IMG/VR virus record: IMGVR_UViG_3300029893_000001 | Location: 186,001-250,000 of that record | DNA length: 64,000 nt | Strand: one strand, 5' to 3' | In this document: positions 1 to 64,000 of the stretch, piece by piece | How the letters are laid out: each line of letters begins with the position of its first letter | Position numbering within the stretch: the first letter of the stretch is position 1 | The notes under the pieces: generated by a model | The model's database searches: none | What the model was told of the DNA's origin: nothing | The model's input: the letters and a program-made list of their open reading frames with translations, nothing else | Position numbers and translations under genes: made by a program

Positions 1-1412
1 GCAAGCTGATCCGGATCCACGGCAAAACCGTTCATTGACATCTTGGTCAAGAGCGGAGAAATCCGGCCATACCACCGAAGTGCGAACCGAAGAGCGCCAT
101 CGTAGCCCTGTCGCTCTAACCAACGCCTGTAGAAGTAAAACAAGCGGAAGGTGATGTAAGCATCAGTTCCACCGTATTCAGCCAAACGGTCGAGAGACAG
201 CTCCCAAAGACTGCCTCCGTTCGCGCCGTGGCGGGCCGCCATGGCATCAGAAAGCTCTGTATCATAGAGATAGAACCCTAAGTGCTCTCGGGCCAAATCC
301 TTGAGACGAAAAGCATTGAAGTCCTTCTTGCCCTTAGAGCCGTCGTCCTCGCCGGCCTGGTTCTCATCCTGCAGGTACGCCAAGAACTGAGTGTCAATGA
401 CAGGCTTTCCGAATGTCTTGACTCGCAGAAATTTCAGAGCAATTGATATATCGAACTGAGAGTTGTGCGCGATCCAAAAAGGGAACTTAGATGCCCTGGA
501 GGAGAACAGCTTGAACAGCGCCTTCTTGACGTGCCTCTTCTCTTCTTTGGTAGTCCACGGAGCACCCCAGTGGTCTACGGGAAAAACGTAAGCAAGATCA
601 GAATCTGCCGAAAGCTGCAGAGTGGCGATTTTGTTCTTTGCCACCCTATTCAAGTTTCTGGTTTCAAAGTCGAACGCAACCGGATGTGTGCACTCGTTCA
701 TGAAATAGTTGACTGCTTTGTCAACCTTCTCCAGAGTATCACATACGACTACGCGACCCTTACGAGACCACTTCGTCTCCTCTCCCGTTAAAAGCCTGTG
801 GACGGACTTGATATGGCGAAAGAATCTCCGCTTCTCAGGGCCGTTGTTCGATCGGAGGTAGGCACCGTTGTTCGATCGGAGGTAGGCAGAAGGATGGACC
901 GTAGCAAGATGAATTCGACCGTTTTTCTCGTAAATCTGGCCCTTGATGGAGCCGATCTTCTTGCCCTTCCATTCAGGGTTGGTAGAAAGCGCCTGAACGG
1001 CTTGATTTCCAACAAAAACTACAATCTTAGGATTGAGTTGCTCAATGTCTTTCTTTATGTAATTCGAGCAGGCTGCCACCTCTTCAATTGTTGGTGGTCG
1101 ATTATTGCCGCTGTCATCCACGGGCCGACAACGAACGGTATTGCCAATAGCATAGGAGTCTGAAACTCCAGCCTTAGAGAGCGCAGCTCGTAGCTCCGCA
1201 CCCGACTCGCCAGCAAAAGGGTAGCCAACTTGGTCTTCTGTTCGTCCTGGAGCCTCCCCTACGAACAGGATATCGACTTTGGGTGTCTCACCGTCTTCGC
1301 CGACGTCGTTGTAGACGACATCAGTAGGCACGTAAGTAGTACGGTGGCGTTTATCGCGGAAGAGGGGACAGCCTTGGCAGAAGTCCTGCTCTTGACGTAG
1401 CAGAGCACGCAT
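1..1412 (-). CDS. polA: Family A DNA polymerase with N-terminal family-4 uracil-DNA glycosylase and 3'-5' exonuclease domains (partial, runs off window start)
   Basis: Translated by hand; open from ATG 1412 to base 1. UDG-4 motifs FCQGC, LFVGEAPG, GNTVRCRP, AACS, HPSAYLR; Exo I AFDFET, Exo II AHNSQFD, Exo III YGGTDA; then MSMNGFAVD, matching the PolA 'ME.NG..VD' start of the polymerase domain. Confidence 0.93.
   Translation of the reverse strand, partial: MRALLRQEQDFCQGCPLFRDKRHRTTYVPTDVVYNDVGEDGETPKVDILFVGEAPGRTEDQVGYPFAGESGAELRAALSKAGVSDSYAIGNTVRCRPVDDSGNNRPPTIEEVAACSNYIKKDIEQLNPKIVVFVGNQAVQALSTNPEWKGKKIGSIKGQIYEKNGRIHLATVHPSAYLRSNNGAYLRSNNGPEKRRFFRHIKSVHRLLTGEETKWSRKGRVVVCDTLEKVDKAVNYFMNECTHPVAFDFETRNLNRVAKNKIATLQLSADSDLAYVFPVDHWGAPWTTKEEKRHVKKALFKLFSSRASKFPFWIAHNSQFDISIALKFLRVKTFGKPVIDTQFLAYLQDENQAGEDDGSKGKKDFNAFRLKDLAREHLGFYLYDTELSDAMAARHGANGGSLWELSLDRLAEYGGTDAYITFRLFYFYRRWLERQGYDGALRFALRWYGRISPLLTKMSMNGFAVDPDQL
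841..888. repeat. Perfect 24-bp tandem duplication inside the UDG domain
   Basis: ccgttgttcgatcggaggtaggca at 841-864 and 865-888; in frame, encodes AYLRSNNG twice. Confidence 0.97.
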
Positions 1413-1430
1413 CGCGTGACCTTTACATGG

Positions 1431-1796
1431 TCAGAATCCGCGCAATATTTCGCGAAGGAAGCCAAGCTTTATGTTCGACGAAGGTAATGCGGCCTGAAAT
1501 CGAGCCCGCGTTGCCGGCGACAAGAAGATACTCATTAACTTCGTGTTTGCAGCAACAATTGCCTGAGAAAAAGGCCCGCGACAACCAGAGCTGGAGAGAA
1601 GCGACACTACAGGAATATCCGAGCTACGAGGGGCTGTTAGGTACAGCCTACCGTCAGGGCTCACTCGAATAGTAAGGTTATTCCCGTCCGCTTCCACGTT
1701 CGCGCAAAGCGAGCGCGATGCAGTTGTTGTCACAACAGGTTCAACGAAGGCCTTTGGAGAGGCCTTGCGGACTCCCCCACGGCACCCACAACCCAT
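1431..1796 (-). CDS. Hypothetical protein (MGCGC N-terminus)
   Basis: 121-aa ORF with GAGGT RBS; fits the minus-strand gene tiling. Confidence 0.7.
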   Translation of the reverse strand: MGCGCRGGVRKASPKAFVEPVVTTTASRSLCANVEADGNNLTIRVSPDGRLYLTAPRSSDIPVVSLLSSSGCRGPFSQAIVAANTKLMSIFLSPATRARFQAALPSSNIKLGFLREILRGF

Positions 1797-1805
1797 ACTT
1801 ACCTC

Positions 1806-4800
1806 TCAATTTGAGTTGTAGACGAATTGCGTCAGCTCTCTATACTCTGGGTATTTACGGAGTAGCTGTGCCATTCGGACCATGGCCGTGATTTCTTCCT
1901 TAGGGAAGACCTTCTCAATTTCAGCATCAGTAAACCCGACGTCCCGCAGCATCGAAATGTACTCATCAGGATTTCCAATCGTGTACCACGTGTACACGAT
2001 GCGAGAAAAGTCGTCCAGGCGCGATTTTGCTTGAGCACGCGTCTCTCCCAAGAAGAGCCAGCGTAAACTGGAATCCTTTCTTTGGAAACCCGAGCCCTGC
2101 AAAATCTGAATTGCCTGGTCCATCAGGCCTGGTGCCATGAACGCAGAAGTATCGCGGATCATGAAGGCAGGCGACGTAATCAACTTACCGGCACGTATCC
2201 GACCCACAATTGAAACACTGAGCTGAACCGGAATTCCGACGGGGCTGGGAGAAATGTCCAGACCAGGAATTTCAGAACTTTCCTCTTCGGCCGCCGGAGC
2301 GACCGCGGCCGGACTTTCTACAGCGGAGGAAAGCTGGTCCTGGAGAATCTTTTTGTTCTGAGTGAAAATGGTGAATCGCTTTGTCTGACGATAGAAGTTC
2401 TTCAGGTCAATCGTCTGTGGGTTAAGATTGAATAGGCCGAGCACCTTCGCCGCAGCAAGAACATGTAAGTCAGACACATCCTTATCGTTGAACAGATCTC
2501 GCGCGGCACGCGTGAGAAGGTCCCGAGCAGCCTTCAGGTTGTCCTGAGATGGGTTGTAAGCGAGAATCTGTTTACTAGTAGGGTCTCCGGGACGGAAGTT
2601 GGGCATCTCCGTGGCCAACACAGTAACAGCAGCAGTACGAACCAACTTCTGGTAGTCAATCCTAGACTGGGGAAATGCCGGGTCAATCGGCACTTTCCCC
2701 ATGATCTTTGCGTAAAGCTCCTGCTGATTGACTACGTGAATACCCTTCTCACGAAGGGCAGCGAGCACCTCAAACGCCTCTTTGGGAGTCCGGAAAGACT
2801 TCATCATCACTCCTTCCGTTTCCATCTTCTCGAAGCTCTCTAGAATGAACTTCATCCCACTGATGTACTCCATCGTAAGCCAATACCCTCCGTTGAAGTA
2901 CACGAGCTTTGGATTGATCACACCCTTCTTCATTCTATCGGGTTTGACGGTCCAAGGGCCACGATTCACGTCAGACTCCACGTATGGAGTCTCAATCTTC
3001 TCGGACCCAGGCATTTCCTCCCCCGTAGCAAGTGTTCTCGTATCGGTGCCGAACACACTAGGGGCTACACGAGCCTCTTCCTTCTCGTAATCCCGCATCT
3101 CCTTGAAAGCATCAATATGTCGTTGAACAGCAGAGAATGTGTTGAAACTCTGCATGTTCTCAAGACTCATGCCCACCAAGCGGAACCGTGCTCCAGAGGT
3201 GTACCCGGAGATGAACTGACGAACAGCGTGCATCTTCGAGACCATGCGAGCAAACTTTGTCAGCTCCGCAGTACCTTCACAGAAAATCAGCTCGATGTAA
3301 ACTGTCGAATAGCGAGGCGCGTCAGGATCTTTCGGGGGCAAACGATACGCACGAGCAATAGACTGCTCGTAATTGCCAGGATTCCAGGGGAGATCCACAC
3401 GAATGATCCGATTTGCCATCTGCAGATTCTGGCCTTCCTGGATAGACTGCTCTACAGCAACAAGGATTTGAACACCAGGATCTTTCTTAAACCTGGATAG
3501 GTTCTTCGTCTCGTCTCTGTCGTAGTAAACAGCACGATCCGACATCTGAATGGACTCGGCAATGTGCCGGGCAACTTCCTTGTAGTGAGTGAAGATGATT
3601 ACCTTTCCGTTGTTAGGATCGGCGAAGTGCTTAGCAAGAATCTGGTCAATCACTCTAATCTTGGGGCTCTTCCGATCTTCTTCTTCAACAAGGAAATGCT
3701 GGCCAAATTCATCGCCAGGGGGATAGTTGAGGAACTTGTCTACGGCAATGAATTTGGTAAGGAGAGGCTTGAAATCTTCGACATCAGGAGCGTCATCCAG
3801 CTCTCCTTGCAAAGCTTCGTACTTTTCCCAGTGCTCGCGAAGGCGCCTTTGGGCCAACTTGAAGGCCTCCATCCGCTCCTTATCCGTAACTGGACCTCCT
3901 TTGGAACGCTCCTTCCAGATGGACTTTAGGGCCTCTTCCTCCTGCTTTACTTCTTCAAGGTCATACTCAACGTCAACGAACTCGCCACTTTGGTCATCGT
4001 ACTCTGTAATCGTAGCCGATGAAGGCTTCTGCCACTTGGAAATCTTATCCCGCGCAAGTGGGTTGCTGGCGTACTGGTCACGCATGGCCCGCTGAAGCTC
4101 CAAGCCAATCGTTCCTGGCTCCAGCTCTCCCAACAACTCTTCGCGAATGATGCGGTCCATCAAACGCTCGTATACAACCCGCTGAGGTCCAGACAGCGTC
4201 GCTTTATGGTAGTTGACCTGCATGTCTGGAAGTTCATTAAGCCAAGCGCTGCGCCGGATGGATACCCCGACTCGACGACTTACGATCTCACGAATCTGCT
4301 TAATCGCCCCAGGCTTGAATTCTTCAACCTTCTTTGATCTAGTTGTACTGAGTGCGAACTTATCGAGGAACTGCTTCCGAGAACCTAGCACCGATGGGTC
4401 TAGGAAGGACATCTGAAGGAAGATGTCATCAGGGCTTCCAGGGGTAATTGTGCCAGAGTAACAACGCTTGTATGGAACAAGCGAAGCCATCTGAAGAATG
4501 GCCTCAGCCTGTCCGGACGCCTTACCACTCGCATTAATGCGAACTTTGTGGGATTCGTCTAACACAAGCATGTCAACACCGACACGCGTAGTAAGCCAAC
4601 TCGGATGCCTGTAGCGAGTCCCGGAAGCGGTCTTTACGTTATCCTCCTGACCGCCACGAAGCCACTCATAGCTCGTCAGCAAAATGGTATTTTTAGGTGC
4701 CTCACGAATCATCTTCGTAAGAGCCATTAAGCCAGCCGACTTGCTTCCCTCTCCAGGCAGACCCTTACGCACACCGCGCTGAAGCCTGGGGGCCTCCGGA

Positions 4801-6014
4801 TCCATCTGCTTGACGGTTTGAGTGTTGATCACGATGAAGTTGATGGTCCCCTGCGTCCACTCCTCCAACTCCGCCTTCTGATCACTGAGAAGAGCGTTAG
4901 GCATTATGATACAGGGCCGACTTACCAACCCCCGATTCATCTTGTCAAGGATGTCAGCAAGAAGCATCAAGGTCTTACCGGCGCCAGGATCGGCGTCAAC
5001 CATAGCTACCTTGCGATCCTTCAAAAAAGCAAGAGCATATGATTGATGGGGCAAGAAACGGGTGTCTGGCTTAACATGTGGGACTTCGGGTGCATCCTCC
5101 GGATTCACAGACAAAGCCTTGTCTTCCTCCGAAATGAGCTGCTTGAAGAAGTCGCTATGCTTATCTGCGAACATGACAGCAGTGATGAGCTGCGCGTAGT
5201 ATTCGCCAAGCATGTCATTCTTAACAGATGCTGTTCCTGCCTTGAACTTAGACTCAAGCTTGCGCAGCTCAGAGTGGATGTACTCCCTAAACTCCGCATT
5301 CTTGGAATACATGAACAGAGGAATTCCTCCGTCACGTTCGAAGTCCACATTGGACATCGCCTTCAGACGCTCGCGTCTGGAATCTGCTTCGTGAGAGTTA
5401 TCCTTGGGATCCACATAGAACAAAGCCTCAAGTCGAGAAGCATTCCATGTTTGTCTGAGACCTGACGGTGTTTTGAAGTGGTCTTTGACTGGGATCTTGG
5501 TATCGAGAATAGAAAGGATCAAATTTCGATTCTCTGATAGCTCTACCAGATGACCGAGCTGAACAGAATCAATCATTCCTGTCTTGTCCACGAAATAGAC
5601 AAGACCATGAGCAGGATCAGAGTAGATGATTTGGTTTCTGATCGCCCTCTCCTGCATCACAGAATCAATCTGACGCAGTTCCTCACCGGTGTCGGGGTCT
5701 GTCTTCGTCCCCAACGGAAACGTCTTTTTGGTCCTGGGGTTGACCATCGCATCGCTTGGAGGCGGGGGAACAGGGACCTTGATCTTCAAATTGGAGTAAT
5801 CGTACTCCGCAGGTATAGGCAACGCCTCTTCTTTCTCGCGCCGCTTCTGGTCTTTCATCTCGACAATTCGCTCTTGAAGCGACTGAGGATCGAGAGAAAG
5901 CTGATTCAGCACGTCCACATGAGGAACGTACACAACAGACCCGTACGCAGCCTGAAATAGGTTTTCAGACTTGTAACGGTCTTTCACGTTTGCCGCCTTC
6001 TGTACTGGCATCAC
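1806..6014 (-). CDS. Large SNF2-family (SF2) helicase/ATPase
   Basis: Q motif PHQ, Walker A DADPGAGKT, LDESH, SGT, and EGQNLQMANRIIRVDLPWNPGNYEQSIARAYR (motifs V/VI); long N- and C-terminal extensions. Confidence 0.92.
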   Translation of the reverse strand: MMPVQKAANVKDRYKSENLFQAAYGSVVYVPHVDVLNQLSLDPQSLQERIVEMKDQKRREKEEALPIPAEYDYSNLKIKVPVPPPPSDAMVNPRTKKTFPLGTKTDPDTGEELRQIDSVMQERAIRNQIIYSDPAHGLVYFVDKTGMIDSVQLGHLVELSENRNLILSILDTKIPVKDHFKTPSGLRQTWNASRLEALFYVDPKDNSHEADSRRERLKAMSNVDFERDGGIPLFMYSKNAEFREYIHSELRKLESKFKAGTASVKNDMLGEYYAQLITAVMFADKHSDFFKQLISEEDKALSVNPEDAPEVPHVKPDTRFLPHQSYALAFLKDRKVAMVDADPGAGKTLMLLADILDKMNRGLVSRPCIIMPNALLSDQKAELEEWTQGTINFIVINTQTVKQMDPEAPRLQRGVRKGLPGEGSKSAGLMALTKMIREAPKNTILLTSYEWLRGGQEDNVKTASGTRYRHPSWLTTRVGVDMLVLDESHKVRINASGKASGQAEAILQMASLVPYKRCYSGTITPGSPDDIFLQMSFLDPSVLGSRKQFLDKFALSTTRSKKVEEFKPGAIKQIREIVSRRVGVSIRRSAWLNELPDMQVNYHKATLSGPQRVVYERLMDRIIREELLGELEPGTIGLELQRAMRDQYASNPLARDKISKWQKPSSATITEYDDQSGEFVDVEYDLEEVKQEEEALKSIWKERSKGGPVTDKERMEAFKLAQRRLREHWEKYEALQGELDDAPDVEDFKPLLTKFIAVDKFLNYPPGDEFGQHFLVEEEDRKSPKIRVIDQILAKHFADPNNGKVIIFTHYKEVARHIAESIQMSDRAVYYDRDETKNLSRFKKDPGVQILVAVEQSIQEGQNLQMANRIIRVDLPWNPGNYEQSIARAYRLPPKDPDAPRYSTVYIELIFCEGTAELTKFARMVSKMHAVRQFISGYTSGARFRLVGMSLENMQSFNTFSAVQRHIDAFKEMRDYEKEEARVAPSVFGTDTRTLATGEEMPGSEKIETPYVESDVNRGPWTVKPDRMKKGVINPKLVYFNGGYWLTMEYISGMKFILESFEKMETEGVMMKSFRTPKEAFEVLAALREKGIHVVNQQELYAKIMGKVPIDPAFPQSRIDYQKLVRTAAVTVLATEMPNFRPGDPTSKQILAYNPSQDNLKAARDLLTRAARDLFNDKDVSDLHVLAAAKVLGLFNLNPQTIDLKNFYRQTKRFTIFTQNKKILQDQLSSAVESPAAVAPAAEEESSEIPGLDISPSPVGIPVQLSVSIVGRIRAGKLITSPAFMIRDTSAFMAPGLMDQAIQILQGSGFQRKDSSLRWLFLGETRAQAKSRLDDFSRIVYTWYTIGNPDEYISMLRDVGFTDAEIEKVFPKEEITAMVRMAQLLRKYPEYRELTQFVYNSN

Positions 6015-6325
6015 TCCATCCCTCTGGAGTCGAAGACCTTATCCGGGTACTCAGGGTCTTTTGCGACCTTCTCCCATAACCGAAAAGCGTCAGAATCCTT
6101 TAGTTCTGGAGCCAACTTCTTTGCAAGGGAAAGGAGCATCTTGCAAAGCTCCTTACGTCGATCTGGCTCTAAACGATAGAGCTTCACGAGACGCCAGTTG
6201 TACTGTGCGTAGTAGACCTCGTCCACAGTAACCTGGTCTTCCCTTGAGCCTGCTCTCAAAGTGATAAGGTCCACCACAGGTCGTTGGGGAACATCAAGGT
6301 CATCTACGGCGTCGAAAGCTGCCAC
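6011..6325 (-). CDS. Hypothetical protein
   Basis: 104-aa ORF; stop overlaps the SNF2 start. Confidence 0.65.
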   Translation of the reverse strand: MAAFDAVDDLDVPQRPVVDLITLRAGSREDQVTVDEVYYAQYNWRLVKLYRLEPDRRKELCKMLLSLAKKLAPELKDSDAFRLWEKVAKDPEYPDKVFDSRGME

Positions 6326-6328
6326 GAA

Positions 6329-6952
6329 TTAGCCCCGTGAGAAAGAATAACCATCAGACTTCAAAGCTTCCCGAAGTTTCTTGGTCAGTCGAACGATTTT
6401 GTGACGTCCTGTATGACCGTCCTCCTTGAGCTGGTCAAGAAGCTCAGATACCAGATGCTCGGATTCATTTCTGTACCCGTGACCGGCTCGGGCTACACGA
6501 TCCAAGCGTGAAAGGTTTCTTACGGTACGATGTACACGCGCCAGTCGAAGCTTCAGATCCTCACGCATAGCAACTCTCCGAACGAGGTCTTGAAGTTCTG
6601 GGATTCGCCGCAGGCCAGGATAAGCAGGGTTTACATCGGGAGAACGAGCAGGACCATCATGATGGCGTCGTGCCTTACTCGGGTAGAAACCGTATTCATC
6701 AGTATTTTGGGAAGGGGTCCGAGGGGTCCTCTTCACATACTGTGACCCGGAGCTTAGAGGGTCCTCCCATGGAACAAATGCTTGGCCAGACAGTTTCTCC
6801 TTTAGAACCTCCTCATCTGGGTGAAGAACAATCCGCACCTCATAGCTATCATCAGACTTCAAATGAACCAATTTAGGATAGCTCTGAAAGCCATTCCTCT
6901 CCAGCTTGCTGCTTAGGGACTCCCTAAGTTTTTCTGCCGCTTCATGGTTCAT
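6329..6952 (-). CDS. Hypothetical charged protein
   Basis: 207-aa ORF, ATGA-coupled to the upstream gene. Confidence 0.65.
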   Translation of the reverse strand: MNHEAAEKLRESLSSKLERNGFQSYPKLVHLKSDDSYEVRIVLHPDEEVLKEKLSGQAFVPWEDPLSSGSQYVKRTPRTPSQNTDEYGFYPSKARRHHDGPARSPDVNPAYPGLRRIPELQDLVRRVAMREDLKLRLARVHRTVRNLSRLDRVARAGHGYRNESEHLVSELLDQLKEDGHTGRHKIVRLTKKLREALKSDGYSFSRG

Positions 6953-7233
6953 GAAATCTTCAAAGACCCACCAACAGTGATCGGAAGCCGAATGTTGACT
7001 CCCCCGGCGGAAGCCGCCTCACCTGAGGCGGATACTGACTGCTGTTGTGGCTTAACCTCAACAAAGCCCAGAGTCCCCTCAACCTTAATCAATACAGCGT
7101 TGACCTCGTAAGTGGATCTTGGGGCCAAAATAGCCCCAGGCTTTCCAGCCATAGGTGCCTCTACAAAACGAACCGCGTCGCCAGGCTTAGCTCCACTGAA
7201 GCCTATTACACCGTACTTGAATACCTTTCTCAT
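6949..7233 (-). CDS. Hypothetical protein
   Basis: 94-aa ORF with ATGA overlaps on both sides. Confidence 0.65.
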   Translation of the reverse strand: MRKVFKYGVIGFSGAKPGDAVRFVEAPMAGKPGAILAPRSTYEVNAVLIKVEGTLGFVEVKPQQQSVSASGEAASAGGVNIRLPITVGGSLKIS

Positions 7234-7577
7234 GCCAACACCTGTTGCAGCCGAGAAAGGCGCTCTACCTGCTTAACCTTACGAGCAGCAGAGAGAAGAC
7301 GAGAGTACAAACGAACCATGGCAGCTCTAGATTTTTCGAACTTCTCAACTGCCGCATCGAACAGGGGCCTAAGTACCGGCTCAACACGGTCTAGGTATCC
7401 GCCTTCATATGCAATCTTATAGAGCATGCGGCAGCCAATCGTCACCCCTCTCCAATCACCCTTCTCGAAGAGGCTTTTAACGCCAGCAAGCTGTGCCATG
7501 AATCTCTTGTCACCCGCCTCTTGGGCGACCTTTCCCATGGCAACAAATGGATCGTTGGCGTCGGCCTTTCTCTTCAT
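7230..7577 (-). CDS. Hypothetical protein
   Basis: 115-aa ORF in tiled series, GAGGA RBS. Confidence 0.65.
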   Translation of the reverse strand: MKRKADANDPFVAMGKVAQEAGDKRFMAQLAGVKSLFEKGDWRGVTIGCRMLYKIAYEGGYLDRVEPVLRPLFDAAVEKFEKSRAAMVRLYSRLLSAARKVKQVERLSRLQQVLA

Positions 7578-7578
7578 G

Positions 7579-8067
7579 TTAGTCCTCTTCGTCTAGAAGT
7601 GCAGCAGTGCTTGGAAAAGGAGTCCCGGCCGGAGGTTCCTGTAGAGGTAAAGCGTCAAGTTGGACAATCACGCAGTATGCACCCCGTTCCTCCGCCATGA
7701 TTCTCTTATGAGTTAACGGAAGAATCCAATTCGTATCCCGCTTCCTGGGAATCACCAGCAGACGACCGTTCACAAGCTTCTCGTCATACCACCCTGGAAT
7801 TAGATGTAGAATGGATTGATCGTCTACCTTTTGAACCGGCTCAACAATGAAGCAGCCGCGGTTCTTTCCTGAACTGATTTCTTTGACAATACGGCACTTC
7901 CACAGCTCACCGTGCTTTGGCATCAATTCTGGATGCTTTTGCCGATAATGCCGCGAAACCACAGCAATCTTCAGAAGGGTACGGCTGATAACTTCATTCT
8001 CGTTATCACTGCTACCCTTTTTGTCTTTGTAGTTTGTGTTCTCGAAGAACTTCAGAATGCAAAGCAC
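7579..8067 (-). CDS. Hypothetical protein
   Basis: 162-aa ORF, GTG start with GGAG RBS. Confidence 0.65.
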   Translation of the reverse strand: MLCILKFFENTNYKDKKGSSDNENEVISRTLLKIAVVSRHYRQKHPELMPKHGELWKCRIVKEISSGKNRGCFIVEPVQKVDDQSILHLIPGWYDEKLVNGRLLVIPRKRDTNWILPLTHKRIMAEERGAYCVIVQLDALPLQEPPAGTPFPSTAALLDEED

Positions 8068-8081
8068 GGTGAGTTACTCCA

Positions 8082-8987
8082 TTAAGGCAGGGGATCGTAA
8101 TTGATTGTGAGGGACTGTAGATCTACGGAATCCAACGATGGAGTCCGAAATGTAAGTTCTAGCGTGTAGATATCGCCCCTCGTAAATACGCCAGAACTTG
8201 GGTCTACACTAACTGTAAGGTCCGAAAATGTGGCAACGGGGGATAACGTCGATCCTGTAAGCGTCACAGCGTTACCATCCGTATCTCGCATCGAGACCAA
8301 CATCTGAGAATTTGGGTCGATGATTGCTCTAACGACCAAATTCACAGGACGAAATTCCCCTGCTATCACCGGGACCACAACAGTAGTTGTTTCAAATCCG
8401 GGCGGAGCTGGTCCTAAGCCACCGGTCTCAATGCGAGTGAAGGCGTTCGGGGCAGCCCAAACCTCAGTAAGCGTAGTGTTTGGTCCCGTTACTGAACTTA
8501 TCCACTTGTAAGTAAAAGGGGGGAGAAAAGTTGTGGGGACGAGATGCGGGCTGTCTTCAGCCTGAGCTAAAACCTTTCTCGCCTGGGTGATGAAGTGGTC
8601 CGCCAAAGCGACCGCACCTCCAGGATACCGGATCCAGGCGAGAGGAACTCCATTAGAAATGGCAGCTTGCGTGAGAAGACCTACCTCTACACTGTAGAGG
8701 GCAGCCTGACCTCCCATAACATCAGCGTCTGTATGACGAACTACAACTGTGTAGTTCGTAGCAGTCGCAGGGAGGGGTGAAATTGTGAGTTCAATTGCAG
8801 TCGACTCACCTACAACAATTCCGTTTGGTAACAACACCCATCCTGGACTGAGCTGAAACGTGTCCGTGTCAGTGAGGGTAATGTCGTATCCGATATACAC
8901 ACCCGGCTCATGAAGCGCGGCAGCCGAGGTAATAGCCCGCTCAGAGGTGAACGTGTCGCCGAAGTTCCAGATACGCCTCTGTGTCAT
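8082..8987 (-). CDS. Putative tail/baseplate structural protein
   Basis: T/V/P-rich, beta-type composition; N-terminal 'FQLSPGWVLLPNG' segment resembles neighbouring fibre-attachment domains. Start moved to the ATGA overlap at 8987. Confidence 0.6.
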   Translation of the reverse strand: MTQRRIWNFGDTFTSERAITSAAALHEPGVYIGYDITLTDTDTFQLSPGWVLLPNGIVVGESTAIELTISPLPATATNYTVVVRHTDADVMGGQAALYSVEVGLLTQAAISNGVPLAWIRYPGGAVALADHFITQARKVLAQAEDSPHLVPTTFLPPFTYKWISSVTGPNTTLTEVWAAPNAFTRIETGGLGPAPPGFETTTVVVPVIAGEFRPVNLVVRAIIDPNSQMLVSMRDTDGNAVTLTGSTLSPVATFSDLTVSVDPSSGVFTRGDIYTLELTFRTPSLDSVDLQSLTINYDPLP

Positions 8988-10498
8988 GGCATTTCCTCGT
9001 AGAATCCCTGAACCCAACCCCGAACAGCGCCGGTGTCACCCCCGGTCCCCGTACAGATGAACGTTACCGAGAATGAGCTATCCACCGGAACATCAACCTC
9101 AGCAGTAACCATGTGGTCAGGATCAACCTCAGATACTCGATACACGTTGAAAGGGACAGACATATCAGATCTAAAGGTGAAGTTCATAGGTCCAGCAGAA
9201 GTGGAAACGTTCTCAAACTGAAGCGAAAGGCGCACCAAGCGACAATGAGGAGGAACGGCTTCTAAAGAATCCCCATCTGGATTGATGGTGCGTGTAATGT
9301 CAGTTCCTGGCGTTATCAGGCTTCCGCCGGCATTGTGGATTTTACCTTGTGTTGAAGCCCCAGAAAGACCTGCAGAAGACTCAAAGGCCAAGGCGGTATA
9401 TCCACCAGACTTCCTAAAAGGAAGAGGTGTCATCGTACCGCTGTTGTCGTACAGGCGTACGGCACCCATATACAATGCCGGAGCAGATGCATCCGTGGTC
9501 GGCCAGGGAACAGGAAGGTCGAATGACGAAGAAGGGCGACCCCTATCATCAGAGTCGTCAGAAATTGGAGCTACGTTTGTAAGCACCATTGAGGTGTGGC
9601 CACAATTTCTGGTTGGGCGGTAAGCGTAGATATAGTACCACCTATTCACCTGAAGAGTCAGGCTAGCCGGTTTGTCAGTGTTAGGATTGATTTGTGGACG
9701 GTTAATGGTGCTCTGCTGTGTGGTTGCTCCGATGGGGCTGTGGTAACCTCCCATCCGAACCCAATTTTGGGCCACACTGATGGTGGCACCATTACTCGAC
9801 ATAGCAATTGGCTTGTCGAAGCCATCCTGATTATCATTCTGAATGAATGACCTTCCAGGAGAACAATAGGAGAAGAGCTTCCTAAGGTCCAGAATCTTAT
9901 TGCCTGAAGCAGTCAAGTCTCCAGGGGTAATTAAGATTCCACAAACAGGAAGCCAAGCCGGGTCCGGTTGAAGAGCTGGAAGCCTTGCACTGTCCAACGC
10001 AGCAGGAGTCCCGGAGCGAATGCGAAATTTCAAGTTTGACGAAACTGTCTTCGGAACGACTGTGGGTACGAGCGCACGTGTAGGACCGATGGCCGTAAGT
10101 ACCTGACGAGTTTCGGTCGCAGTAATCTCTTCTGCGGAAACCTCCAACAAATCCCACCTGTACAGAGAAGAGTGGGGCAAAGGCAAGGTCACATTAGTAG
10201 AAGAGGTAAGCGATGCCAATCGATATCTGTTGTTAAACGTAAGGTCACCACCAAACGAGAAAATGCCCATTCCCGGTGTGATATCCAAGGACAAATTTGT
10301 CGCAGAACCGTTTACGAGCAACCCAGTCAAAATGGCGCCAGCAGTAATCTGCCCAGCCACCCCTGAGCCAGCTAGAAATGTGGCCCCAAACATGGCCTCA
10401 AGAGCCCTGTTCAGGTCCTGGCTTCGCCAGTCCTGAGCAGCGGAGACGTCCTCGTTAAAGACAACCTCGTTGTCATTGAGAATGATTTTCTTAGACAT
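8984..10498 (-). CDS. Putative tail fibre/baseplate-attached structural protein
   Basis: N-terminal 'GLLVNGSATNLSLDITPG...VTLPLPHSSLYRWDLL' domain typical of fibre anchoring regions. Confidence 0.65.
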   Translation of the reverse strand: MSKKIILNDNEVVFNEDVSAAQDWRSQDLNRALEAMFGATFLAGSGVAGQITAGAILTGLLVNGSATNLSLDITPGMGIFSFGGDLTFNNRYRLASLTSSTNVTLPLPHSSLYRWDLLEVSAEEITATETRQVLTAIGPTRALVPTVVPKTVSSNLKFRIRSGTPAALDSARLPALQPDPAWLPVCGILITPGDLTASGNKILDLRKLFSYCSPGRSFIQNDNQDGFDKPIAMSSNGATISVAQNWVRMGGYHSPIGATTQQSTINRPQINPNTDKPASLTLQVNRWYYIYAYRPTRNCGHTSMVLTNVAPISDDSDDRGRPSSSFDLPVPWPTTDASAPALYMGAVRLYDNSGTMTPLPFRKSGGYTALAFESSAGLSGASTQGKIHNAGGSLITPGTDITRTINPDGDSLEAVPPHCRLVRLSLQFENVSTSAGPMNFTFRSDMSVPFNVYRVSEVDPDHMVTAEVDVPVDSSFSVTFICTGTGGDTGAVRGWVQGFYEEMP

Positions 10499-10510
10499 GG
10501 AATTCCGCTA

Positions 10511-12754
10511 TCAAGTAAAGGCTCCGTTATCCCAGACACCAGCGTCAAAGACAAATGCCGACGCTCCAAGCCCAGCCCCGTCAGTCACATATGTCGTAAT
10601 GAGCCCCTTACACTGACCAGACACAACGACCTGCCACTTAATCAAAGGGGGGACAATGGCACTCAAGTCAATCGTATAGTTAGGTAATACGAAGCCGCCC
10701 AAATCCACCCAATCCGACCAAGATCCGGCACCGTCAAAGTACCGAGCAAAAAGCTGAAAATCGCGGTCTGGCTCGATCGGAGTGAATCTAATTGCAACAG
10801 GATTGCTATCATGGGGACGAACAGCCATCGGCCGTCCCACATAAACGTCAAATCTGTCCAAGCCCTCGAAGATCTTCCTCATCTTTGTCGAAGAAGGATC
10901 TAGGGAGGGTGAGGTTGAATCGTCCGTCCATTCCGTAGAAATGAATTTGGGCCGATCGAAGTCGTCGACCCAAAAGTTGAACAAGAATCCAGGACGATAG
11001 ATCAACGTGCCCTCGGCCAACGCCATTGCACCTGCAGCATGCTTCGTAACAGAAGGAAGATGCATACTAGTACTGATTGGCCTAATATCCTCCAAACTAC
11101 AAACTTGCAAACCATCCCAAATAACCTCAACAACGGGCAAGATGTCTGCCAGCGCAGAGGTAGCCTCGGGCGTTACATCCCCAAAAATAGCGATGGACGC
11201 ATCGGGCCCGCTAGCGACGTTGTTGGTAACGATGTAGTTTGTTATGGACGCAAATTCATTGGTAGTGAACCTGAACTGCTGGGATTCTTCGCTGCAGGTT
11301 CCAGGTAAATTGTTGATCCAAGTACTGTCGAATGTCACCGTCTCAGTGACAATCGACCCAGAAGAGTCGGTGCCAGTAATCTGAATCTGAACGTTCAGAG
11401 TGGCGCCAGGGACAGCATTCTGAAGACCTACTTTTAGACGAGCAGGAGAACCTCTTAGTGCCTGATCGAACGACTGAAGCGTGAAGCCCAAGTCGGTTAG
11501 GCGCTTGTAACAAGCGCAGGTTTGAGGGTATCTTTGAAAGAATCCGTCAGAGTCCAGGTAGACGATAAATCGTTGAGGGATTGGGCTAGCATCTTCAAAC
11601 GTGAACTCCAAGTCCACAATTTGGTCCACAACAATCCCACCTGAAATTAAGGTCTCCCGGTCCGAAGGCTGCTTGAACGTCAGACTAGTCAGTGGAACAC
11701 CGGTTGGGGGTTCTGCAGCGTCGGTCGACATGTAGTAGATAGTTAGATCCGTGCCTCCAACATATTGGTCGTTGGGGAGCAAAAAGACGATATTCTTCCG
11801 CGGCAGAGTAACGGGCGCGTAGTCAAACGTCTTTGTGGCTGCGTCGGTGCAACGCAAAACCTGTGTTGGGAACTTTGTGGTCTCAAAGTAGTACGCGTTC
11901 AGGATTCCTGTAATAGAACCAGTGACGTCCACACTAACAGCTCCGGAGAGAATCGTCTCCTCACAGATCTTCCCCGGAACCTTAGCCATGTCCCTGTCTT
12001 TAGACACGATCATGCCGTGATCTAGGTGAAGTTGGAATAATGTCTGCGAACCGGACGCCGAGATATCGTTGAGCGACATTCCGTGAGGATTCGACGAAGA
12101 AACAACGCCGGAACCCACGAAGCTACGATGTTCGATATCTACAGGAGTAAACCACATACGATTCGTAGATAGCTGGTCCTGGGTCATATCCACGACCAGC
12201 TCTGTGGTGGTTCCTCCTCCAGACACAACCTCCTGCACTGTAATGTGCGCAAGAGGTATAGTTAAAAGCTTCTCGTCAAACGAGAGCGCATCATAGTCAT
12301 TTCTCGTCAGTACCTGAATATAGTCAGAGTCATTCTGCAGGAAATCAACATAGGTATTTGCCAACGTCTCATAGCGAGTAAGACGTGGACCTGCTTCCAG
12401 TTCACTGAACCTGAGGAAAACGACGCTTTTCGTTCCAATGCCACCAGGTACTGCAATACGAGACGCGCCGTTCTCCAGAAAGATTACTTCTCCGCTCGCA
12501 AAAACTGCTGTACCTGGAGATACATCGACCGTAGCAGGGTCTGACGAATTGATGCTAACGACCAGAGGTCGAGTAGTTTCGGAGGGAAGAGCGGTACGAG
12601 GGTCTTCGCTATCTACGATCCCGTACCGGTTCAACGTCGAGTCGATCTCCCCAAACAACAGACGAGTGCGCTTCAGGATTTCGTCAATGAAAGCCTGCCG
12701 CTCGAATTCGAGCAGGTCCAGCGTAATCGGTGCTGCAAGTAAGATTCTACGCAT
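10511..12754 (-). CDS. Putative baseplate/tail structural protein
   Basis: 747 aa; 'VDVSPGTAVFASGE' domain and 'NPHG' fibre-type motif; structural context. Confidence 0.6.
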   Translation of the reverse strand: MRRILLAAPITLDLLEFERQAFIDEILKRTRLLFGEIDSTLNRYGIVDSEDPRTALPSETTRPLVVSINSSDPATVDVSPGTAVFASGEVIFLENGASRIAVPGGIGTKSVVFLRFSELEAGPRLTRYETLANTYVDFLQNDSDYIQVLTRNDYDALSFDEKLLTIPLAHITVQEVVSGGGTTTELVVDMTQDQLSTNRMWFTPVDIEHRSFVGSGVVSSSNPHGMSLNDISASGSQTLFQLHLDHGMIVSKDRDMAKVPGKICEETILSGAVSVDVTGSITGILNAYYFETTKFPTQVLRCTDAATKTFDYAPVTLPRKNIVFLLPNDQYVGGTDLTIYYMSTDAAEPPTGVPLTSLTFKQPSDRETLISGGIVVDQIVDLEFTFEDASPIPQRFIVYLDSDGFFQRYPQTCACYKRLTDLGFTLQSFDQALRGSPARLKVGLQNAVPGATLNVQIQITGTDSSGSIVTETVTFDSTWINNLPGTCSEESQQFRFTTNEFASITNYIVTNNVASGPDASIAIFGDVTPEATSALADILPVVEVIWDGLQVCSLEDIRPISTSMHLPSVTKHAAGAMALAEGTLIYRPGFLFNFWVDDFDRPKFISTEWTDDSTSPSLDPSSTKMRKIFEGLDRFDVYVGRPMAVRPHDSNPVAIRFTPIEPDRDFQLFARYFDGAGSWSDWVDLGGFVLPNYTIDLSAIVPPLIKWQVVVSGQCKGLITTYVTDGAGLGASAFVFDAGVWDNGAFT

Positions 12755-12769
12755 ATTTGCCTTCGTTGA

Positions 12770-14608
12770 TCAGAGAGCCAGTAGCCCGCCGTTGAATCTA
12801 GAGTACAAATCTGTCTCTACCTCAAGGTAAGTAAGCCGCAGCCAGTAAGGCTTTGCGAACGCAGAACTAGAACCCCATACGTTCCGACCTGTCACCTTCG
12901 CGATCGTTGCGTGAGAAATGAAAGCCGTGGTCTGGATTCCCCGAATTTCCCAGCTCTCCATATCGATACGACTTCCCGCATTTGGAGTACCTGGAACTAC
13001 CTCAGTGTCGAACATCAAGTGAATTCTACTGATATCTTCGCTTCCCGAAGGAAAATCGATGTTTACTGACGAAGTCACGCCACCAGGCAGAAATACGCCC
13101 CCACGCGGAGGAGGAGGCGGCGGGGGAGCGCCTGGGGGCCGTGTTGTGAATGGAGACATAACGGGATTTGGCTCAAATTGAACGACCATGTAAGTATCAT
13201 TCTGCGGCGTAATCTGAACCCGCCACCCTTCAAAATCCTTAATGTGTGGTATCTCTGGAATGCAGTCGAAGTGTAGGTGAAACTTGCCCTTCTCGTCCGT
13301 GAAAGCTACGAACGTCTTACTCGTTCGTGAGTAGTTCAACCTCCCTGTATCTAGATCCCAAAACAGGAAAGAGTCAGGAGAAAGCGCCACATTGTAGACG
13401 AGATAGTTCTTTCCGGAGTTTTTCTGTCTCAAGATTCGAGAACCCGAAGCATTGTATAGGGATACAACATCGATCTCTTCCACTTCCAGATCCTCAAAAA
13501 ATGATCCAGACAATCGATCGTACAAAAACGGACCGACGTTGTTCTCTGTGAGGGGGATATTAGGAAGAGGTCTAAGCCCTGACTCGTACGCCGGATAAGC
13601 CCTCAAGTACACCTGAGTGGTAGAACCGTCTTCCAATATATCTGGAATTCCTACATCAACCGTCACCTGGTACGTTGTGCGCCCGTCCGGCAAAGCTCCT
13701 ACTGGGAAGGCTTCGGCGACATCGTACTCAAAGAAGCGATAGTTTATGACATCCCCTGGATAAATCGGATGGTCAGAATGCACCACAAACGTGGTAACTG
13801 TTGAAAGTTGCGCCCAAGTTAGAGGGTCCCCAGGAATTGCGGAAGGCAGGGCAAACGGATCGGAAACCTTGTCTATACCTTCAGTGGCAGTACAAACCCA
13901 AGAGGTACCTGAATACGTAGAACCACCCGTTGCAAAGACTTGCGCACGAGCAGCAGAACTGCCGCCGTCAAAGTCAGTAGGTCGACTCCACGAAAATACA
14001 GACACGACCCAAATGCCATTTTCCGTTGGATCTGTCTGGCCTGTAAGCAAAACCCGATTCCCAGAAATCGTCACCACACCGTCGATGGTCAGCTCTCCTA
14101 CTAAAGGCTGATTCGTATCGGCAACGGCAACCACAGAATCCTTCGGGTCCAAGGACCGAACAAAGTCGTCCGGAACATGTGTACTAGACGGTGTGGGAGT
14201 AAACGTGCCATTTAGCTCCAAAGGATGGCCGTAGAGATCCACGGTAGTACCCGCAGGGTACCCCGTAATCAAAGGCTCCGTGAGGGCCAACGTTTTGCCA
14301 TCGTTCAAAACGTCATCAACGAACGCAAATGCTCGCCCATCTAAAAGGAGCTTACTGCCAGGTTGGATCCAAGAGATTATGTCTTCGACGTCAAGGCGGT
14401 CTTTGGTCGCAGAAATCGCAGAAGAAAGTACAGTCTGGTTGTCCGGCAGCCAAATAGGGAGGGGAGATCCGATCTTCCTCGCAAAGCGAAGACGGCCTGA
14501 AAGAAATACGTCTAACGGATGTGCAATTCCCCTCAACTTTAGAAAAGCACTGTTATACGACGGAAGTTTGCCGTTGATGACTTCAAAGATCTTTCGAACT
14601 CTACCCAT
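12770..14608 (-). CDS. Tail-fibre-related structural protein
   Basis: Contains the common phage fibre module KDSV...TIDGV...GNRVLLTGQTDPTENGIWVV...WSRPTDFD; polyproline stretch. Confidence 0.7.
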   Translation of the reverse strand: MGRVRKIFEVINGKLPSYNSAFLKLRGIAHPLDVFLSGRLRFARKIGSPLPIWLPDNQTVLSSAISATKDRLDVEDIISWIQPGSKLLLDGRAFAFVDDVLNDGKTLALTEPLITGYPAGTTVDLYGHPLELNGTFTPTPSSTHVPDDFVRSLDPKDSVVAVADTNQPLVGELTIDGVVTISGNRVLLTGQTDPTENGIWVVSVFSWSRPTDFDGGSSAARAQVFATGGSTYSGTSWVCTATEGIDKVSDPFALPSAIPGDPLTWAQLSTVTTFVVHSDHPIYPGDVINYRFFEYDVAEAFPVGALPDGRTTYQVTVDVGIPDILEDGSTTQVYLRAYPAYESGLRPLPNIPLTENNVGPFLYDRLSGSFFEDLEVEEIDVVSLYNASGSRILRQKNSGKNYLVYNVALSPDSFLFWDLDTGRLNYSRTSKTFVAFTDEKGKFHLHFDCIPEIPHIKDFEGWRVQITPQNDTYMVVQFEPNPVMSPFTTRPPGAPPPPPPPRGGVFLPGGVTSSVNIDFPSGSEDISRIHLMFDTEVVPGTPNAGSRIDMESWEIRGIQTTAFISHATIAKVTGRNVWGSSSAFAKPYWLRLTYLEVETDLYSRFNGGLLAL

Positions 14609-15385
14609 TCAACAACACTCTGAGTCAAAAGGAAGCGCAATAGCACGAAGAGCTTGAGCATGAAGAGCTAAACGAGATGGAATATACAGCCCGGAGTCTA
14701 CACGGACGTACGAAGCCCCTCGAATCTCCTCCTCATCGTCATCCTCTAACTGTTCTGGTTGATCGGTTTCTGTTGGGGTTTCTTTTGGCTCTTCACGAGG
14801 CTTTATCTTCGGAATTTTAGGTACTTCTCGAACTGCAGGCTCCTGCACAGCCCGTTCTTCTGGGGCCTCTTCGGACCACGAAGAGATTGCAACCGGAATT
14901 GCAGCGTACAAATGCTTACAAAGAGTTCCGATTCCGCGAGGATTGGTAAATCTGGCTGGGCGCCCGTTGCTGTAGATAATATCGGAACTTCCATAACGAG
15001 AAAGAGCCCACTCACACACATACCTAAAGTAGTTGCAAGAGCAGGAAACCCAGACGGGAGTCTCCGGCCCAGGACGTCCTGGAGCGACTTCTTTCGACCG
15101 AAGGCCAGGTTGCGGCTGACTCGCCCAACAGATGATTACTTTCTTGGGCTTGCCCCGCCTCATGGCTTTGCCAGGATACTGCACGGTGCACTGAACGCGG
15201 AAAAATTGGCGATAGACCGGGCCTAACGCAGAAAGCCTCCGATATTGAGAGGGAGCCTCCCAGTCAGAGGCCTTACCCACTGGACGAATATCCGTACAGC
15301 CACTGCTGTACCCAATTACATTAGGGGCCGTGTTCGCGAGCAAGACCCGCGGAGACAAAGGCCTGAGATTCCCTCGAACTGGCAT
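14609..15385 (-). CDS. SWIM-type zinc-finger protein
   Basis: WVSCSCNYF...TNP.GIGTLCKHL (CxC...CxH); acidic/Pro-rich tail. Start uncertain (15385 or 15466). Confidence 0.75.
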   Translation of the reverse strand: MPVRGNLRPLSPRVLLANTAPNVIGYSSGCTDIRPVGKASDWEAPSQYRRLSALGPVYRQFFRVQCTVQYPGKAMRRGKPKKVIICWASQPQPGLRSKEVAPGRPGPETPVWVSCSCNYFRYVCEWALSRYGSSDIIYSNGRPARFTNPRGIGTLCKHLYAAIPVAISSWSEEAPEERAVQEPAVREVPKIPKIKPREEPKETPTETDQPEQLEDDDEEEIRGASYVRVDSGLYIPSRLALHAQALRAIALPFDSECC

Positions 15386-15416
15386 CCCGCCCCAAATAAC
15401 CCGCGCTGAACAAGCT

Positions 15417-15719
15417 TCAGATTTCGGGAGACTCCTCGATCCTTTGAAGGATGGCGTCAAGAGCACCCGAGACTGCTACCCCAGCGAACGCGTAAGCTAC
15501 GAGCCCCCGGACGAAAGTAGCCCAATCCCCATGAAAAGGAACGAGGAGCAAATAGGTAATCCAGCCCGAATGAAATCCTACGCAATAAGCACAACTCAGT
15601 AAGTCGCAGAAGAACTTACTTCGGTCTGCAATCCATTGACGTGGCCGCGAAAAGAGTTTGGCGTCCTTAATGCCGAAGGTGATGCCGTACATAACCGCAA
15701 TTGTTAGGAAAAGGGTCAC
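15417..15719 (-). CDS. DUF1360-like small membrane protein
   Basis: Hydrophobic segments and LLSCAYCVGFHSGW motif. Confidence 0.6.
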   Translation of the reverse strand: MTLFLTIAVMYGITFGIKDAKLFSRPRQWIADRSKFFCDLLSCAYCVGFHSGWITYLLLVPFHGDWATFVRGLVAYAFAGVAVSGALDAILQRIEESPEI

Positions 15720-15985
15720 TCCTCTACCTTTACGCTGGGCCCAAAGATCACGGTGCGCTTTTGGAGGTTGAATCCCTTCAGCTCCATACCCTCTGCCTCG
15801 GACTTGTACTTTTCGAGCAAAGAGCTAATCAACGCGTCCAGTTCTGACTGTCGCACCTGTTGTAGTAGAGAAGCTGCAGTCACCGCTTCTCTCGCCGACA
15901 CCACACGTTCGTTCAAGAGCTGAACGCGCAGCAACTCGGTTTCTTCAAGAGGGATTTCAATTTCGTGAGTATTTGTTGAAGTCAT
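15716..15985 (-). CDS. Small coiled-coil protein (possible tail-fibre chaperone)
   Basis: Directly downstream of the long fibre gene; start moved to ATG 15985 with AAGGA RBS. Confidence 0.55.
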   Translation of the reverse strand: MTSTNTHEIEIPLEETELLRVQLLNERVVSAREAVTAASLLQQVRQSELDALISSLLEKYKSEAEGMELKGFNLQKRTVIFGPSVKVEE

Positions 15986-16017
15986 TTTAGGTACATTCCT
16001 TGAGTCGGTAAGAAGTT

Positions 16018-19000
16018 TTACAACGCCGAGTTCTTTATAACACAATGACGAACGGAGGCATGCCAATACGTGTCCTGATTTGCCGATCCGGTCACCTTAA
16101 GTATCACATCACTGGCGCTCACGTCGCCCTGAACAAACCAGTTCACGTCAGTTTGATACGTGTCAATTGCCTTAGCATGTCGAAGCACGGCATTCACACC
16201 ATCGTGGTAGGCCACAATATGAAAAACTTGGCCTAGTTGCTCTGAACCAGAATCGTCCTCAGCAATAACCTGAACTAAAACATCGATCGCCTGGTCGGCG
16301 ACAAGTGTTCGACTCCACAACGTGGTTGCCCCTGCTCCAGCCGGCGTTGTAACGTTCGCAGTTTCAAGACGCGCATCGCTATCCGTGTAGCCGACAGCAG
16401 TCGTTTTTGTGACTCTCTTTTGGTTGTGAGACTCACTCCAGCGCTGCGTAGTTGAACCTAGTGTGTAAGTAGCGTCAGAGTTAGGTAAGAGGTTTTTGTG
16501 GCTGGAAACTGATGTAGTCGTCCACGTCATTGCTGTTCCAGCGCCTGCAACTGCTCGAAGCTGGTCAGCACCAGGACGGTAGAATCCCGTGTCGTTATCG
16601 CTATTAAACGAGTACCCTGGAGCGCCTTCAGAACCAGACGACACCCTAATCGGCACAGTTGTAAGAACTTCTGTCGACGCAAAATTGACACGAAGAGAAC
16701 CGCCTGCACTGATTGCAAGTTGATTTGCTCCTGGGTTATAGAACCCAGTGTCTGGATCGGAGAAGAAGGTGTAAACCGGCTGCGCAGCAGTACCCTGAGC
16801 TGACTGAATCTGCGGAATGCCAACATTGATTAGAAGCCTAGCGATCTCGGTTCCGCCCGCTGAAATGCCCATTGTGTCGGCTGCAATTCTCCAAAGACCT
16901 GTGTTAGGGTCCGAGCTGAACCGAAGCGCCGGCGTCCCAACGGCTCCATCAGCGAGAGCGACGTGGCTGCTGGACTGGACCGCACCGACGTAGAGGTTGC
17001 TCCACTCCACGCCAGGTCCGCCGAGGTTCTGGGTGCCCGACGGCATCCAGTTGCTCGCCAGCGTCGAGTCGACCTCGCCGAAGAGCGCCCGCAGCGTGCC
17101 TTGCACCGAGATCCCGACCTGCTTGGCGCCAGGTCGGTAGAGGCCAGAGGAAACGTCGCTGATGAAGGAGAACGTCGGGGTCGCAGCAGATCCGTCGGTG
17201 CTACGCGTCTGTCCGGTGTTCGTGATGTAGGTCTGCGACACGGCGCCGACCTGAAGATCAAGCAGTCGGTTGTCCGTACCGCCCAGCGTGGTCTCTGTCA
17301 CGTCCACCGTGAGGCCGGTGTACTCGGCAGTGCCACTCTGGTTGACGACAACAGAGAACCGGCCAAAGGTCTGTCGCCCGCTCGACGCCGAGAATGGCGT
17401 ACCGAACGCAGAGTTAGAGAACAGGTGCGCCTCGGTGGCTGTGGCTGTGGTGAGTCGGCTGGTGTACCGGAGACCTACACCATCATTCGCAACTTGGAGT
17501 GTCCACTTCCCCGCCGAACTTCCGACCCCCTGAGCAACAGCGTTGGTATTGATTCGCAACCCAGTATTGTCGTGAGCGAGAACCGCAATCGTGCCTGACG
17601 TCCCAGCCGTGATCTCAGGCTGTCTTGCGTTCGTCCCGTCCCCCGAGTTGAAGAACAGGCTGCGCGTCGCGCTGGCCGTGGATCCTGGAGGTCCAAGGTG
17701 GGCGTTCCCAGTGCTCCCGACGTGGAACATCGAGGAACCGCCCACCAGTAGATCGATGAGCCGGTCGTCGGTACCAGGCGCAAGAGTCTCAGTGACGTTC
17801 AAGCGGATTCCGGTGTAATTGCCGCTCGCCTTGTTTACGTCGATGGCAAAATCAATGCCTACTTCGTCGCCAGTAGCCTCGGCCAATAGACCAGTGAATG
17901 TGGCTGCCCACCATCCGCCAGTTGAAATCGCCACCTGATCGAACGTGGGAAATCCGATCCCCGTATTCGTGTCATCGATGGCCGCAATCGCAGGGTCGTT
18001 GTCAGACCTGTTCCCCGGAGTCACATGGAACTGGATCGCAGTACTCTCGCCTTGCCCTCTGTAGAAAAGCCAGCGGGAAGTCCCAGACAAGGAAACGCCG
18101 ATCACCTCATGCGAAAGGAGGGTCTCCGTGAAGTAGAAGCCGGACGCAATGTCGCGCCCGAACGAGTAGTGCGGCGCCGCAGCTAGACCATTCGTCGCAC
18201 TGTCCCCTGCGCGAACCAGGCCGTCATTTGTGATGTGGAACTTCGAGATGTTCCCCACCAGAAGATCGATCAAGAGATTATCGGTGCCGGGTGCCGACGT
18301 CTCCGTCACATTCAACTTCAACCCGGTGTAATTCCCTGAAGTCGCCTTGTTGACAGTAGTAAAAAGGCTGATCGAGGTCTCGTCACCTGTGGCTGCAACC
18401 AAAGCTTGCTGAATCAGCGCCGCTTGAACCCCTCCGGTCGAAACAGCTAACTGATCGGATGCCGGACGATAGATCCCCGTGTCCGTGTCGCCGGTGAATG
18501 TGACAGCAGGCGCCCCAGCAGATCCGTCGGGGAACCAGATTGGCTGATAGGACACAGTAGCGCTACCCGCGAACTGCATCTTGTCCGCGCCCCCAGCAAG
18601 CACGAACACTCCACCACCTGCGTAGCGCATTCCGGCTGCAGACGTAACTGTGAATCCAAGCCCAGCCACGCCTGGCGATCCTGCGTAGGCGCGGACCGCG
18701 CCATCTCGGGTAACATGCATCCGCGTCGTACCGCCCGTCCGAAGATCGAGAAGACGATTATCAGAGCCTGGGATGCTGGTCTCAGTGACGTCCAAGCGGA
18801 TCCCGGTGTAATTACCACTCGTCGCTTTGTTCACGACAGTCGTGAAAAGAATCGAAGTCTCGTCGCCGGTGGAGTTGTCGAGACTGCGCATGAACGTCGC
18901 AACGTCGGCACCCGCACTAGTGAAGTGAAGCTGATCGGCCCCCACCAGATACATTCCGGTGTTGCCAGCATTGATGAATCCGTGCGCCGCAGCCGCTGCA

Positions 19001-19755
19001 CTGCCATTCCCAGTCAAAACCTGGTTGATGTACCCAGTACCCCAGGCCTGGGATGCAGCACCGAGAGCAAGCCCTTGGTTAGTCGTAGGCGAGAACTTGG
19101 AGCCGTCGAGTATCGCGCGGTCGAGGCCACTGATGCTGAATCGAATCCCACTACTGTAGAAAAGTCCTGTCCCGCTCTGCGCAGAAAACCCGATCGACGG
19201 TGCCGACGCCGACCCACTCACAAGAAGTATCTGTGGCTCAGCGCCCAATGGCGCCTGAAAAGTGGCAACAGGAACGCCTGCTGCGGTAACAGATATTTGG
19301 TCACTAGCCCAATACAGGCCGGTGTCGAGTTCAGCCAGACCTGACAAGCCGGGTGCTGCAGCCGAACCTGCAGTCACACGAAGCTGTGCGCTCTCGCCTT
19401 GTGACGCACTAAATTGCGCGATGAGTATACCCTCAGAAGAAACTGCAGGATAACCACCGTTGAGTAGAAAGCCTGAACTAGCAGAGTCCCTAAACGAGTA
19501 ACTAGGCTGAGCGACGCTTCCTGCAATATTTAGGATTCCAGTAGGCGCAACAGACACTACTGTACTTTTGCCTGCAGAGACCTCTAAAATATGGTCACTT
19601 CCTGTAACAGGAGTCACAGGCAAAACGACCAAAGGCCCGGCAGCTCCTCCGGAAGGGCCGAGCGTATTGATTAGCAAGCGATCTGCAGCGGGGTCAACCT
19701 GACGCTGCAGCCGTTCGGAGGGGTTGTTTATGCCAAGTGGCTTCAGGTCTGACAT
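16018..19755 (-). CDS. Long tail fibre protein
   Basis: 1245 aa, G/A/T/S-rich; many GS/TAAAPxxxFxxDxDTGxY repeats plus four copies of a ~60-aa 'YTG..L.VTET...G.D..L.DL..G' module. Confidence 0.85.
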   Translation of the reverse strand: MSDLKPLGINNPSERLQRQVDPAADRLLINTLGPSGGAAGPLVVLPVTPVTGSDHILEVSAGKSTVVSVAPTGILNIAGSVAQPSYSFRDSASSGFLLNGGYPAVSSEGILIAQFSASQGESAQLRVTAGSAAAPGLSGLAELDTGLYWASDQISVTAAGVPVATFQAPLGAEPQILLVSGSASAPSIGFSAQSGTGLFYSSGIRFSISGLDRAILDGSKFSPTTNQGLALGAASQAWGTGYINQVLTGNGSAAAAAHGFINAGNTGMYLVGADQLHFTSAGADVATFMRSLDNSTGDETSILFTTVVNKATSGNYTGIRLDVTETSIPGSDNRLLDLRTGGTTRMHVTRDGAVRAYAGSPGVAGLGFTVTSAAGMRYAGGGVFVLAGGADKMQFAGSATVSYQPIWFPDGSAGAPAVTFTGDTDTGIYRPASDQLAVSTGGVQAALIQQALVAATGDETSISLFTTVNKATSGNYTGLKLNVTETSAPGTDNLLIDLLVGNISKFHITNDGLVRAGDSATNGLAAAPHYSFGRDIASGFYFTETLLSHEVIGVSLSGTSRWLFYRGQGESTAIQFHVTPGNRSDNDPAIAAIDDTNTGIGFPTFDQVAISTGGWWAATFTGLLAEATGDEVGIDFAIDVNKASGNYTGIRLNVTETLAPGTDDRLIDLLVGGSSMFHVGSTGNAHLGPPGSTASATRSLFFNSGDGTNARQPEITAGTSGTIAVLAHDNTGLRINTNAVAQGVGSSAGKWTLQVANDGVGLRYTSRLTTATATEAHLFSNSAFGTPFSASSGRQTFGRFSVVVNQSGTAEYTGLTVDVTETTLGGTDNRLLDLQVGAVSQTYITNTGQTRSTDGSAATPTFSFISDVSSGLYRPGAKQVGISVQGTLRALFGEVDSTLASNWMPSGTQNLGGPGVEWSNLYVGAVQSSSHVALADGAVGTPALRFSSDPNTGLWRIAADTMGISAGGTEIARLLINVGIPQIQSAQGTAAQPVYTFFSDPDTGFYNPGANQLAISAGGSLRVNFASTEVLTTVPIRVSSGSEGAPGYSFNSDNDTGFYRPGADQLRAVAGAGTAMTWTTTSVSSHKNLLPNSDATYTLGSTTQRWSESHNQKRVTKTTAVGYTDSDARLETANVTTPAGAGATTLWSRTLVADQAIDVLVQVIAEDDSGSEQLGQVFHIVAYHDGVNAVLRHAKAIDTYQTDVNWFVQGDVSASDVILKVTGSANQDTYWHASVRHCVIKNSAL

Positions 19756-19827
19756 TCTTCGCTACTTACCCTCGCTTGCTCAGCGCGAATGGGTGTCAGA
19801 AGAATATACTCAGCCCGCCAAAGGCAT

Positions 19828-20238
19828 TTAGTTGACTGCAAGGCCTACTACAAGTGCGCTTATCGCCACGCCAAGAATCACCCCGAGACCCAGCATGAAA
19901 ATGTTTCCATTCTCATCCCACCAGCTTCTACGGCTCAATTCCTCAATGCGGGCCCGCTGTTCTGCAATGAATTGGTCTCTCAATGACGAAGAAACTTCTA
20001 GCTCTCGGGTCCGAACATTTACCTCAACCGTAAGCCGCTCTACAGCAGCAGCATCTTCGATGCACTGAAAGGCATCACTCTCTGTGATGAGAAGCCCTTG
20101 AAAAGGAGCTGGCTGCCCCTCAAGTAGAGGGACAGATAGCTGAAAATCCTCGCTCGCTTCGTGCTGTGTTTCTTGTGCGAAAGCAACGATAGGAGCAAAG
20201 GCCACCAACACAGCCATGAAACTAGAAAGGTACTTCAT
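19828..20238 (-). CDS. Exported, C-terminally anchored coiled-coil protein (spanin-like candidate)
   Basis: Sec signal peptide (AFA/QE), GQPAPFQG motif, coiled coil, C-terminal TM helix. Confidence 0.5.
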   Translation of the reverse strand: MKYLSSFMAVLVAFAPIVAFAQETQHEASEDFQLSVPLLEGQPAPFQGLLITESDAFQCIEDAAAVERLTVEVNVRTRELEVSSSLRDQFIAEQRARIEELSRRSWWDENGNIFMLGLGVILGVAISALVVGLAVN

Positions 20239-20597
20239 CTAGGATTCCACCAATCGGGCTTACCAACACTTACATCTTTGGGATGTGGGCCTTTCCTGCG
20301 CTCTTTCTGGGGAAGGGCTCCCATTGGGAAACCGGCGAATGCTTCAACATCTTCGTCTTCTTCATCGTCAGATTCGGGAGCCTCCAGTTCGCCGTCACCA
20401 TCCGAGTCGACAACCTCAATGGGAGGCTCGTCCTCCCTCTCTTCTTGAAGAGCGTTGTCCAAAAGCCCATCCGTATCAGTTCTGTCAGACCTAGCAACGT
20501 GCTCTGCCAAGTGCACCAACCGCTTAAACAGCGTAGGGTGCCCCCGGTGTAACACCACGGAAGCAATTCGAAACAACTTCTCGGAGGAAGAGGTCAC
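20235..20597 (-). CDS. Hypothetical acidic protein
   Basis: 120-aa ORF overlapping both neighbours. Confidence 0.6.
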   Translation of the reverse strand: MTSSSEKLFRIASVVLHRGHPTLFKRLVHLAEHVARSDRTDTDGLLDNALQEEREDEPPIEVVDSDGDGELEAPESDDEEDEDVEAFAGFPMGALPQKERRKGPHPKDVSVGKPDWWNPR

Positions 20598-21022
20598 TCT
20601 TCATCGTCCTCCAGCGGAGGAACTGAGGCCGACGAAGCACCGGGAAGCTCTAAATCGATACCTTTCTTCTTCAGGTATGCTTTGGCGAATGCCCAAGCGA
20701 AAAGCGATAGCACTCCTGCTCCTGCGAAGTAAGCCGAGCTGCCTAAAATTCCCCACGCAGACCCTTCGGGGTTTTGCCAACCAAGGCCCAATAATGCTCC
20801 CGTTACGATTGGGTGCAGGGGAAGAGTTTCTCTTCCCCACCACCAGAAATTCTGCGTGTCCCAAAACTTATACCAGGGGGACGACCTTTTCTTGTACGCC
20901 CGCTCTCGCGTAAAGACGCTTTTACTCATGAACTGACCGATAACGGCCAGAATACCAGTCACCACCAAGAAGGGCCAGTGGGGCAAAACGTACTCGCCCA
21001 ACATCGAAAGGATCTCGTCCAT
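20594..21022 (-). CDS. Membrane protein (holin candidate)
   Basis: About 3 TM segments, charged C-terminus. Confidence 0.5.
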   Translation of the reverse strand: MDEILSMLGEYVLPHWPFLVVTGILAVIGQFMSKSVFTRERAYKKRSSPWYKFWDTQNFWWWGRETLPLHPIVTGALLGLGWQNPEGSAWGILGSSAYFAGAGVLSLFAWAFAKAYLKKKGIDLELPGASSASVPPLEDDEE

Positions 21023-21023
21023 G

Positions 21024-21293
21024 TTACACCGTCCAAGAAGTTGTTACGGTCCAGCGATATTCACGACGCGCATCAGACATGATCGAGACAGATACAAGAT
21101 TGCAGGCTAACGCAGCAGAAGACGGCGCACTGACCTCGGAACGAATCCGATCGGCCAGTTGTGTTACCAAGTAGTTACACGGGTCTACAAGAGTATCAAA
21201 CGTCCACAGAACAACAGAAATGATCTGTGACGTTGTGGTGGAAGAAATAGTAGCAGTCAGTTCACTGCCTCTGGGACCTGACGACGCCATCAC
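21024..21293 (-). CDS. Hypothetical protein
   Basis: 89-aa ORF filling the gap, overlapping the upstream stop. Confidence 0.5.
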   Translation of the reverse strand: MMASSGPRGSELTATISSTTTSQIISVVLWTFDTLVDPCNYLVTQLADRIRSEVSAPSSAALACNLVSVSIMSDARREYRWTVTTSWTV

Positions 21294-22843
21294 TCCAGCT
21301 CGCCAATGACGATCACCTCTCGAACCGAATTTTCCTGAATGATGTCGCGAAGATCTGCATTGATCTTCAGCCTAAACTGGAAAAACGAAGAAGCGGGAAC
21401 GCTGTCTGTTTGACTAAGAACTTGCCAGGGCCCCGAAGACGATGTCCTGAATTCCATCTGAATCTTCGAGGAAGCAATCGTTCCCTTCACAAGATATCCG
21501 TGCAAAGAGACCGGCACCGTGAATTCCATCGAGTCGAAAATAACTACGTTTTCGCCCTCATAGGAGTTCTCCCCCACACGAACAAGTCTGTTGTTTGTGC
21601 TGTCATTGAACAATGCAAAATTGACCAGAACACCGTCGACCGAAAGAACGTCGGCCGCGACAGCCTGAACCTGACCAGTTAGGGGTGCGAACACCGGAGA
21701 GTTTCGGTTTGAAGCGTTTTCGTCGTTGCCAAAATAGCCAAACGTATAGAGATGCTTCATTGTGACGACGTCAAACACCTCTACTCCAGGAGAATTGGTT
21801 AAGTAAAGCCGACGACGTCCGACATCTACGTGGATCTTACTGGCAGCATTAACAGAGAATGAGCGGCCTCTAAATTCAATGTACCCTTTCAAGAACCTAT
21901 TGCTGTTCGGGCCCGTCACCGACAACGCACCCAACTCAAAAGGACGTGCAGTATTTGCTGGATCAGCAGACAAAATCCACAAGGACTCCAAAGTCGAGTC
22001 GTAGAATAGACCAGAGGGAGTTACCACTTGACCTTGATGCAGGGAGCCGCCACTATTCACTGCGACATATTGACCAAACGCAGGAACTGCAGGATTAGAA
22101 AGGTCGAAGGACGCCACAAACCCAGGATCGGTAGCTGTAGGAGGGGTCGAAACGCCACCACACGCAACGTATAGCGTTGAGGTAGCTGGGTCAAACGCCA
22201 GGTCCAACGGGGTATCCAACGCAGCAGCGTCTGGAAGACCGGGGGCACCAGCAGTTCCAAACGTACCAACCTGGGTGAAGGTGGCTGTATCGAAAATACG
22301 GAGTAGGTGCTCAGAACAGACGATTGCGATGTACTCTGCGGCCGTAACCGTAAACGTAATCGCCGCCGTGGGAGTTCCGTATCCGCCTGCCGCTGTACTC
22401 CCAAAACCAGGCACGGCACCAATGATCTGACCGTACTCGTTTAGGTAGAAAACTCCGGCAGCAGAGTCGGTGACGTAGTAACGACGACCATCAGCTAAGG
22501 TTCCATACGGGACAGCGGTAACAGTGCCAGCCGCGTCATCAGAACGCTGCCAAATCTTTCTGACGTCAGAGATATTGGCTTCTAGGTGACCCTGGACGAT
22601 CTTGTCGGAACCTTTGGGTTCGAATCGAATCTCGCGCTGATTCTCGTCTGCGACGAGAAGTCCTGAAGCAGAGTCCACATTCGTGGTATTAAGACGAATG
22701 TTGTAATCTGGAGTCAGCGCACTGATATGGTTAGCTACCGCCTGTGCATACGCCGCATTCGAAAGAACCACGTTCTGACTGACTGTCTGCGCGTTGCTTA
22801 CGGTCAACTGCAGGAATTGCTTGAAAGTGTCGAAGAGGACCAT
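21290..22843 (-). CDS. Beta-propeller (NHL/YncE-like) structural protein
   Basis: Repeated P..LAFD...LYVA / PSGLFYD...LWI / IHVD..RRRLYL blades; start at ATG 22843 after GGAAGG. Confidence 0.65.
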   Translation of the reverse strand: MVLFDTFKQFLQLTVSNAQTVSQNVVLSNAAYAQAVANHISALTPDYNIRLNTTNVDSASGLLVADENQREIRFEPKGSDKIVQGHLEANISDVRKIWQRSDDAAGTVTAVPYGTLADGRRYYVTDSAAGVFYLNEYGQIIGAVPGFGSTAAGGYGTPTAAITFTVTAAEYIAIVCSEHLLRIFDTATFTQVGTFGTAGAPGLPDAAALDTPLDLAFDPATSTLYVACGGVSTPPTATDPGFVASFDLSNPAVPAFGQYVAVNSGGSLHQGQVVTPSGLFYDSTLESLWILSADPANTARPFELGALSVTGPNSNRFLKGYIEFRGRSFSVNAASKIHVDVGRRRLYLTNSPGVEVFDVVTMKHLYTFGYFGNDENASNRNSPVFAPLTGQVQAVAADVLSVDGVLVNFALFNDSTNNRLVRVGENSYEGENVVIFDSMEFTVPVSLHGYLVKGTIASSKIQMEFRTSSSGPWQVLSQTDSVPASSFFQFRLKINADLRDIIQENSVREVIVIGELE

Positions 22844-22856
22844 CGCGAACCTTCCC

Positions 22857-23429
22857 TCACAAAGCAATAATAATCCGGTACGAGGTAACGTGGTTCAACG
22901 TTTTGACGTTTAGCGGTTGGTGCGCTAACGCAAACATGAATTGGCTCCCCACTTCAAAGGGAAACGGAGAGCTTAAAATCGTTGCAAAAAGAGCAATTTC
23001 ACCGATACCTGCCGCTAGTTCATCTCGGGCAATCCGAGCCACGAAACTCTTGGCAGTCCCGTCCAAAGTAGCCGTCTCAACCAAGTCAATCGTATCTCTA
23101 TAAACCTCTGAAGTAAGAGAGGTAGCAGTAGGGTCTACAGCAATAGCGGACAGAGGGTTCGCAGGATCATAGCCAGACGTACCCACAGCGTAATGAGTGA
23201 TACGAATTGAAGTACCGTCTGTTAGAGACCTCGCAAGGTACTGCCTGGCAAGGTCTGTAACCGTCGCCACTACCCTAGAAACCGAACCACCAGGACCCAC
23301 AGACCCACTGACAGACAGACCGACGCATCCCGCCTCGGGCGGCCAATGAACCGTGAAGCTGGCGTCCAACGCACTCCCTGCCCCAACAAAGGGGGAGGAA
23401 GCCGAGAAATCTGAAGAGAAACTCGTCAT
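22857..23429 (-). CDS. Tail collar/fibre-attachment protein (DUF3751/P2 gpH N-terminal-like)
   Basis: VTDLARQYLA...ITHYAVGTSG...IGEIALFA pattern; paralog of 35072..35548. Confidence 0.6.
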   Translation of the reverse strand: MTSFSSDFSASSPFVGAGSALDASFTVHWPPEAGCVGLSVSGSVGPGGSVSRVVATVTDLARQYLARSLTDGTSIRITHYAVGTSGYDPANPLSAIAVDPTATSLTSEVYRDTIDLVETATLDGTAKSFVARIARDELAAGIGEIALFATILSSPFPFEVGSQFMFALAHQPLNVKTLNHVTSYRIIIAL

Positions 23430-23821
23430 CCGGTCACATCTTCGGGGTCAAAGTCGTCGTACACGTGATAGATGAAGCTATGAAAGGGCCCACCAATCGA
23501 ACACTCAGGAACAGAGCCAGTATCCAGCAGATAAAGTAAGCAGCACCAAAACACGTCGTCGTATCTGGTTTTCCTCGAAATCCTTGAGGTCACGTGCTTA
23601 TGAATGTAATTAGCCATCGATTGTGGCGAATTATGACGAGGAGGAGACGCGGCAATATCACGAGCAATAGAACGAGCTTCCTCAAGCTGAGGGAACCCGC
23701 CCCGACGAGCAAGTTCATAAACGCGTCGAATGCCTGGTGCTTGATCGATAGCTGAAGCATAGAAATGCTGAAGCTTCAGCAGTTCTTCCGGACTAGCTAA
23801 GGCGTGACGATACTGCATCAC
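23426..23821 (-). CDS. Hypothetical protein
   Basis: 131-aa ORF overlapping both neighbours. Confidence 0.6.
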   Translation of the reverse strand: MMQYRHALASPEELLKLQHFYASAIDQAPGIRRVYELARRGGFPQLEEARSIARDIAASPPRHNSPQSMANYIHKHVTSRISRKTRYDDVFWCCLLYLLDTGSVPECSIGGPFHSFIYHVYDDFDPEDVTG

Positions 23822-24939
23822 GGCTGCGGAGCCTTACCGTTCCAGGCGGCCCCAATTCCATTACCCAGAACGTATGTATTGTTGCTATTGATGGGGGTAC
23901 GATTGGCTACTGAATCATTGAGTACTCGAACTCCGTGAAGACGGCCACGCCATGCCATGTTTGGGGCCCGAAGAAAAACGACAGCGTCATAGTCGTCTAT
24001 CTGTACCGATCTTGGGTTGGTCGCTGCTGCAGCTACGGAAAGCATATCGACGCCACTGGACAACAGCCTCTTCTGTGCGACATAAGCATTGATCACACCA
24101 CCTGACAGGTCCAGCATCTCCCCAACAACAAAGTTGTCGGCCACGGTTGTGTCCCTGGACAGATTATTTGCCGGTCCCGGAGATGTCGTGCTGCCAAAAA
24201 TCGCGCTGTATTCGAGGTCCTTGGGAACCCCCGTCTCTGCTGGAGAATGAAATGGACTCAATGCGCCAACCCACAGAGCATTGCGATCTGCACCTGCGCC
24301 ACCAGGAGGTCCCTCAGACCAAATGAAGAAATACCCCAAGGCAGAGTCCGCAACGCAGAACGTACGCTCGACAGCAAGGGGGAACCAATGTGAGGTAGAC
24401 ACGGGTAAAACCCAAGTACTGGTCCCCACATCCCAACCTCCCGTGAACCCAAGTTGCCACTCCAGCGCAGCAGGCGCTGCGCTAACTACACAACGGGCTT
24501 GCCACGAAGGTCCAGTTGTAGCTGGGGTCTGAATTACGAAGTAATCTCCAGCAGCGGGAGAAGCCGCTGTGTCGAAAACGATGTATTCGATATCCGTGGA
24601 GTCTACATTCAAAATCGCAGAAGCATCTAAGTTTACCCGAGTCGGAGAAATAACTGCCGTAATCTCTGCGATGAAGCAGTTCGTGGGATTTGCAGCATCC
24701 CTAATTGCGATATGCTTATTGACAAATGTGGCATCAAAAACAGCATTCGCGTCATAAAACGCCGATGGTGTTGTGGAATTCACAATGCCGGTCGAGCTTG
24801 AAAAATGGAGTGGAGTCCAGTTAGCGCCTGATGTCTCAATGACTGTGAAGGGGTTAACGAAAGTAAGCCAATGGTACAAAATGTGTGCTTGTACCTGATA
24901 GGTTGGCGTAGCGGTATTGTGAAGATGCTTAGCGACCAT
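23818..24939 (-). CDS. Virion structural protein (paralog of 28910..29974)
   Basis: Shared WQAR.VV, GGW...W.LPV and C-terminal LGNG...W.G motifs. Confidence 0.65.
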   Translation of the reverse strand: MVAKHLHNTATPTYQVQAHILYHWLTFVNPFTVIETSGANWTPLHFSSSTGIVNSTTPSAFYDANAVFDATFVNKHIAIRDAANPTNCFIAEITAVISPTRVNLDASAILNVDSTDIEYIVFDTAASPAAGDYFVIQTPATTGPSWQARCVVSAAPAALEWQLGFTGGWDVGTSTWVLPVSTSHWFPLAVERTFCVADSALGYFFIWSEGPPGGAGADRNALWVGALSPFHSPAETGVPKDLEYSAIFGSTTSPGPANNLSRDTTVADNFVVGEMLDLSGGVINAYVAQKRLLSSGVDMLSVAAAATNPRSVQIDDYDAVVFLRAPNMAWRGRLHGVRVLNDSVANRTPINSNNTYVLGNGIGAAWNGKAPQP

Positions 24940-24957
24940 GATCAGCCTTTTACGTAA

Positions 24958-25968
24958 TCATTCTTCAGCAACTTCCTGACCCTCGGACCGTTGCTCAGTT
25001 GCCTTCTGAAGCGCCTTGAGTTCTTTATTAAGCTGGGCTCGCTGAGCCCGATTCAAGGCCACTGACTGAATTACAATGGTGTTGGTTGCCATGATGGCCG
25101 CCAGCAATGATTTGCAGGCGATGTAAGTGCCTGGCTGAAGGGCGTCCCTAGAAGAAGCCGCAGCGACATTCAATGCTTCAGCCAACGCTACAGCCTTGAG
25201 TGATGAGTTCCTAATAAGGGAGAACACTGCGTCAGTTGAATACACAAGACATTCTGTTAGCTCAGACTTTTGTCGTGTCACAGCAACCCGAGAGTTGTCA
25301 ACCTTGGCCTCGTGCAAACCAACAAAGCTGCGAAACTCTTCAGCGTCCTTGGCGGAAGACGTTTGCTTCGAGCGCCTTTGCTGATTCTTGAAATTTGTGT
25401 CCGTCTTTCTTTGAACTTGGTCTTTGCCCTCTGAGGGCTTCACTTCCTTTTCTATACCAAGAATTGCGGACTCCAATTCAGGATCAAACTCTTCAGGGTC
25501 CTTCTCTTCTAAGTCCTCGCCGTCCACGTCTTCAGGCGCAGACTGACTGATCAGAGATTTTGAAGCTCCGACAATTGATCTGAAGATCACAGAAAATGAG
25601 GCAAGTGCCAGCCGAGAAACTGCATTGATCTGGTCTTCTGTTTTCCGCTTCTTTTGCATAAATGGAACAACGCGGTAAACAGTTCTCCAAAACAATCTCT
25701 TGTACGCTTTGTTGCGGTACTCTCCAGGAACTCTGTCTTGAATGACTTTTTCGAGCTGGTCTTTTATTGGAGTCGACGAAACTAATCTCTCTGCAACCTT
25801 GTCATAATTCCGGAGCGAACGCTCCAAAGCGTCAGTAGCAGACTTAAGTCGACGTAGAGACGTTACGTCCATGGCGCCTGTAAGACGCACAGCCGCACCA
25901 AAAGCCTGACGAATATTGTCGTTCAGCTTCTCAGGCAACCGACTGGATATCTTCCCAGGTAACGCCAT
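24958..25968 (-). CDS. Hypothetical helical protein
   Basis: 336-aa charged ORF. Confidence 0.65.
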   Translation of the reverse strand: MALPGKISSRLPEKLNDNIRQAFGAAVRLTGAMDVTSLRRLKSATDALERSLRNYDKVAERLVSSTPIKDQLEKVIQDRVPGEYRNKAYKRLFWRTVYRVVPFMQKKRKTEDQINAVSRLALASFSVIFRSIVGASKSLISQSAPEDVDGEDLEEKDPEEFDPELESAILGIEKEVKPSEGKDQVQRKTDTNFKNQQRRSKQTSSAKDAEEFRSFVGLHEAKVDNSRVAVTRQKSELTECLVYSTDAVFSLIRNSSLKAVALAEALNVAAASSRDALQPGTYIACKSLLAAIMATNTIVIQSVALNRAQRAQLNKELKALQKATEQRSEGQEVAEE

Positions 25969-25972
25969 GAAA

Positions 25973-26386
25973 TTACGCCAGTTTCCAGGTACGGATTACA
26001 GGGGACCCCTTACCTCTGGTAAACTTGAATTGGGAGCACTCTTGCTCAAACATTTCAAAGGCCTTCCGGAAAACCTCGGTAACGGGGGACTCCAGAGAGG
26101 GCTCCGGAATTAAGAACTTGTCGGTGTTGTCATCTGCCTCACGGCGAGGATCCCTGTTTCTCGCCGCAACAATCTCCTGAACAACAAGAGGCACGGATTT
26201 CTCATCGGCTGGCTCAACAGCAGGAACCAGTTGTTGCGATTCGCGAGAAATACGACGGACCTTTCGCAGCGTGTCATTTATCTGCCTAACCTGCCTCGTC
26301 GCCAATTCGCGGTTCTCTCGCTCAATCGCCCCCACGTCTACTGCCTCTTCAAGAAGAACTGCTGCAGCACCATCTCTTTCAGTCAT
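25973..26386 (-). CDS. Hypothetical protein
   Basis: Start moved to the ATGA overlap at 26386. Confidence 0.6.
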   Translation of the reverse strand: MTERDGAAAVLLEEAVDVGAIERENRELATRQVRQINDTLRKVRRISRESQQLVPAVEPADEKSVPLVVQEIVAARNRDPRREADDNTDKFLIPEPSLESPVTEVFRKAFEMFEQECSQFKFTRGKGSPVIRTWKLA

Positions 26387-26679
26387 TTCCGAATACCCCA
26401 TAGTCTTTCGGCAAGGTCATGAGCCTGGTCAACCGCAGTGACAACACTGCCTCCGTAAGACTGCAGCATCGCTGATACTTCTTTTTCCCGTTCTGTTTGT
26501 GCTTTCCTAATCTCGTCCAAAGCCTTAGCGTGGCCTTCTAGAATTTCCTGAATCTTCTTGTTGAGTTCTTCCACGTCCTTTTTGGCCTGCTCGTCCTTCT
26601 TGGTATAAGCGAGCCACAAGACCGCACAGAAAATTCCTAACGGACCATACGTGAGGAGGGCTGTAAGAATCTCTACCAT
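26383..26679 (-). CDS. Single-TM coiled-coil protein (BhlA-like holin candidate)
   Basis: YGPLGIFCAVLWLAY TM segment followed by a coiled coil. Confidence 0.5.
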   Translation of the reverse strand: MVEILTALLTYGPLGIFCAVLWLAYTKKDEQAKKDVEELNKKIQEILEGHAKALDEIRKAQTEREKEVSAMLQSYGGSVVTAVDQAHDLAERLWGIRK

Positions 26680-28904
26680 TAGGCTGCTCTAGACTCTTCA
26701 GATCTCAACGCCTTATGAAGGGCATCATCGATGGCCAAGAACATATGGCCGTATGCTTGAATGGTGGGAGGAAGATTGGGGTACTTTGCTTTTGCCTTAA
26801 AGCTCTCTTGAATCATGCGTTGTGCAGCTTCAGCAATTCGGGAAGACTGCCGAAGCAATTCACGTTCAAGCGCCGCATCGTCTGGGAGCCCATTCTTAAG
26901 GAGGTCGACCAAGGTAGGCACGTTTTCGGACAGCAATCGAACGGCTTGTTCAAAGTCGCTCTTAGGCCTCTGAGCCTTCTGCTCTTGGCCCTGCATCATG
27001 CCGGGCTCTGGCTTGTGTGCCAGGCCCTTATTGAGGAGGTCCTTGCGCTCTCCAACCGACTTCAACTGATCCTGCAGACGAAGGATTGTGTTTCTTGCTT
27101 TACGGGCAGAATCGGCGTCACCTTCTTGTTCGAACTTGGCTTGAAGCTTCTGAGCCAACTCAAGCTGCTTCTTCAGAGAAGACTCGATCTGTTGCAGCTC
27201 TCTAAGAGCAAGCTGCTGTTTCTTCAATGATAGAGCAGGGTCTCGCCGCGGGCCTTCGTCCTGGAACTTGCGTCGGTCCAGTTCTTCACGACCACGTTCA
27301 ACAAGATCTGCGATACCGCGGCCAACTTGCTGACCCTTCTCCTTTGTCCAGGTAGTTGCCTTACCCAAACCACGGCCAATGGCCTTGGATGTGTCGATGA
27401 TCTGCTGAAGATCAATGGCCTCTTTGACCATCCCAGCCTCAATAAACGCTGCATGAAGGCGCTGAGCTTCATGAAGCCGCGTCATCGCCTCTCTTGTCTC
27501 GGGGGTAACCACCCCATCCATCGTGGATGCCAAAAATTCATACAAGGAAGGAACCAAAAGAATCGCAGAACGATGCATCGGATTCCGACTATAAGGGACA
27601 GCAAGCTTCTTTGCCTCATGCGCCCGCTTCAAAATTGCAGCATTTGCTGTTTGAATGAACTGCTCGACCTTGGGGTCAGAAGGAATATCAGGAGCAAGGA
27701 AAGAGATTATGAAGTCGCCATAGTGCTGAGAAACTTGATCCACAAAGGCTAGCATCTCGTCTGCGCGCTTTTTGTAACGCTGTGGCTTAGAAGCAATCTC
27801 TTTTCCAACATCTTCCTGCTGAATATCTTCCTTTGCCTTTTCCTTCAATTTCTCGACAGTGTCGGAATCATCTGGGAGGTCTCTGAGTGCCTCGTCTAAT
27901 TCCTGGAGCCTCTGCTCGGTCTGGATATCCCGTAACCTATCCTCGTGTCGAATGATTTCTTTTACGAGACTTCGCTGCTCCTTCTCTGCCTCGTCGACCT
28001 CTTTTTGCAGGGATTCAGCAACCTCTTTAAGGGTGTTGATCTCGTACCTAGAACCCTTCATGTCTATGAGTTGAGCAATGTCTCTGTGGGTTCGCAGAAG
28101 CTTCTCAAGCTTTTTGTCAAGGACCTTTTGGACACCAAACAGCTTCTTCCTCAAAGCCGAGATCTCTTCCAGCTCCGAAAGTTTGTTCTTCATGAGCTGT
28201 TCGATGATTTCGTCGTCCTCTGTCCCTGGGGTTACAACAGCGGCGTCATTTGCCTCCTGAAGTTCATCAATCAGACCGTCTTCCGTCTTGGTGATGGACG
28301 ACACGAGCTTGTCGATCGCTTCAATTTCTCGACGAATAGCAGCTTCTGCTTTTTCTGCACGATCGATGTGTAACTGAATCCACTCCGACTTCTTCCGCAG
28401 TCGTTCTTGCTCCTCTGGATCATTAGAGGCCTCTCGCTGCTCCTCAACCTCAGCTAGATTCGCATCGAGCTTCTCGACTTGGTCGTGTGCTTTTTCGAGT
28501 CGGGCCTTGGCGAGATCTAGTCTTTTCTTAAGAGCATCAAGGTCCTCAAGGACCTTCTCTTCCAGAGAGTCAAAAAGCTTCTCTCTTTTGGCAGCGGCCT
28601 GCTCGCGCTTTTCCTTCGTTACACCACTATTGATGATATCATGAGCCGCTTCGGGCGTTAGCTGCTTGATATCTGCGGCAGAGTAACCAAGATCGGCCAG
28701 TTGCTGACGCATATCCTTGGTAATGAGGACTGGTAAGGTGGCAATTTCGTCTGTAGAAGCAAGGGCGGGCTCCTCGCCCGCAGTCCTCTTATGGCGTAGC
28801 TCTTGGCGAACTTCGGCCAAACGCAGGCGCCTCTTCCGTGCGTGTGCCAAGTTAGCAACAGAAGACTGGAGAAGAACCTTTGCGTATCGGTCCGAAAGAG
28901 ACAT
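26679..28904 (-). CDS. Long coiled-coil protein
   Basis: 741 aa, E/K/L/Q-rich heptads; no ATPase motifs; small N-terminal 'PVLITKDMRQQLADLGYS...LTPEAAHDII' module. Confidence 0.7.
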   Translation of the reverse strand: MSLSDRYAKVLLQSSVANLAHARKRRLRLAEVRQELRHKRTAGEEPALASTDEIATLPVLITKDMRQQLADLGYSAADIKQLTPEAAHDIINSGVTKEKREQAAAKREKLFDSLEEKVLEDLDALKKRLDLAKARLEKAHDQVEKLDANLAEVEEQREASNDPEEQERLRKKSEWIQLHIDRAEKAEAAIRREIEAIDKLVSSITKTEDGLIDELQEANDAAVVTPGTEDDEIIEQLMKNKLSELEEISALRKKLFGVQKVLDKKLEKLLRTHRDIAQLIDMKGSRYEINTLKEVAESLQKEVDEAEKEQRSLVKEIIRHEDRLRDIQTEQRLQELDEALRDLPDDSDTVEKLKEKAKEDIQQEDVGKEIASKPQRYKKRADEMLAFVDQVSQHYGDFIISFLAPDIPSDPKVEQFIQTANAAILKRAHEAKKLAVPYSRNPMHRSAILLVPSLYEFLASTMDGVVTPETREAMTRLHEAQRLHAAFIEAGMVKEAIDLQQIIDTSKAIGRGLGKATTWTKEKGQQVGRGIADLVERGREELDRRKFQDEGPRRDPALSLKKQQLALRELQQIESSLKKQLELAQKLQAKFEQEGDADSARKARNTILRLQDQLKSVGERKDLLNKGLAHKPEPGMMQGQEQKAQRPKSDFEQAVRLLSENVPTLVDLLKNGLPDDAALERELLRQSSRIAEAAQRMIQESFKAKAKYPNLPPTIQAYGHMFLAIDDALHKALRSEESRAA

Positions 28905-28909
28905 TCATC

Positions 28910-29974
28910 TTACCTAGACAAACTGCCATCCCATTCAATGGCAAGTCCATTACCAAGACTTAGAATAAGGCGTCCGTTATCAACGAAAGACCTGTAGGGA
29001 ACCTGATCTGAAATGTACCGGAGCCCGCGAAGATATCCGCGGTCGTCCTCCTGAAACCCGGCGACGTTGTTTCCGATAGGAATCTTTGCAGAATCGTTCC
29101 TAAGGTCGAATTGGCTAGGAGGCAACGAAGTGAACATATTCTGCTGTACTGAGTCCCCGTAGCTTATGGCGGAATAGGACAAGTTCGTCGTAAGTGCATC
29201 GTCTAAGCATTGAATGTCGGCCAATGCACCGCCGGGGCCTAACACTGGGGTACCACCGAAAGCGCACACAAATCTAGTGTCTTCAGTTGGGCGCCGGGTC
29301 TCCCCTGCACCAAAGTATGCAATCCTAAATACCCCTGTCCCGGCAGCGTTCTGCGTCCACATCCGAACGTGAGTATCGTCAATCAAGACGTACCATGTCT
29401 GAGTAGCATCTGCCTGAATCTGCTGTGTGTTGAGCACTGGAAGTGTCCATCCAGCACCCCACCCACCCTGAGGGGCCACTTCTAGTTCAATCGTGTCTGT
29501 CACAGCCGCTTGGACCACTAAACGGGCCTGCCACAATGGAGCAGCGGTACCCGATTTACCCTGAACTACGTAGTAGTTCGTCCCTGCGGCATTCAAGGTA
29601 GGATCAACAACTCGAAATTCGACATTGGTATCGTCAACGAAAGACGCACCGTACAAACCTCCCTCCAGCACTACCTCAGTAGCAGAAGGGACCCCAATGA
29701 TCTTGTAGACACCATTATTGACGAATTCAGACCCATGAACTGTCAGCCACATGTTTACGTGGCCAGGCAAGAAAGGCCCTGCCGTGCTTCGAAAACGATT
29801 TGGTTGTGAACCACTTACTTCCCCGTCTACACCTGTAACGAGAGGAGCTTCGAAGACACCAAGAGGGTTAACTTCTACGTCGCCCCATCCAAGGGCGTAT
29901 ACCAGAAGCTCTCGAAGAAGGACGTGAATAGTCCTAGCAGGCTCGTTAACTCTCTTTAGGATCTTTGTAGGCAT
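28910..29974 (-). CDS. Virion structural protein (paralog of 23818..24939)
   Basis: Same motifs as its paralog; structural context. Confidence 0.65.
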   Translation of the reverse strand: MPTKILKRVNEPARTIHVLLRELLVYALGWGDVEVNPLGVFEAPLVTGVDGEVSGSQPNRFRSTAGPFLPGHVNMWLTVHGSEFVNNGVYKIIGVPSATEVVLEGGLYGASFVDDTNVEFRVVDPTLNAAGTNYYVVQGKSGTAAPLWQARLVVQAAVTDTIELEVAPQGGWGAGWTLPVLNTQQIQADATQTWYVLIDDTHVRMWTQNAAGTGVFRIAYFGAGETRRPTEDTRFVCAFGGTPVLGPGGALADIQCLDDALTTNLSYSAISYGDSVQQNMFTSLPPSQFDLRNDSAKIPIGNNVAGFQEDDRGYLRGLRYISDQVPYRSFVDNGRLILSLGNGLAIEWDGSLSR

Positions 29975-29989
29975 GAAGAAAGCCTCTAA

Positions 29990-32900
29990 TTAAGTGCGGC
30001 GGAATACCGGACGCCCCACCGGGTAGAACGCATCGACCGCCTGACCAGCACGAACAACCGCCGTGCCATTTGTAATGGTGGTGTAACCTGAAGATACGCC
30101 CATGTACATTGAATTCTCATCCGTGTGTACAATGTAGGCCAGAGCAGTTCCTACAGAGACGTCCGGAGCGGTAGCTCCTGTCATTACTACCCGAGGTTTC
30201 TGATTGAAGCGGGGAGCTGTCGCCCTCCCGGTGGGAGAAGGAGCAGCAGAATAGCCGTTAAGCAGAAGAGCGCCTAAAACCACGTCTCCCCCGGGGACAT
30301 ATCCGATAAGACCACCAGCTCCGTAGGAGTCAATTCCAGCAACGCTCCCAACCAGGGAGCGTCCACGAGAAAAGGACACCCCAGGATAATCCTGGCGACC
30401 GTCTTGAATCAAAACGGATTCGTAAGAAGCGAATTCTGTGGTCCAAGATGACGGAACAGCGATACGTGTTCCTTTACGCAAAGTCCTTCCAATTCCCCCC
30501 ACCAACACGTCATCGTAAGGGTACCTAACGATCGTTGTAGCCCCGGAAATAAGGAACGTATTGGGAACAACGCTGATCGTCACCTGACCCACGCGCAAGT
30601 TCGAAGTCGAAGCTACAATGACCAACAAAGTCTCAGAGCTTGGACTGGAGGAAGCCCCGACAGCCACCTCGTGCAAACTACGAGTGTTTGCTGGACTGGT
30701 GACAGACGCGTGGAATTCGTTTGAAACAGCGGAGAACGCGCCGGTGAGTCTGTCCCTAGTAACGAATCCGCAAGCAAGATCTCCAGAGGGTCCAGCCGAC
30801 TCCGTTTCGATAGTAACTCCGACGATGCTCTCACCAAGATTTACCGGAAGAGGAACGTAGAGCGTCGTTCCAGCGAGCTGAGACCGCCACATTGCCTCAT
30901 CTGGAGTCCCGCCAGAGTACTCCAGAACCCAAGGAGACGCCTCACTCCGTGGATAAGCAACAGTCGGAGGAACCGGACGAACAACAGGTGCATCCATAAG
31001 AGCCGTATGAGAAAGGAAGCTCTCAGGAGAGTACCTAGAACCGACACTTGCGCCGTTCGCTGCCTTCTTCGGGAAGGGCAAGCGTTGAGAAACTGCTAAT
31101 GGGGGCCGGTCTGCAGGACGATAGAATTTGGCCGTATCATCCTGAACAAAATAACCCCCATAATTCGGGCCGTCTGAGGATTGCAGGTATCTATCCGTGA
31201 CTCGACCCTTCGAGTACAGTAGACCCATGTCAAATCCAGAAGACGTAACAAACCCGTACACCCCTGGTGGACTGCTAGAGTGAGCATCCCGTCGAAGGGA
31301 CGTACCTAGCAACCGGTAGTCTAACCAGGGCTTGTTTGGCCCATTGGTGAACAAGATCTGATCGGAAATGCCCTCGACTGAACCATTCAGTCTAGTCTCC
31401 AAAGACTGGGTAATTCCTTGATACGGGGTGTATTCGTAGTAGATTCTCGCACGCGCCCCGGTTACGAGAGGCACTCGCACCGGGCCAACAACGATGGTGT
31501 TATGAACACCAGTGGCACCGCCCGTATGTTCGTAACGACACGAGAACATAGAGCTGTACGCTCCGATATTCATCGGAGTCCCAGAAGTATCTACAGCCTC
31601 CTGAAGAGAAACTGATTGGCCGGTGCCGATATTACGAACAGGATCACGATCAGCAGAATCGAACCAAATCTCCCACGCAGCATTTCCCGTCCCTGCTGAG
31701 TAGAAAGACAAGTCCGTGAATCCAGGGAATGCAACGTTGCTGAAGATCCCAGCGGTGAATTCATTGCCGCTACGTACACCACCCATTACAGATATGCCGC
31801 AGTCAGCCCAAGGACACAGAGGATTCGGAGATTCAAAGGTCTTGTGAACTGTTGAAGCGTCGATCTGGAACTGATTCGAACCGATCTGATAGGGCCCGCG
31901 AACTTGCTTGCTTCCTGGATCAATTTCGAACCAGCGGTCGACGATATCTCCCAAAGAAACCAGCGTAACACTAGCTGTAGTTCCACCAGGAACGGTACCC
32001 GGCTTAAATTCGATTCGAACTCGCTGGAACGCGGGGGATGCACCAGCGTCATCTGTGAATTGAATGTAACGAATCTTGTCTTGGACGGAGGTGGTATCCA
32101 AGCTAAGACCCGCTACTGCATAGTTTTGCAACGCACCTGCAGCAGAAGCAATCTGAGACGAGACAGAACCGTTTGCGAATAGAGTCGCACGGTCAATCAC
32201 GACTTCATCCCCAACAACAGGAACGTTAATGACGTTGAGAGGTACTCCGATCCACGCACGGCTAAACGGGGCAGCACCTGTCAATGAATACTCAATCCGA
32301 TGCACCCGGTCAGGAACCGCTAACAAGCCACGATTGTTGACATACGTGTTAAGCGACGATGTCCGACCAGCCTCATGATTTCGCTTAACAGCCCATACAC
32401 CAACCAAAACGCGAGCGCCTGCAGCGGCATATGCCGCCAACGCATTAAGAGTGAGTTGGACTTCCGTCTGCCTAAGAGGCTGCGGCGATACTTGGTCACC
32501 CTGAACAAGCCAGCCAAGCGGAATGCCGCCACTGAAGTACGTATGGTCCATAGGAATAGGACGACGATCTCCTGCAACGTTGCCGTCGATGGAGTACGCA
32601 ACAAATCCCTGAGGCCCATAGGGACGAACGCGTGTCTGCGGGTCAATTGAAAGCATGTAACCTTGAGGCAAATTGATGCCCAAGGTATTTGTGGCTGCAG
32701 TCCACGTGAAAATGCCAGTAGCATCGGTATGGTCTACAGTCAAATTCAAGAAAGTCCACGTAAACAATTCTGCTTCATCTGACTCCGCCCAGACCGTTTG
32801 ACGACTATTGGGAACGTTTGGAATCAGATGCGCACCTGCGGTGGCAGAGGGCCCGATTTCGTCCACTTGGAGTAGACTGGTACCCGCTACGTTGGACGCA

Positions 32901-35053
32901 ATTGGATGCGTCCTCATGTTAGTACGTAGTTCACCCGCGATGAGCTTATCAAAGCTCTCGTCCAAAATACGCTGAAGCTCTTCGGGGTCTGAGATCGAAC
33001 GAGAACGAACATCCAGGACTTCTCCCTCATAGGGAAACGTTGCAGCCTGGTTGGGGAGTCCGGGGAATGCGCTTCGATTCGCCCCATTCTGTCCAGCTAC
33101 AGTTAGTGCGTAGGCGCCTGTATTTCGACGATGAACCAAGCAAACTGGAAGTGCCCAGACCGCAGAAGCAGGGTCCTCTCCCACGAGAGGGTCAGATGAC
33201 CTAGACCACAAAGAAGGCTCCCCGCTAACCGCAGCGTAGACGCCCGTCGCAGTCATCGCTCCTTCTGCAGCGGTCTCAAGTGCCCCGAGTGGAAGGCTGA
33301 AGAACCTGAACTTGCCCACCCACTGCGCTCGTCGTGGTCCAATTCTCGCCCTAAACTGAAGCTCAGGCCCTGAATCAGCATCAGGAGACGGCGGAGTGAA
33401 CATGGTCTGGAAGACCTCCAAAACCAGAAGGTCTGTACGTCCCGATGTGGCCGGAGGTGCCGGAAGAGCAACGTTTGCTGGCGAGGTCCAACGAAGATAA
33501 CGACCAAGCACCTGAACCAATGACGAAGGAATGTCCAAAGACCCATCGTTGATTTGAATCGGGTCATTGGTCCCGGTGATGAAACCGGCTGGTCTTTCAA
33601 GCTGAGCAGCCGCAGCAGCGGCTGAAGCACCAGCGACGAGGGCCTCCTCCACCTCCACTAAACCAATACCAAGTTCGGCACGTGGGGCTACGTCAAAGAC
33701 GTAACGCTCACCATCCCGGAAAGTATCAATGAAGGGTGGCCCAGCTAGTTCGTCACTTGTTCTGCGAACTACAACGAGTGGAATAGCCCACGAAACCCCG
33801 TCGTGAGAGGAAACAGCGGCTGTTGCCTGCCACAGCTTTTGGTCCGTATTAGAAACAACGCTAAAAGCGTTGCCATCTACGTTCGTGATGGCGGCAGCAA
33901 CTGTCGACGTATCCGTCAACACACTTACGTTAACGTTCTGGATAATCCGGTACTGGTATCTCGTGACGACGAACGTAGTGGAGTCATACACCTCCATCTC
34001 AGACAAGTCGAAAGAAGGTGCTAGGGTCCCACCTTGCTCTGTCATCTGCTCCAAAGCAGTTCGAACAACGGAGAAGCTCCTCGCAACGGCTCCTTCGTCG
34101 TCGTAGGTCTCTGAAGAAGGCACTGCGATCGTTTCGCGCCAAGCCTCAAGGATTAGAAGGTCGAAGCGTTCACCTGCACCCGGGGCCGCAGGAAACGACA
34201 GGCTTGTTGCATGTGTTTTGATGAAGTGGCCGTTCATCAAGTAGTGGCAGCCGGGCAACAATGCGGTGTTTGCAATTCCGTTCAAAGGGATGAACGGAAA
34301 TTGAACCACGCCAGGCCCGCGAACCGCTGAGCCAGCAACAGAAGCACCCGAGGTTGCTTGGGGGATCTCGTTTAGAAACCCAGAACCGCTTGTAACCCGG
34401 TGCCACTGATGACGAGACTCAGCGTTCCTGGAAGAAATCTCGCCAAGGTCAACCGCACCTCCAATAGGTGCCCAAGCCGATGTAGAAGCATTCCACTGAT
34501 AAGCGAGGCGAGTATCAAATGCGATACGAACGTCCCCGTCTCGGTTGTGGGTGGTCGGAAGAGAGGCGACAGTAGATACTGGCATCCGCCAGCCAGTCTT
34601 TCCAAGCTTGTCTGCCCAGTCTCCAACTGAATAGTCGATCTCAACTCCGGGATCAGTCAATGCTGTCGCCCCAAAGGGAATTGAAAACTTGGCGAATGTT
34701 ACGAAGTAGTTACGACTTACACTAGTCGACCAGGTTGTCTCTGGGATAACCTGCAGATTAACGATAGGACTAGTAAGGCTTCTGTACTCCAAATGGAGAA
34801 CCAGGTAGCTGACCCTGTCGGGTCCAGCAGCAGCAGGAGCCGGAATAGAGCGCGTTTCTGTAGAATCAGAAACGGCCACCATACCATCATATCCTGTGAC
34901 GATAAAGGGCGCGATTGAAACCTGAAGAGAAACTGCTGATGGTGTCAGCGTTCCACCATCGAAGATAGCCCGATCAACAATTCGAGCTTGGGTGGTGTTC
35001 AGGTCAAGAGTGCTGTCCTGGTTCCGAAACTGGAGAATGGGCTTGATTGCCAC
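29990..35053 (-). CDS. Large baseplate wedge/tail-fibre scaffold protein
   Basis: 1687 aa; internally repeated 'PAxP...R.DLL.LE' and 'WA.P...V.RR' domains. Confidence 0.7.
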   Translation of the reverse strand: MAIKPILQFRNQDSTLDLNTTQARIVDRAIFDGGTLTPSAVSLQVSIAPFIVTGYDGMVAVSDSTETRSIPAPAAAGPDRVSYLVLHLEYRSLTSPIVNLQVIPETTWSTSVSRNYFVTFAKFSIPFGATALTDPGVEIDYSVGDWADKLGKTGWRMPVSTVASLPTTHNRDGDVRIAFDTRLAYQWNASTSAWAPIGGAVDLGEISSRNAESRHQWHRVTSGSGFLNEIPQATSGASVAGSAVRGPGVVQFPFIPLNGIANTALLPGCHYLMNGHFIKTHATSLSFPAAPGAGERFDLLILEAWRETIAVPSSETYDDEGAVARSFSVVRTALEQMTEQGGTLAPSFDLSEMEVYDSTTFVVTRYQYRIIQNVNVSVLTDTSTVAAAITNVDGNAFSVVSNTDQKLWQATAAVSSHDGVSWAIPLVVVRRTSDELAGPPFIDTFRDGERYVFDVAPRAELGIGLVEVEEALVAGASAAAAAAQLERPAGFITGTNDPIQINDGSLDIPSSLVQVLGRYLRWTSPANVALPAPPATSGRTDLLVLEVFQTMFTPPSPDADSGPELQFRARIGPRRAQWVGKFRFFSLPLGALETAAEGAMTATGVYAAVSGEPSLWSRSSDPLVGEDPASAVWALPVCLVHRRNTGAYALTVAGQNGANRSAFPGLPNQAATFPYEGEVLDVRSRSISDPEELQRILDESFDKLIAGELRTNMRTHPIASNVAGTSLLQVDEIGPSATAGAHLIPNVPNSRQTVWAESDEAELFTWTFLNLTVDHTDATGIFTWTAATNTLGINLPQGYMLSIDPQTRVRPYGPQGFVAYSIDGNVAGDRRPIPMDHTYFSGGIPLGWLVQGDQVSPQPLRQTEVQLTLNALAAYAAAGARVLVGVWAVKRNHEAGRTSSLNTYVNNRGLLAVPDRVHRIEYSLTGAAPFSRAWIGVPLNVINVPVVGDEVVIDRATLFANGSVSSQIASAAGALQNYAVAGLSLDTTSVQDKIRYIQFTDDAGASPAFQRVRIEFKPGTVPGGTTASVTLVSLGDIVDRWFEIDPGSKQVRGPYQIGSNQFQIDASTVHKTFESPNPLCPWADCGISVMGGVRSGNEFTAGIFSNVAFPGFTDLSFYSAGTGNAAWEIWFDSADRDPVRNIGTGQSVSLQEAVDTSGTPMNIGAYSSMFSCRYEHTGGATGVHNTIVVGPVRVPLVTGARARIYYEYTPYQGITQSLETRLNGSVEGISDQILFTNGPNKPWLDYRLLGTSLRRDAHSSSPPGVYGFVTSSGFDMGLLYSKGRVTDRYLQSSDGPNYGGYFVQDDTAKFYRPADRPPLAVSQRLPFPKKAANGASVGSRYSPESFLSHTALMDAPVVRPVPPTVAYPRSEASPWVLEYSGGTPDEAMWRSQLAGTTLYVPLPVNLGESIVGVTIETESAGPSGDLACGFVTRDRLTGAFSAVSNEFHASVTSPANTRSLHEVAVGASSSPSSETLLVIVASTSNLRVGQVTISVVPNTFLISGATTIVRYPYDDVLVGGIGRTLRKGTRIAVPSSWTTEFASYESVLIQDGRQDYPGVSFSRGRSLVGSVAGIDSYGAGGLIGYVPGGDVVLGALLLNGYSAAPSPTGRATAPRFNQKPRVVMTGATAPDVSVGTALAYIVHTDENSMYMGVSSGYTTITNGTAVVRAGQAVDAFYPVGRPVFRRT

Positions 35054-35071
35054 AGTGACACCTGTTCGTTA

Positions 35072-35548
35072 TCAGAGTTGGACAAAGACTTCGTAGACGA
35101 ACCGGTCGGTCGGTGTCTTAAACTTCAGGGGAAAATTGGCGATGGCGAACAAGAACTTTAGACCAATCTCTGGATCTCCTGGAATAGGAGAATACACAAT
35201 CGTACCCAGCAAACAGAGAGAGCTTACAGCTCCTGTGGCCTCTCCGGGCTCAACAGAAGCTGTGAAGACAGGGCACGAAAAGCTCGCGAATGAGACACCG
35301 TCAATTGTATCCACCAAAGAACAGCCACCCGCAGTAGTGATTGCTTCCACGGGAGAGCCTAGTGGACCACAATAGCAGCCTGTCCGAGACGGGTCCGGAG
35401 TAATAGCCAGCGTAGGGTCGGCTGGGTCATGGCCGTTTGCACCTATTACAAACGTATCCACGGCAAAGCTCTTTCCCGTAGCCAGCATCTCCGCGATGCG
35501 GGCCTTCCCCTGATTTGTGATAAGAGCTAATGCTTCGATAGTAGGCAT
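35072..35548 (-). CDS. Tail collar/fibre-attachment protein (paralog of 22857..23429)
   Basis: ITNQGKARIA...FVIGANGHDPADP...LFAIANFPL. Confidence 0.6.
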   Translation of the reverse strand: MPTIEALALITNQGKARIAEMLATGKSFAVDTFVIGANGHDPADPTLAITPDPSRTGCYCGPLGSPVEAITTAGGCSLVDTIDGVSFASFSCPVFTASVEPGEATGAVSSLCLLGTIVYSPIPGDPEIGLKFLFAIANFPLKFKTPTDRFVYEVFVQL

Positions 35549-35605
35549 TTTATGTACCTGTACATAAGGACGAAGAACGGAACCCTTTTAGGGTGTGGAT
35601 GGAAT

Positions 35606-36802
35606 TTATGAGATTCGCTCCACACAATAGTCCGAAGTATCTACTCCAAACGTACCAGGTCCGGGGTAAGATGTGCCTGCTGTATCAGCAATTGAAGTAT
35701 CCCAGCGCACGTGGCCACCAGAAACCGTATCCCAGACTCGATTGCGATAGGTGAGAGAAACACCTCCACCTCCGGCAGAACCTTCAATCTCCACCGGAGT
35801 GTCAATTGGAGGATCAAAAATGATAGCACTGCGCGCTGCTCCCGTACCTCCGGAGGGAGTTGTCGCCGCTGGAAACGGAAAGCCGTAACTAGAATTGGTG
35901 CCAACAGGAACCCAAATATTACCCTTCTGATCGGTGATTACGTCTGGATAACTGCGTGCGCCAGACATGATTTTGACGATATCGGTCGAAGAGCCCAAAA
36001 CGAGTGAAGTCATGGCGTCAGACGTCTGTGTCAGTGGGATAACCCGCACCAGAACGTCCTCGCCTCCCTGAGGCATCACGGATACCGTTGCATCAGGTTC
36101 TGGAGTGCAGGCGCTGGCCCAATACCCCGCGCGCTCCGAAGCAAGGAAAGTGGCGCCATCTCGAAACCAAACACCATCAGTGTCGGGCCCGTCACCGTTC
36201 TCACATGACGAAAAGATCAAAGAACGAGACAAAGCGCCGGCCGAGGTGACCATTACCCAGCCAAATCCGGCTAATCCATTAACTTCAGAATCATGTACCC
36301 AAAAATGAACAAATCCATCGGTGTAGAAGCCAAAAATATCGTTGTCTGAAGACCTGGATCCAACGAGAAATTGTTCTCCAGACGCAGCACCTGGGATTGT
36401 ACTGTGGGCGGCTACACTGCCATCAAAGCCCCCTGACCTCGCATACGCAATCTTCCCATAGCCGTTCCAGCTAGACGCAGGCGTCTGGTCGGTATCGACA
36501 AAAAGTACCTCTCGCCCATTCCCATCCTGAAAAACGCACCATCCACCAGGTCCCCAATCTCCTGCACCACCAGCATCACCCCCGGTGGCAGTCTTAAGAC
36601 AGTCGTACGCACCTCCACTACCTTGGTCTGCGGGGTCAAGTGCTGCAGTGACTCCGCTGTAAGCGAAAGTTGTAGAGCCGTCTCCAGAGCCAATAACAGT
36701 CCAATGCCCCGAAGCAATCATCATCTCTTTGATTTCGAATAACGGAGCGCTAGCACGTACACCTGCCGCCTTCGCCCAGTTAACTGTGAAAACTCGTGCC
36801 AT
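35606..36802 (-). CDS. Virion structural/receptor-binding protein (paralog of 36806..37831)
   Basis: GSGDG..FAY.GVTAALDPADQGSGG.YDCLKT shared with the neighbour. Confidence 0.65.
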   Translation of the reverse strand: MARVFTVNWAKAAGVRASAPLFEIKEMMIASGHWTVIGSGDGSTTFAYSGVTAALDPADQGSGGAYDCLKTATGGDAGGAGDWGPGGWCVFQDGNGREVLFVDTDQTPASSWNGYGKIAYARSGGFDGSVAAHSTIPGAASGEQFLVGSRSSDNDIFGFYTDGFVHFWVHDSEVNGLAGFGWVMVTSAGALSRSLIFSSCENGDGPDTDGVWFRDGATFLASERAGYWASACTPEPDATVSVMPQGGEDVLVRVIPLTQTSDAMTSLVLGSSTDIVKIMSGARSYPDVITDQKGNIWVPVGTNSSYGFPFPAATTPSGGTGAARSAIIFDPPIDTPVEIEGSAGGGGVSLTYRNRVWDTVSGGHVRWDTSIADTAGTSYPGPGTFGVDTSDYCVERIS

Positions 36803-36805
36803 TTA

Positions 36806-37831
36806 TCACCTCGAAACCGGCAGCGGATCGGTTGTAGGCCAAGGCACACAATACCCAGCCTGGGTGCTAGAACCAGCGACAATAAAGCGCTCTTTTGTGC
36901 CCCCAGAACCGCGAGTAACAATCATCGGAGCATCAAGAAATGAAGACAGCCGCTTGTAACAACGCCCGGTCCAGCCTTTGTAATACTGGTCAGGAGCTGA
37001 CCCAATTCGAGCCAAAATAGATTTGATGCCGATTGTGTTGTCGGAGTTAAAAGCTCGTGTCGCGTTGTACCGGCAATCTTCTAACGTAACTGATTGCCAT
37101 ACCTGATTAGCCGTGGAGTATTGATTCCATGCTTGAACCGTAGTGAGACCGCTACTCCCGTATACAACAATCGCTGGATCATTATCCCAAGACGGGGCCT
37201 CGTGCACTGGACAAAAGATGACACCTCCAACACTTCGATTTTGAGGACCGATCCAAATAGCACCCCAACCAGCAACAGTACTCTCCAGTGCCTGGTCCGC
37301 AAACACGTGCACTGCTGCGCCTTGAAAAGTAATAACTTGAACCCCTGTTGATGTAGCTCGATTTCCAAAAATCCACTGCTCGTCTGTGGCCGCCCCAGGG
37401 ATAGTACTATGGCCGGCTGTGCTCCCATCAAAGAAAGCCGTGGCACCAAGCCCCGCGTTATACGCAATCCGACCGTATCCCCACCAACCACCTGAAGTCT
37501 GGTCAGTGTTGCAAAATAGCCATTCCCGTTGGCCCCCGACCTGCCGCAACACACACCACGCGCTGCTTTGAAAATACCCATTCTGCTTCACGGCTGTCTG
37601 TTCAAACTGCGGCGTCTTCAAGCAGTCGTAATCGCCACCTGAGCCTTGATCCGCAGGGTCAAGCGCCGCTGTTACACCGTTGTAGGCAAAGATCGAGTTT
37701 CCGTCACCAGACCCACGAACTTCCCACAACCCAGAATCTACCAAGGTCTCCTTAATATTCCACAGGAACCCACCCAGGTAACCATGGTTCTGATTCTGCT
37801 TGAGGATATTCGTCGTGAAAGAAAAGGCCAC
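36806..37831 (-). CDS. Virion structural/receptor-binding protein (paralog of 35606..36802)
   Basis: Same conserved block; GAGGTG RBS. Confidence 0.65.
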   Translation of the reverse strand: MAFSFTTNILKQNQNHGYLGGFLWNIKETLVDSGLWEVRGSGDGNSIFAYNGVTAALDPADQGSGGDYDCLKTPQFEQTAVKQNGYFQSSAWCVLRQVGGQREWLFCNTDQTSGGWWGYGRIAYNAGLGATAFFDGSTAGHSTIPGAATDEQWIFGNRATSTGVQVITFQGAAVHVFADQALESTVAGWGAIWIGPQNRSVGGVIFCPVHEAPSWDNDPAIVVYGSSGLTTVQAWNQYSTANQVWQSVTLEDCRYNATRAFNSDNTIGIKSILARIGSAPDQYYKGWTGRCYKRLSSFLDAPMIVTRGSGGTKERFIVAGSSTQAGYCVPWPTTDPLPVSR

Positions 37832-37839
37832 GAATCACC

Positions 37840-38526
37840 TCACAATGAGCTGTCGACCACAATTCCGCCCCACAAACAAAGCAACTCATCCCCAGGGGCA
37901 GCAGCGGCACTAAGGAATAGACGTAGCTCATACATCCGAGCTGAATTCAAGATCTCATCTGGGTTTGCCAAAACAGCCACCGGAGTAAGAACATTGCTTG
38001 CAGTGAAATGGATATTCGCGCTTCCGTTAGGAATAGCAACCGAAGAAACGATAACACCAGCCGCAGGTGCTCCAGGTGCGCCCATGTCATAGAGTCGAAG
38101 TCTACCCTCACCGGCACCAGCCAACGTCATCACGCCAAAAAACTCCAGAGAAATAGTAACAGTTGACGCAGTGTAGTCCGTCGGATCAAACACAAAACCC
38201 CCAACTACCTGTTCCGAAGCAATTAGAGTAGTTGTTTGGTTGGTAGAACCCGTTACATAGATTCTTGCGCTGCCACCGGACCCACTATTTATCAACTCCC
38301 ACGTTGGACCTGTGTGATCCGTAAGAACATAATAGTCGTAAGGCGCTGCAGCTCCTACTTGAGCAATTCTACCTACGTCCGACGCCGCGAAAACAACTGC
38401 ACCAAGCAAGGTGTCTGTGCCTGCGTTCATTGCCGCTACGTCGTTGAACGTGTAGTAGTGCAGAACGTGTGCTCCAGCCAACGGATCGCCAGCTACAGGC
38501 TTAATGTCCTTGTGCAAAATGGTCAT
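37840..38526 (-). CDS. Putative short fibre/structural protein
   Basis: 228 aa, A/G/V/T-rich, GSGGS linker between two domains. Confidence 0.55.
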   Translation of the reverse strand: MTILHKDIKPVAGDPLAGAHVLHYYTFNDVAAMNAGTDTLLGAVVFAASDVGRIAQVGAAAPYDYYVLTDHTGPTWELINSGSGGSARIYVTGSTNQTTTLIASEQVVGGFVFDPTDYTASTVTISLEFFGVMTLAGAGEGRLRLYDMGAPGAPAAGVIVSSVAIPNGSANIHFTASNVLTPVAVLANPDEILNSARMYELRLFLSAAAAPGDELLCLWGGIVVDSSL

Positions 38527-38541
38527 ACGTTGCCTTGAATA

Positions 38542-40113
38542 TTAGAAGCCATCGAAAACCTGATCCGCGCTGTCAAAAACGTCGTCAAAAGCAGCAGAGT
38601 CCACAACCGCTTCTGAACCAGAACCTCCCGGAATCACATAATACCCCGCAGTGACCGTAGAAGTAATTGGAAGCTCCAAATCCCAGTAGCTAGCAACTGC
38701 CAAGGTAGCCTGGGGCCTAGAAAAGCAGCAGTCTAAATCTTCGAACAGAGAAACCTCAGGTACTGTCGAGTCAAGACAGTGTCCGCCGTCAAACCGGTCC
38801 ACAAGCGGCAAGCCATACCAACCGTCGGTCAGAGGATCCGCTTCTTCTGGGGAGTCTAGGGGAAGTCCACTATCGAATGCAATCGACCCCTCGTAACGAA
38901 CACTGACCGGCCTCCCAGGGTCCCCGTCGGGAAATACAATTCTCCTAGTCCCAGGAATGTGGAACGCAGCTACTATTCTTGAGCCCAACGGCTCGATTGT
39001 AGTAGCGGAGACTACTCTCTCGATCGGCGAAGAAACATCGAAGTAAGCAGCCCCCACCAATCCTGTCTCCGAACCTGTGGGGTCGAGAGACAAGGATCCT
39101 GCAGAAATAACTTCAGTGAGCGGAGCCAGACTGTCCAACCGCAAACGGCCTAAAGCCAGCTCAACAACTCGGTCAAACGGGTAGCGCCAGGCGCAAAACG
39201 CAAGTTCAGACTCCGTTGTCAGGACAACCGAAACTACAATTGGAAGACAATCCTGGCTGAGAAGTGAGGTGATGCTGCAGAAACCCGTCTCAAAATCAAA
39301 CGTGTGCGTTTCAGGTCGCCCCATGAAGTCTAGGCTGACTACCTCGTCGCTGACGGATGTAAGCTCCGCTATCGCCGGCTCTAGATTGTCCATCAACTTC
39401 ACAAACGCCGCCCACGTCCCAACGCAAATGTTAGGGATCCACACGTGGAAGGCGAATCCACCCTCATCATGAGCGGTAGAGTAAAGCGTCCTAGAATCCG
39501 GCTCGAAATACTCCAAATCAACGGTGGTGGGACGGACGACAGGTGTCGTATTCGACGCAGCAGTTGCTATGTCATCGACGCCGCGTGTCGACCCTGTCTC
39601 GTTAATCAATGAACGTACTGCCATTTTTCCAGCCAGGACACGCATAGCCCTTGTGGGAGGCAGCAACTCTTGGAATGCAATCTGATGTTCTGTCGCACGA
39701 AGCGACAGTTCACTGTTTAATTGGCGTTCTGCGTCCTCAAACTTCACGCCGACATTGAAGAAGAACTCTTGTGTATACCCGCGTAACAAGGTCGCATAGT
39801 TAGTTGCGACCACTAAGAGCAAATACGTCTCGTTACTAGTTCGAACTTGAATGAAGTTCTTGCCGGGGGCGAGGTTCAAATTCACCTGAGTTGACGGCTC
39901 AGAAAGAACTAGCGTCGTCACCAAAGTGTTGTTGTTGAAGACCTCGACAGTGTCTCCCGGATCCCCTTGGACCAAAAATGGGGTGGTATCCGATGACGAA
40001 AGCGGGAGGACTACTGGACCCTTATGCCATTGGGTACCCGCAGGAATACTGTCTAGGATTTCTTGGTAGAGATCCTCATACGCGTCAACATTGGGCGTGA
40101 TCCTCAGCGCCAT
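38542..40113 (-). CDS. Putative baseplate wedge protein
   Basis: 523 aa downstream of the baseplate J-like gene; 'GSTRGVDDIA' resembles the 'G+..GV' motif of tail protein I/gp7-like proteins. Confidence 0.5.
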   Translation of the reverse strand: MALRITPNVDAYEDLYQEILDSIPAGTQWHKGPVVLPLSSSDTTPFLVQGDPGDTVEVFNNNTLVTTLVLSEPSTQVNLNLAPGKNFIQVRTSNETYLLLVVATNYATLLRGYTQEFFFNVGVKFEDAERQLNSELSLRATEHQIAFQELLPPTRAMRVLAGKMAVRSLINETGSTRGVDDIATAASNTTPVVRPTTVDLEYFEPDSRTLYSTAHDEGGFAFHVWIPNICVGTWAAFVKLMDNLEPAIAELTSVSDEVVSLDFMGRPETHTFDFETGFCSITSLLSQDCLPIVVSVVLTTESELAFCAWRYPFDRVVELALGRLRLDSLAPLTEVISAGSLSLDPTGSETGLVGAAYFDVSSPIERVVSATTIEPLGSRIVAAFHIPGTRRIVFPDGDPGRPVSVRYEGSIAFDSGLPLDSPEEADPLTDGWYGLPLVDRFDGGHCLDSTVPEVSLFEDLDCCFSRPQATLAVASYWDLELPITSTVTAGYYVIPGGSGSEAVVDSAAFDDVFDSADQVFDGF

Positions 40114-40118
40114 TTAAC

Positions 40119-40706
40119 TCACCTCGGAGGCCCAAAAACTAAGGCCGGAGGCGGCATGGGTAACGCCGAGAAAGGAGGTGGAGGAAGAGGGGCGCTGACT
40201 GGAGGAGACAGCGGAGCAGAACTTGGTCCTTCCATCTGCTGACTTCTGCGTTCAAGGAAGTACACTAACGTCTCCAGTTCGTTTGCTGTAGAAGCAAGGA
40301 GATCATCTAGACCATAGGTTAGGAATCCCTCGGTGCGCATCTTCGAGGACAGAGACCTAAGCTTTCGAGTCAGACGAAGAAGGTGTTCGTAGAAAAACGT
40401 AGCTGCTTGGTTTGCGTCCAAAAGGGCAGCCTTAAGCTCTGGCCCCAATTTCCTCATGCGCACGAACACATACTTTGCTTGCTGCACGGGATCTACGTAG
40501 CGCTCATCATCGAATTCAGAAAAGGCAGTCAGCCGTTCAGCCATCGGGTCTAACAGCTCGTCCAACTTCTCGTAGATTCGACCGAAAAGAAGATGATCGC
40601 TGTAACTTGTAGGCCCAAAGACACGCCAATGTGCAGTCTGCGCTGCCATCGACAGAAAGCGCAGCTCCCAGACAACGTTGGCAAGTACCTGAAGATTATG
40701 AGCCAT
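40119..40706 (-). CDS. Dps/ferritin-like protein with Pro-rich tail
   Basis: AHWRVFG...DHLLFGRIYE...LDPMAERL matches the Dps ferroxidase signature (H, H, D, E). Confidence 0.8.
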   Translation of the reverse strand: MAHNLQVLANVVWELRFLSMAAQTAHWRVFGPTSYSDHLLFGRIYEKLDELLDPMAERLTAFSEFDDERYVDPVQQAKYVFVRMRKLGPELKAALLDANQAATFFYEHLLRLTRKLRSLSSKMRTEGFLTYGLDDLLASTANELETLVYFLERRSQQMEGPSSAPLSPPVSAPLPPPPFSALPMPPPALVFGPPR

Positions 40707-40711
40707 GAAGA

Positions 40712-40996
40712 CTACCTCGGAACAGCTCTCGGCGGGATAACATTTTGGACAGAACGAAATTTTGACGTTCCACCTGTACCAGTACCCTTTTCAAGGTCGG
40801 AGACGTCCTTCACATAATGCCCTGGGCCTGTTCGTGAATCCCCTCCGGGGAGATCGTTCATAGGCCCAGACCACCGGTCCTCCTCAGGAAGAGCGCCAGA
40901 AGAGTCATGGGGCAAAGAATCCAAGCCAGGTCCGGGCCCCTCGTCAGGACGACTAATTCTATCAACCTTGTTGAAATCTAGAAATCGGTGGCTCAT
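40712..40996 (-). CDS. Hypothetical low-complexity protein
   Basis: 94 aa, G/P/D-rich; GAGGAG RBS, ATGA overlap. Confidence 0.6.
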   Translation of the reverse strand: MSHRFLDFNKVDRISRPDEGPGPGLDSLPHDSSGALPEEDRWSGPMNDLPGGDSRTGPGHYVKDVSDLEKGTGTGGTSKFRSVQNVIPPRAVPR

Positions 40997-42393
40997 CTCC
41001 TCACCTCAATTGTGATAAGAGAATCGCTAGTCTCCGGGTACTCAAATGGGCGGAATTCAAGTGTTTCTACGGGAATGGTCCCCGTCAGATCACGCGTGAA
41101 CTCAAGAATAGAAATGTTTGAAACCCCAGCCACGTCAGCAGAAAGTTGCGACCTAAGGTCGTTAGCAAACAAGACCGAAATAAATTCAGTTCTGTTTATG
41201 AACGAGGACACCGAAGCAAATGCAGCACTAGCAGCCTCAGTTTCGTCAAAAGAGCTAAGAACCTGTACCAACACTCGTGCCCTAATAGGAACAGGAATTG
41301 CCTTTCGAACCAAAATGTCCGCTCTATAGAGTTGAACCCCTAGCCTGTTTACGTAATCTTGAGCGTCACGAATGAGCTTATCGTAAGTGTAAGTAATAGT
41401 GACCGTTTCGTTCAGCCCAGGAATGACGTCAAGCTCCACTCGGTCATTTGCTTGAGTAGAGGACCTATACTGAAACGTGCTGTCTGGAAGGAAACTAAAC
41501 CCAACGGGTGTACTCCCGACACGAACGCCCTGAACAGCTAAAGCTGGGGAGAGGGGAAGTCTAAAGGTCCGCTGAACAGCATTACCGACGTACGTTACCT
41601 CTGCCGTCTCGGTCACCGATCCAATGATGTAAACGTCCCAGGCTGACCGTCGGGTTCTACGCCTAAAGTTGTCAGTGTCGGTGCTGAAAATCATCTGAAC
41701 AGCGTCTATAGACGACGTATTGAACGATTCAACAAGTTGCTTTAGACCGTCACCCGAACCCAGCGCCAATCCATTGAATTTAGAACGAATGCGTGCACCG
41801 AAACGAGAAGCACTTTCGAATTCAGTACTACCAGAGATCCGTTCTCGGTTCACTACCCCGTCAATCCCTTGAACGGTAGATTGAACCCGAAGAATTCTAT
41901 TGGGAGGGACCTCAAACAAGGCACCCGCACCTAGTGCTTCGACAGGGACGCGCACCTCATACCGGCGGGCGGCAGCATTAAAAAATGCGCCTAGACTTGA
42001 ACCGAGGATGAAAGCGTCCCGTAAAGTCCTAAATGAAATCGTGGGATCTGAAGTGGAGACAACGGTACCTGCAGGTACGACGACAACCTCATCAGGTCCG
42101 GGAGCCTGATAAGTGTAGAAGGTTACATTCCCGCGCGCGGCCCTACCCAGCGACCGACGAAGCCCGTGATTTGCTCCGTATAGCTGAAGAACCGTCTCGT
42201 TCTGTGAGAGAACGTAGTCCAAGCTATATCTACGACTAAGGTCATCAAAAAGCAGTTCAACAGCACGAATTTGGGCAGCCTGAGGACGAATGAATATGTC
42301 AAAAACGGGGCCCTTAACCGTGTCAATGGAAGAGTCCTGCGTCTCAATTGCATCCGCTAAAGAAAGCTCAATCTGCCGTAAAGTCCGTGCCAT
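40993..42393 (-). CDS. Baseplate J-like wedge protein
   Basis: GLRR..G..ARGNVTF, VPAGTVVST, VEALGAG...VPPN.I, V.N...ISG....ES motifs. Confidence 0.88.
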   Translation of the reverse strand: MARTLRQIELSLADAIETQDSSIDTVKGPVFDIFIRPQAAQIRAVELLFDDLSRRYSLDYVLSQNETVLQLYGANHGLRRSLGRAARGNVTFYTYQAPGPDEVVVVPAGTVVSTSDPTISFRTLRDAFILGSSLGAFFNAAARRYEVRVPVEALGAGALFEVPPNRILRVQSTVQGIDGVVNRERISGSTEFESASRFGARIRSKFNGLALGSGDGLKQLVESFNTSSIDAVQMIFSTDTDNFRRRTRRSAWDVYIIGSVTETAEVTYVGNAVQRTFRLPLSPALAVQGVRVGSTPVGFSFLPDSTFQYRSSTQANDRVELDVIPGLNETVTITYTYDKLIRDAQDYVNRLGVQLYRADILVRKAIPVPIRARVLVQVLSSFDETEAASAAFASVSSFINRTEFISVLFANDLRSQLSADVAGVSNISILEFTRDLTGTIPVETLEFRPFEYPETSDSLITIEVRR

Positions 42394-42890
42394 CAGATTG
42401 CTCTAGTATCGTCCGTCACGATCGATCCAGGGAGATTTGGTTTAGCTCCGGGAAGAAATTGATGCCTGAGCTGGATGTAGAAGCTAGTAGGGATCACATC
42501 TGGTCCGTCGAATGGAGTAACATTGACGAAGAATATGTAACCCGTACGAGAGAACTGAATGACTCGAATCGTGCCAATCGACTGAATCGCCTCGAAAGAA
42601 GTCAACTGGTCTAAGCGCGTATTTTGAAGCTGCTGCAATCTCTCCAGCGCCTCACGGACTAAAGTCTTGATGTATCCTCTATTGATCAGCCCAAGAGGGC
42701 CCGAACGACGAGAATTAATCTGATCGAGATTAGAAATCTGAGACCCATAACCCCTCTCTGGGTCGTACTCTGTCATCAGCGCGTCAGGAACGTCCTGAGA
42801 TAGCTTCTCGATCCCTTGAATGTAGACCGGACGCCCGTTGCTAGATCGAATTACGATATCCCCATCTCGCTTCTTCAACGTCTTGGACAT
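42393..42890 (-). CDS. gp25/GPW-like baseplate wedge protein
   Basis: DGDIV...G..KLSQ...LMT...YGS pattern, immediately upstream of J; TAATG overlap at 42890. Confidence 0.7.
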   Translation of the reverse strand: MSKTLKKRDGDIVIRSSNGRPVYIQGIEKLSQDVPDALMTEYDPERGYGSQISNLDQINSRRSGPLGLINRGYIKTLVREALERLQQLQNTRLDQLTSFEAIQSIGTIRVIQFSRTGYIFFVNVTPFDGPDVIPTSFYIQLRHQFLPGAKPNLPGSIVTDDTRAI

Positions 42891-43426
42891 TAATCGTACT
42901 CCACTAGAACGCGCACCCAAGAACGAAGTTCTTGGGTGAAGTCTCCCGAACCAGAAGCCTCGAAACGAGACGCCAGCACCGAGAGTGCCGCATAGTTAAA
43001 TGCATGTTTGTCTCGGGCTGAGATAATGTCTCCCATACTCTTGGTCATGGCTTCTTGAAGAAGAGTAGCCTCTGTTACATCTTCAAAACCATCCAAGGAA
43101 GAGGAAAGGTCCGAACGAACCTGATCGTAGTAATCCGCAAGTTGCTCATACATTCGCTGAGACTCTAGTTCATTTCGCTTTTCTTCCTCCAAATACTCCG
43201 TCAAAAGCTGATTGCGGACTTCAACTTGATTTGGGTCGTTATCCAGGATCACCTGAAAAAAGCTGGAAACAGAGCTTCTAACGGAAATGGGAGTAAGAAT
43301 CAGGTAGGCCTCAAACTCTGTAGAAATGCTCTCTTCCTGCCCTGATTGTGCGTTGAAAAACGTGGGCCTATCTTCCCGCACCGAGGAGGCGACAGTATCA
43401 GCTTCTTCTAGGGTTAGACGTCTCAT
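42890..43426 (-). CDS. Hypothetical protein (baseplate module)
   Basis: 178-aa acidic helical ORF. Confidence 0.6.
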   Translation of the reverse strand: MRRLTLEEADTVASSVREDRPTFFNAQSGQEESISTEFEAYLILTPISVRSSVSSFFQVILDNDPNQVEVRNQLLTEYLEEEKRNELESQRMYEQLADYYDQVRSDLSSSLDGFEDVTEATLLQEAMTKSMGDIISARDKHAFNYAALSVLASRFEASGSGDFTQELRSWVRVLVEYD

Positions 43427-43428
43427 AA

Positions 43429-45267
43429 TTATGTCGTGGAACTAAATCCAGCAATAGAACGAGCCACCAAAAGGGCGGCGAGTCGAGTCGCTTCCGGTGG
43501 TGCACAACCCGGGCTCCCTAAAGGACTAGGAAGAGATGATGCAGACGAGGCGGAATTTCTTCGTTCTAGACTTACACGAAGAGACAAGCTTAGCGAGCTG
43601 ACAGTAGTCCGTAGCCCCCGCAAAGCTGTACGAACAGTGTCGAATAGTGACGTGAGTACGTCCATCACCACCTTAGTGATACCTAAAGCCTCCTGAAACT
43701 CAGTTGGAAGCTCAAATCCAGCCTGGCGAGCTAGATCGCCCTGACAAGGCAAGGACCCGCCGAAAGAGGGCTGCGTTGCTGAGGACGAACTTACAAGACT
43801 AGAACCACAAGAGACGTCAGAAACAATACCAAGCAAGTTCCCTACAGCACGTAGGAATTCTGTGATGTTCGATGCCTGGGTCTCGATCGTAGATAGAACA
43901 CCGTCAAATGGATTTGAGCTGGAACTACCGGGGGTACCCGGTGATCCTGGACCTCCAATTCCACCAATCCCCACTGTGGTGGAACTTCCTACAGAGGCAA
44001 AACTTCCACTCGATGAGAAAGCCGGTCCGAGTAAGCAGTCTAGGAGACCGTTTGCCATATCATTGAACAGCATATTCACGAGACTGACCAAGTTCGTGAT
44101 CTCATTTAAAACTCCCGTAATCACGCCCTGAGCCTCTGCGATGATCGTAGACAAAACCGCCAACTGCGACTTGATCGCATTGCCAACAGCTTCTGCATAT
44201 TGGGCAGCGGAAGGGTTGTCTCCTCCCTGTGAGATCAATGACTCCGCAAGAGCATCTAACCCAAAGGTTCGGTTGATGTCCAATGTACTGAAGATAGCGA
44301 CACCAGGTGAGGAAAAATCAGGCATACCAGAGGGGCCTGCACTCCCCGGGGTGCTTCTTCGTAGCGAGTCCCGTATCAGGGCCGCAGTATCTTCAGGTGT
44401 AGGGAACAATTCAACAGGCCCCGACACGCGCCGTAATACCGCATCAGCATCTGAGCCAAATGCACCTGCAACTCTAGCAATTTCAGACGGATCAGGGATG
44501 ACAGAAACGATGAAGTTCTCTCTGCTGGTTTTCGCAACGGCATCGACGAATTGAGAATTAGTAAGGCCCAACATCCGAGCTTTTCGACGCGTGGATTCAG
44601 TGGCCTCCGGACGTCCAACCCAAAAAACGTAGATCCGGACTAAGTCCGAAGATATGCTGACAGACTCAGCAGCCGCACTAATTGGGCGGTCGATTCCAAT
44701 TGTGATTTCTTCCTCAACGGTAACTTCGGGGGTACAAGAAGTTGCTGCTGTTACTGACTTCTTCATGTAAGTGGTAACAAGCACAAAACGAGGAGTGATC
44801 TCTAAAGGGGTCGAATACGTCCGAAAATCAGTGTCGTCGGTGATGGGAATCGAAGCGAGGTCAGGCAGGACCCGAAAAATCTCCTCAAAACCTCCCAAGA
44901 CTCTGGAGAACAACTGGATTGCACTTAGGTCACGAGTCCCTGGAAGAATCAAACGACCGTTAACGATCGTCATGTTGAAGCGGTCGGCAATGGCAGCTTC
45001 CACGTCCTCAACAGAATCCCCCTCAATCAGTCGAGTAGCGTCGATCAGCCCCTCTGTAGTAGTATCAGCGGAGGCAAGAATAGCGTCAAGACTGCCTCGG
45101 AGAGGCTCAGAAAATGTAGATGTCAAACTGTCGCCGAGGGTTCTTATACTTTCAAGCTGAGCCCGGGCCAAAAGGAGCTGATCGCCTAAGCGCTCCTGAT
45201 AGTCAAACAGGGCCGCGTCCAGGCCAGGGTCCAGCCGGCATCTAATCGTTGACAAAGAAAACGGCAT
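43429..45267 (-). CDS. Hypothetical structural protein
   Basis: 612 aa, helical with G/S/P linkers; baseplate context. Confidence 0.6.
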   Translation of the reverse strand: MPFSLSTIRCRLDPGLDAALFDYQERLGDQLLLARAQLESIRTLGDSLTSTFSEPLRGSLDAILASADTTTEGLIDATRLIEGDSVEDVEAAIADRFNMTIVNGRLILPGTRDLSAIQLFSRVLGGFEEIFRVLPDLASIPITDDTDFRTYSTPLEITPRFVLVTTYMKKSVTAATSCTPEVTVEEEITIGIDRPISAAAESVSISSDLVRIYVFWVGRPEATESTRRKARMLGLTNSQFVDAVAKTSRENFIVSVIPDPSEIARVAGAFGSDADAVLRRVSGPVELFPTPEDTAALIRDSLRRSTPGSAGPSGMPDFSSPGVAIFSTLDINRTFGLDALAESLISQGGDNPSAAQYAEAVGNAIKSQLAVLSTIIAEAQGVITGVLNEITNLVSLVNMLFNDMANGLLDCLLGPAFSSSGSFASVGSSTTVGIGGIGGPGSPGTPGSSSSNPFDGVLSTIETQASNITEFLRAVGNLLGIVSDVSCGSSLVSSSSATQPSFGGSLPCQGDLARQAGFELPTEFQEALGITKVVMDVLTSLFDTVRTALRGLRTTVSSLSLSLRVSLERRNSASSASSLPSPLGSPGCAPPEATRLAALLVARSIAGFSSTT

Positions 45268-45268
45268 A

Positions 45269-45862
45269 TCAGATCAAGGTCGGCTCTTGAATATTCAGGA
45301 CGAACTGAAGAGTGTTCTTTGCATATCCAATTTCCTGCAAGTACCCGCCGCTCTGTGGGTTTGGATTGTCTGTGATTAGGCCCAAACTACCAACGTAATA
45401 CGTCGTGTCTGGGGTAAATGGCAAGAACGGAAACTGCTGCGGCGTGTACAAAAAGCTCCCAATATTTTGAACGGCCACAGTAGACTGTGTGGGATTTGAT
45501 ACCACCACGCCGATTGCGGGCCCCGTAGATATAGAAGAGGAATCCGCCAGATCAACAGTGTCACTGGAGACCTGGTAGACCCACTGGCCAATAAATAGGG
45601 GAGACGCCGCGTTGAACAGAAGAGTACCCGGTGCCCCGGCGCCCGACTGCTGCAAAAGACTGTACAACGTGTCCAGATTTTCCTGGAACCAAGCGTTTGA
45701 CGGGTTTTGCGTGGCTGTGATCGCTTCGGCCCAGCCCCTCATCACCTCCAAATAGTTCGCAGAGCTACCATTTGCCAGAGCTTTTACATTCTGACGTGCG
45801 GTGATGTAGGTCTTGAGGGCCTGAAGCAAAGTCTCGGGATCTACTTCTGGAAACTGGGGCAT
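45269..45862 (-). CDS. Structural protein with DUF2190/cement-like C-terminal domain
   Basis: GQWVY...LAD...PAIGVV...YYVG..G.IT...Q.IG.A pattern; GGAGGAG RBS. Confidence 0.55.
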   Translation of the reverse strand: MPQFPEVDPETLLQALKTYITARQNVKALANGSSANYLEVMRGWAEAITATQNPSNAWFQENLDTLYSLLQQSGAGAPGTLLFNAASPLFIGQWVYQVSSDTVDLADSSSISTGPAIGVVVSNPTQSTVAVQNIGSFLYTPQQFPFLPFTPDTTYYVGSLGLITDNPNPQSGGYLQEIGYAKNTLQFVLNIQEPTLI

Positions 45863-45898
45863 GGCACTCCTCCAGAATAGATACGGCTCCTAGACGCG

Positions 45899-46348
45899 TT
45901 AACTCCAATTCACCGTAACGCCACTGGTCGTATCCGTTGCCAATCCGGTTATCATCCATCGATGAATGGCCTGGGCGAAACTGTGAGCAGCCTCCCGATG
46001 ACTCAACGGCCTGGCCTCAAATAGAGGCAAGAAGCCAATCAACCCAACGGGGGGCGTACTAGACCAATCTGGTGCCATCCCAAGCCCTACAGAAGTAGCG
46101 AAAACAAGCCAAGCGGCTTCCATGGCAGAAGCAGTAACGACCTCTGAGAGAGAAGTCTCAAAAACTGGAGTTAGAGTAGCAGCCAACACTTCTGCTGCTG
46201 TGACTACGGTGGTTGAAACGGGGACGATGGGAAGAGTATAGTCTCTCATCGCGTCAGCCCACTCCCGGGCACACAAAGCTGCAGTTTCTGGAGGATCTTC
46301 AAAGAAGGCCACCAACGAGTTCTCAAGATCTGATTGAATCAGGGGCAC
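45899..46348 (-). CDS. Hypothetical protein downstream of the spike gene
   Basis: 149-aa ORF; position typical of spike-associated proteins. Confidence 0.55.
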   Translation of the reverse strand: MPLIQSDLENSLVAFFEDPPETAALCAREWADAMRDYTLPIVPVSTTVVTAAEVLAATLTPVFETSLSEVVTASAMEAAWLVFATSVGLGMAPDWSSTPPVGLIGFLPLFEARPLSHREAAHSFAQAIHRWMITGLATDTTSGVTVNWS

Positions 46349-46354
46349 AGTAAA

Positions 46355-47497
46355 TCACTCCACAAAGCACTTTGTGCTTAGTACCTGAGTAAACCTTACT
46401 TCTACGTCAGAGGTAAGAAATTTTGCAGGACCAGTAGCAGTCAACACTACGGCGTCGCGTAGCCACTGACGCATGTCCTCACCTCTCATCATAGGGTCCT
46501 CTGCATTTCGTCCGGCCTTGATTCTCTGCGCCTCCAACTCAACCGTTTGTTCAGCGTCCACCAAAAAGTTACGGTCCACATTGTGGATCTCATCACGTCC
46601 AGCCGCCATTTTTATGTCTGTGCGGCTGACGCTGATGTTCAATCCGTAAGACGCATTGTCAGGAATGATCCAATTGACATTGCCCTCAACATCAACCTCG
46701 GTAATTGTTTCTTCCAGGCGTACTGTACCGTACACCGTACGGCTCCGGAGCTTTTTTCCAGTAATAGGCGAAGTTGGCTCTGTGCCGTCATTTGCCACAA
46801 CGTGGCCCTCCCGATGATCGATCAACGTGTAGGGAGGTGCTTTACTTGAAAGATGGCGCAGGTATTCTTTCGCAAAAACTTCATCACCGCCGTCTGGCGT
46901 AACACGAATCCACAACTGCTGGGGCTGATCTGTATCAGTGAATCGCTTCACCACACCAAAGCGCATCTCGTTAGAGATCTCTGAGACATTGTTATCCAAT
47001 GTGCGATGAACGATCGTAGGGGCCTTCGTGTTCGCCTCCAAATTCGGTACGTCAAGCGTATTCAAGATCGGACCACCACGTAGCGAAAGAGTGCCGTCTT
47101 GACCGAAATGCGCAGCAGCGAGACCCCTAGAAGTGATATCTATTTCGCTTTCCTGAAGTCGTCGATAGTAAAAACGGTTGTCCTCATACGTAGCTCGGAT
47201 GAAGTTCTCTGCCGCATCTTCAGCCATGTAAGCAGAAGTAAATGTCTCACCCGAATCCGAACGAGAATCCAAGATCATACGCGTGCTACGCTCAGGCATT
47301 ACGCGGATCCAGCTCGCTGGACCTAAATACGGGTGTGTAATTGGAACTGTTCGTCCGGCACGCGGGCCGGTGTAAGTAATCGTATCCGTCGCTGGATTTG
47401 TCGCTGTAGTAACAACACCATAAGGCCGTGTCGCATACTGCAACTCTGTTGCGTACAGGCGACGCCCATCACGAATAAAACGACCCGCCCCACTCAC
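46355..47497 (-). CDS. Baseplate central spike-like protein (gpV/gp5-like)
   Basis: N-terminal OB-type 'GVV...PITHPY...WIRVMPE' region, C-terminal beta-strand repeats; follows the hub gene. Confidence 0.6.
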   Translation of the reverse strand: MSGAGRFIRDGRRLYATELQYATRPYGVVTTATNPATDTITYTGPRAGRTVPITHPYLGPASWIRVMPERSTRMILDSRSDSGETFTSAYMAEDAAENFIRATYEDNRFYYRRLQESEIDITSRGLAAAHFGQDGTLSLRGGPILNTLDVPNLEANTKAPTIVHRTLDNNVSEISNEMRFGVVKRFTDTDQPQQLWIRVTPDGGDEVFAKEYLRHLSSKAPPYTLIDHREGHVVANDGTEPTSPITGKKLRSRTVYGTVRLEETITEVDVEGNVNWIIPDNASYGLNISVSRTDIKMAAGRDEIHNVDRNFLVDAEQTVELEAQRIKAGRNAEDPMMRGEDMRQWLRDAVVLTATGPAKFLTSDVEVRFTQVLSTKCFVE

Positions 47498-50400
47498 GAT
47501 GAACGTCTCCTTGCTGCTTCAGCAGTTTCTCGTGTCAAACGACGACGGTTTGGAAGCGGCTCGCCAGCCTGTCGAGGAATACTACCCTCATACCTTTCAG
47601 GTGGGCACGTATTGGGAGGCACCTCATTCGCAAAGATAGCAACTTGCTGGTTTCTGGAGGTGGTGTAAGCCGCAGCGCGTGCAGCCAAGCGCTCATTTCG
47701 AGCAATGATTGCACTTCGCTCCTGTTCCAGCCTACGGCGTCGTCTATCAGACACCCCGGAGGGGATCTCAGGAACAGGATCTGGAGCGAAGCGTGTGGGC
47801 TCGGCCGCCATCCTCAACGCTGGGATCCCCTTGAGACCAAACTGATCGTAATATTCTTGAAGAGAGATGACGTCAGAATCGGGTCCTGGGCGCCCCACAG
47901 TCTCTGCACGCGAAAAAGGTTCGCTGTTAGGGATGGGGTTGTAGAACAATACGAGGCGTGCGCCCAGCCCCAATGAACCATCACGCATACGTAAAAATCC
48001 TAAGTTGAATCGAGAAACGAGTTCTGGGTCCCAACGGGTCAAGAATTGAGCAAACTCGTCTCCAACACCACAGACCACTCTCATGCTTCCCTGAGTTCTA
48101 GCGCGCTCCGTAGCATCTGCCGCGGGTGTAGTCCCTGCGCGCCGCCGTTCTGCTGCAGTAACCACACGGAACTGTTTTCCTTCTCCAACGTAGCGCTGAA
48201 AAGCCGCTGACCCGAAGATCGCACCCGTTTCAAAGTGCAAATGAGTCTGAGTTTCTCGCTGTTCTGTCCCAGAAAACCCTGTATATGACACGATTTGATT
48301 TCGCTTCACCGTGGCGCCCAGCTCTACACCATCTGCAAGCCTGTTCTGATGCCGATAAAAGGTGACGAAACCATCTGCATGAATAAGACCCAACGACATT
48401 CCCTGACCAGGACGACCATTACGAGCTACCGACGGATGTGTGTAGAAGACAATACCATCGGCAACAGCGTAGCACGGCTCATCCAAATCCATAGGAATGT
48501 CGACACCAGGGTGCCAACCTCCCCCGCGAAGGCCAAAACCTGAGGTAACAATCCTGGGGAATTCGCCGGCAAACTGCCAGGTCCCTACACCACGATCAAT
48601 TTCTTCGTCAGGCAGTTGCCCGCGAGCATATCGATCAAGAATTGACCTACGTTCTCTACCTCCGGGTAGAGATCTCTTCCATGCCGCCCATCTGGGAACA
48701 GTCCTAACCGAGGGCCCCGTCGGAGCACTAAAGAAGCGTGGGTCTCCGGGGGAACACGTTGGTTCTTCGGAAGCCTCAGGGGGGTCGGCCGGCTCGACAT
48801 CATCAGACGGAGTAAGTGTCGACCGTACTCCTGTAACCCCTACACGGGGTCGCGCACCAGCCGGAGTATGAGTAGCCGAGGAGTCAAGTCCTCGCTCCCG
48901 TAGTGTTGCTTCCAGCTCTTCTACACGAGCACGAACTGCGTCCAAACGAGATGCTCGTTCTTCTTCAGTCAACGCGCCAGCGTTGCGAGTCAGTTCATCT
49001 AGCTCAGCCTCAAGCGCTCTGAGTTCTGTGACGACTGAGTCTTCCTCTCCTTCAGGACGCGAGGGAGCCCCCGAAAAAGCGGCGTCAATTACGTTGTACG
49101 TCGCCTGCCCATTTGGAATGATTGCGCGGTAGCGATCTTGAAGGGCCTGAAACTCCTGCTCCGTAAGAGACCTACCGTCGGTTCGGATCGTTCGGATCGC
49201 AGATTCGAAATCTCGCACTCTCTGCTGCAGAGACTGCACAACCGAGCGTCGTGGGTCCGCAGGAATGGCAAAGTACATAGGATGGGCAGGCCCACCTGTG
49301 ATGTAACGAGGAATACCAAGTTCGTCGTATGATCTAGTGTAGTTCAAAGTAATATTCATGGACGGAGGCTGCTGCCCGGCAATTTGCCCCGCCGTGACAG
49401 GAAGTGTCCAAGACAATCCGTCAACCAACGCAATTCTCTCTCTGTAGAGATTAAAAATGGGGCGGTTCAAAGTCAACCAAGGACGAAAAACCACACCAAG
49501 TTGATACCGGTCCGCAGCAGCCAAGAGCTTTTGGAACTCCAAAGTCGCTACCTGCTCCAACCTAGAAACATCTGTGATCTGTGGGTACGTAAGCACCTTG
49601 ACATTTAGTCCCAGACGAGATGCCAAATTTGGCGACCAGATGCCAACAGATCTGTCGGGATTGAGTGGCGTTATCTGTCCCTCATCAATATTCCCAATAC
49701 CAACGAACGAACCGTTTGCAAGGACAGCAGTAACTACCTCACCGCCTTCCTCGTCCATGCTTTCGTTTGTCAGATGATGATCCAGAGTAAGAATCTCAGA
49801 CCATGCTCCGTAATCCTCAGGGGCAAAGTCATACTGAGCGAATTCGAAAATCAGGTCACCACATCCAGAAACCCAGAATCTGTAGTCCGCAGTTTCACAT
49901 GCGTCAGTGAGGAGTTGTAGACGATTGGTCCAGTTAAGGTTGGCTGCAACATTGCCTGCACCGACTACTTCAATCGTCCACAAAAGGTCGTTCGGCGTAT
50001 TACGACCAGGAGACAAGAAATGAACTGCTTGTGCTTCTGGATGCCAAGCGCCTTCACGTCGTGTACTACGACCTGCTTCATGTACCTCTGCCTCTGTCCA
50101 GTATCTGCGGTTGCCGATGGAATGGTCTGGTGGTGCGTCCTCCACCAAAAGCCCCGCCCCTGAAGAAGGAGTGAAGTTATGACGACGAGGAGTACCAAAG
50201 ACACAGAGACTATACCAGTTCTGCATCCGTTGCTGGATCTGTCTGTTGGTGACAGCTCGACTAGCGCCGCGAGCAGCCGAAGGAAAATACGTCTCTAGAG
50301 CATAAGGCCTAGGTGGGTCGCCAAAGAGAGAGCCAAAGAAAGGAAATACACCAGGACGCATTCGACCAATCCGTCCTGCACCGCGGTGAACGGCTACTTC

Positions 50401-51936
50401 CCGTGACGTTCGAGCCGGGTCTACGGTAGACCCCTGCTGGGCGCCCGGCGGCGGCTGGGGAGCCGACGGATCCTCAGCCTCATCCTCTTCGACGGAGGTT
50501 CCTTGAAAGCTGCCCCTAGCGACATTAGCGGCTGCACTAGGTTCGACTCCGTAGCCCCTCAGAACTACCAACAGTTGTCTATACCGAGACCTTTCTGACT
50601 CAGAGAGAGTTGCTTCTCCACCCTCCTGCACTCGGCGGTGAAGAGGCTCAAACTCTGCTGCAGCGGCTCGAAGCTCTTCCTGTGCGGCCGACCTAGCCGT
50701 AGATCTTCCTCGAAACGCCCGATCTGCAGAAGCCTGCAGCAGCGAACCAGAAGTACTAGGCAAAAACGTGAGAGCGGAAATGAGTTCCGGAAGATTCAAA
50801 CTAGACCACGGGTTTGAGAGGCTTGAACCCGCGACCAAATCTGCGAAGAAGCCAGTGTTAAATTGACGATTGCCCTGCTCGGTATACGTCCTAAATACCT
50901 GAATCCCTGAAATAGGGCTCTCGTTTGTTGGGTCGGCTGCTGCAGTTGTCTGTGACCCAGGAAGGACCGCGAACATTGTGTTCGTGTTCACGCGCATCTT
51001 CGACATCAGAAGGCGAATATCAGCGCATGAGACAGAAATCGTGTTCAGGCCGTCAATATAGTTCTCTGTTACTGGCTTAGAAACAATGAATCCGGTGAAG
51101 ACAGGGATCCATTCGTCCAACTCAGACGCAGGGTTATGGATCCAAACGCGCACTGCGTCGTGTTTGTGAAAGACGGTACTCCATAAATGCAGGGGAAATC
51201 TCCGACCTCCTGAATCTGGGTCCACCGGATTGTAGTCCTCACGGCTTTTTCGTGAGTACATGTTGTACTTGACAGTCTCGTCGTAATCGAATGCGTTACC
51301 ACTACCCAGAGGAGAAGCCGTACGGAACTGTCCCTGCAAATTCTCTGGAGTAATAGTGAAACGATGCCCCGCATTGTCGAGCGTGAAGTCACACTTGTTG
51401 TAGTCCGTACCGAATCCATAGGTTACGGAAATCGTGCCGGTCAAAAACGGGGTAACATCCTCACCTTCGATGTATACGACTGCATCGTGATAGAAAACCT
51501 GATGAGGTCTCTCCACGAAGTAGTGCGGAGCGCTCCCACCGCGCACAGTCGGATCTGCCTCGCGTGATGCTGTGAGATCTGCCGAATCGCGTCGGACGTC
51601 ATCACCCTCAGATACGCGCGAAGAACTATCACTACCTACCTCGTCAGGAGAACGACGAGGGTCAGGAGCGCGCCCGTCCGACCCTTCTTCGTTGCCGGAC
51701 GAGTTAATGATCGATGAAGCAAGAGACTGCGCCTGCTCCCTCTCTTGTCGAGGAGTCGTTCCGTCTGCAGTCTGAGTGGTATCTACAACGGAGGGAGGAC
51801 TAAGAACACCATCAACAGGATCGGAGGGTACCTGCTCAATAACCTCAGGAGACCTAATAATGGCTTCGCCAGGTTCCGGGAGAAACCTGGCCTGACCTCC
51901 GCCGATTCTTCGATTGCTATCGCCGCCACCAGGCAT
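47494..51936 (-). CDS. Baseplate hub-like tail protein with M23 peptidase domain
   Basis: N-terminal hub-like 'VYIEGEDVT...F.LDN...VFTGFI'; M23 motifs TSGFG, HPGVD, YAVADG, YRH, HLHFE (~48230-48560). Confidence 0.85.
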   Translation of the reverse strand: MPGGGDSNRRIGGGQARFLPEPGEAIIRSPEVIEQVPSDPVDGVLSPPSVVDTTQTADGTTPRQEREQAQSLASSIINSSGNEEGSDGRAPDPRRSPDEVGSDSSSRVSEGDDVRRDSADLTASREADPTVRGGSAPHYFVERPHQVFYHDAVVYIEGEDVTPFLTGTISVTYGFGTDYNKCDFTLDNAGHRFTITPENLQGQFRTASPLGSGNAFDYDETVKYNMYSRKSREDYNPVDPDSGGRRFPLHLWSTVFHKHDAVRVWIHNPASELDEWIPVFTGFIVSKPVTENYIDGLNTISVSCADIRLLMSKMRVNTNTMFAVLPGSQTTAAADPTNESPISGIQVFRTYTEQGNRQFNTGFFADLVAGSSLSNPWSSLNLPELISALTFLPSTSGSLLQASADRAFRGRSTARSAAQEELRAAAAEFEPLHRRVQEGGEATLSESERSRYRQLLVVLRGYGVEPSAAANVARGSFQGTSVEEDEAEDPSAPQPPPGAQQGSTVDPARTSREVAVHRGAGRIGRMRPGVFPFFGSLFGDPPRPYALETYFPSAARGASRAVTNRQIQQRMQNWYSLCVFGTPRRHNFTPSSGAGLLVEDAPPDHSIGNRRYWTEAEVHEAGRSTRREGAWHPEAQAVHFLSPGRNTPNDLLWTIEVVGAGNVAANLNWTNRLQLLTDACETADYRFWVSGCGDLIFEFAQYDFAPEDYGAWSEILTLDHHLTNESMDEEGGEVVTAVLANGSFVGIGNIDEGQITPLNPDRSVGIWSPNLASRLGLNVKVLTYPQITDVSRLEQVATLEFQKLLAAADRYQLGVVFRPWLTLNRPIFNLYRERIALVDGLSWTLPVTAGQIAGQQPPSMNITLNYTRSYDELGIPRYITGGPAHPMYFAIPADPRRSVVQSLQQRVRDFESAIRTIRTDGRSLTEQEFQALQDRYRAIIPNGQATYNVIDAAFSGAPSRPEGEEDSVVTELRALEAELDELTRNAGALTEEERASRLDAVRARVEELEATLRERGLDSSATHTPAGARPRVGVTGVRSTLTPSDDVEPADPPEASEEPTCSPGDPRFFSAPTGPSVRTVPRWAAWKRSLPGGRERRSILDRYARGQLPDEEIDRGVGTWQFAGEFPRIVTSGFGLRGGGWHPGVDIPMDLDEPCYAVADGIVFYTHPSVARNGRPGQGMSLGLIHADGFVTFYRHQNRLADGVELGATVKRNQIVSYTGFSGTEQRETQTHLHFETGAIFGSAAFQRYVGEGKQFRVVTAAERRRAGTTPAADATERARTQGSMRVVCGVGDEFAQFLTRWDPELVSRFNLGFLRMRDGSLGLGARLVLFYNPIPNSEPFSRAETVGRPGPDSDVISLQEYYDQFGLKGIPALRMAAEPTRFAPDPVPEIPSGVSDRRRRRLEQERSAIIARNERLAARAAAYTTSRNQQVAIFANEVPPNTCPPERYEGSIPRQAGEPLPNRRRLTRETAEAARRRSS

Positions 51937-51984
51937 AGAAAGACCTCAAGATCACCAGCAAGATAACCTAGGCGGTTAGAATAG

Positions 51985-52614
51985 CTACTGTTTAGAGGGT
52001 CCTGACTCCTCCGCGGGCTCAGATTTGTCTGAAAATCTCGCTCTGGAGGCCAGGACAGCAGGCCTCAACATTCGCAAGTACGTCAAACACATCTGACTTT
52101 TGACAATAGCATCCAGGTGATATTGGTACCAAGGATCTTGGACCGGGCTATCCGAAACGCCCACCGTCTTCACACAATGGTGAGCGTAAACCGCCTCCAT
52201 TCCGCACCTAGCACGACCCAACAAATCACAGTCTACGACATAAACGTCGGACCTAGACAGTACCCAAAGGTCAAGCAAAATGCGATATTCAGTGCTAAGG
52301 GGATTTTCGGTCGCCAAGATAGCCAGCTTCTCGATTTCAGGAGACAAAAGAGCGTCTACTAGCCTGGACGTGTACCCCTGAGCGAGCTTCAGCGACATGA
52401 GCTGGGCGCCCGTCTGAGAACTAGAGCGAGATTTCAAGAGTTCTAGAAGCTGCGGAGTAAGTGAACCTCCTGAAAGGAAGAATCGGAACGAGGAATTTGC
52501 TGCATCCTGGGCCTCTGCTCGCAAAACAGAGTCTATCCAGGACGGAGGTTTGGCCAGAACCTCCGAAGGATACCCGATGTACACTACGACTTTCTCATCT
52601 GCGTAGGACATCAA
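51985..52614 (-). CDS. Nucleoside 2-deoxyribosyltransferase-like (NDT/Rcl fold) protein
   Basis: VYIGYP...DLWVLSRSDVYVVD...GMEAVYA...PW pattern with the conserved Glu. Confidence 0.6.
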   Translation of the reverse strand: MMSYADEKVVVYIGYPSEVLAKPPSWIDSVLRAEAQDAANSSFRFFLSGGSLTPQLLELLKSRSSSQTGAQLMSLKLAQGYTSRLVDALLSPEIEKLAILATENPLSTEYRILLDLWVLSRSDVYVVDCDLLGRARCGMEAVYAHHCVKTVGVSDSPVQDPWYQYHLDAIVKSQMCLTYLRMLRPAVLASRARFSDKSEPAEESGPSKQ

Positions 52615-52617
52615 CCA

Positions 52618-53238
52618 CTAGTCTTCCTGCTCTCTCCTTCGGAGAGGCGCAAATTCCTTAGAAATCACGTTCCTGACGATAGCGTCCAGATCGTCTGAGA
52701 ACAACCCTAATGAGATCCCCAGATTTCGAACGAAGTCAACTTCGTCGAGACCAGTCAACGTCTTTTGGATGGCGTCGAGTGACATTTCTAGGGCATTTGG
52801 GTCTCCGATTTCTCTGTTGTTCTGAGAGATTTCTTCTTCAGCCCTCCGTAACGCATGATAGTAGCCAAGTGTACGACGAACTCTGTCTGCAATAAGGTGG
52901 TACACAGCCTCTTCGTAGAATCTAGAGGAGAACTGAGACCTGGGGTCCTTAGAGTCCAAGAAAATGTGTCGCAGAGATTCGTACAACAACTCTCTAAGGC
53001 GCTCCTTTTCCTCTTCAAGGAACTCAGGAACAGGACTGACAACGCCTTCAGCGTCCTCATCGTCGGAAGAATCATCCAAAACCGCTGAAAGCAGTCGAGT
53101 CTCAAACTGCAAAATAGCGGACATAGCGGCGTTACGCAGTTTTGCCGCAGCTCTTAAGTCCTCTTTGGGGTCCCTCAGGTCCTCATGGCCTTCGTCTGCT
53201 GCTTCGGGAGAGAAACTAGCATCGTCTTCAAATGTCAT
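52618..53238 (-). CDS. Hypothetical acidic protein
   Basis: 206 aa, GGGAG RBS, ATGA overlap. Confidence 0.65.
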   Translation of the reverse strand: MTFEDDASFSPEAADEGHEDLRDPKEDLRAAAKLRNAAMSAILQFETRLLSAVLDDSSDDEDAEGVVSPVPEFLEEEKERLRELLYESLRHIFLDSKDPRSQFSSRFYEEAVYHLIADRVRRTLGYYHALRRAEEEISQNNREIGDPNALEMSLDAIQKTLTGLDEVDFVRNLGISLGLFSDDLDAIVRNVISKEFAPLRRREQED

Positions 53239-53804
53239 GGCCGGTCTCCCTTAGTTACTTTCGCTAAGCCACCCTCATACATCATCTCCCTAACAATCTC
53301 CACCTGCAGCTTGAGGATGTTGTAAGATTGGTTCACGTTCTTCGTCACCGTCTCCGCAGCAGCTAAGATTCGTTTCACTGCAGAAAGACGGTCTTCGATC
53401 TCGGGACATGTCATTGCCACGACCGCCAAGCGTTGTGGATCGTTCTTCAAGAGCATGACTTCCTTCTTAAGGAAGATGTTAGTGCGGACGATATCGTGCA
53501 GACGCTCCAGCTTCCCACGAATATTGTCATACCTGAGCGTCACCTCCGCTGCTCGATCTTTGATCGCCTGCAACTCCGCGCTGACAGCTAGGCCCCGATT
53601 AAGATCAGCCGGTCCACGAATGGTACGGGCATTCTCTTCCTGCTCTCGCAGGTAAGGAAAGCTATTATGCAACTCTGAGATCAGAGAGGTGTCGGGCTTA
53701 AAAGATGACTTCTTCGCAGTCAAAATTGCACGTTCAATTGCAGGCTCGTCTCTATACTGAGAGACTCTAGCCTGCCAGATGCCATCATCGATGATCTCGA
53801 TCAT
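53235..53804 (-). CDS. Coiled-coil protein, possible UvsY-like recombination mediator
   Basis: All-helical, in the recombination cluster; start moved to the ATGA overlap at 53804. Function is inference. Confidence 0.45.
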   Translation of the reverse strand: MIEIIDDGIWQARVSQYRDEPAIERAILTAKKSSFKPDTSLISELHNSFPYLREQEENARTIRGPADLNRGLAVSAELQAIKDRAAEVTLRYDNIRGKLERLHDIVRTNIFLKKEVMLLKNDPQRLAVVAMTCPEIEDRLSAVKRILAAAETVTKNVNQSYNILKLQVEIVREMMYEGGLAKVTKGDRP

Positions 53805-54085
53805 CGCAACACCATGATCTTCATGTTGGGTCTCTGTGGAAAGGCAGGTGCAGCAAGTAGAGGACGCACGCACAGCCACGCATCATTTACCATTCTAAAA
53901 TCCGTCTTCCCACAGCGATCCTTGACAATAGTCTTGAACCAATCGTAGATCTGCTCCACCTTCGTCTCAAAGAAATCGATATCGTATCCACCACCAGCAC
54001 GATTTGCGGGATCCTGATGGGTATCGACCAACAACAAAACGTGAGACTTGTTCAACGCTTCCCAAACAGGCGAAAAATCATCCAT
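53801..54085 (-). CDS. Hypothetical protein
   Basis: Likely start ATG 54085 (MDDFSPVW), GAGG RBS. Confidence 0.55.
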   Translation of the reverse strand: MDDFSPVWEALNKSHVLLLVDTHQDPANRAGGGYDIDFFETKVEQIYDWFKTIVKDRCGKTDFRMVNDAWLCVRPLLAAPAFPQRPNMKIMVLR

Positions 54086-55130
54086 CAGAAGCCTCTGCCA
54101 ATAGCGCAAGCTCAAGCAAAGATGAGATCTCAATCTCGGCTAAAGCCACCTCTTCCTCCGAGGCACCCTGCTGTTTTACACCAGCCAGAAGCTTGTCGCG
54201 AAGAGATCCGTCGACTCCCAACGAGAGCGAGTTGTCCCGAGGAACCAGTGCCACCTTCACTACGTTAGAAGGTAGTTCACTGGGAATATCCTCCTTAGAG
54301 TCGAACTTCCACTTAACGTACGAGTTAGGAGGAAGAGGATCTCCCTTCTTCGCCTCCACGAATCTGTTGGACTCAATAGGTACGAATTGAGGATCTTCAG
54401 GAGTAAGAGTGTCCACTACAAGAACACCCTTAGGCCAGGTATCGCTAAACTTCGTCTGCAGAGGCGAGCCACTATAGAAGGCATTCTTGCTTACCGCCTG
54501 CACCTTGTGAATGTCACCAAGGGCCCAATATGTCACCGGTAGAGCAGAATCCGGCGCATCCACACCATCCTTGAGTCTGTAATAGCTTCCATCTTTCATT
54601 TTGATGTCTGTCTGCGACCCCCGAACCGTCTCATGGGCTACGACCACAAAGTGATCGTGCGGAACCATGATAGATGAGGCCCTAAAACCTTCCACTGCAG
54701 ACCGAACATCCTCCTGGAACCTATGCTTACGATGGCACAAGAGACAAAAGACTGTGTCTCGGACAGAAACATAAGCAGTCTCTTCAGTCACGCACGAATG
54801 CTTGAATTTACCGTGCTTGTACAGCAAAGCCAAATAGTGAATGGCCGTATACCCGGTAGCATCAATCAGATCGTGATTACCAGGGATAACAAATATGTGA
54901 AAACCGGCTGCATCGTACTCCAGCAGTTTACGTTCGACCATCTCCCTCTCGGCCTGAGTAGTCGTTTCTGGGTCATCAAAGATATCCCCAGCAACCACAA
55001 CCGTATCGATGTCGTGGTCGTACGCTACGTCGAAGATGGAGTCAAACATCTCCTCTTGCCGCTTGAGGTAATTAGAAAGATAGCGGTTCGCTCCCACATG
55101 AAGATCTGCTGTATGGACAAACCTCATCAC
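54078..55130 (-). CDS. SbcD/Mre11-like metallophosphoesterase nuclease (gp47-like)
   Basis: HTADLH, AGDIFD, PGNHD, AHE, LGDIH, YSGSP motifs. Confidence 0.9.
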   Translation of the reverse strand: MMRFVHTADLHVGANRYLSNYLKRQEEMFDSIFDVAYDHDIDTVVVAGDIFDDPETTTQAEREMVERKLLEYDAAGFHIFVIPGNHDLIDATGYTAIHYLALLYKHGKFKHSCVTEETAYVSVRDTVFCLLCHRKHRFQEDVRSAVEGFRASSIMVPHDHFVVVAHETVRGSQTDIKMKDGSYYRLKDGVDAPDSALPVTYWALGDIHKVQAVSKNAFYSGSPLQTKFSDTWPKGVLVVDTLTPEDPQFVPIESNRFVEAKKGDPLPPNSYVKWKFDSKEDIPSELPSNVVKVALVPRDNSLSLGVDGSLRDKLLAGVKQQGASEEEVALAEIEISSLLELALLAEASDG

Positions 55131-55771
55131 AACTCCGGCAGAACACCTTCGTGTTTGAGGTAGTTCAGAATAGTTGCAGATGCCTGCTCCCGAGAGAAGA
55201 ATCCTCCGCCCTGTTCTCGATGAACGAGATACCGCTCTCCCGCCCGCTCCCAGAGCCTAATTTGGTCAATGCCAATCTGGTCTGTTGCAATCCTCATCTT
55301 GAAGCGAACCATGACAACTGGATGTCTTTTGCACATCAAGACAAGACCAAACCAACTAGCAACCCCGTCAGCAACCTTAGTTTTGTGGATGTTAAGAACG
55401 ACGAATAAGCTTCTATCCCGCAAAGCCTGAAGAACTCTCTCATACGCAGTTTCATCTATGACCGTGATTCCAATTGTATCCGCAATAAATTTGGCCATAG
55501 GCAGAATGAATCGAGCCTCAGCCGTCTTTACTGGCGGAGGTACCTCCGGATACGCTTCCGGCGTTCTATAAGAGAACTCATACGTATCATCGGGTCCAAT
55601 GATATCAGGATCCGTATTGCCCATCTGAATAGGCTGGTTCGTAACTGGGTCATAAATCCTAGGATCCAGACGAGCCTGAGGGTCTTGGGCCAAACGCCCA
55701 GCCCGGATCAAATCCAAGACAGAGTTCTCCGAACCCGTTGGGGGAGCAGGACGCTCATCGCTTGTACTCAT
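55127..55771 (-). CDS. Hypothetical protein
   Basis: 214 aa, overlapping both neighbours. Confidence 0.65.
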   Translation of the reverse strand: MSTSDERPAPPTGSENSVLDLIRAGRLAQDPQARLDPRIYDPVTNQPIQMGNTDPDIIGPDDTYEFSYRTPEAYPEVPPPVKTAEARFILPMAKFIADTIGITVIDETAYERVLQALRDRSLFVVLNIHKTKVADGVASWFGLVLMCKRHPVVMVRFKMRIATDQIGIDQIRLWERAGERYLVHREQGGGFFSREQASATILNYLKHEGVLPEL

Positions 55772-56292
55772 GAATTCCCCTGAATGTACGTCCTTACGAA
55801 GGATCTCCCAACCTTAGCGGCTGACTTTCGAGTCGTGCAGCGGGTATACTCGTCCTGAGTCTCACGACGCAGGGTAAGACCAGTAAGTCGTGCACCACCG
55901 TTGCCATAACTGGCGTGCAGACTGAACACGCGCTCGCCTCTTACAAAGATCGCGAACGGGATCCAGCGTACCCGCAAGAATCCCCTCTCTCGACGAGTTT
56001 TCACGTCTAAGAAATCAAAGACGCAGTAAGCTCCAAGTGTCAACTGGTTCTCATCTTTAGAGGAGAGGTCATCCAGACACGAAAGAGGAACACCCACCTC
56101 AGACGCCAACTCTGTTGCCAGCGGTTTCACTGACTCTTGGAATCGGAGAGAGTGAATTCTGAATCTGGTCTCCTGAAAATCGATGAGACGACGACCGGTA
56201 TCAATCGATACGATGGGATTTGCTCCCAAAGTCAAAGTTACCGATCGTCGCTGCATCGATTCAGGCTCAACACTGTGAGATGTGGTGGACAT
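55768..56292 (-). CDS. Hypothetical protein
   Basis: 174 aa downstream of recA. Confidence 0.6.
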   Translation of the reverse strand: MSTTSHSVEPESMQRRSVTLTLGANPIVSIDTGRRLIDFQETRFRIHSLRFQESVKPLATELASEVGVPLSCLDDLSSKDENQLTLGAYCVFDFLDVKTRRERGFLRVRWIPFAIFVRGERVFSLHASYGNGGARLTGLTLRRETQDEYTRCTTRKSAAKVGRSFVRTYIQGNS

Positions 56293-56309
56293 TCCACAGC
56301 TTTTACAGG

Positions 56310-57650
56310 TCAGTCCCTCAGGATTTCTCCAAGGTCATCCTCATCTGAAACAACTGGCACCTTACGCCGCTTCTTTGGGACTTCCGTCATTTCCGACTCT
56401 AGAGCGACCTTTCCCTTTTTCCGCTTTGGACGAACTTTAGACGCCTCTGGCTCCGCTGGTGTTAGAACTGAGGCAATAGCCTCTAGCTCATTCTCTGCAT
56501 CCTCAGCAGCTTCCTCGTCAAAGTCATATAGAGACTCCCAATTGTTAGCACTGAAAAAGAGCTTGTACGCTAAATCAGATTCCAACTGAGTTCTGCAGGC
56601 AGACCTGAATTCGTTGGTACAGAGAACTCGCATCAAGTCGTCGGTGAAAAAGGCTTGATTATTCCACTCGAAGTCACCGTCTACCTGAAGACGGATCATT
56701 CTCTTGTTACCACTCTTCTCGACTTGACCAGTAAGCTCCAAGTAGCCCAAGCCATCACGGCCTCGCTCGTACCCCCGTCCGAAAGCCACGGTCATAGTTT
56801 CCGTGCACTCCAAGAAGGGAGGGAATTGCTTGTTCTTTTTGGTTGCAATATTGACGTACCTCATCGACCTATTACGTTCGACGAATGGCTGCTTAACGGC
56901 GCTCAAGCGGAATTTCAGATCAGGGTAGAACTTCCATGCCTGACCGCCAGGTTCGTACTCTGGATTACCAAACATCTGCCCAGGATTTAGTCGAGTTTGG
57001 TTTGTGGCGAATAACGACACATTCTTTCTACCCAGTTTCGACTTGACCAGGGGCAAATACATAGAGTGAACGGCAGCAGCCGCCGCCATTCTGACGTTCT
57101 CGTCGTCTTCTTCGATGGCCTCGGGGAGCATCGATGCAACCGAGTCAACAACGAACAAAGCCTGAGGAAGGGGACGCCCGCCCTCATTCGGTGTATAGTT
57201 CGGCAGAGCCCTAAGCAGACGAGCCATGGTTCTATAGGTTTGCTCTGCAGTATCGGGCTGATAGTAATGAAAGTAAGGATTCTTCCTACCGTCAGATAAG
57301 CGCATGCGGACTCCAAGGGCACGGAAGTACTTAGCGTCTGATGCTGTCTCGTGGTCGAAGAAAAATACCGGGATCTTCTGTCTGGTAGCATTGGCAATCA
57401 AATGACCAGCAGCAGTAGACTTACCACTTCCTTCCGGACCATAAGCATTAGTAACTTTCCCTGGTGGGAGCCCGCCCCCGGTCAAAAGATCGAGGATTAG
57501 AGAACCAAACGAAATTGCACCCTCAACATAAGAGCCACGGTCCAGCGAAACAGGTGGATTATCGGTGTCCTTACCAATCGTTTCAGCAAGCGCTGCAAGT
57601 TCATCAATATTTGTAACGTAGTTACGTTCAACGGTCTTCTTTTTTGCCAT
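56310..57650 (-). CDS. recA: RecA/UvsX-like recombinase
   Basis: LDLLTGGGLP.G, GPEGSGKST, DHE, VVDSVA, TNQ.R, PGG.A.KFY, KKNK..PPF; start set at ATG 57650 (AGGA RBS). Confidence 0.95.
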   Translation of the reverse strand: MAKKKTVERNYVTNIDELAALAETIGKDTDNPPVSLDRGSYVEGAISFGSLILDLLTGGGLPPGKVTNAYGPEGSGKSTAAGHLIANATRQKIPVFFFDHETASDAKYFRALGVRMRLSDGRKNPYFHYYQPDTAEQTYRTMARLLRALPNYTPNEGGRPLPQALFVVDSVASMLPEAIEEDDENVRMAAAAAVHSMYLPLVKSKLGRKNVSLFATNQTRLNPGQMFGNPEYEPGGQAWKFYPDLKFRLSAVKQPFVERNRSMRYVNIATKKNKQFPPFLECTETMTVAFGRGYERGRDGLGYLELTGQVEKSGNKRMIRLQVDGDFEWNNQAFFTDDLMRVLCTNEFRSACRTQLESDLAYKLFFSANNWESLYDFDEEAAEDAENELEAIASVLTPAEPEASKVRPKRKKGKVALESEMTEVPKKRRKVPVVSDEDDLGEILRD

Positions 57651-57681
57651 GTGAAGTTCCTGTGGGGGTATTAGTGTGAGT

Positions 57682-57713
57682 GAAGGAGTAAAGGAGTAAA
57701 GGATTGAAGGATG
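57682..57713. repeat. Four tandem 8-bp repeats in the recA leader
   Basis: gaaggagt aaaggagt aaaggatt gaaggatg on the + strand. Confidence 0.85.
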
Positions 57714-57736
57714 GGTCAACAGACCCTAAACTACGA

Positions 57737-59491
57737 CTAAGACTCTTCATCTTCCGAAGAGGGAACGATCCTGCCTTTTTCGTCGAAGACGACAAAGGAT
57801 CGCCAATCTTCACCAGAAGCACTTACATAGGGTCTTCCTGATTCCTTATCAATCAGGACACGAAGCCGGCTTCCAGACTCAGGGGAGCGAAAGGAGGGCC
57901 TCAGGCTCTTTTTGGCCATGAAAACTGCTGTTTCAGTAGCCCACTGCCAAAGGTCGTTGAAGAACTTCTCGAAGGTGAGATCTCCCCGCTCTACGGCAAG
58001 GATTTCTTCTTCAATCTCTGCGCAAAAATCAGGGTCTATTAAATCTGGGGCGGTTCGTCGGACAAAGGTCAGCACCGCCTCTCCCTTTGGAGTTATGCGA
58101 AGAAGGCCTCCTCCCAACGATTCTACGTACGAGTTGTGGTGAAGAAACTCAAGAGCGGGACGGTAGACCCAAGGTCGACCGATAAAGTGGGCATCTAACC
58201 AAGCAACTAACGTACCGTGAGTGTGGCGCTTAGGGGGTTTGGATGTCACTTCGAAAACTGAAGCTTCGACAACTGTGGAATCCGGCTCTAACGGACGAAT
58301 CGTGGGCTCAAACAGCCGCGAGCTAAGCTGATGCCACCCAGGCTCTACGAGCGAAAGACCTTCTGCACGGAAGACCTCTTCATCATCAAGAGCATAAGAA
58401 CAGTTATGCCGCTCAAATTGAGCAGGACGACCCTGAGAACCTAGAGTTCGAAACCAGATAGCCGAATAAATAGACTTCAGGTCTCCTGATAGGTCAAGCT
58501 GAGACGGTGCAAGGGAGATGTGGACTGGACGAATCGCTTCTAGCAACGAGGCAGAAGAAAACGTTGTTGGACTTTTCTCTGCCAGCTCAGCCGCCAACTT
58601 ATGGGTGACATGATCATGGATCCGTCGAGCAGCCTCAGGCGAGAGCCATGTAGAATCGGTGTACGGATAAGTAATTAGTCCCATCTCATACAAAGTGTCA
58701 CACACCCTAACGCAGGTAAGTGCGTCAATCCCATACCTCCAACTAGCAAACTGAATTATGGTGCTAAGAGTAAAGGGAGGTTGAACAGGGGCCAGTTCTC
58801 GTGCAGAGATAAACGCAGGCACTGCTGCTGCAGCTCTGCGCGCGATTTCCTGAGCGCGATTTTCAGACAGCGGTCCTGATTCTGCAGTCGAGCCATCAGA
58901 TAAGAGTGCTCGAACCACGAAGTACGAGTCAGATTTGAATTTTCTAATCTTCCGCTCGACACGAGCAAGCTCAGACAAGAGTGGAATGGCCGTACGATTT
59001 ACTTGTAGGCCCTCACCGAGTCGGGCTGCTAACACCGGAGACAGAGTGAAGTGGACAATCCGATCGGCTGCCTCCCTGGCAAGGTAGCTATTCAACGAAT
59101 TGGTGTTCAATTCTCCCGAGTTTTCTATTGCAGATTTCAAGCTTTCAACGTCCAAAGCCGTCAGTCGAATACGGCGGAACATCTTGTTGGCGTAAGAAGC
59201 AGTGATACTAATCTGATTCGCAATAGCTTCACCTTCGGGTGAAGAATCCGTTGCTGCGTAGACCACGTCAGCACGAGAAACCGCCTTCTTGATTCGTTCG
59301 AACGCCTGGATATTTCGAACCTTCCAAGTGAAGGCCAATGTTTTGGGGTCAATCCCTAATTGTGATTTGGGCAGCCCACAATAGTGTCGGTTACACGACA
59401 CCGCAACCCATCCGTCCAACGACGCTTTTCGGATGAGATCGCTGAAGAATCTCTTCTTCCCCTCAGACTCTACAACGATTAGAGAAGACAT
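57737..59491 (-). CDS. Type IA DNA topoisomerase-like protein with degenerate catalytic motifs
   Basis: LIVVES, ATDSSPEGEAIA, R..ADRIV, PFTLST, LYE.GLITYPYTDS, EAIRP, IGRP, ITPKG; TGATG-coupled to the thioredoxin-like gene. Confidence 0.9.
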   Translation of the reverse strand: MSSLIVVESEGKKRFFSDLIRKASLDGWVAVSCNRHYCGLPKSQLGIDPKTLAFTWKVRNIQAFERIKKAVSRADVVYAATDSSPEGEAIANQISITASYANKMFRRIRLTALDVESLKSAIENSGELNTNSLNSYLAREAADRIVHFTLSPVLAARLGEGLQVNRTAIPLLSELARVERKIRKFKSDSYFVVRALLSDGSTAESGPLSENRAQEIARRAAAAVPAFISARELAPVQPPFTLSTIIQFASWRYGIDALTCVRVCDTLYEMGLITYPYTDSTWLSPEAARRIHDHVTHKLAAELAEKSPTTFSSASLLEAIRPVHISLAPSQLDLSGDLKSIYSAIWFRTLGSQGRPAQFERHNCSYALDDEEVFRAEGLSLVEPGWHQLSSRLFEPTIRPLEPDSTVVEASVFEVTSKPPKRHTHGTLVAWLDAHFIGRPWVYRPALEFLHHNSYVESLGGGLLRITPKGEAVLTFVRRTAPDLIDPDFCAEIEEEILAVERGDLTFEKFFNDLWQWATETAVFMAKKSLRPSFRSPESGSRLRVLIDKESGRPYVSASGEDWRSFVVFDEKGRIVPSSEDEES

Positions 59492-59796
59492 CAAACAAGA
59501 ACCTTGCAAGCAGCGTCAATTACAGCTTCATCAAACAGACCTACAATCTTATGTTGTAGCTTCCCTTTAGCAAAAAGACGTAGTTGAGGTACCCGAACAC
59601 AAGCCAGCTCCTCAGTGGCTTGTGTTCGGGCGGAAACCTCGATAATCACTACCTGAAATCCTGAGGATCTAAGGCGACCCTCAACAGCAAAAAGCATTTG
59701 CCGGGATCTCATGCAAAGCTCATCATCGGGGTCAATGATGAGAACTGCTAGGTTTTCCTTTTGGCGAATTTGACTAAGAATCTGTTCGGCTTGCAT
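59491..59796 (-). CDS. Thioredoxin-fold protein lacking the CxxC motif
   Basis: C-terminal half VRVPQLRLFAKGKLQHKIVG matches Trx 'V.SIPT..F..G.....VG'; active-site position reads DDELC. Confidence 0.75.
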   Translation of the reverse strand: MQAEQILSQIRQKENLAVLIIDPDDELCMRSRQMLFAVEGRLRSSGFQVVIIEVSARTQATEELACVRVPQLRLFAKGKLQHKIVGLFDEAVIDAACKVLV

Positions 59797-59798
59797 AC

Positions 59799-59831
59799 AA
59801 AAGAGGGGCGGTTGATTACCGCCCCTCTTTT
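59799..59831. terminator. Intrinsic terminator hairpin after the SSB gene
   Basis: aaaagaggggcggt-tgatt-accgcccctctttt; perfect 14-bp inverted repeat with A4/T4 ends. Confidence 0.85.
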
Positions 59832-59839
59832 ACATATGC

Positions 59840-60928
59840 TCAGAGATCTCCGAAATCGTCATCGAAGTCATCATCGTCCTCTACCGGCGGACGCTTCTTC
59901 TTCTTCGCCTTAGGCGGAGGAGAATCTTCCTCATCATCGTCATCGTCCTCTACCGGCGGACGCTTCTTTTTAGGTGGAAGCGAGTCTTCGTCGTCCTCGT
60001 CATCTACTGGACGCTTCTTCTTCGCCTTCGGCGGCGGAGGAGAATCCTCCTCCTCCTCGTCGTCGTCCTCGAAGTCGTCGTCCTCTACCGGCGCACGCTT
60101 CTTCTTCGCCTTCGGCGGCGGAGGAGAATCCTCCTCCTCGTCGTCCTCGAAGTCGTCATCGTTCACTGGCTTTCTCTTGGAAGGCTTGCCCGCCGAAGGC
60201 TTAGGAGACTCAAAATCATCCTCGTCATCATCTACTGGACGCTTTTTGGAGCCTTTTCTCGGAAGAGACTCTGTTTCCTCGTCATCCGATTTAGTATCGA
60301 AGTAGCCATGCCTCTTGAGGTCTTCACGAATCTTGTGAATGTCGGGCTCTTGATAGAACTCGTCAAACGAGATAAGCTCAAGAGACGTCTCCTCCTCGGA
60401 CAGAGGAGAGCGATCTCCTTTCTGGACCTGCCACTCTACACCGCCACGCTTCTTACTGCGCTGCTTCTGCAGATGGATATCGCACCCAAGCTTTGGGTGC
60501 GCGATGGACTTAGGCTCGCCTTTGACCATGTTCAGCTTCTTGAGGTCAAGGAGCTGTCGCATGACAGTAGGAGGGACATCCAGTGCTCGAATTGGATCCG
60601 CATCGCCACGATTCTGTGCAGTCCGGTCAATGACATTCATCATGTAACGAACACTAGGGCGCAGGCCCACTTCACAAGCAGGGCATCCTCCCTTTTTCGA
60701 AGAGGATTCGCTATCAGGATCCCAGTTCGCGCAGTCTACGGGATAGCGCTTCTTTTCGCCCGTCTTATTGACGAACTCGATCCAATGTTGTGCGTAACTG
60801 AATACGCCGCCCACGATCCGGAAGGGATACCATTCATCCATCTTGGGTAGCTCAGCTACCGAAATGTCTTCCTTCCAGTTTTTGTCGCGGGTACGAGGGT
60901 TTGTATCATCGAAATCTTTGAGTGCCAC
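59840..60928 (-). CDS. Single-stranded DNA-binding protein (gp32-like) with repetitive acidic/basic tail
   Basis: FRIVG...QHW...C...CPAC...YMMNVIDR...GCDI core with Zn ligands; ~150-aa D/E/K/P tail ending DFDDDFGDL. Confidence 0.8.
   Translation of the reverse strand: MALKDFDDTNPRTRDKNWKEDISVAELPKMDEWYPFRIVGGVFSYAQHWIEFVNKTGEKKRYPVDCANWDPDSESSSKKGGCPACEVGLRPSVRYMMNVIDRTAQNRGDADPIRALDVPPTVMRQLLDLKKLNMVKGEPKSIAHPKLGCDIHLQKQRSKKRGGVEWQVQKGDRSPLSEEETSLELISFDEFYQEPDIHKIREDLKRHGYFDTKSDDEETESLPRKGSKKRPVDDDEDDFESPKPSAGKPSKRKPVNDDDFEDDEEEDSPPPPKAKKKRAPVEDDDFEDDDEEEEDSPPPPKAKKKRPVDDEDDEDSLPPKKKRPPVEDDDDDEEDSPPPKAKKKKRPPVEDDDDFDDDFGDL
59843..60290 (-). repeat. Imperfect coding repeats (about 5-6 units) in the SSB tail
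   Basis: Units such as EEEDSPPPPKAKKKRxPVEDDD; nucleotide motifs tcctctaccggcg and cgcttcttcttcgcctt recur. Confidence 0.9.
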
Positions 60929-60992
60929 GGGTTTTACCTTTTACGTGTCAACGGGTTAAATGGGGACTGTGTACGTATGTACAAAACGAGAT

Positions 60993-62225
60993 TTAGAGGG
61001 CAGATACCTGCCTAAGTCTTTCTGCCTTGACCTTTTGGGGGTCGAGCTTCTGAGAAACATACTCTGTTAGGCCATAGGCCAAACAGACTAGGTTCCGAAG
61101 GTTGTCAGGGAGCGAGTCAAGAAGGACTTTTACAGAATCAGAAGGATCATAATCAAGTGGGTCTGACTGTTCTTCTTGGGATTCAATGATAGAGGAAATA
61201 GGAGTTGAGGATCCATCTGGTTTGAGGGGGTAGTCGAGAGATCGAACCTGTGACGTCCGAACTGTACTATAGATAGCGTCTACATGGCTTCTCGAATACC
61301 CAGAAACACGAGAAAGTTCTTCAGTAGTCAGAGGACCAGACTGAGATTCTTGCTTTAGTCGAATAGCCTCTAACTTAGCGTAGTGTTGCCAGGTGTTCGA
61401 TGATACCCGGATCAAATTAGAGTCTTCTTTCAGGTAGTACAGCATACTTTGCCGTATCCACCACCGAGCGTGACCCACAAATCTCGCGTTTGAGACTTCG
61501 TCGTAAGACGAAATAGCCCGAAGCAAGCCGAAGCTTCCATTCTGGAAACAGTCGAGCGCGTGGTCCTCCGAAACAGCTTGGGCTTTCGCCTGCTTCAGGA
61601 TTACCCTTGAGTATGCGTTGAATACTCGTTCATAGATCTCTTGAAGTGCAGCTAAGCGTTCAGCAATATAGCGAACGATCCCAAAAGCTGTTCTCGGATC
61701 CAGGCGGCAATCCTGTTCTAAATAATGACACGCGGCATCCGCTGCGGACGCTTCCTCTAAGTCGTCGTTCAAATGAGCCAACAAACTTCGGTGGGAGGCT
61801 TCCTGGTACTGAGAAGCCTTAGAGCACCAGTCCTTCAAGAATTGTTCAAACACCATCCGAGTAAGAGGGAGGGCCAGAACAATATCTAGCTGGCGGTCTT
61901 TATCTCCGTCTAATGTGGCAGCCTGCAAGTCCATGCAAGCGCACAAAAAATCAGCCTCTCGCTGCTCCGGGTCCACCGGGACGTCCTTCACGGACCCATC
62001 GATAAAGGCGATCGATCTTCGATAGATTGCTTTATTGCGGTCTAGGTTGGAAGCTACTTCCGCCCCCAGAGCTATTACACCTAGTTGGATGTAATCATTT
62101 TCTCTCAACAGCAAACGAACGCAATCATAGACAAGCAAAGACGCTCGACTGAACAGGGGAAACAATTCTTCTTGGGTAAGCGTATCCCCTGAGTTGACAG
62201 TCTCGATCAACGTCCGCGCAGTCAT
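60993..62225 (-). CDS. Sigma70-family RNA polymerase sigma factor, region 4 degenerate/truncated
   Basis: Region 2 DCFQNGSFGLLRAISSYD...RFVGHARWWIRQSM; region 3 LIRV...T.EELS...SLDYP; start at the TGATG overlap 62225. Confidence 0.88.
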   Translation of the reverse strand: MTARTLIETVNSGDTLTQEELFPLFSRASLLVYDCVRLLLRENDYIQLGVIALGAEVASNLDRNKAIYRRSIAFIDGSVKDVPVDPEQREADFLCACMDLQAATLDGDKDRQLDIVLALPLTRMVFEQFLKDWCSKASQYQEASHRSLLAHLNDDLEEASAADAACHYLEQDCRLDPRTAFGIVRYIAERLAALQEIYERVFNAYSRVILKQAKAQAVSEDHALDCFQNGSFGLLRAISSYDEVSNARFVGHARWWIRQSMLYYLKEDSNLIRVSSNTWQHYAKLEAIRLKQESQSGPLTTEELSRVSGYSRSHVDAIYSTVRTSQVRSLDYPLKPDGSSTPISSIIESQEEQSDPLDYDPSDSVKVLLDSLPDNLRNLVCLAYGLTEYVSQKLDPQKVKAERLRQVSAL

Positions 62226-62686
62226 CAAGTTAGCTGCCTTAGGCGGTCGTTTATAGACACTCTGGGAGATTGCTGACGCAGTCGCTGCATCTCCGTTGAG
62301 TTCGTTGCAAGCAGAGTCTCGGCTAATTTGAGCAAGTGCGGGCATAGTCCTGGTTTCTGGAACCCCCTGAGTTTTTCAGGGATGTCTTCCGGTCCGACTC
62401 TCATGTCTGTGGCCCCCATAGTGTAGAGAGCAGGGGCACATCGTACCTTGAAGTACGCACAGGAACACGAAACTTTAGCGGACGCAGCCGGATCAATCTC
62501 CTCAGAATAAATCCTGATCACGGACTTACGCGGATCCTTTCCCCCGGAAATTACCGCAAGGAATTGGATAAAGTCCCCCAAGTTATCAGACTCTTTACGG
62601 GTTTTGAGGGCCTCAACCTTGTACTCCGTCTTAAAACGACGGCGGTCCGGCTGAGTAACGACCAAAAGCTGACTCAATGTAAGCAT
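62225..62686 (-). CDS. SWIM-type zinc-finger protein
   Basis: KVSCSCAYF...PGLCPHL; paralog of 14609..15385. Confidence 0.75.
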   Translation of the reverse strand: MLTLSQLLVVTQPDRRRFKTEYKVEALKTRKESDNLGDFIQFLAVISGGKDPRKSVIRIYSEEIDPAASAKVSCSCAYFKVRCAPALYTMGATDMRVGPEDIPEKLRGFQKPGLCPHLLKLAETLLATNSTEMQRLRQQSPRVSINDRLRQLT

Positions 62687-62925
62687 TAGATCGAAAACAC
62701 CTTGTTCAAAAGAGAAAGCACAGCCTGTAGCTTTCTAATCGCGAAGCGATTTCTCTGCGATTTCAACGCAAAGGAAATCTTCTCTACAGAAGTGTCATGA
62801 ACCAAAAACGCCAAGATCTGAGCCAGGTAGAAAATGTCTTCGCCCTCATCAAGGCCGTAGTTTTCTTTCAGGTACTTCCGAATCTCCTGAGCTGAAGCTC
62901 CGGTAATTCGATGAGACGTATTCAT
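62686..62925 (-). CDS. Hypothetical protein
   Basis: 79 aa; TAATG overlap with the SWIM gene. Confidence 0.55.
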   Translation of the reverse strand: MNTSHRITGASAQEIRKYLKENYGLDEGEDIFYLAQILAFLVHDTSVEKISFALKSQRNRFAIRKLQAVLSLLNKVFSI

Positions 62926-63052
62926 TACTAAGCCTCTTTGCGACCATGCGCTCGTAACAAACCAAGAGATTTGAATAGTTAGAGTACGGATCCAAGCGGA
63001 ACGCCTGAGCCGCCTTCTGATACCTAAGGTGGATGTCCTCTTCCTTTGTCAT
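62849..63052 (-). CDS. Hypothetical protein
   Basis: 67 aa; starts 2 nt after the DUF2400 stop but overlaps the next gene by 77 nt. Confidence 0.4.
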   Translation of the reverse strand: MTKEEDIHLRYQKAAQAFRLDPYSNYSNLLVCYERMVAKRLSNEYVSSNYRSFSSGDSEVPERKLRP

Positions 63053-63053
63053 G

Positions 63054-63869
63054 TTACAGTTCGTCCCAGGCCCCCATGGAAAAGAGCAAGAAGTCGTACT
63101 TCAAAGGGTCACGTGAATCAAGCTGAAGTAGACTATGGGTGATATCTTCGGCGCATCTCCAGGTGCTACCAGATCTTGCCGTCAATCCCAGCTTAAAACT
63201 CACCCTGCGGACGTGTGTGTCGAGTGGAACAATTAGCTTGTCCAAAGATATACCAGACCACAACCCTAAGTCTACCTCGTCTTTCCTGAACATCCATCTC
63301 ATCAACATGTTCAAGCGCTTACACGCCCCTCCCGCGGCAGGGTTTGGCAACAAGTAGGCAAACCCTGCCGACCCTCCTGAAGGAGCGCCACACCCAGAGA
63401 AGTCGAGGGTACGCAGAGTCCTCACAAAAGAGGTAAGTTGTGTTTTGGTCAAAGAAGGGGCAGTAGGGCAGGCATCCGCAACCAACACGCTCTCCAAAGA
63501 ACCAAAAACTTGAAGTACATGCTGCACAGAAAAGAGCAAGCACCTCAAATCCTCTGGCTTGTTGAATCTATAGCAAAACCAGTCAAAGCTTCTCTTATAC
63601 CCGCCACTCATCACAAAGTCATAGGGAGAAGAACCCATCTCCTGAAGTATCTTAGACACCACAGGAATGAACACCTTCCTCTGCCCGTAAGCAAGCGATG
63701 AAGCAATCAGTGCGACGACCTCTGCATCGTGAGGAGAATGGGCATAAGGATAAACAAGTCCAACAGGGTCCTCCTTCTCAGCGTGAAGGCGGAGTGACGT
63801 CCCCAAAGAGGCGAGGCGCCCGTCGAGAAGATCTCGAAGGCGCCCCAATTGCGTCTGATTCAGCTTCAT
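63054..63869 (-). CDS. TIGR02757/DUF2400 family protein (HhH-GPD glycosylase-like)
   Basis: DP...D.E..ALIASSLAYG, YRF, ACKRLNM.MRWM.R.D.VDLGLW, LIVPLDTHV, DPLKYDF.LF motifs. Confidence 0.88.
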   Translation of the reverse strand: MKLNQTQLGRLRDLLDGRLASLGTSLRLHAEKEDPVGLVYPYAHSPHDAEVVALIASSLAYGQRKVFIPVVSKILQEMGSSPYDFVMSGGYKRSFDWFCYRFNKPEDLRCLLFSVQHVLQVFGSLESVLVADACPTAPSLTKTQLTSFVRTLRTLDFSGCGAPSGGSAGFAYLLPNPAAGGACKRLNMLMRWMFRKDEVDLGLWSGISLDKLIVPLDTHVRRVSFKLGLTARSGSTWRCAEDITHSLLQLDSRDPLKYDFLLFSMGAWDEL

Positions 63870-64000
63870 GAAGCCATACGAGCAGGCGAAACTAGGTCAA
63901 CTACCTCGCAGGTTCCGCCGGCACAAGCCAGGGTCTGAGACCCTGATGTATTGTCGTTGGTCTCGTAGTCTTGGAGCGCCGCCCAATCCACTGTTTTTGG
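63866..64000 (-). CDS. Ribonucleotide reductase catalytic subunit, C-terminal fragment (class II/NrdJ-like tail)
   Basis: Hand translation PKTVDWAALQDYETNDNTSGSQTLACAGGTCEVVDL...*; C-terminal CxxxxC redox pair; ATGA overlap with DUF2400. Class cannot be fixed from 44 aa. Confidence 0.8.
   Translation of the reverse strand, partial: PKTVDWAALQDYETNDNTSGSQTLACAGGTCEVVDLVSPARMAS

What the first reader, a model, noticed from the sequence alone, without database searches (positions are those of the whole stretch)
56310..60928. Candidate new system: SSB, redox-degenerate thioredoxin, degenerate topoisomerase IA and RecA in one cluster
Seen: two consecutive, TGATG-coupled genes have both lost canonical active-site residues yet remain full-length and uninterrupted. 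They sit between an intact SSB and an intact RecA. Known: topo IA is a toroid that binds ssDNA, and thioredoxin acts non-enzymatically as the processivity factor of T7 family A polymerase; this phage also has a family A polymerase. Inference: the pair may be repurposed as a non-catalytic ssDNA clamp, processivity or recombination-mediator complex, or as a decoy for host factors.
Basis: partly seen in the sequence, partly recalled or inferred. Interest (0 to 1): 0.8.

Follow-up and report, generated by a model that had tools for sequence, protein, structure and literature searches.

The report
Eroded topoisomerase paired with redox-dead thioredoxin
A group of uncultivated giant phages keeps, between its DNA-binding and recombination genes, a topoisomerase-like ring protein whose cutting site has eroded and, just upstream, a thioredoxin-like protein that cannot do redox chemistry; the pair probably binds DNA as a non-enzymatic complex, but this is untested.

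Summary
On the minus strand lie a gp32-like SSB (59840-60928), a 101-aa thioredoxin-fold protein with C-M-R-S in place of CxxC (59491-59796), a 584-aa type IA topoisomerase homolog (57737-59491, joined to it by TGATG) and an intact RecA/UvsX-like recombinase (56310-57650).

- **Topo-like protein.** It models as a complete TopA toroid. It keeps E9, K13, D111, E115 and the nucleophile Tyr. It has lost D113, R169, R321, H365 and R507.
- **Conservation of the pair.** The window is part of a 392-kb jumbo-phage contig. The Trx-like/topo-like pair, always overlapping by 1-11 nt, occurs in 14 loci where both genes were read, with topo identity down to 23%.
- **Selection.** Synonymous sites are saturated while dN is only 0.22-0.46, so this is not decay.
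- **Erosion pattern.** Different lineages have lost different catalytic residues. The Tyr is lost twice, D111 is replaced by four different residues, and one lineage keeps DxDxE, Tyr and Lys. The conserved function therefore probably does not need the cleavage-religation cycle.
- **Caveats.** Two short, distant contigs place the Trx-like gene directly before RecA, without a topo gene. No family A polymerase was found in the window.

The mechanism is inferred: a non-catalytic ssDNA-binding complex acting in recombination. I found no published description.

The parts
59840..60928 (-). gp32-like single-strand DNA-binding protein (362 aa). The C-terminal half is made of acidic/basic proline-rich repeats and ends in an acidic-aromatic tip.
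   Evidence: ORF. PHROG 15004, E 1.5e-19. No Pfam or PDB sequence hit. 64-81% identical orthologs sit at the same position in relatives.
59491..59796 (-). Thioredoxin-fold protein without a redox motif (101 aa). It has [C/S]-x-R-[S/A] in place of CxxC, keeps the cis-Pro, and carries the conserved motif C-V-R-V-P-Q-L-R-x-F.
   Evidence: AF2 pLDDT 83 with the Trx fold. Foldseek matches thioredoxins at TM about 0.8. The profile search finds about 30 small relatives, none with a second Cys, and true PF00085 thioredoxins at the weak end.
59489..59493 (-). TGATG stop/start overlap joining the Trx-like and topo-like genes.
   Evidence: Coordinates and junction sequences. A 1-11 nt overlap is present in all 14 loci where both genes were read.
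57737..59491 (-). Type IA topoisomerase homolog with a remodelled active site (584 aa). It has the full four-domain toroid plus a small Cys-less beta domain at the C-terminus, and no zinc fingers.
   Evidence: PF01131 E 1.8e-55. Below the TIGR01051 cut-off. AF2 pLDDT 93.7 and pTM 0.88. Foldseek matches E. coli TopA 4rul at TMq 0.82 and E 7.5e-42.
56310..57650 (-). RecA/UvsX-like recombinase (446 aa from the ATG) with the catalytic motifs intact.
   Evidence: PF00154 E 1.6e-31 and PHROG 97 UvsX-like E 4.4e-56. Alignment to E. coli RecA is. Orthologs are 424-488 aa.
54078..56292 (-). Collinear downstream genes: two proteins of unknown function (174 aa and 214 aa) and an SbcD/Mre11-like nuclease (350 aa).
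   Evidence: TIGR00619 sbcd scores 84 bits against a cut-off of 77.65. The same order is seen in all relatives.
60993..62345 (-). Sigma-70-like factor gene immediately upstream of the SSB gene. It is part of the same collinear block.
   Evidence: PF04542 E 1.4e-7 and PHROG 351 E 2.4e-20.

Best explanation
A clade of uncultivated jumbo phages encodes a translationally coupled pair: a thioredoxin-fold protein that cannot carry out dithiol redox chemistry, and a type IA topoisomerase homolog.

Shown:
- The folds of both proteins.
- The missing residues.
- The pairing of the two genes.
- Purifying selection on both.
- The topo homolog keeps the whole toroid and part of the ssDNA groove, while its cleavage-religation centre has eroded differently in different lineages.

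Inferred:
- The two proteins form a complex. The Trx-like protein would use its conserved former active-site face (R30, the C66-to-P70 cis-Pro loop, G86) as a binding surface, as host thioredoxin does on T7 DNA polymerase.
- The complex binds or encircles single-stranded DNA without completing strand passage.
- It acts together with the neighbouring gp32-like SSB, RecA/UvsX-like recombinase and SbcD-like nuclease in recombination-dependent replication or repair, for example by handing over or holding ssDNA.
For: **Fold and homology**
- for the topo-like protein.
- for the Trx-like protein.

**Active-site state against E. coli TopA and 18-27 bacterial TopA, in which all these residues are invariant**
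- R169, H365, R507 and Q197 are lost in all 17 paired homologs.
- R321 is Y, F, M or D in 14, K in 2 and R in 1.
- D113 is lost in 13.
- D111 is L, Y, S or N in four lineages.
- Y319 is Q in P0009 and P0010 (and in the partial L016 copy) and N in L025.
- Only E9, G116, E117 and a few others are universal.
- Of 114 positions invariant in bacterial TopA, 22 are kept in at least 15 of 17 homologs and 18 are replaced in all 17.

**Published mutagenesis**
- D111N, D113N, G116S and R321W in E. coli TopA, and R364W in TOP3A, impair resealing (PMC10079683).
- R169A cuts relaxation about 150-fold and changes the preferred base at -4 (PMC3467081).

**Phylogeny**
- The paired homologs are separated from bacterial TopA by one branch with 100/100 support.
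- The most eroded members have end branches of 2-2.6, against 0.25-0.64 in the bacterial rows.

**Selection**
- dS is saturated in nearly all pairs.
- dN is 0.22-0.46 for the topo gene, 0.14-0.60 for the Trx gene and 0.12-0.20 for RecA.
- All ORFs are intact.

**Linkage**
- The Trx-like gene overlaps the topo-like gene in 14 of 14 loci where both were read.
- These include homologs only 23-28% identical to the window's.

**Trx-like family**
- No member has the second cysteine, and the first is C or S.
- The most conserved residues fall on the canonical Trx substrate-binding face.
Against: - No interaction data exist and no co-folding tool was available. The complex is inferred from gene coupling alone, and 1-4 nt overlaps are common among neighbouring genes in this block.
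- The window's own protein keeps E9, K13, H33, D111, E115 and Y319. The L026/L027 lineage keeps DxDxE, Tyr and Lys321. Catalysis may therefore persist in parts of the family.
- E9 is invariant in all 17 homologs, which a purely structural role does not obviously explain.
- In two short, distant contigs (L019, L021) the Trx-like gene is followed directly by RecA with no topo gene. The Trx-like protein may therefore have another or an additional partner.
- The recombination role rests only on gene neighbourhood within a long collinear block.
Confidence: 0.45

Rival explanations
1. The topo-like protein is still an active but highly divergent type IA topoisomerase. The Trx-like protein is its accessory subunit, as RMI1 is for TOP3A or TDRD3 for TOP3B. 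It might supply missing positive charge, since it has invariant arginines, or regulate the gate.
For: - E9, K13, H33, D111, E115 and Y319 are kept in the window's clade.
- L026/L027 keep DxDxE, Tyr and Lys321, and L020 keeps Tyr and Arg321.
- Every member except L025 has a Tyr at position 319 or 321.
- E9 is universal.
- The Trx-like family has invariant R11, R30, R68 and R73 in the window's clade.
- Solved TOP3A-RMI1 and TOP3B-TDRD3 complexes appear among the structural matches.
Against: - No single set of catalytic residues is conserved across the family.
- L025 has neither Tyr nor D111 nor E115, yet it is a full-length, coupled ORF.
- P0009 and P0010 lack Y319.
- D111 is replaced in four lineages by four different residues.
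- R169, H365 and R507 are absent everywhere.
- Single substitutions at D113 or R321 already cripple resealing in E. coli TopA (PMC10079683).
Confidence: 0.25
2. The Trx-like protein works with RecA/UvsX, SSB or a polymerase rather than with the topo-like protein. Its adjacency to the topo gene is inherited synteny without a physical complex.
For: - L019 and L021 have SSB, Trx-like and RecA in that order, or Trx-like followed by RecA, with no topo gene between.
- The whole block is collinear in all relatives.
- Thioredoxin serves as a non-redox subunit of T7 DNA polymerase (1t7p is among the fold matches).
Against: - The overlap with the topo gene is kept even where flanking genes differ. L020 has an extra 221-aa gene upstream, and several loci have an extra 74-121 aa ORF only on the RecA side.
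- No PolA was found in the window.
- The topo-less cases come from one divergent subgroup on contigs of 633-1120 nt.
Confidence: 0.15
3. The topo-like protein is a natural self-trapping enzyme. It cleaves ssDNA and stays covalently bound to the 5' end. It would act once per molecule, for example to cap phage DNA ends or to damage host DNA.
For: - The window's clade combines Y319, E9 and D111 with changes at D113 and R321.
- D113N and R321W in E. coli TopA, and the equivalent Arg-to-Trp changes in TOP3A and TOP3B, make the enzyme accumulate cleavage complexes (PMC10079683).
Against: - The nucleophile Tyr is not conserved across the family (Q in P0009 and P0010, N in L025).
- D111 is lost in four lineages.
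- R169, H365 and R507, which position the substrate, are also gone.
- Nothing in the window points to protein-linked genome ends.
Confidence: 0.08
4. The two genes are simply decaying and have no function.
For: They evolve about twice as fast as RecA, SSB and SbcD.
Against: - Full-length ORFs are kept in all 17 genomes, down to 23% identity.
- dN is far below the saturated dS.
- Both AF2 models are very confident.
- Family-specific motifs are conserved.
Confidence: 0.02

Closest known systems
Bacterial DNA topoisomerase I (TopA, type IA; E. coli, T. maritima)
   Same: Same four-domain toroid, with Foldseek TMq about 0.8. Sequence homology at E 1e-38 to 1e-39. The Toprim Glu, K13, part of the G-strand groove (R168, D172, R173, F177) and, in this copy, the Tyr are present.
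   Different: About 25% identity. It fails the TIGR01051 equivalog cut-off, 196 against 456 bits. D113, R169, R321, H365, R507 and Q197 are replaced. There are no zinc-ribbon C-terminal domains, only one small Cys-less beta domain. It is always preceded by a Trx-like gene, and its catalytic residues are not conserved across the family.
T7 gene 5 DNA polymerase with E. coli thioredoxin
   Same: A thioredoxin fold used, there certainly and here presumably, as a non-redox structural subunit of a phage DNA-handling protein. The conserved residues of the phage family lie on the face that Trx uses for binding.
   Different: T7 borrows the host's redox-competent Trx and binds it to a family A polymerase thumb. 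Here the Trx-like protein is phage-encoded, lacks CxxC throughout the family, and is coupled to a topo IA homolog or RecA. No PolA was found in the window.
TOP3A-RMI1 and TOP3B-TDRD3
   Same: A type IA topoisomerase toroid working with a small dedicated partner protein in recombination-related transactions on ssDNA (structures listed).
   Different: Those partners are OB-fold proteins and the topoisomerases are catalytically active. Nothing here shows that the Trx-like protein contacts the gate.
Engineered self-trapping type IA mutants (EcTopA D111N, D113N, G116S, R321W; TOP3A R364W; TOP3B R338W)
   Same: Two of the positions changed in the window's clade, D113 and R321, are among those whose mutation blocks resealing (PMC10079683).
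   Different: Those are single laboratory mutations in otherwise intact enzymes. The phage family carries many further losses and does not conserve the nucleophile.
T4-type recombination module (gp32, UvsX, UvsY, gp46/47)
   Same: A gp32-like SSB, a UvsX/RecA-like recombinase and an SbcD/Mre11-like nuclease are clustered.
   Different: No UvsY homolog was recognised. The Trx-like and topo-like pair and two unknown proteins occupy the intervening positions. A mediator role for any of them is conjecture.

Membership tests
Type IA DNA topoisomerase (catalytic enzyme) | Four-domain toroidal fold (Toprim plus domains II-IV) | tested here: met
   AF2 pLDDT 93.7. Foldseek matches 4rul, 1ecl and 2gai at TMq 0.79-0.82. 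PF01131 scores 189 bits against a GA of 35.
Type IA DNA topoisomerase (catalytic enzyme) | Nucleophilic tyrosine (E. coli Y319) | tested here: met
   Present in the window's protein (I-T-Y-P-Y). It is Q in P0009 and P0010 (and in the partial L016 copy) and N in L025.
Type IA DNA topoisomerase (catalytic enzyme) | Toprim acidic set: E9 plus the D111-x-D113-x-E115 motif | tested here: not met
   E9, D111 and E115 are present, but D113 is Ser. The Pfam Toprim match is below threshold, 21.2 against 23.1 bits.
Type IA DNA topoisomerase (catalytic enzyme) | Strictly conserved active-site Arg next to the Tyr (R321), plus H365 | tested here: not met
   R321 is Tyr and H365 is Leu. Both are invariant in the 27 bacterial TopA sequences compared.
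Type IA DNA topoisomerase (catalytic enzyme) | NCBIfam equivalog score for bacterial TopA (TIGR01051) | tested here: not met
   196.4 bits against a cut-off of 456.4.
Type IA DNA topoisomerase (catalytic enzyme) | Mg2+-dependent relaxation of negative supercoils through a 5'-phosphotyrosyl intermediate | not testable with these tools
   Needs biochemistry.
Thioredoxin (PF00085) redox protein | Thioredoxin fold with a cis-Pro loop | tested here: met
   AF2 model. Foldseek TM about 0.8 to many thioredoxins. P70 aligns with the cis-Pro.
Thioredoxin (PF00085) redox protein | W-C-G-P-C dithiol motif | tested here: not met
   The motif reads L-C-M-R-S here and [C/S]-x-R-[S/A] in the clade. No family member has the second Cys.
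Thioredoxin (PF00085) redox protein | Sequence-level homology to the family | tested here: inconclusive
   No Pfam hit for the single protein, and PDB phmmer gives E 0.6-1. The family profile does reach true PF00085 proteins at library-wide E of 1.5e-15 to 8e-4.
RecA/UvsX recombinase | RecA core with Walker A, catalytic Glu, Walker B and the L2 loop | tested here: met
   PF00154 scores 110 bits against a GA of 27. Alignment to E. coli RecA. It is below the TIGR02012 equivalog cut-off, 114 against 325 bits, so it is a divergent phage-type member.
gp32-like phage SSB | Match to a phage SSB family; OB fold | tested here: inconclusive
   PHROG 15004 E 1.5e-19 over residues 111-278. No Pfam or PDB sequence match. 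The fold was not modelled.

The most novel reading that the evidence does not exclude
A type IA topoisomerase toroid has been converted into a non-catalytic ssDNA clamp or recombination mediator in jumbo phages. It works as an obligate heterodimer with a redox-dead thioredoxin. I know of no described pseudo-topoisomerase IA, and this would be a second, independent recruitment of the thioredoxin fold as a structural subunit of phage DNA machinery.
Probability: 0.3. Interest if true: 0.75.

Novelty: new variant of a known kind. Interest (0 to 1): 0.62.

Why it matters
Type IA topoisomerases are treated as strictly conserved enzymes. A whole family that keeps the ring but lets the catalytic centre erode would show that the toroid has a selectable function apart from strand passage. 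It would also give natural variants at exactly the positions (D111, D113, R321) used to engineer self-trapping enzymes. The coupled CxxC-less thioredoxin would add to the known non-redox uses of that fold in phage DNA metabolism. Because the pair sits between the SSB and the recombinase, it is a candidate for the missing accessory factors of recombination-dependent replication in uncultivated jumbo phages.

Tried and rejected
- **Nucleotide search against GenBank phages:** no match. tblastn gave only TopA-like hits at or below 28% identity.
- **Word-index search with the Trx-like protein alone:** found only itself. The family appeared only with a profile.
- **dN/dS:** NG86 dS is undefined or above 1.9 in all pairs because of saturation, so only the bound dN much smaller than dS can be stated.
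- **Loci scan with the broad 30-sequence Trx alignment:** Scans with subgroups A5 and A7 found nothing in IMG/VR.
- **Fusions of Trx-like and topo-like domains:** the long hits of the profile search are ordinary multi-thioredoxin proteins, not fusions.
- **Defence-system libraries:** only a partial match of the Toprim region to DpdF (E 2e-7) and generic nuclease hits for SbcD. I did not treat these as membership.
- **Family A polymerase in the window:** not found.
- **Literature:** no description of such a pair in searches or in the jumbo-phage comparative review PMC7824862.
- **Co-folding of the pair:** no tool allowed it, and I did not try fused sequences.
Full report
**What is there.** All genes of the region lie on the minus strand.
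- 60993-62345 encodes a sigma-70-like factor.
- 59840-60928 encodes a 362-aa protein that matches a phage SSB family (PHROG 15004, E 1.5e-19). It has no Pfam or PDB sequence match.
- 59491-59796 encodes a 101-aa protein with no family hit.
- 57737-59491 encodes a 584-aa protein with a strong Topoisom_bac match (PF01131, E 1.8e-55) and a sub-threshold Toprim match.
- 56310-57650 encodes a RecA/UvsX-like recombinase (PF00154 E 1.6e-31; PHROG 97 E 4.4e-56).
- Downstream lie two unknown proteins and an SbcD/Mre11-like nuclease.
- The stop of the 101-aa gene and the ATG of the topo-like gene share base 59491, giving TGATG.

The window is part of IMGVR_UViG_3300029893_000001, a 392-kb contig, so this is an uncultivated jumbo phage. 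The rest of the window is mostly tail, baseplate and tape-measure genes plus an SNF2 helicase. I found no family A polymerase in it.

**The small protein is a thioredoxin without redox chemistry.**
- The AlphaFold model built on eight orthologs has pLDDT 83 and pTM 0.75, with the alpha-beta-alpha-beta-alpha-beta-beta-alpha order of thioredoxin.
- Foldseek places it among classical thioredoxins (TM about 0.8, E about 5e-6, probability 1.00). These include E. coli thioredoxin bound to T7 DNA polymerase.
- In place of W-C-G-P-C it has L-C-M-R-S. In orthologs the first position is C or S and the last is S or A, while the arginine between them and the cis-Pro loop (C-V-R-V-P-Q-L-R-x-F) are invariant.
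- A profile of the family, searched against 1.84 billion representative proteins, found 40 hits. About 30 are small relatives, and none has the second cysteine. Genuine PF00085 thioredoxins appear only at the weak end.
- Homology to thioredoxin is therefore established at profile and fold level. Redox function through a dithiol is excluded for the whole family.

**The large protein is a complete type IA toroid with a remodelled centre.**
- The model has pLDDT 93.7 and pTM 0.88. It superposes on full-length E. coli TopA (4rul, TMq 0.82, E 7.5e-42) and other TopA structures.
- A small Cys-less beta domain stands where TopA has its first zinc ribbon.
- I took E. coli numbering from the MG1655 topA gene and aligned with MAFFT. 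The window's protein keeps E9, K13, H33, D111, E115, G116, R168, D172, R173, T318, Y319, T322 and D323.
- It has S for D113, E for R169, P for M320, Y for R321, L for H365, N for R507 and A for Q197. All of these are invariant in the 18-27 bacterial TopA sequences compared.
- It scores 196 bits against the 456-bit cut-off of the TopA equivalog model.
- Published mutagenesis shows that D111N, D113N, G116S and R321W each make E. coli TopA accumulate cleavage complexes because resealing fails. The equivalent Arg-to-Trp change does the same in human TOP3A and TOP3B (PMC10079683).
- R169A lowers relaxation about 150-fold and changes the preferred base at -4 (PMC3467081).

**Relatives.**
- A word-index search found ten close homologs (41-72% identity, about 580 aa, PF01131 only). 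After them come only bacterial TopA at 29% or less.
- I fetched their contigs and scanned IMG/VR and JGI metagenomes with family alignments. This gave 17 distinct topo-like proteins from Trx-paired or collinear loci, down to 23% identity.
- In every one of the 14 loci where both genes could be read, the Trx-like gene lies immediately upstream and overlaps the topo-like gene by 1-11 nt.
- One gene call had missed the Trx-like gene, but the ORF is there.
- RecA follows, sometimes after an extra 74-121 aa ORF.
- The wider block is collinear too: sigma-like, SSB, Trx-like, topo-like, RecA, two unknowns, SbcD, four small genes and the M23-peptidase tape measure. Short overlaps are common within it.
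- Four-gene synteny is therefore not specific evidence. The Trx-topo junction, however, survives where the flanks differ (L020, L017).

**Selection.**
- Synonymous differences are saturated in nearly every pair.
- dN is 0.22-0.46 for the topo-like gene, 0.14-0.60 for the Trx-like gene and 0.12-0.20 for RecA.
- Protein identity to the window's copies runs 42-71% (topo), 39-63% (Trx) and 62-83% (RecA) over the same genomes.
- Both genes thus evolve about twice as fast as RecA but are clearly under purifying selection. Simple decay is excluded.

**The erosion pattern.**
- R169, H365, R507 and Q197 are gone in all 17 homologs.
- Beyond that, the losses differ by lineage:

| Lineage | State of the catalytic residues |
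|---|---|
| Window's clade | D-x-S/G-x-E; Tyr present, followed at position 321 by Tyr, Phe or Met |
| P0009/P0010 (and the partial L016 copy) | Gln in place of the nucleophile Tyr |
| L023 | D111 replaced by Leu |
| L017 | D111 and D113 replaced by Ser; R321 replaced by Phe |
| L020 | D111 replaced by Asn; E115 replaced by Ala; Tyr and Arg321 kept |
| L026/L027 | Intact DxDxE, Tyr and Lys321 |
| L025 | No Tyr, no D111, no E115; still a 570-aa ORF overlapping its Trx-like gene |

- Only E9, G116, E117, R136 and a few others are universal.
- Of 114 positions invariant in bacterial TopA, 22 are kept in at least 15 of 17 homologs and 18 are replaced in all.
- In a maximum-likelihood tree the paired proteins are split from bacterial TopA by one branch with 100/100 support.
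- The most eroded members have end branches of 2-2.6 changes per site, against 0.25-0.64 in the bacterial rows.
- This is the pattern expected when the fold and some binding surfaces are under selection but the chemistry is not.

**Interpretation.**
- The best-supported reading is that the conserved function of this family does not need the cleavage-religation cycle. The toroid would act as an ssDNA-binding or encircling module, with the Trx-like protein as its partner.
- The complex itself is inferred from the conserved gene overlap. A second argument is that the Trx-like family's conserved residues occupy the former active-site face, which thioredoxin uses to bind partners.
- A role alongside SSB, RecA and SbcD in recombination-dependent replication is inferred from position only.
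- Three rivals remain:
  1. Residual or altered catalysis with the Trx-like protein as an accessory subunit. This is plausible for L026/L027 and not excluded for the window's copy.
  2. A Trx-like protein that really serves RecA or SSB. Two short contigs of a divergent subgroup, L019 and L021, have Trx-like followed directly by RecA without a topo gene.
  3. A self-trapping enzyme that stays covalently bound to DNA, suggested by the D113 and R321 changes but weakened by the non-conserved Tyr.

**Comparison with the known.** The nearest families are bacterial TopA and thioredoxin. Each fails a defining catalytic feature here, so I do not file either as a functional member. Conceptual parallels are T7 gp5 with thioredoxin, and TOP3A-RMI1 and TOP3B-TDRD3. 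I found no description of a Trx-paired or catalytically eroded type IA homolog in the literature searches or in the comparative jumbo-phage review PMC7824862. A negative full-text search is not proof of novelty.

**Verdict.**
- The non-catalytic reading is supported by comparative evidence, but the mechanism is untested.
- The polymerase-processivity analogy and the four-gene 'system' boundary are not supported.
- Interest is moderate to high for topoisomerase and phage-replication specialists.

Noticed in passing
window 59840-60300 (C-terminal half of the SSB-like protein): The C-terminal part of the SSB-like protein (roughly its last 150 residues) consists of about four repeats of an acidic run followed by S-P-P-P-P-K-A-K-K-K-R. 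It ends in an acidic-aromatic tip (D-D-D-F-D-D-D-F-G-D-L). Orthologs end similarly (L010, L014, L016). This recalls the acidic C-terminal tails through which E. coli SSB and T4 gp32 recruit partners, and it could be the docking site for the topo-like protein or RecA.
   Followed up: partly
L019 685-1120; L021 135-632: In a divergent subgroup of the Trx-like family (P0064, P0065, P0067) the gene is followed directly by a RecA/UvsX-like gene. In L019 it is preceded by the SSB-like gene, with no topo-like gene between. The contigs are only 633-1120 nt, so a topo-like gene elsewhere cannot be excluded.
   Followed up: partly
L002/L003 4609-4950 (L003 coordinates); L008 7761-8126; L017 2277-2609; L020 7034-7258: Some relatives carry an extra 74-121 aa ORF between the topo-like gene and RecA (weak DUF3467 hit in L017). 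The window has no such gene: only 17 nt separate the topo stop from the TTG at 57719, the farthest possible RecA start.
   Followed up: no
L004/L005 3950-6625; L008 1829-4465 and 1-314: In relatives, a gene of 878-887 aa occupies the position of the window's sigma-like gene and has intein-splicing plus LAGLIDADG hits. A ribonucleotide reductase gene there also has intein hits. The window's copy (60993-62345) is intein-free.
   Followed up: no
window 57737-59491, residues 44-197: The Toprim and adjacent region gives a partial match (E 2e-7) to PADLOC model DpdF of the Dpd 7-deazaguanine DNA-modification defence system. This suggests that DpdF contains a related Toprim/topo-IA-like module.
   Followed up: no
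window 60993-62686: The sigma-like ORF as listed (450 aa) overlaps the upstream 153-aa ORF (62225-62686) by about 120 nt. Some orthologs are 410 aa and others (L011) are 450 aa. The true start in the window may therefore lie further downstream.
   Followed up: no
window 1-52000: The rest of the window is mostly virion genes. These include a baseplate J/wedge protein (40993-42393), tail-fibre-like proteins (12770-14608, 16018-19755) and a 1480-aa tape-measure-like protein with an M23 peptidase domain (47494-51936). There is also a 1402-aa SNF2-family helicase (1806-6014). Many large ORFs (741, 747 and 1687 aa) have no family match at all.
   Followed up: partly
window 63054-63869: A DUF2400 protein (E 1.6e-62) lies upstream of the sigma-like gene. 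In relatives it sits next to ribonucleotide reductase genes.
   Followed up: no
L010 5696-6001: The public gene call for this contig missed the Trx-like ORF and called a 44-aa gene on the opposite strand instead. The ORF is intact and ends in the same TGATG junction. Automated annotation may therefore under-count this family.
   Followed up: yes

What the first reader, a model, noticed from the sequence alone, without database searches (positions are those of the whole stretch)
57737..59491. Type IA topoisomerase keeps its catalytic Tyr but has lost partner residues
Seen versus E. coli TopA: Toprim DxDxEGE becomes DSSPEGE (D113 to S); SAGRVQ becomes QVNRTA; YxRTDS becomes YPYTDS (R321 to Y); AHEAIRP becomes LLEAIRP (H365 to L); GRPSTY becomes GRPWVY. 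Equivalents of E9, D111, E115 and Y319 are retained. Known: the Arg two residues after the Tyr and the acidic triad are important for cleavage and religation. Inference: a pseudo-enzyme, or an enzyme with changed chemistry such as cleavage without religation or an RNA substrate.
Basis: partly seen in the sequence, partly recalled or inferred. Interest (0 to 1): 0.75.

Follow-up and report, generated by a model that had tools for sequence, protein, structure and literature searches.

The report
Degenerate topoisomerase IA of huge phages
A 392-kb phage from subsurface metagenomes carries a well-folded, conserved copy of a type IA DNA topoisomerase whose active-site and DNA-groove residues have been replaced across its whole clade (some relatives lack even the catalytic tyrosine), so it is most likely a topoisomerase-shaped protein that no longer passes DNA strands.

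Summary
Window 57737-59491 (-) encodes a 584-aa type IA topoisomerase homologue. It keeps E9, K13, D111, E115 and Y319 (E. coli numbering). It has D113S, R114P, R169E, G194N, Q197A, R321Y, H365L, T496V and R507N. These are not sequencing errors: an independent rock-metagenome assembly gives the same sequence.

The changes are shared by a rare monophyletic family of about 18 sequences from huge phages. The family sits on a long stem inside canonical short TopIAs, and one of its canonical sisters lies in a large-phage contig in the same gene order. All members with enough context lie in one module: SSB, Trx-like, topo-like, RecA/UvsX, two unknowns, SbcD.

In syntenic or family relatives the catalytic Tyr is Gln or Ala, D111 is Leu or Ser, and E115 is Gly or Asn. 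One complete 388-kb relative has lost the gene cleanly. The fold is kept (pLDDT 92.6, TM 0.81 to E. coli TopA), dN/dS is about 0.09, and the core has turned acidic.

Best reading: a non-strand-passing pseudo-topoisomerase kept as an accessory of the recombination module. A cleavage-only, self-trapping enzyme is not excluded for this subclade. It is a new variant of a known kind, supported by computation only.

The parts
57737..59491 (-). Type IA topoisomerase-like gene, 584 aa: four-domain TopA core plus a short Zn-less C-terminal beta domain
   Evidence: ORF. Pfam Topoisom_bac 1.8e-55; Toprim 21.2 bits, below its 23.1 cut-off. AF2 pLDDT 92.6. TM 0.81 to 4rul.
59117..59491 (-). Toprim-like domain D1 (residues 1-125)
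   Evidence: Alignment to E. coli and T. maritima TopA. The Pfam Toprim match is sub-threshold.
59453..59479 (-). IVVESEGKK: the equivalents of E9 and K13 are retained
   Evidence: In 16 full-length family members E9 is E in 15 and D in 1; K13 is K in 15 and R in 1.
59222..59257 (-). AATDSSPEGEAI: degenerate DxDxEGE motif (D111 kept, D113S, R114P, E115 kept, G116 and E117 invariant)
59048..59083 (-). LAREAADRIVHF: R168, D172 and R173 kept; R169 (the -4 cytosine reader) replaced by Glu in 16 of the 18 family sequences; Y177 is Phe
   Evidence: Roles of these residues: PMC3467081.
58982..59014 (-). EGLQVNRTAIP: equivalent of GLSAGRVQS (S192Q, G194N, R195 kept here, Q197A)
58649..58684 (-). MGLITYPYTDST: Tyr275 is the Y319 equivalent (codon TAT); Pro276 is invariant in the family; Tyr277 replaces R321
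58523..58549 (-). SLLEAIRPV: equivalent of AHEAIRP (H365L; E366 and R369 kept here)
58160..58186 (-). FIGRPWVYR: equivalent of GIGRPSTY (R493 kept, S495W, T496V)
58121..58147 (-). FLHHNSYVE: R507 equivalent replaced by Asn
57740..57913 (-). C-terminal tail (residues 527-584): four short beta strands, no Cys, a GRPYV motif. It replaces the Zn-ribbon or Topo_C repeats of cellular TopA.
   Evidence: The family-specific invariant residues W563, F569 and D570 lie here.
59491..59796 (-). Upstream 101-aa thioredoxin-fold protein without CxxC. It is translationally coupled (TGATG) and present upstream in the six family loci compared.
   Evidence: Complex prediction with the topo-like protein gave no answer. 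The gene persists in the relative that lost the topo-like gene.
59840..60928 (-). SSB-like protein with a long acidic / PPPKAKKKR repeat tail
   Evidence: phrog_15004, 1.5e-19; translation.
56310..57650 (-). RecA/UvsX-like recombinase, immediately downstream of the topo-like gene
   Evidence: Pfam RecA 1.6e-31; phrog_97 4.4e-56. Adjacent in every locus that extends far enough; L090 ends inside an unidentified downstream ORF.
55127..56292 (-). Two conserved unknown genes (174 aa and 214 aa) between the RecA-like and SbcD-like genes
   Evidence: Orthologues are present in all compared loci.
54078..55130 (-). SbcD/Mre11-like nuclease
   Evidence: Pfam Metallophos; phrog_100 1.4e-29.
60993..62345 (-). 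Phage sigma-factor-like gene at the upstream edge of the module
   Evidence: Sigma70_r2; phrog_351.

Best explanation
The gene encodes a pseudo-topoisomerase. It descends from an active phage type IA topoisomerase that sat next to the phage's RecA/UvsX-like recombinase. It has kept the padlock-shaped four-domain fold but lost the residue set needed to bind, cleave and reseal a single DNA strand.

Shown:
- Descent from canonical TopIA, with a canonical sister in a large phage in the same gene order.
- Retention of the fold.
- Purifying selection.
- Family-wide replacement of invariant catalytic and DNA-groove residues.
- Loss of the Tyr nucleophile in some family members.
- A shift of the core from basic to acidic.
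- Clean loss of the gene in one complete relative.

Inferred: it no longer relaxes or decatenates DNA. It acts instead as a non-essential structural, protein-binding or weak nucleic-acid-binding accessory of the recombination-dependent replication module (SSB, recombinase, SbcD). DNA topology is left to the phage's own type IIA enzyme and to host enzymes.
For: 1. Canonical residues are replaced. In 109 canonical homologues D113, R114, R169, S192, G194, R195, Q197, Y319, R321, H365, E366, R369 and T496 are 100% invariant, and R507 is 98%. In the family most are replaced and R195, Y319, E366 and R369 are lost only in some members. Of 46 columns that are at least 95% invariant in 141 canonical sequences, only 17 are kept in the family.
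2. The degeneracy is special to this family. 80 of 80 other viral TopIAs keep D111, D113, E115, Y319, R321, H365, R195, Q197 and T496, and 79 of 80 keep E9 and K13; the exception is N-terminally truncated.
3. Orthologues go further. Y319 is Q (codon CAG) in three independent sequences and A in a fourth. D111 is L or S, E115 is G or N, and E9 is D. P0123 and P0122 lie in the same gene order.
4. Within 16 full-length members only 32 of 584 columns are invariant, mostly G, P and aromatic residues. The Tyr nucleophile ranks at the 74th percentile of conservation.
5. The family is monophyletic (SH-aLRT 100) on a stem of 0.97 substitutions per site. It nests (support 99) with canonical short TopIAs. 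One of these, P0129, sits in a TopIA-RecA-SbcD arrangement on a 126-kb contig.
6. The fold and selection are retained: pLDDT 92.6 and pTM 0.88; TM 0.79-0.82 to E. coli TopA; dN/dS 0.09 against 0.075 for recA in the same pair. There are 25 family-specific conserved positions.
7. Core pI is about 6.1 (net charge about -5), against 8.9 (+8.5) in canonical cores.
8. It evolves faster than the neighbouring enzymes: 38-66% identity, against 65-78% for RecA and 56-76% for SbcD.
9. A 388-kb relative judged 100% complete keeps SSB, Trx-like, DUF3467-like and RecA genes but has no topo-like gene anywhere.
10. The genome has its own GyrA-like and GyrB-like genes.
11. Published mutagenesis supports the importance of the lost residues. 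R169A costs 150-fold in relaxation (PMC3467081). R321 stabilises the transition state, R321-to-aromatic mutants need Mg2+ to cleave, D111 and D113 hold the Mg2+, and H365 takes part in the charge relay (PMC6101483).
Against: - The window's own protein still has E9, K13, H33, D111, E115, E117, R168, D172, R173 and Y319.
- In its subclade (P0001-P0007) 13 of 14 such retained positions are invariant, although only 36.5% of all columns are. Some constraint on the old active site therefore persists there.
- All 18 members keep at least one Tyr at position 319 or 321. This pattern is not statistically significant.
- An aromatic residue at 321 is the class of change that still allows Mg-dependent cleavage in E. 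coli TopA.
- No biochemical data exist.
- No partner was identified: complex prediction with the Trx-like neighbour gave no answer.
- The proposed structural role is an inference from gene order only.
Confidence: 0.6

Rival explanations
1. A natural self-trapping or cleavage-biased enzyme. The window's protein still cuts single-stranded DNA through Tyr275 but reseals poorly. It would therefore nick DNA, or attach itself covalently to a 5' phosphate, for example to damage host DNA or to mark or process recombination intermediates.
For: - E9, K13, H33, D111, E115 and Y319 are retained, and they are invariant in the window's subclade.
- Position 321 is aromatic in 16 of 18 members.
- R321W in E. 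coli TopA, R364W in TOP3A and R338W in TOP3B accumulate cleavage complexes (PMC10079683).
- Mutations in the D111/D113/E115 triad block religation and are lethal (PMC7823277).
- An SbcD/Mre11-type nuclease, the kind of enzyme that removes protein-DNA adducts, lies three genes away.
Against: - R321-to-aromatic mutants need Mg2+ for cleavage (PMC6101483), yet the Mg2+ ligand D113 and the charge-relay residue H365 are gone.
- The groove residues that place the scissile phosphate are replaced: R169E, Q197A, G194N, T496V, R507N.
- Four family members lack Tyr319 altogether, and others lack D111 or E115.
- Members without the Tyr still keep E9, K13, H33 and D111, so retention of those residues does not by itself show Tyr catalysis.
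- The core is acidic.
Confidence: 0.2
2. A working topoisomerase with a rebuilt active site. For example, Tyr277 could serve as an alternative or second nucleophile, with a different sequence preference because R169 has become Glu.
For: - Every one of 18 members has a Tyr at position 319 or 321: (Y,Y) in 10, (Q or A,Y) in 4, and (Y,F or M) in 4.
- P320 and T322 are nearly invariant.
- The gene is under strong purifying selection.
Against: - About 0.9 double losses would be expected by chance, so the pattern is not significant.
- No residue replaces the positive charge of R321.
- D111, E115, E9, R195, R369 and R493 each vary within the family.
- 221 canonical enzymes, 80 of them viral, never vary at R321, D113, H365 or Q197.
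- The gene is absent from a complete relative.
Confidence: 0.07
3. A gene in slow decay with no remaining function, simply not yet deleted.
For: It evolves faster than its neighbours. Catalytic constraint is relaxed. One related phage has lost it cleanly.
Against: - Intact ORFs of 572-587 aa are found in at least 16 diverged phages (38-72% identity).
- dN/dS is 0.09.
- There are 32 invariant and 25 family-specific conserved positions.
- The AF2 model is of very high confidence.
- The start is translationally coupled.
Confidence: 0.08
4. A decoy or inhibitor aimed at the host. A dead TopA-like protein would compete with host topoisomerase I for DNA or for partners.
For: Phages are known to target host topoisomerase I (T4 55.2; PMC4396842, listed). 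The protein keeps the TopA shape.
Against: - It lacks the C-terminal domains of cellular TopA.
- It descends from a phage enzyme within a recombination module rather than from a recent host capture.
- Its acidic core argues against strong competition for DNA.
Confidence: 0.05

Closest known systems
Bacterial DNA topoisomerase I (TopA) N-terminal 67-kDa core, E. coli (1ecl, 4rul) and T. maritima (2gai)
   Same: Same four-domain toroidal fold (TM 0.79-0.82). Sequence E-values 1e-38 to 1e-39. Same order of motifs. E9, K13, H33, D111, E115, E117, R168, D172, R173, T318, Y319, T322, D323 and S324 are retained in this protein.
   Different: 24% identity. D113, R114, R169, S192, G194, Q197, R321, H365, T496 and R507 are replaced. 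There are no Zn ribbons. The core is acidic. It scores 196 bits against the NCBIfam topA_bact cut-off of 456, and its Toprim Pfam score is below threshold.
Short canonical TopIAs from metagenomes (P0125, P0129, P0133 and relatives; about 600-660 aa, YHR motif); P0129 is in a large-phage-like contig
   Same: Nearest branch in the tree (support 99). Similar length and no long C-terminal domain. P0129 lies in the same TopIA, RecA, two small genes, SbcD order on a 126-kb contig.
   Different: They keep nearly every catalytic and groove residue, apart from occasional single changes (H33 in P0129, R114 in P0126, S192 in several) and a variable R507, and most have basic cores of pI 8-9.9 (P0125 is 6.8). 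The window's family sits on a stem of 0.97 substitutions per site.
Engineered self-trapping type IA mutants: EcTOP1 R321W and other aromatic substitutions, D111N, TOP3A R364W, TOP3B R338W
   Same: The same Arg, two residues after the Tyr, is replaced by an aromatic residue, and the Toprim DxD motif is damaged.
   Different: Those are single changes in otherwise intact enzymes, and they are toxic. Here many further groove and relay residues are lost, and the Tyr itself is lost in some family members.
Functional coupling of RecA and type IA topoisomerase (E. coli RecA stimulates topoisomerase I)
   Same: A type IA topoisomerase-derived gene sits directly next to the phage RecA/UvsX-like recombinase in every locus that extends far enough. 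RecA-TopA interplay is documented in PMC1761438.
   Different: No interaction was tested here. In this family the topoisomerase partner is probably inactive.

Membership tests
Type IA DNA topoisomerase (fold superfamily) | Four-domain toroidal fold: Toprim D1, with D2-D4 forming the ring | tested here: met
   AF2 pLDDT 92.6, pTM 0.88. Foldseek TM 0.81 to 4rul and 0.79 to 1mw9, E 1e-40 to 1e-42. Pfam Topoisom_bac 189 bits against a cut-off of 35.1.
Type IA DNA topoisomerase (active enzyme) | Catalytic tyrosine (Ec Y319) in the I-T-Y motif | tested here: met
   Tyr275 is present in the window's protein. It is not conserved in the family: Q in P0010, P0011 and L094, and A in P0121.
Type IA DNA topoisomerase (active enzyme) | Invariant Arg two residues after the Tyr (Ec R321) | tested here: not met
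   Tyr277 occupies this position. Across the family it is Y, F or M. It is R in all 109 + 141 + 80 canonical sequences.
Type IA DNA topoisomerase (active enzyme) | Toprim Glu plus the DxDxE acidic triad (E9, D111, D113, E115) | tested here: not met
   E9, D111 and E115 are present and D113 is Ser. In the family D113 is S or G in all members but P0122 (which keeps Asp but has D111L), D111 is L or S in two members, and E115 is D, G or N in others. Pfam Toprim scores 21.2 bits, below the 23.1 cut-off.
Type IA DNA topoisomerase (active enzyme) | Invariant His of the charge relay (Ec H365) in the AHEAIRP motif | tested here: not met
   Leu317 occupies this position. In the family it is mostly L, V or M (G, E, Q or S in the most divergent members).
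Type IA DNA topoisomerase (active enzyme) | ssDNA backbone contacts conserved in all type IA enzymes (E115, R168, D172, S192, R195, Q197; PMC3467081) | tested here: not met
   E115, R168, D172 and R195 are present; S192 is Q and Q197 is A. R195 is lost in several family members.
Bacterial topoisomerase I (TopA equivalog, TIGR01051) | Score over the curated equivalog cut-off | tested here: not met
   196.4 bits against a cut-off of 456.4.
Bacterial topoisomerase I (TopA) | -4 cytosine pocket formed by R169, R173 and Y177 | tested here: not met
   R169 is Glu in 16 of the 18 family sequences. R173 is kept. Y177 is Phe.
Bacterial topoisomerase I (TopA) | C-terminal Zn-ribbon or Topo_C repeat domains that bind the passing strand | tested here: inconclusive
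   There is only a single beta domain of about 58 aa, without Cys, carrying a GRPYV motif. No Pfam hit to zf-C4_Topoisom or Toprim_C_rpt at E <= 0.01.
Type IA DNA topoisomerase (active enzyme) | Relaxation or decatenation through a covalent 5'-phosphotyrosyl intermediate | not testable with these tools
   Needs purified protein.
Pseudoenzyme (operational definition) | Catalytic residues are lost or variable among orthologues, while the fold and the open reading frame stay under purifying selection | tested here: met

The most novel reading that the evidence does not exclude
This would be the first natural type IA topoisomerase lineage converted from a strand-passage enzyme into something else. 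Two forms are possible. One is a catalytically dead padlock-shaped protein that works with a phage RecA/UvsX-like recombinase. The other, in the window's subclade, is a natural suicide topoisomerase that cleaves ssDNA and stays covalently attached, because the Arg next to the Tyr has become aromatic and the Mg2+ site is crippled.
Probability: 0.2. Interest if true: 0.8.

Novelty: new variant of a known kind. Interest (0 to 1): 0.62.

Why it matters
Type IA topoisomerases are found in all cells. Their active-site residues were invariant in the canonical enzymes compared here, about 250 homologues from two searches plus 80 viral ones. The full-text searches run here found no description of a catalytically degenerate type IA lineage.

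A conserved, well-folded, degenerate copy beside a recombinase in huge phages offers three things:
- A natural experiment on which residues the fold needs and which the chemistry needs.
- A possible non-catalytic role for the TopIA padlock in recombination-dependent replication.
- If residual cleavage exists, a natural counterpart of the self-trapping mutants used to study topoisomerase poisons.

It also warns annotators that the label 'DNA topoisomerase I' on such phage genes should not be read as relaxation activity.

Tried and rejected
- **Sequencing error:** rejected. The sequence is identical in contigs of an independent study, and the substitutions are shared by diverged homologues.
- **Recoded stop at the Tyr position in relatives:** rejected. 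The codon is CAG (Gln) in three sequences and GCC (Ala) in one, and the ORFs contain no stops.
- **Partner prediction:** a complex of the topo-like protein with the upstream Trx-like protein gave no answer, so it is not evidence either way. The Trx-like gene persists in the phage that lost the topo-like gene, which weakens the idea of an obligate pair.
- **More family members:** searches added little. The IMG/VR scan with A1 returned only canonical enzymes of at most 27% identity. The second word-index search added one member. The metagenome scan added one partial member. The family is rare, at about 18 sequences.
- **'At least one Tyr at 319 or 321':** the rule holds in 18 of 18 members but is not significant, since about 0.9 double losses are expected.
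- **GenBank phages:** no close relative; the best hit is 27.5% identical. No DNA match was found.
- **Defence systems:** only a weak DpdF match in PADLOC, which was not pursued.
- **Literature:** searches for an inactive or pseudo type IA topoisomerase in phages found nothing relevant. The primary R321 paper (PMC3099684) is not held.
- **dS:** saturated for most pairs, so only one dN/dS estimate is usable.
- **Model coordinates:** not available to scripts, so the geometry of Tyr275 and Tyr277 and the surface clustering of family-specific residues could not be examined.
Full report
**What is there.** The flagged gene is an intact ORF on the minus strand, window 57737-59491, 584 aa. Its ATG overlaps the stop of the upstream gene as TGATG. 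Pfam gives a strong Topoisom_bac match (1.8e-55, residues 134-516). The Toprim match is sub-threshold at 21.2 bits against a cut-off of 23.1. The best solved relatives are T. maritima TopA (2gai, 3.6e-39) and the E. coli TopA 67-kDa fragment. I took E. coli topA from NC_000913 as a numbering reference.

- D113S and R114P, within ATDSSPEGE.
- SAGRVQ becomes QVNRTA.
- R321Y, within ITYPYTDS.
- H365L.
- GRPSTY becomes GRPWVY.

E9, K13, H33, D111, E115, E117 and Y319 are kept. Further losses are R169E, G194N, Q197A, T496V and R507N.

In 109 canonical homologues these positions are 100% invariant, with R507 at 98%. In 80 other viral type IA enzymes from IMG/VR, D111, D113, E115, Y319, R321, H365, R195, Q197 and T496 are invariant, and E9 and K13 are present in 79; the only exception is an N-terminally truncated ORF.

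The sequence is not an assembly or sequencing error. Contigs from several subsurface-metagenome runs match with no differences. A rock metagenome from a separate study also matches with no differences over 58107-59600 and 57600-57928, which covers all the motif codons.

**Where it sits.** The window is part of a 392,328-bp virus record that CheckV rates 100% complete. All 26 ORFs of at least 250 aa in the window are on the minus strand. They include a baseplate wedge protein, a 1480-aa M23-peptidase protein and a large helicase.

The topo-like gene lies in a replication and recombination module with this order:
- sigma-factor-like gene
- SSB-like gene
- 101-aa thioredoxin-fold gene without CxxC
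- the topo-like gene
- RecA/UvsX-like gene
- two unknown genes
- SbcD-like gene

The genome has no second type IA gene. It does encode GyrA-like and GyrB-like type IIA subunits just outside the window.

**It is a family, not a one-off.** The protein database shows a sharp break. Ten homologues are 46-72% identical and 580-587 aa long. After them identity drops to about 29% with ordinary TopA. An exhaustive profile search added more divergent members (P0121, P0122, P0123, P0130). Further scans added P0268 and a partial sequence, L094. That makes about 18 sequences, all metagenomic, on contigs of up to 424 kb.

Gene order around them is conserved even at 38-46% identity: primase, RNR, sigma, SSB, Trx-like, topo-like, sometimes a DUF3467-like gene, RecA, a 163-aa gene, a gene of about 215 aa, SbcD, and further on a giant M23 protein.

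A maximum-likelihood tree places the family as one clade (SH-aLRT 100) on a long stem of 0.97 substitutions per site. It nests (support 99) with short but fully canonical TopIAs. One of these, P0129, sits on a 126-kb contig in the order TopIA, methyltransferase, small gene, RecA, two small genes, SbcD, clamp loader. The family therefore most likely descends from an active phage topoisomerase already located beside the recombinase.

**What changed and what did not.** The substitutions are family-wide:

| E. coli position | State in the family |
|---|---|
| D113 | S or G (D retained only in P0122) |
| R114 | mostly P (M, F or D in four members) |
| R169 | E in 16 of the 18 family sequences |
| Q197 | A, S, G, P or T |
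| M320 | P, invariant |
| R321 | Y in 12 of 16, otherwise F or M |
| H365 | mostly L, V or M (G, E, Q or S in the most divergent members) |
| R507 | mostly N (also Q, A, V or E) |

More telling, family members lose residues that the window's copy still has:
- Y319 is Gln (CAG) in P0010, P0011 and L094, which are three independent sequences with synonymous differences around the codon. It is Ala (GCC) in P0121.
- D111 is Leu in P0122, which lies in a complete 424-kb genome with terminal repeats, and Ser in P0130.
- E115 is Gly in P0123, which is in full synteny, and Asn in L094.
- E9 is Asp in P0123.

Of 46 columns that are at least 95% invariant in 141 canonical proteins, 17 are kept in the family and 29 are lost or partly lost. 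Among 16 full-length members only 32 of 584 columns are invariant, and these are mostly Gly, Pro and aromatic residues. The nucleophile ranks at the 74th percentile of conservation and E9 and K13 at the 88th. The catalytic positions thus behave like ordinary, moderately conserved sites.

The core has also shifted from basic to mildly acidic. Canonical cores have a median pI of 8.9 and net charge +8.5, and most of the nearest canonical relatives have pI 8-9.9. The family has pI about 6.1 and net charge about -5.

**It is not a decaying gene.**
- All members are intact ORFs of 572-587 aa.
- The AF2 model is very confident (pLDDT 92.6, pTM 0.88).
- The model superposes on E. coli TopA with TM 0.79-0.82, including a small C-terminal beta domain.
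- The one pair with unsaturated dS gives dN/dS 0.09, against 0.075 for recA.
- 25 positions are conserved in the family but differ from canonical enzymes.

It does evolve faster than its enzymatic neighbours. Identity to the window's copy is 66/45/46/38%, against 78/66/65/74% for RecA and 76/59/56/68% for SbcD.

One related phage of 388,485 bp (CheckV 100%, RecA 65% identical) keeps the SSB, Trx-like, DUF3467-like and RecA genes. It has no topo-like gene at that site or anywhere else, whether searched with the Pfam model or the family profile. The gene is therefore useful but dispensable.

**How it most likely works.** Published work assigns the lost residues these roles:
- R321 stabilises the phosphorane transition state (PMC6101483).
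- R321-to-aromatic mutants can still cleave, but only with Mg2+ (PMC6101483). The R321W mutant reseals poorly (PMC10079683).
- D111 and D113 hold the Mg2+.
- H365 and D111 relay a proton to E9.
- R169, R173 and Y177 position the strand through the -4 cytosine, and R169A costs 150-fold in relaxation (PMC3467081).
- E115, R168, D172, S192, R195 and Q197 hold the backbone.

The window's protein lacks R321. It also lacks D113 and H365, the two things that could compensate for the missing Arg. Half of the strand-positioning residues are gone as well. Together with the loss of the Tyr in some family members, the best-supported reading is a pseudo-topoisomerase. The padlock fold is kept, strand passage is lost, and the protein is retained as an accessory of the recombinase, SSB and nuclease module.

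The descent, fold retention, selection, residue losses, charge shift and dispensability are shown. The loss of activity and the accessory role are inferred. I could not identify a partner: the complex prediction with the Trx-like neighbour returned no answer.

**The main rival.** The rival is a cleavage-biased, self-trapping enzyme. In its favour:
- The window's subclade (P0001-P0007) keeps 13 of 14 of the surviving catalytic and groove residues invariant, although only 36.5% of columns are invariant there.
- Position 321 is almost always aromatic.
- The equivalent mutants (EcTOP1 R321W, TOP3A R364W, TOP3B R338W, D111N) accumulate covalent complexes.

Against it:
- The Mg2+ and relay residues that such mutants rely on are missing.
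- Members without the Tyr keep E9, K13, H33 and D111 all the same. Retention of those residues is therefore not evidence of Tyr chemistry.

A rebuilt active site with Tyr277 as nucleophile is suggested only by the rule that at least one Tyr is present at 319 or 321. That rule holds in 18 of 18 members but is not significant.

**Comparison with what is known.** By fold and descent this is a type IA topoisomerase. It is not a TopA equivalog: it scores 196 bits against the cut-off of 456. It fails the defining active-site tests for R321, D113, H365 and Q197.

No GenBank phage carries a close relative; the best is 27.5% identical. Full-text searches found no description of an inactive type IA topoisomerase lineage. 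I therefore class it as a new variant of a known kind. It is interesting mainly as a possible first natural non-catalytic type IA topoisomerase, and as a caution for annotation.

Noticed in passing
window 59840-60928 (-): The SSB-like protein (phrog_15004) has a C-terminal half made of alternating poly-acidic runs and repeated 'SPPPPKAKKKR(P)' units. These resemble eukaryotic nuclear-localisation signals, which is unusual for a phage SSB tail.
   Followed up: no
window 59491-59796 (-): A 101-aa thioredoxin-fold protein lacks the CxxC motif and has a single Cys in DELC. It is translationally coupled to the topo-like gene and conserved upstream of it in the six family loci compared. It is still present in the relative that lost the topo-like gene.
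   Followed up: partly
G001 (record of L120), L120:6203-6974: A 388-kb related phage rated 100% complete has Trx-like and DUF3467-like genes between the SSB and RecA genes but no type IA topo-like gene anywhere. This is a clean loss.
   Followed up: yes
L084:11747-12088, L092:4113-4451, L090:2325-2678: A 112-117-aa DUF3467-like gene ending in a conserved ...P(P)xxIH sequence lies between the topo-like gene and the next downstream gene (RecA-like where identified) in several relatives. It is absent from the window, from P0010 and from P0011.
   Followed up: partly
genome G000:C1:178210-179511 and 182392-182865 (just upstream of the window): The phage encodes its own GyrA-like (758-aa ORF) and GyrB-like (625-aa ORF) type IIA topoisomerase subunits.
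   Followed up: partly
L082:5950-8613 and L117:6550-8913: Inteins appear to interrupt module genes in relatives. An 887-aa gene with Intein_splicing and LAGLIDADG hits lies where the sigma-factor-like gene lies in other relatives. A 787-aa RecA with LAGLIDADG_2 occurs in the canonical-TopIA phage.
   Followed up: no
window 1-64000: All 26 ORFs of at least 250 aa are on the minus strand. No tRNA gene was found in the window.
   Followed up: no
window 47494-51936 (-): A 1480-aa protein carries an M23 peptidase or endolysin-like domain near residues 1130-1237. It is conserved downstream of the module in all relatives at 1469-1535 aa.
   Followed up: no
window 55127-56292 (-): Two conserved genes of unknown function (174 aa and 214 aa) always lie between the RecA-like and SbcD-like genes. 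They have no Pfam or PHROG match.
   Followed up: no
window 57737-59491 (-), residues 44-197: There is a weak PADLOC match to DpdF (2.1e-07, 26.9 bits) over the Toprim and domain IV region. It probably reflects a shared Toprim-type region rather than a defence role.
   Followed up: no

What the first reader, a model, noticed from the sequence alone, without database searches (positions are those of the whole stretch)
59843..60290. SSB tail built from alternating acidic blocks and PPPKAKKKR basic blocks
Seen: about 40% of the protein is a repeat-expanded disordered tail with strongly segregated charges, unlike the short acidic tail of T4 gp32. Known: blocky charge patterning promotes phase separation, and E. 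coli SSB forms condensates through its tail. Inference: it may scaffold a condensate-like replication compartment; repeat number may vary between strains.
Basis: partly seen in the sequence, partly recalled or inferred. Interest (0 to 1): 0.6.

Follow-up and report, generated by a model that had tools for sequence, protein, structure and literature searches.

The report
Jumbo-phage SSB with charge-block tail
A 392-kb phage encodes a T4-gp32-type single-stranded-DNA-binding protein whose last 150 residues are a disordered tail of alternating acidic and lysine-proline blocks. Its whole phage clade, including cultured phages, and two other DNA proteins of the same genome share this design, which probably works as a multivalent electrostatic docking and clustering arm; condensate formation is untested.

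Summary
The ORF at 59840-60928 (-) encodes a 362-aa protein. Residues 213-362 (41%) are 40% D/E, 21% K/R and 17% P, arranged as seven acidic and six basic blocks. Charge segregation is about 13 sd above shuffles; the T4 gp32 tail scores 0.4.

The core (residues about 20-210, pLDDT above 90) has the gp32 fold (RB69 and T4 gp32 are the top PDB matches) with an H/C/C-x2-C zinc pattern. The tail is predicted to be disordered.

The gene sits in a sigma factor - SSB - topoisomerase IA - UvsX block of a complete 392-kb group-2 jumbo phage from subsurface metagenomes.

All 19 close relatives keep the tail, with 2-7 basic blocks. The tail diverges fast by indels while net charge and blockiness are kept. 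Five of five cultured-phage relatives found through the core alone (phiRSL1, Motura, a Rhizobium phage, a Vibrio phage, a Xanthomonas phage) also have acid/lysine block tails.

The basic-block/acidic-block junction motif occurs in only three of 566 ORFs of the genome: the SSB, the UvsX tail and an AT-hook-like protein.

The likeliest role is an enlarged gp32 A-domain or SSB linker-plus-tip, giving multivalent electrostatic docking and cross-linking. Condensate scaffolding is plausible but untested. Strain-level repeat variation could not be tested.

The parts
59840..60928 (-). SSB gene, 362 aa, GTG start, stop codon at 59840-59842
   Evidence: ORF list and translation. phrog_15004 'single strand DNA binding protein', E 1e-19. 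Nineteen relatives begin at the same N-terminus.
60293..60928 (-). Folded core, residues 1-212: gp32-type OB fold preceded by a conserved N-terminal K-D-F-D-D segment
   Evidence: AF2 pLDDT above 90 for residues about 20-210. Foldseek top hits are RB69 gp32 core 2a1k and T4 gp32 core 1gpc, probability 1.00, target TM 0.61.
60674..60787 (-). Putative zinc site: H48, C66, C82, C85 (H-x17-C-x15-C-x2-C)
   Evidence: All four residues are invariant in 19 relatives. hhalign pairs the C-P-A-C of the window protein with the C-P-V-C (C87/C90) of T4 gp32. Metal binding itself was not tested.
59843..60292 (-). Disordered tail, residues 213-362: seven acidic blocks alternating with six Lys/Pro-rich basic blocks
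59843..59881 (-). C-terminal acidic-aromatic tip, residues 350-362 (ends D-F-D-D-D-F-G-D-L)
   Evidence: Conserved in close relatives. 61 of 91 family members end acidic plus hydrophobic, and 10 of 91 end IPF or IPY.
59793..59839 (-). Intrinsic-terminator-like hairpin directly after the SSB stop codon, followed by a U-run
   Evidence: RNA fold -32.3 kcal/mol, z -8.3 against shuffles.
56313..56522 (-). C-terminal tail of the UvsX/RecA-like recombinase (gene 56310-57719): an acidic stretch, two K/R blocks, one copy of the SSB-type junction motif, and an acidic-hydrophobic end
   Evidence: K/R blocks are kept in the UvsX tails of four relatives.
60993..62345 (-). Sigma-70-family factor upstream of the SSB gene (conserved synteny)
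   Evidence: Pfam Sigma70_r2 and phrog_351. The same order is found in phiRSL1, Motura and Vibrio phage GR7B and in close relatives.
57737..59509 (-). Type IA topoisomerase downstream of the SSB gene (conserved in the close clade)
   Evidence: Pfam Topoisom_bac, E 2e-55. Same position in relatives.

Best explanation
What it is. The gene encodes the replication/recombination ssDNA-binding protein of a 392-kb group-2 (phiRSL1/Motura-like, sigma-factor-using, nucleus-less) jumbo phage. It has a gp32-fold, probably zinc-containing OB core followed by a 150-residue intrinsically disordered polyampholyte tail. The tail is built from about six degenerate units: an acidic run (often with a Phe), then S-P-P-P, then K-A-K-K-K-R, then P-(P)-V. 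It ends in an acidic-aromatic tip.

How it most likely works (inferred). The tail is an enlarged, repeated version of what the gp32 A domain and the bacterial SSB linker-plus-tip do.
1. Off DNA, the acidic blocks and tip fold back on the basic DNA-binding cleft and on the tail's own lysine blocks. This restrains binding.
2. On ssDNA they are released. They then offer several acidic-aromatic docking sites to partners that carry basic patches or K/R blocks. UvsX, whose own tail has K/R blocks, is the prime candidate.
3. The lysine-proline blocks contact the DNA backbone or the acidic blocks of neighbouring SSB molecules. This adds cooperativity and cross-links coated ssDNA with other block-tailed DNA proteins into dense assemblies.

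Shown versus inferred. Shown here: identity, fold, disorder, charge pattern, conservation and the shared motif. Inferred: steps 1-3.
For: - Identity: phrog_15004, E 1e-19; gp32 and RB69 gp32 are the top structural matches; sigma-SSB-RecA synteny is shared with annotated SSBs of phiRSL1 and Motura.
- Disorder and pattern.
- Selection on grammar, not sequence: the core is 56-94% identical with 1-2% gap columns. The tail is 30-61% identical with 18-45% gaps, yet net charge stays at -15 to -37 and blockiness z at 9-16 in all 19 relatives.
- Family-wide: five of five cultured-phage hits found through the core only have acid/lysine block tails.
- Docking-motif reading: acidic runs carry Phe in 4 of 7 blocks here and in 1-4 blocks in 18 of 19 close relatives. 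The tip resembles the E. coli SSB C-terminal peptide (its sequence is from my own knowledge), and Motura plus nine metagenomic relatives end in IPF or IPY.
- Precedent in T4: gp32 binds Dda through an acidic segment with Leu and Phe, and its far acidic end is thought to occupy the ssDNA site (PMC11551737).
- Shared module: the basic-PV-acidic / acidic-PP-basic junction occurs in only 3 of 566 ORFs, namely the SSB, UvsX and an AT-hook-like protein. Shuffles give 0.22 proteins.
- Clade conservation of the partners: UvsX tails of four relatives keep K/R blocks, and the AT-hook-like protein and its block tail are conserved in relatives.
Against: - No binding, cooperativity or localisation was measured.
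- The single complex prediction (UvsX 1-400 with tail 318-362) gave no verdict.
- The distant metagenomic relatives with block tails were collected by a word index that the tail's own low-complexity words bias. The unbiased support is limited to 19 close relatives and 5 cultured phages.
- Some family members end in basic rather than acidic tips (13 of 91), so a tip-docking role is not universal.
- Phe inside acidic blocks is recurrent but not positionally conserved.
Confidence: 0.5

Rival explanations
1. Condensate scaffold. The block tail drives phase separation and so builds a membraneless replication/recombination factory. Other block-tailed proteins (UvsX, the AT-hook-like protein) partition into it through complementary charge blocks.
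For: - Strong charge blockiness.
- The same grammar occurs on three DNA proteins of one genome and is conserved in the clade.
- Nucleolar D/E tracts and K-blocks drive complex coacervation with nucleic acids (PMC11938373).
- E. coli SSB condenses through its disordered region (PMC7584906).
- A Rhizobium-phage homologue was auto-annotated 'Nop14-like' because of this composition.
Against: - The tail is net -29 with positive SCD, so it should repel itself and ssDNA unless cationic partners or counter-ions are present.
- Saturating ssDNA dissolves EcSSB droplets (PMC7584906).
- gp32-type proteins are monomers and lack the tetramer valence of bacterial SSB.
- No experimental or localisation data exist.
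- This overlaps with, and does not exclude, the best explanation.
Confidence: 0.25
2. Passive tail. It is a solubilising or entropic bristle, or a spacer that only carries the terminal docking tip. The internal blocks have no specific partners, and block number drifts neutrally.
For: Fast sequence and indel turnover, and variable block number of 2-7. Internal motifs are not positionally conserved.
Against: - Blockiness z of 9-18 and a strictly alternating order are kept across relatives that share only 25-30% core identity. A pure spacer would not need segregated charges.
- The same junction motif recurs on two other DNA proteins.
Confidence: 0.12
3. Host-directed decoy. The acidic blocks mimic DNA, or the tip mimics the host SSB tip. 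The tail would then sequester host DNA-binding, repair or defence proteins rather than organise phage proteins.
For: Ten family members end in IPF or IPY like bacterial SSB. Phage SSBs are known triggers or targets of defence systems (abstract of bioRxiv 10.64898/2026.02.22.705581, listed).
Against: The window protein's own tip is not IPF. The host is unknown. Lysine blocks are not explained by a DNA-mimic role.
Confidence: 0.08
4. Address tag for a phage nucleus. The NLS-like P-K-K-K-R blocks would direct import into a chimallin-type shell.
For: The basic blocks look like classical nuclear localisation signals and sit on three DNA proteins.
Against: - No match to the phiKZ nuclear shell protein in the complete genome at E up to 1.
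- The genome has a sigma factor and the group-2 gene set, which uses host RNA polymerase and is distinct from phiKZ-like phages (PMC7824862).
Confidence: 0.03

Closest known systems
T4 / RB69 gp32 (PDB 1gpc, 2a1k, 8gme)
   Same: - Same core fold.
- H/C3 zinc pattern, with C-P-x-C aligned.
- Acidic C-terminal region with embedded hydrophobic residues that recruits partners (PMC11551737).
- Genomic association with UvsX.
   Different: - No significant sequence similarity: no Pfam gp32 hit, no PDB sequence hit, hhalign probability 1.7%.
- The N-terminus is K-D-F-D-D instead of the basic K-R-K-S-T cooperativity motif.
- The tail is 150 aa against 47 aa, and polyampholytic and blocky (z 13.5 against 0.4).
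SSBs of phiRSL1 (ORF222), Achromobacter phage Motura (gp037), Rhizobium phage RHph_N28_1 ('Nop14-like'), Vibrio phage GR7B, Xanthomonas phage Ep026: phrog_15004
   Same: - Same PHROG family.
- Same sigma-SSB-RecA neighbourhood.
- Same alternating acid/lysine tail design.
   Different: - Only 22-25% identity in the core.
- Their cores carry an insertion of about 30 aa, and phiRSL1 and Motura lack the cysteines.
- Their tails are longer (157-242 aa; the shorter GR7B tail of 93 aa is the exception), are Lys/Ser/Gly-rich rather than Pro-rich, and some end in IPF or in a basic run.
E. coli SSB (OB tetramer + disordered linker + acidic tip)
   Same: - Architecture of DNA-binding core, disordered region and acidic-hydrophobic tip.
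- The tip binds partners and the protein's own OB fold.
- The disordered region promotes cooperativity and condensation (PMC7584906, PMC10018359).
- The window tip shares the D-F-D-D-D start of the E. coli tip (E. coli sequence from my own knowledge).
   Different: - Different fold family; no PF00436 hit. gp32-type proteins are monomeric.
- The E. coli linker is Gly/Gln/Pro-rich and nearly uncharged, not a charge-block polyampholyte.
Nucleolar IDR grammar: D/E tracts and K-blocks (UBF, nucleolin, NUCKS; PMC11938373)
   Same: Segregated acidic tracts and lysine blocks tethered to nucleic-acid-binding domains. In nucleoli these drive asymmetric complex coacervation.
   Different: - Convergent at most.
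- Here D exceeds E, the blocks are short (4-14 residues) and strictly alternate within one tail.
- Prokaryotic virus context.
- No condensation data.
T7 gp2.5
   Same: An acidic C-terminal tail with a terminal aromatic residue regulates DNA binding and recruits replisome partners (PMC10359462, title and abstract, listed; the rest from my own knowledge).
   Different: Short, purely acidic tail. Different OB-fold family. Dimer.

Membership tests
T4 gp32-type SSB | OB-fold core superposable on gp32 | tested here: met
   Foldseek: 2a1k and 1gpc are the top hits, E 4e-6 to 1e-5, probability 1.00, target TM 0.61, on a model with core pLDDT above 90.
T4 gp32-type SSB | Zinc-binding His + three Cys subdomain | tested here: inconclusive
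   The H48/C66/C82/C85 pattern is invariant in 19 relatives. C82-x2-C85 aligns to T4 C87-x2-C90. Geometry and metal binding were not tested, and the cysteines are absent in the phiRSL1/Motura branch.
T4 gp32-type SSB | Match to the Pfam gp32 model or significant sequence similarity to gp32 | tested here: not met
   No Pfam family at E 0.01. No PDB sequence hit at E 1. hhalign probability 1.7%.
T4 gp32-type SSB | Basic N-terminal B domain (K-R-K-S-T motif) for cooperativity | tested here: not met
   The N-terminus reads M-A-L-K-D-F-D-D and is acidic-aromatic. T4 begins M-F-K-R-K-S-T.
T4 gp32-type SSB | Acidic C-terminal A domain | tested here: met
   The tail is 40% D/E with an acidic-hydrophobic end. 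It is three times longer than in T4 and is interleaved with basic blocks.
phrog_15004 (phiRSL1-type jumbo-phage SSB) | Profile match | tested here: met
   E 1e-19, 72 bits. The phiRSL1, Motura and RHph SSBs match the same profile.
phrog_15004 (phiRSL1-type jumbo-phage SSB) | Sigma factor - SSB - RecA/UvsX gene neighbourhood | tested here: met
   In the window's clade a small ORF and a topoisomerase IA gene are inserted between the SSB and UvsX genes.
Bacterial SSB (PF00436) | SSB OB-domain profile and C-terminal D-D-D-I-P-F tip | tested here: not met
   No Pfam hit. The tip is D-F-D-D-D-F-G-D-L, which is similar but not IPF.
Condensate-forming charge-block IDRs (nucleolar grammar of PMC11938373) | Non-random segregation of acidic and of basic residues (patterning z of 3 or more) | tested here: met
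   Blockiness z 13.5 by my own delta statistic, not NARDINI. The paper's extra criterion for K-block regions, that E is at least as frequent as D, is not met (D 39, E 21).
Condensate-forming charge-block IDRs (nucleolar grammar of PMC11938373) | Phase separation or partitioning demonstrated | not testable with these tools
   Needs purified protein or imaging.
Chimallivirus nuclear cargo | Genome encodes a chimallin shell and multisubunit phage RNA polymerases | tested here: not met
   No match to phiKZ gp054 at E up to 1 in the 392-kb genome; this is a weak negative because chimallins diverge. A sigma factor is present. The gene set is that of group 2 in PMC7824862.

The most novel reading that the evidence does not exclude
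Nucleus-less group-2 jumbo phages organise replication and recombination by electrostatic co-condensation. A clade-wide grammar of short alternating poly-D/E and lysine(-proline) blocks would act both as scaffold and as partitioning tag for a membraneless phage DNA factory. The grammar sits on the gp32-type SSB, on the UvsX tail and on a small AT-hook/H1-like DNA protein. This would be a prokaryotic-virus convergence on the nucleolar D/E-tract plus K-block design.
Probability: 0.2. Interest if true: 0.8.

Novelty: new variant of a known kind. Interest (0 to 1): 0.5.

Why it matters
SSB tails are the hubs that organise replication, recombination and repair. The two textbook designs are a short acidic tail (gp32, gp2.5) and an uncharged linker plus acidic tip (bacterial SSB).

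This protein shows a third design, a long micro-blocky polyampholyte. The design is conserved across a large clade of jumbo phages, including cultured and genetically accessible ones (phiRSL1, Motura). I found no paper describing it in the open literature searched.

The same module sits on the recombinase and on an AT-hook-like DNA protein of the same genome. That gives a concrete, testable hypothesis for how phages with 200-400-kb genomes and no protein nucleus concentrate their DNA machinery. It also offers a natural system for studying charge-pattern 'grammar' outside eukaryotes.

Tried and rejected
- Pfam scan of the SSB: no family.
- Sequence search of the PDB: nothing at E 1.
- hhalign of the core alignment against T4 gp32: probability 1.7%. 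It is used only to see which cysteines pair.
- Tandem Repeats Finder: only trivial 3- and 12-nt arrays, so this is not a recent tandem expansion.
- Reads: all four runs are kept as Logan contigs that end inside the repeats (60010-60110). The one 'inserted TCCTCC' row comes from short contigs of 99-114 nt that fit the paralogous repeat copy. I read it as a repeat artefact, not a polymorphism. Strain-level repeat number therefore could not be tested.
- Complex prediction, UvsX 1-400 with tail 318-362: no verdict, score 0.00. This is not evidence either way.
With the single core it returned 5 loci, none above 79% identity.
- AT-hook-like protein P0125: no Pfam or PHROG family. The IMG/VR pattern scan was empty. 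The Atlas look-alikes were uninformative. The word search found only an unrelated multi-AT-hook protein. Orthologues were then found by searching relatives' genomes. The AF2 model of its N-terminal domain has modest confidence (pLDDT 72-85 over about 50 residues) and was not sent to a fold search.
- Chimallin search: negative.
- The claim that the tail design is family-wide therefore rests on 19 close relatives and 5 cultured relatives found through the core, plus about 70 distant metagenomic relatives whose retrieval was biased by tail words.
Full report
**1.

The minus-strand ORF at 59840-60928 (GTG start) encodes 362 residues.

- Composition: 39 D, 21 E, 24 K, 7 R and 25 P. Net charge is -29, against -1 for the first 212 residues.
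- Layout: the charged residues form seven acidic runs that alternate strictly with six basic runs.
- Significance: my implementation of the Das-Pappu kappa gives 0.63. Two thousand shuffles give 0.15 +/- 0.035, and none reaches the observed value.
- Control: on the same window statistic the tail scores z = 13.5, and the T4 gp32 A domain scores 0.4.
- Scale: long-range patterning (SCD) is no different from shuffles. The segregation is a micro-block pattern of 5-12 residues on a strongly net-negative chain.
- DNA level: the units are 51-83% identical, and Tandem Repeats Finder sees only trivial arrays. The repeats are old and degenerate, not a recent slippage product.

**2. What the protein is**

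- The only family hit is phrog_15004, 'single strand DNA binding protein' (E 1e-19). Pfam and a sequence search of the PDB give nothing.
- An AlphaFold2 model built on 59 homologues has pLDDT above 90 for residues about 20-210. From residue 211 on it has no secondary structure and pLDDT about 45-59.
- Foldseek places the core next to the RB69 and T4 gp32 cores: 2a1k and 1gpc, probability 1.00, target TM 0.61. The next hits are far weaker.
- H48, C66, C82 and C85 are invariant in 19 relatives. A weak profile alignment pairs C82-x2-C85 with C87-x2-C90 of T4 gp32. This fits the gp32 zinc subdomain, though metal binding was not tested.
- Unlike T4, the N-terminus is not the basic K-R-K-S-T motif. 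It is a conserved K-D-F-D-D segment.

**3. Context**

- The window is part of a 392,328-bp IMG/VR virus record rated 100% complete. It is 53% G+C, and within the window all the long ORFs, including every gene named in this report, are on the minus strand.
- Around the SSB gene lie a sigma-70-family factor, a 101-aa ORF, a type IA topoisomerase, a UvsX/RecA-like recombinase and an SbcD-like nuclease.
- The order sigma factor - SSB - RecA is the same in phiRSL1, Motura, Rhizobium phage RHph_N28_1 and Vibrio phage GR7B. The full block is kept in close metagenomic relatives.
- This is the gene set of 'group 2' jumbo phages, which use sigma factors rather than their own RNA polymerase (PMC7824862). 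The phiKZ nuclear shell protein finds nothing in the genome.
- A very stable hairpin followed by a U-run lies directly behind the SSB stop codon (-32 kcal/mol, z -8.3).
- The DNA is held by subsurface metagenomes and, in an independent study, by a rock metagenome.

**4. The tail is a conserved design, not an oddity of one genome**

- A search restricted to the core (residues 1-212) recovers 19 relatives with 62-94% core identity, on contigs up to 424 kb, some of them marine. Every complete one has the tail.
- Across them the core has 1-2% gap columns, while the tail has 18-45% gaps and only 30-61% identity.
- Even so, tail length stays at 97-157 aa, net charge at -15 to -37, blockiness z at 9-16, and the acidic-aromatic end is kept.
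- The number of basic blocks ranges from 2 to 7. This is the signature of selection on composition and patterning.
- tblastn against cultured phages hits only through the core (22-25% identity). All five distinct phages hit carry alternating acidic and lysine blocks behind the core: phiRSL1 ORF222, Motura gp037, RHph_N28_1 (auto-annotated 'Nop14-like'), Vibrio GR7B and Xanthomonas Ep026. Blockiness z is 15-18 for three of them and 3.4 for GR7B; the Xanthomonas tail, cut by the record end, was not scored.
- About 70 more distant metagenomic relatives show the same design with up to 14 blocks. Their retrieval was helped by the tail's own words, so I count them as weaker support.

**5. Details that bear on mechanism**

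- Four of the seven acidic blocks here contain a Phe flanked by D/E. Eighteen of the 19 close relatives (all but P0022) have one to four such acidic-aromatic motifs, and 18 of 19 end in an acidic stretch carrying an aromatic or aliphatic residue (P0010 ends purely acidic).
- The tip begins with the same five residues as the E. coli SSB C-terminal peptide (from my own knowledge of that sequence). Motura and nine metagenomic relatives end in IPF or IPY.
- In T4, gp32 binds the Dda helicase through an acidic segment whose Leu and Phe insert into a pocket. Its far acidic end is thought to occupy the ssDNA site (PMC11551737).
- I scanned all 566 non-overlapping ORFs of the genome for the junction motif (three K/R, then P/V-P/V, then three D/E, or the reverse through P-P). 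It is present in three proteins, against 0.22 expected from shuffles:
  - the SSB, with ten matches;
  - the neighbouring UvsX, in a 70-residue C-terminal tail with two K/R blocks;
  - a 255-aa protein outside the window (G000 145024-145791), with a small N-terminal domain, an AT-hook-like G-R-P motif and five acid/Pro-Lys repeats ending D-W-D.
- UvsX tails of four relatives also carry acidic stretches followed by K/R blocks.
- The 255-aa protein has orthologues with the same architecture in relatives, with the D-W-D tip invariant.

**6. Interpretation**

I am confident about identity: this is the phage's gp32-type SSB.

For the tail, the best-supported reading is an enlarged and repeated version of the gp32 A domain or the bacterial SSB linker-plus-tip.

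- The acidic-aromatic blocks would mask the basic cleft off DNA. On ssDNA they would become multivalent docking sites for partners with basic patches, UvsX first among them.
- The lysine-proline blocks would contact DNA or neighbouring acidic blocks, adding cooperativity and cross-links.

- For it: the resemblance to the nucleolar D/E-tract and K-block grammar that drives complex coacervation (PMC11938373), the condensation of E. coli SSB (PMC7584906), and the sharing of the module by three DNA proteins.
- Against it: the tail alone is strongly net-negative, gp32-type proteins lack tetramer valence, and ssDNA dissolves E. coli SSB droplets.

Nothing I could compute decides between the two. The one complex prediction gave no verdict.

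A passive spacer is disfavoured by the conserved alternation. A phage-nucleus import tag is disfavoured by the absence of a shell protein and by the group-2 gene set.

**7. What could not be tested**

Repeat-number variation within this phage population could not be tested. The public runs are contigs that break at 60010-60110, and the only indel row is explained by the paralogous repeat copy. No relative closer than 94% core identity was found.

**8. Novelty and score**

- The gene is a new member of a known SSB family.
- The tail design is a distinct variant of SSB tails. It is present but unremarked in annotated cultured phages, and I found no description of it in the literature available to me.
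- I rate it a new variant of a known kind, with interest 0.5. It is not a surprise at the level of a new system. It is a clade-wide, testable design with cultured models, and it links phage replication to charge-pattern biology.

Noticed in passing
L005:5025-5792 (-) = G000:C1:145024-145791, outside the window: A 255-aa protein with a small helix-hairpin-helix N-terminal domain, an AT-hook-like K-R-G-P-G-R-P-R-K motif and five alternating poly-D/E and Pro-Lys blocks ending D-W-D-D-E-D-D. No Pfam or PHROG family. Orthologues with the same architecture occur in related jumbo phages (L016, L017, L021), and the D-W-D tip is invariant. It may be an H1/HU-tail-like DNA-coating protein.
   Followed up: partly
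window 56313-56522 (-), C-terminal tail of UvsX (gene 56310-57719): The recombinase carries a tail of about 70 residues: an acidic stretch, two NLS-like K/R blocks, one copy of the SSB-type K-K-R-R-K-V-P-V-V-S-D-E-D junction, and an acidic-hydrophobic end. K/R blocks are kept in the UvsX tails of four relatives but not in the phiRSL1, Motura or RHph RecA proteins.
   Followed up: partly
window 59793-59839 (-): A very stable terminator-like hairpin (-32.3 kcal/mol) lies directly after the SSB stop codon, and its 3' arm overlaps the ATG of the next ORF (59796). The consensus terminator scan missed it.
   Followed up: partly
P0122 (Motura gp037, L001:2890-4404) and metagenomic relatives P0025, P0027, P0033, P0040, P0054, P0069, P0082: These gp32-fold SSBs end in D-D-D-I-P-F, the signature tip of bacterial SSB. 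This suggests that some phages of this family dock host SSB-interacting proteins.
   Followed up: no
window 60866-60928 (-), residues 1-21 of the SSB: The N-terminus is a conserved K-D-F-D-D-(T/V)-N-P-R segment. A D-hydrophobic-D-D motif lies within the first 25 residues in 56 of 91 family members. That is the opposite charge of the basic cooperativity motif of T4 gp32, and it resembles the tail's own acidic-Phe motifs.
   Followed up: partly
L007:2375-3370 (+), Xanthomonas phage Ep026: Its SSB homologue runs into an uninterrupted poly-aspartate stretch of more than 40 residues, which is cut by the end of the circular record.
   Followed up: no
window 29990-35053 (-): A 1687-aa ORF with no PHROG family at E 0.001, lying among virion and lysis-type genes.
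   Followed up: no
window 59491-59796 (-): A 101-aa ORF between the SSB and topoisomerase IA genes. It has no Pfam or PHROG family, but an ORF of 75-100 aa is kept at this position in relatives.
   Followed up: no
window 59400-61400: The same sequence, with no differences on the flanks, is held by a rock metagenome from a study independent of the subsurface samples that are the likely source. Sludge metagenomes hold only small shares of the stretch.
   Followed up: partly
L019:1189-2085 (+) and L022:1213-1653 (-), related jumbo-phage records G005 and G003: Further small proteins (298 and 146 aa) have alternating acidic and Lys-rich blocks. The grammar therefore recurs on several proteins in this phage group.
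   Followed up: no
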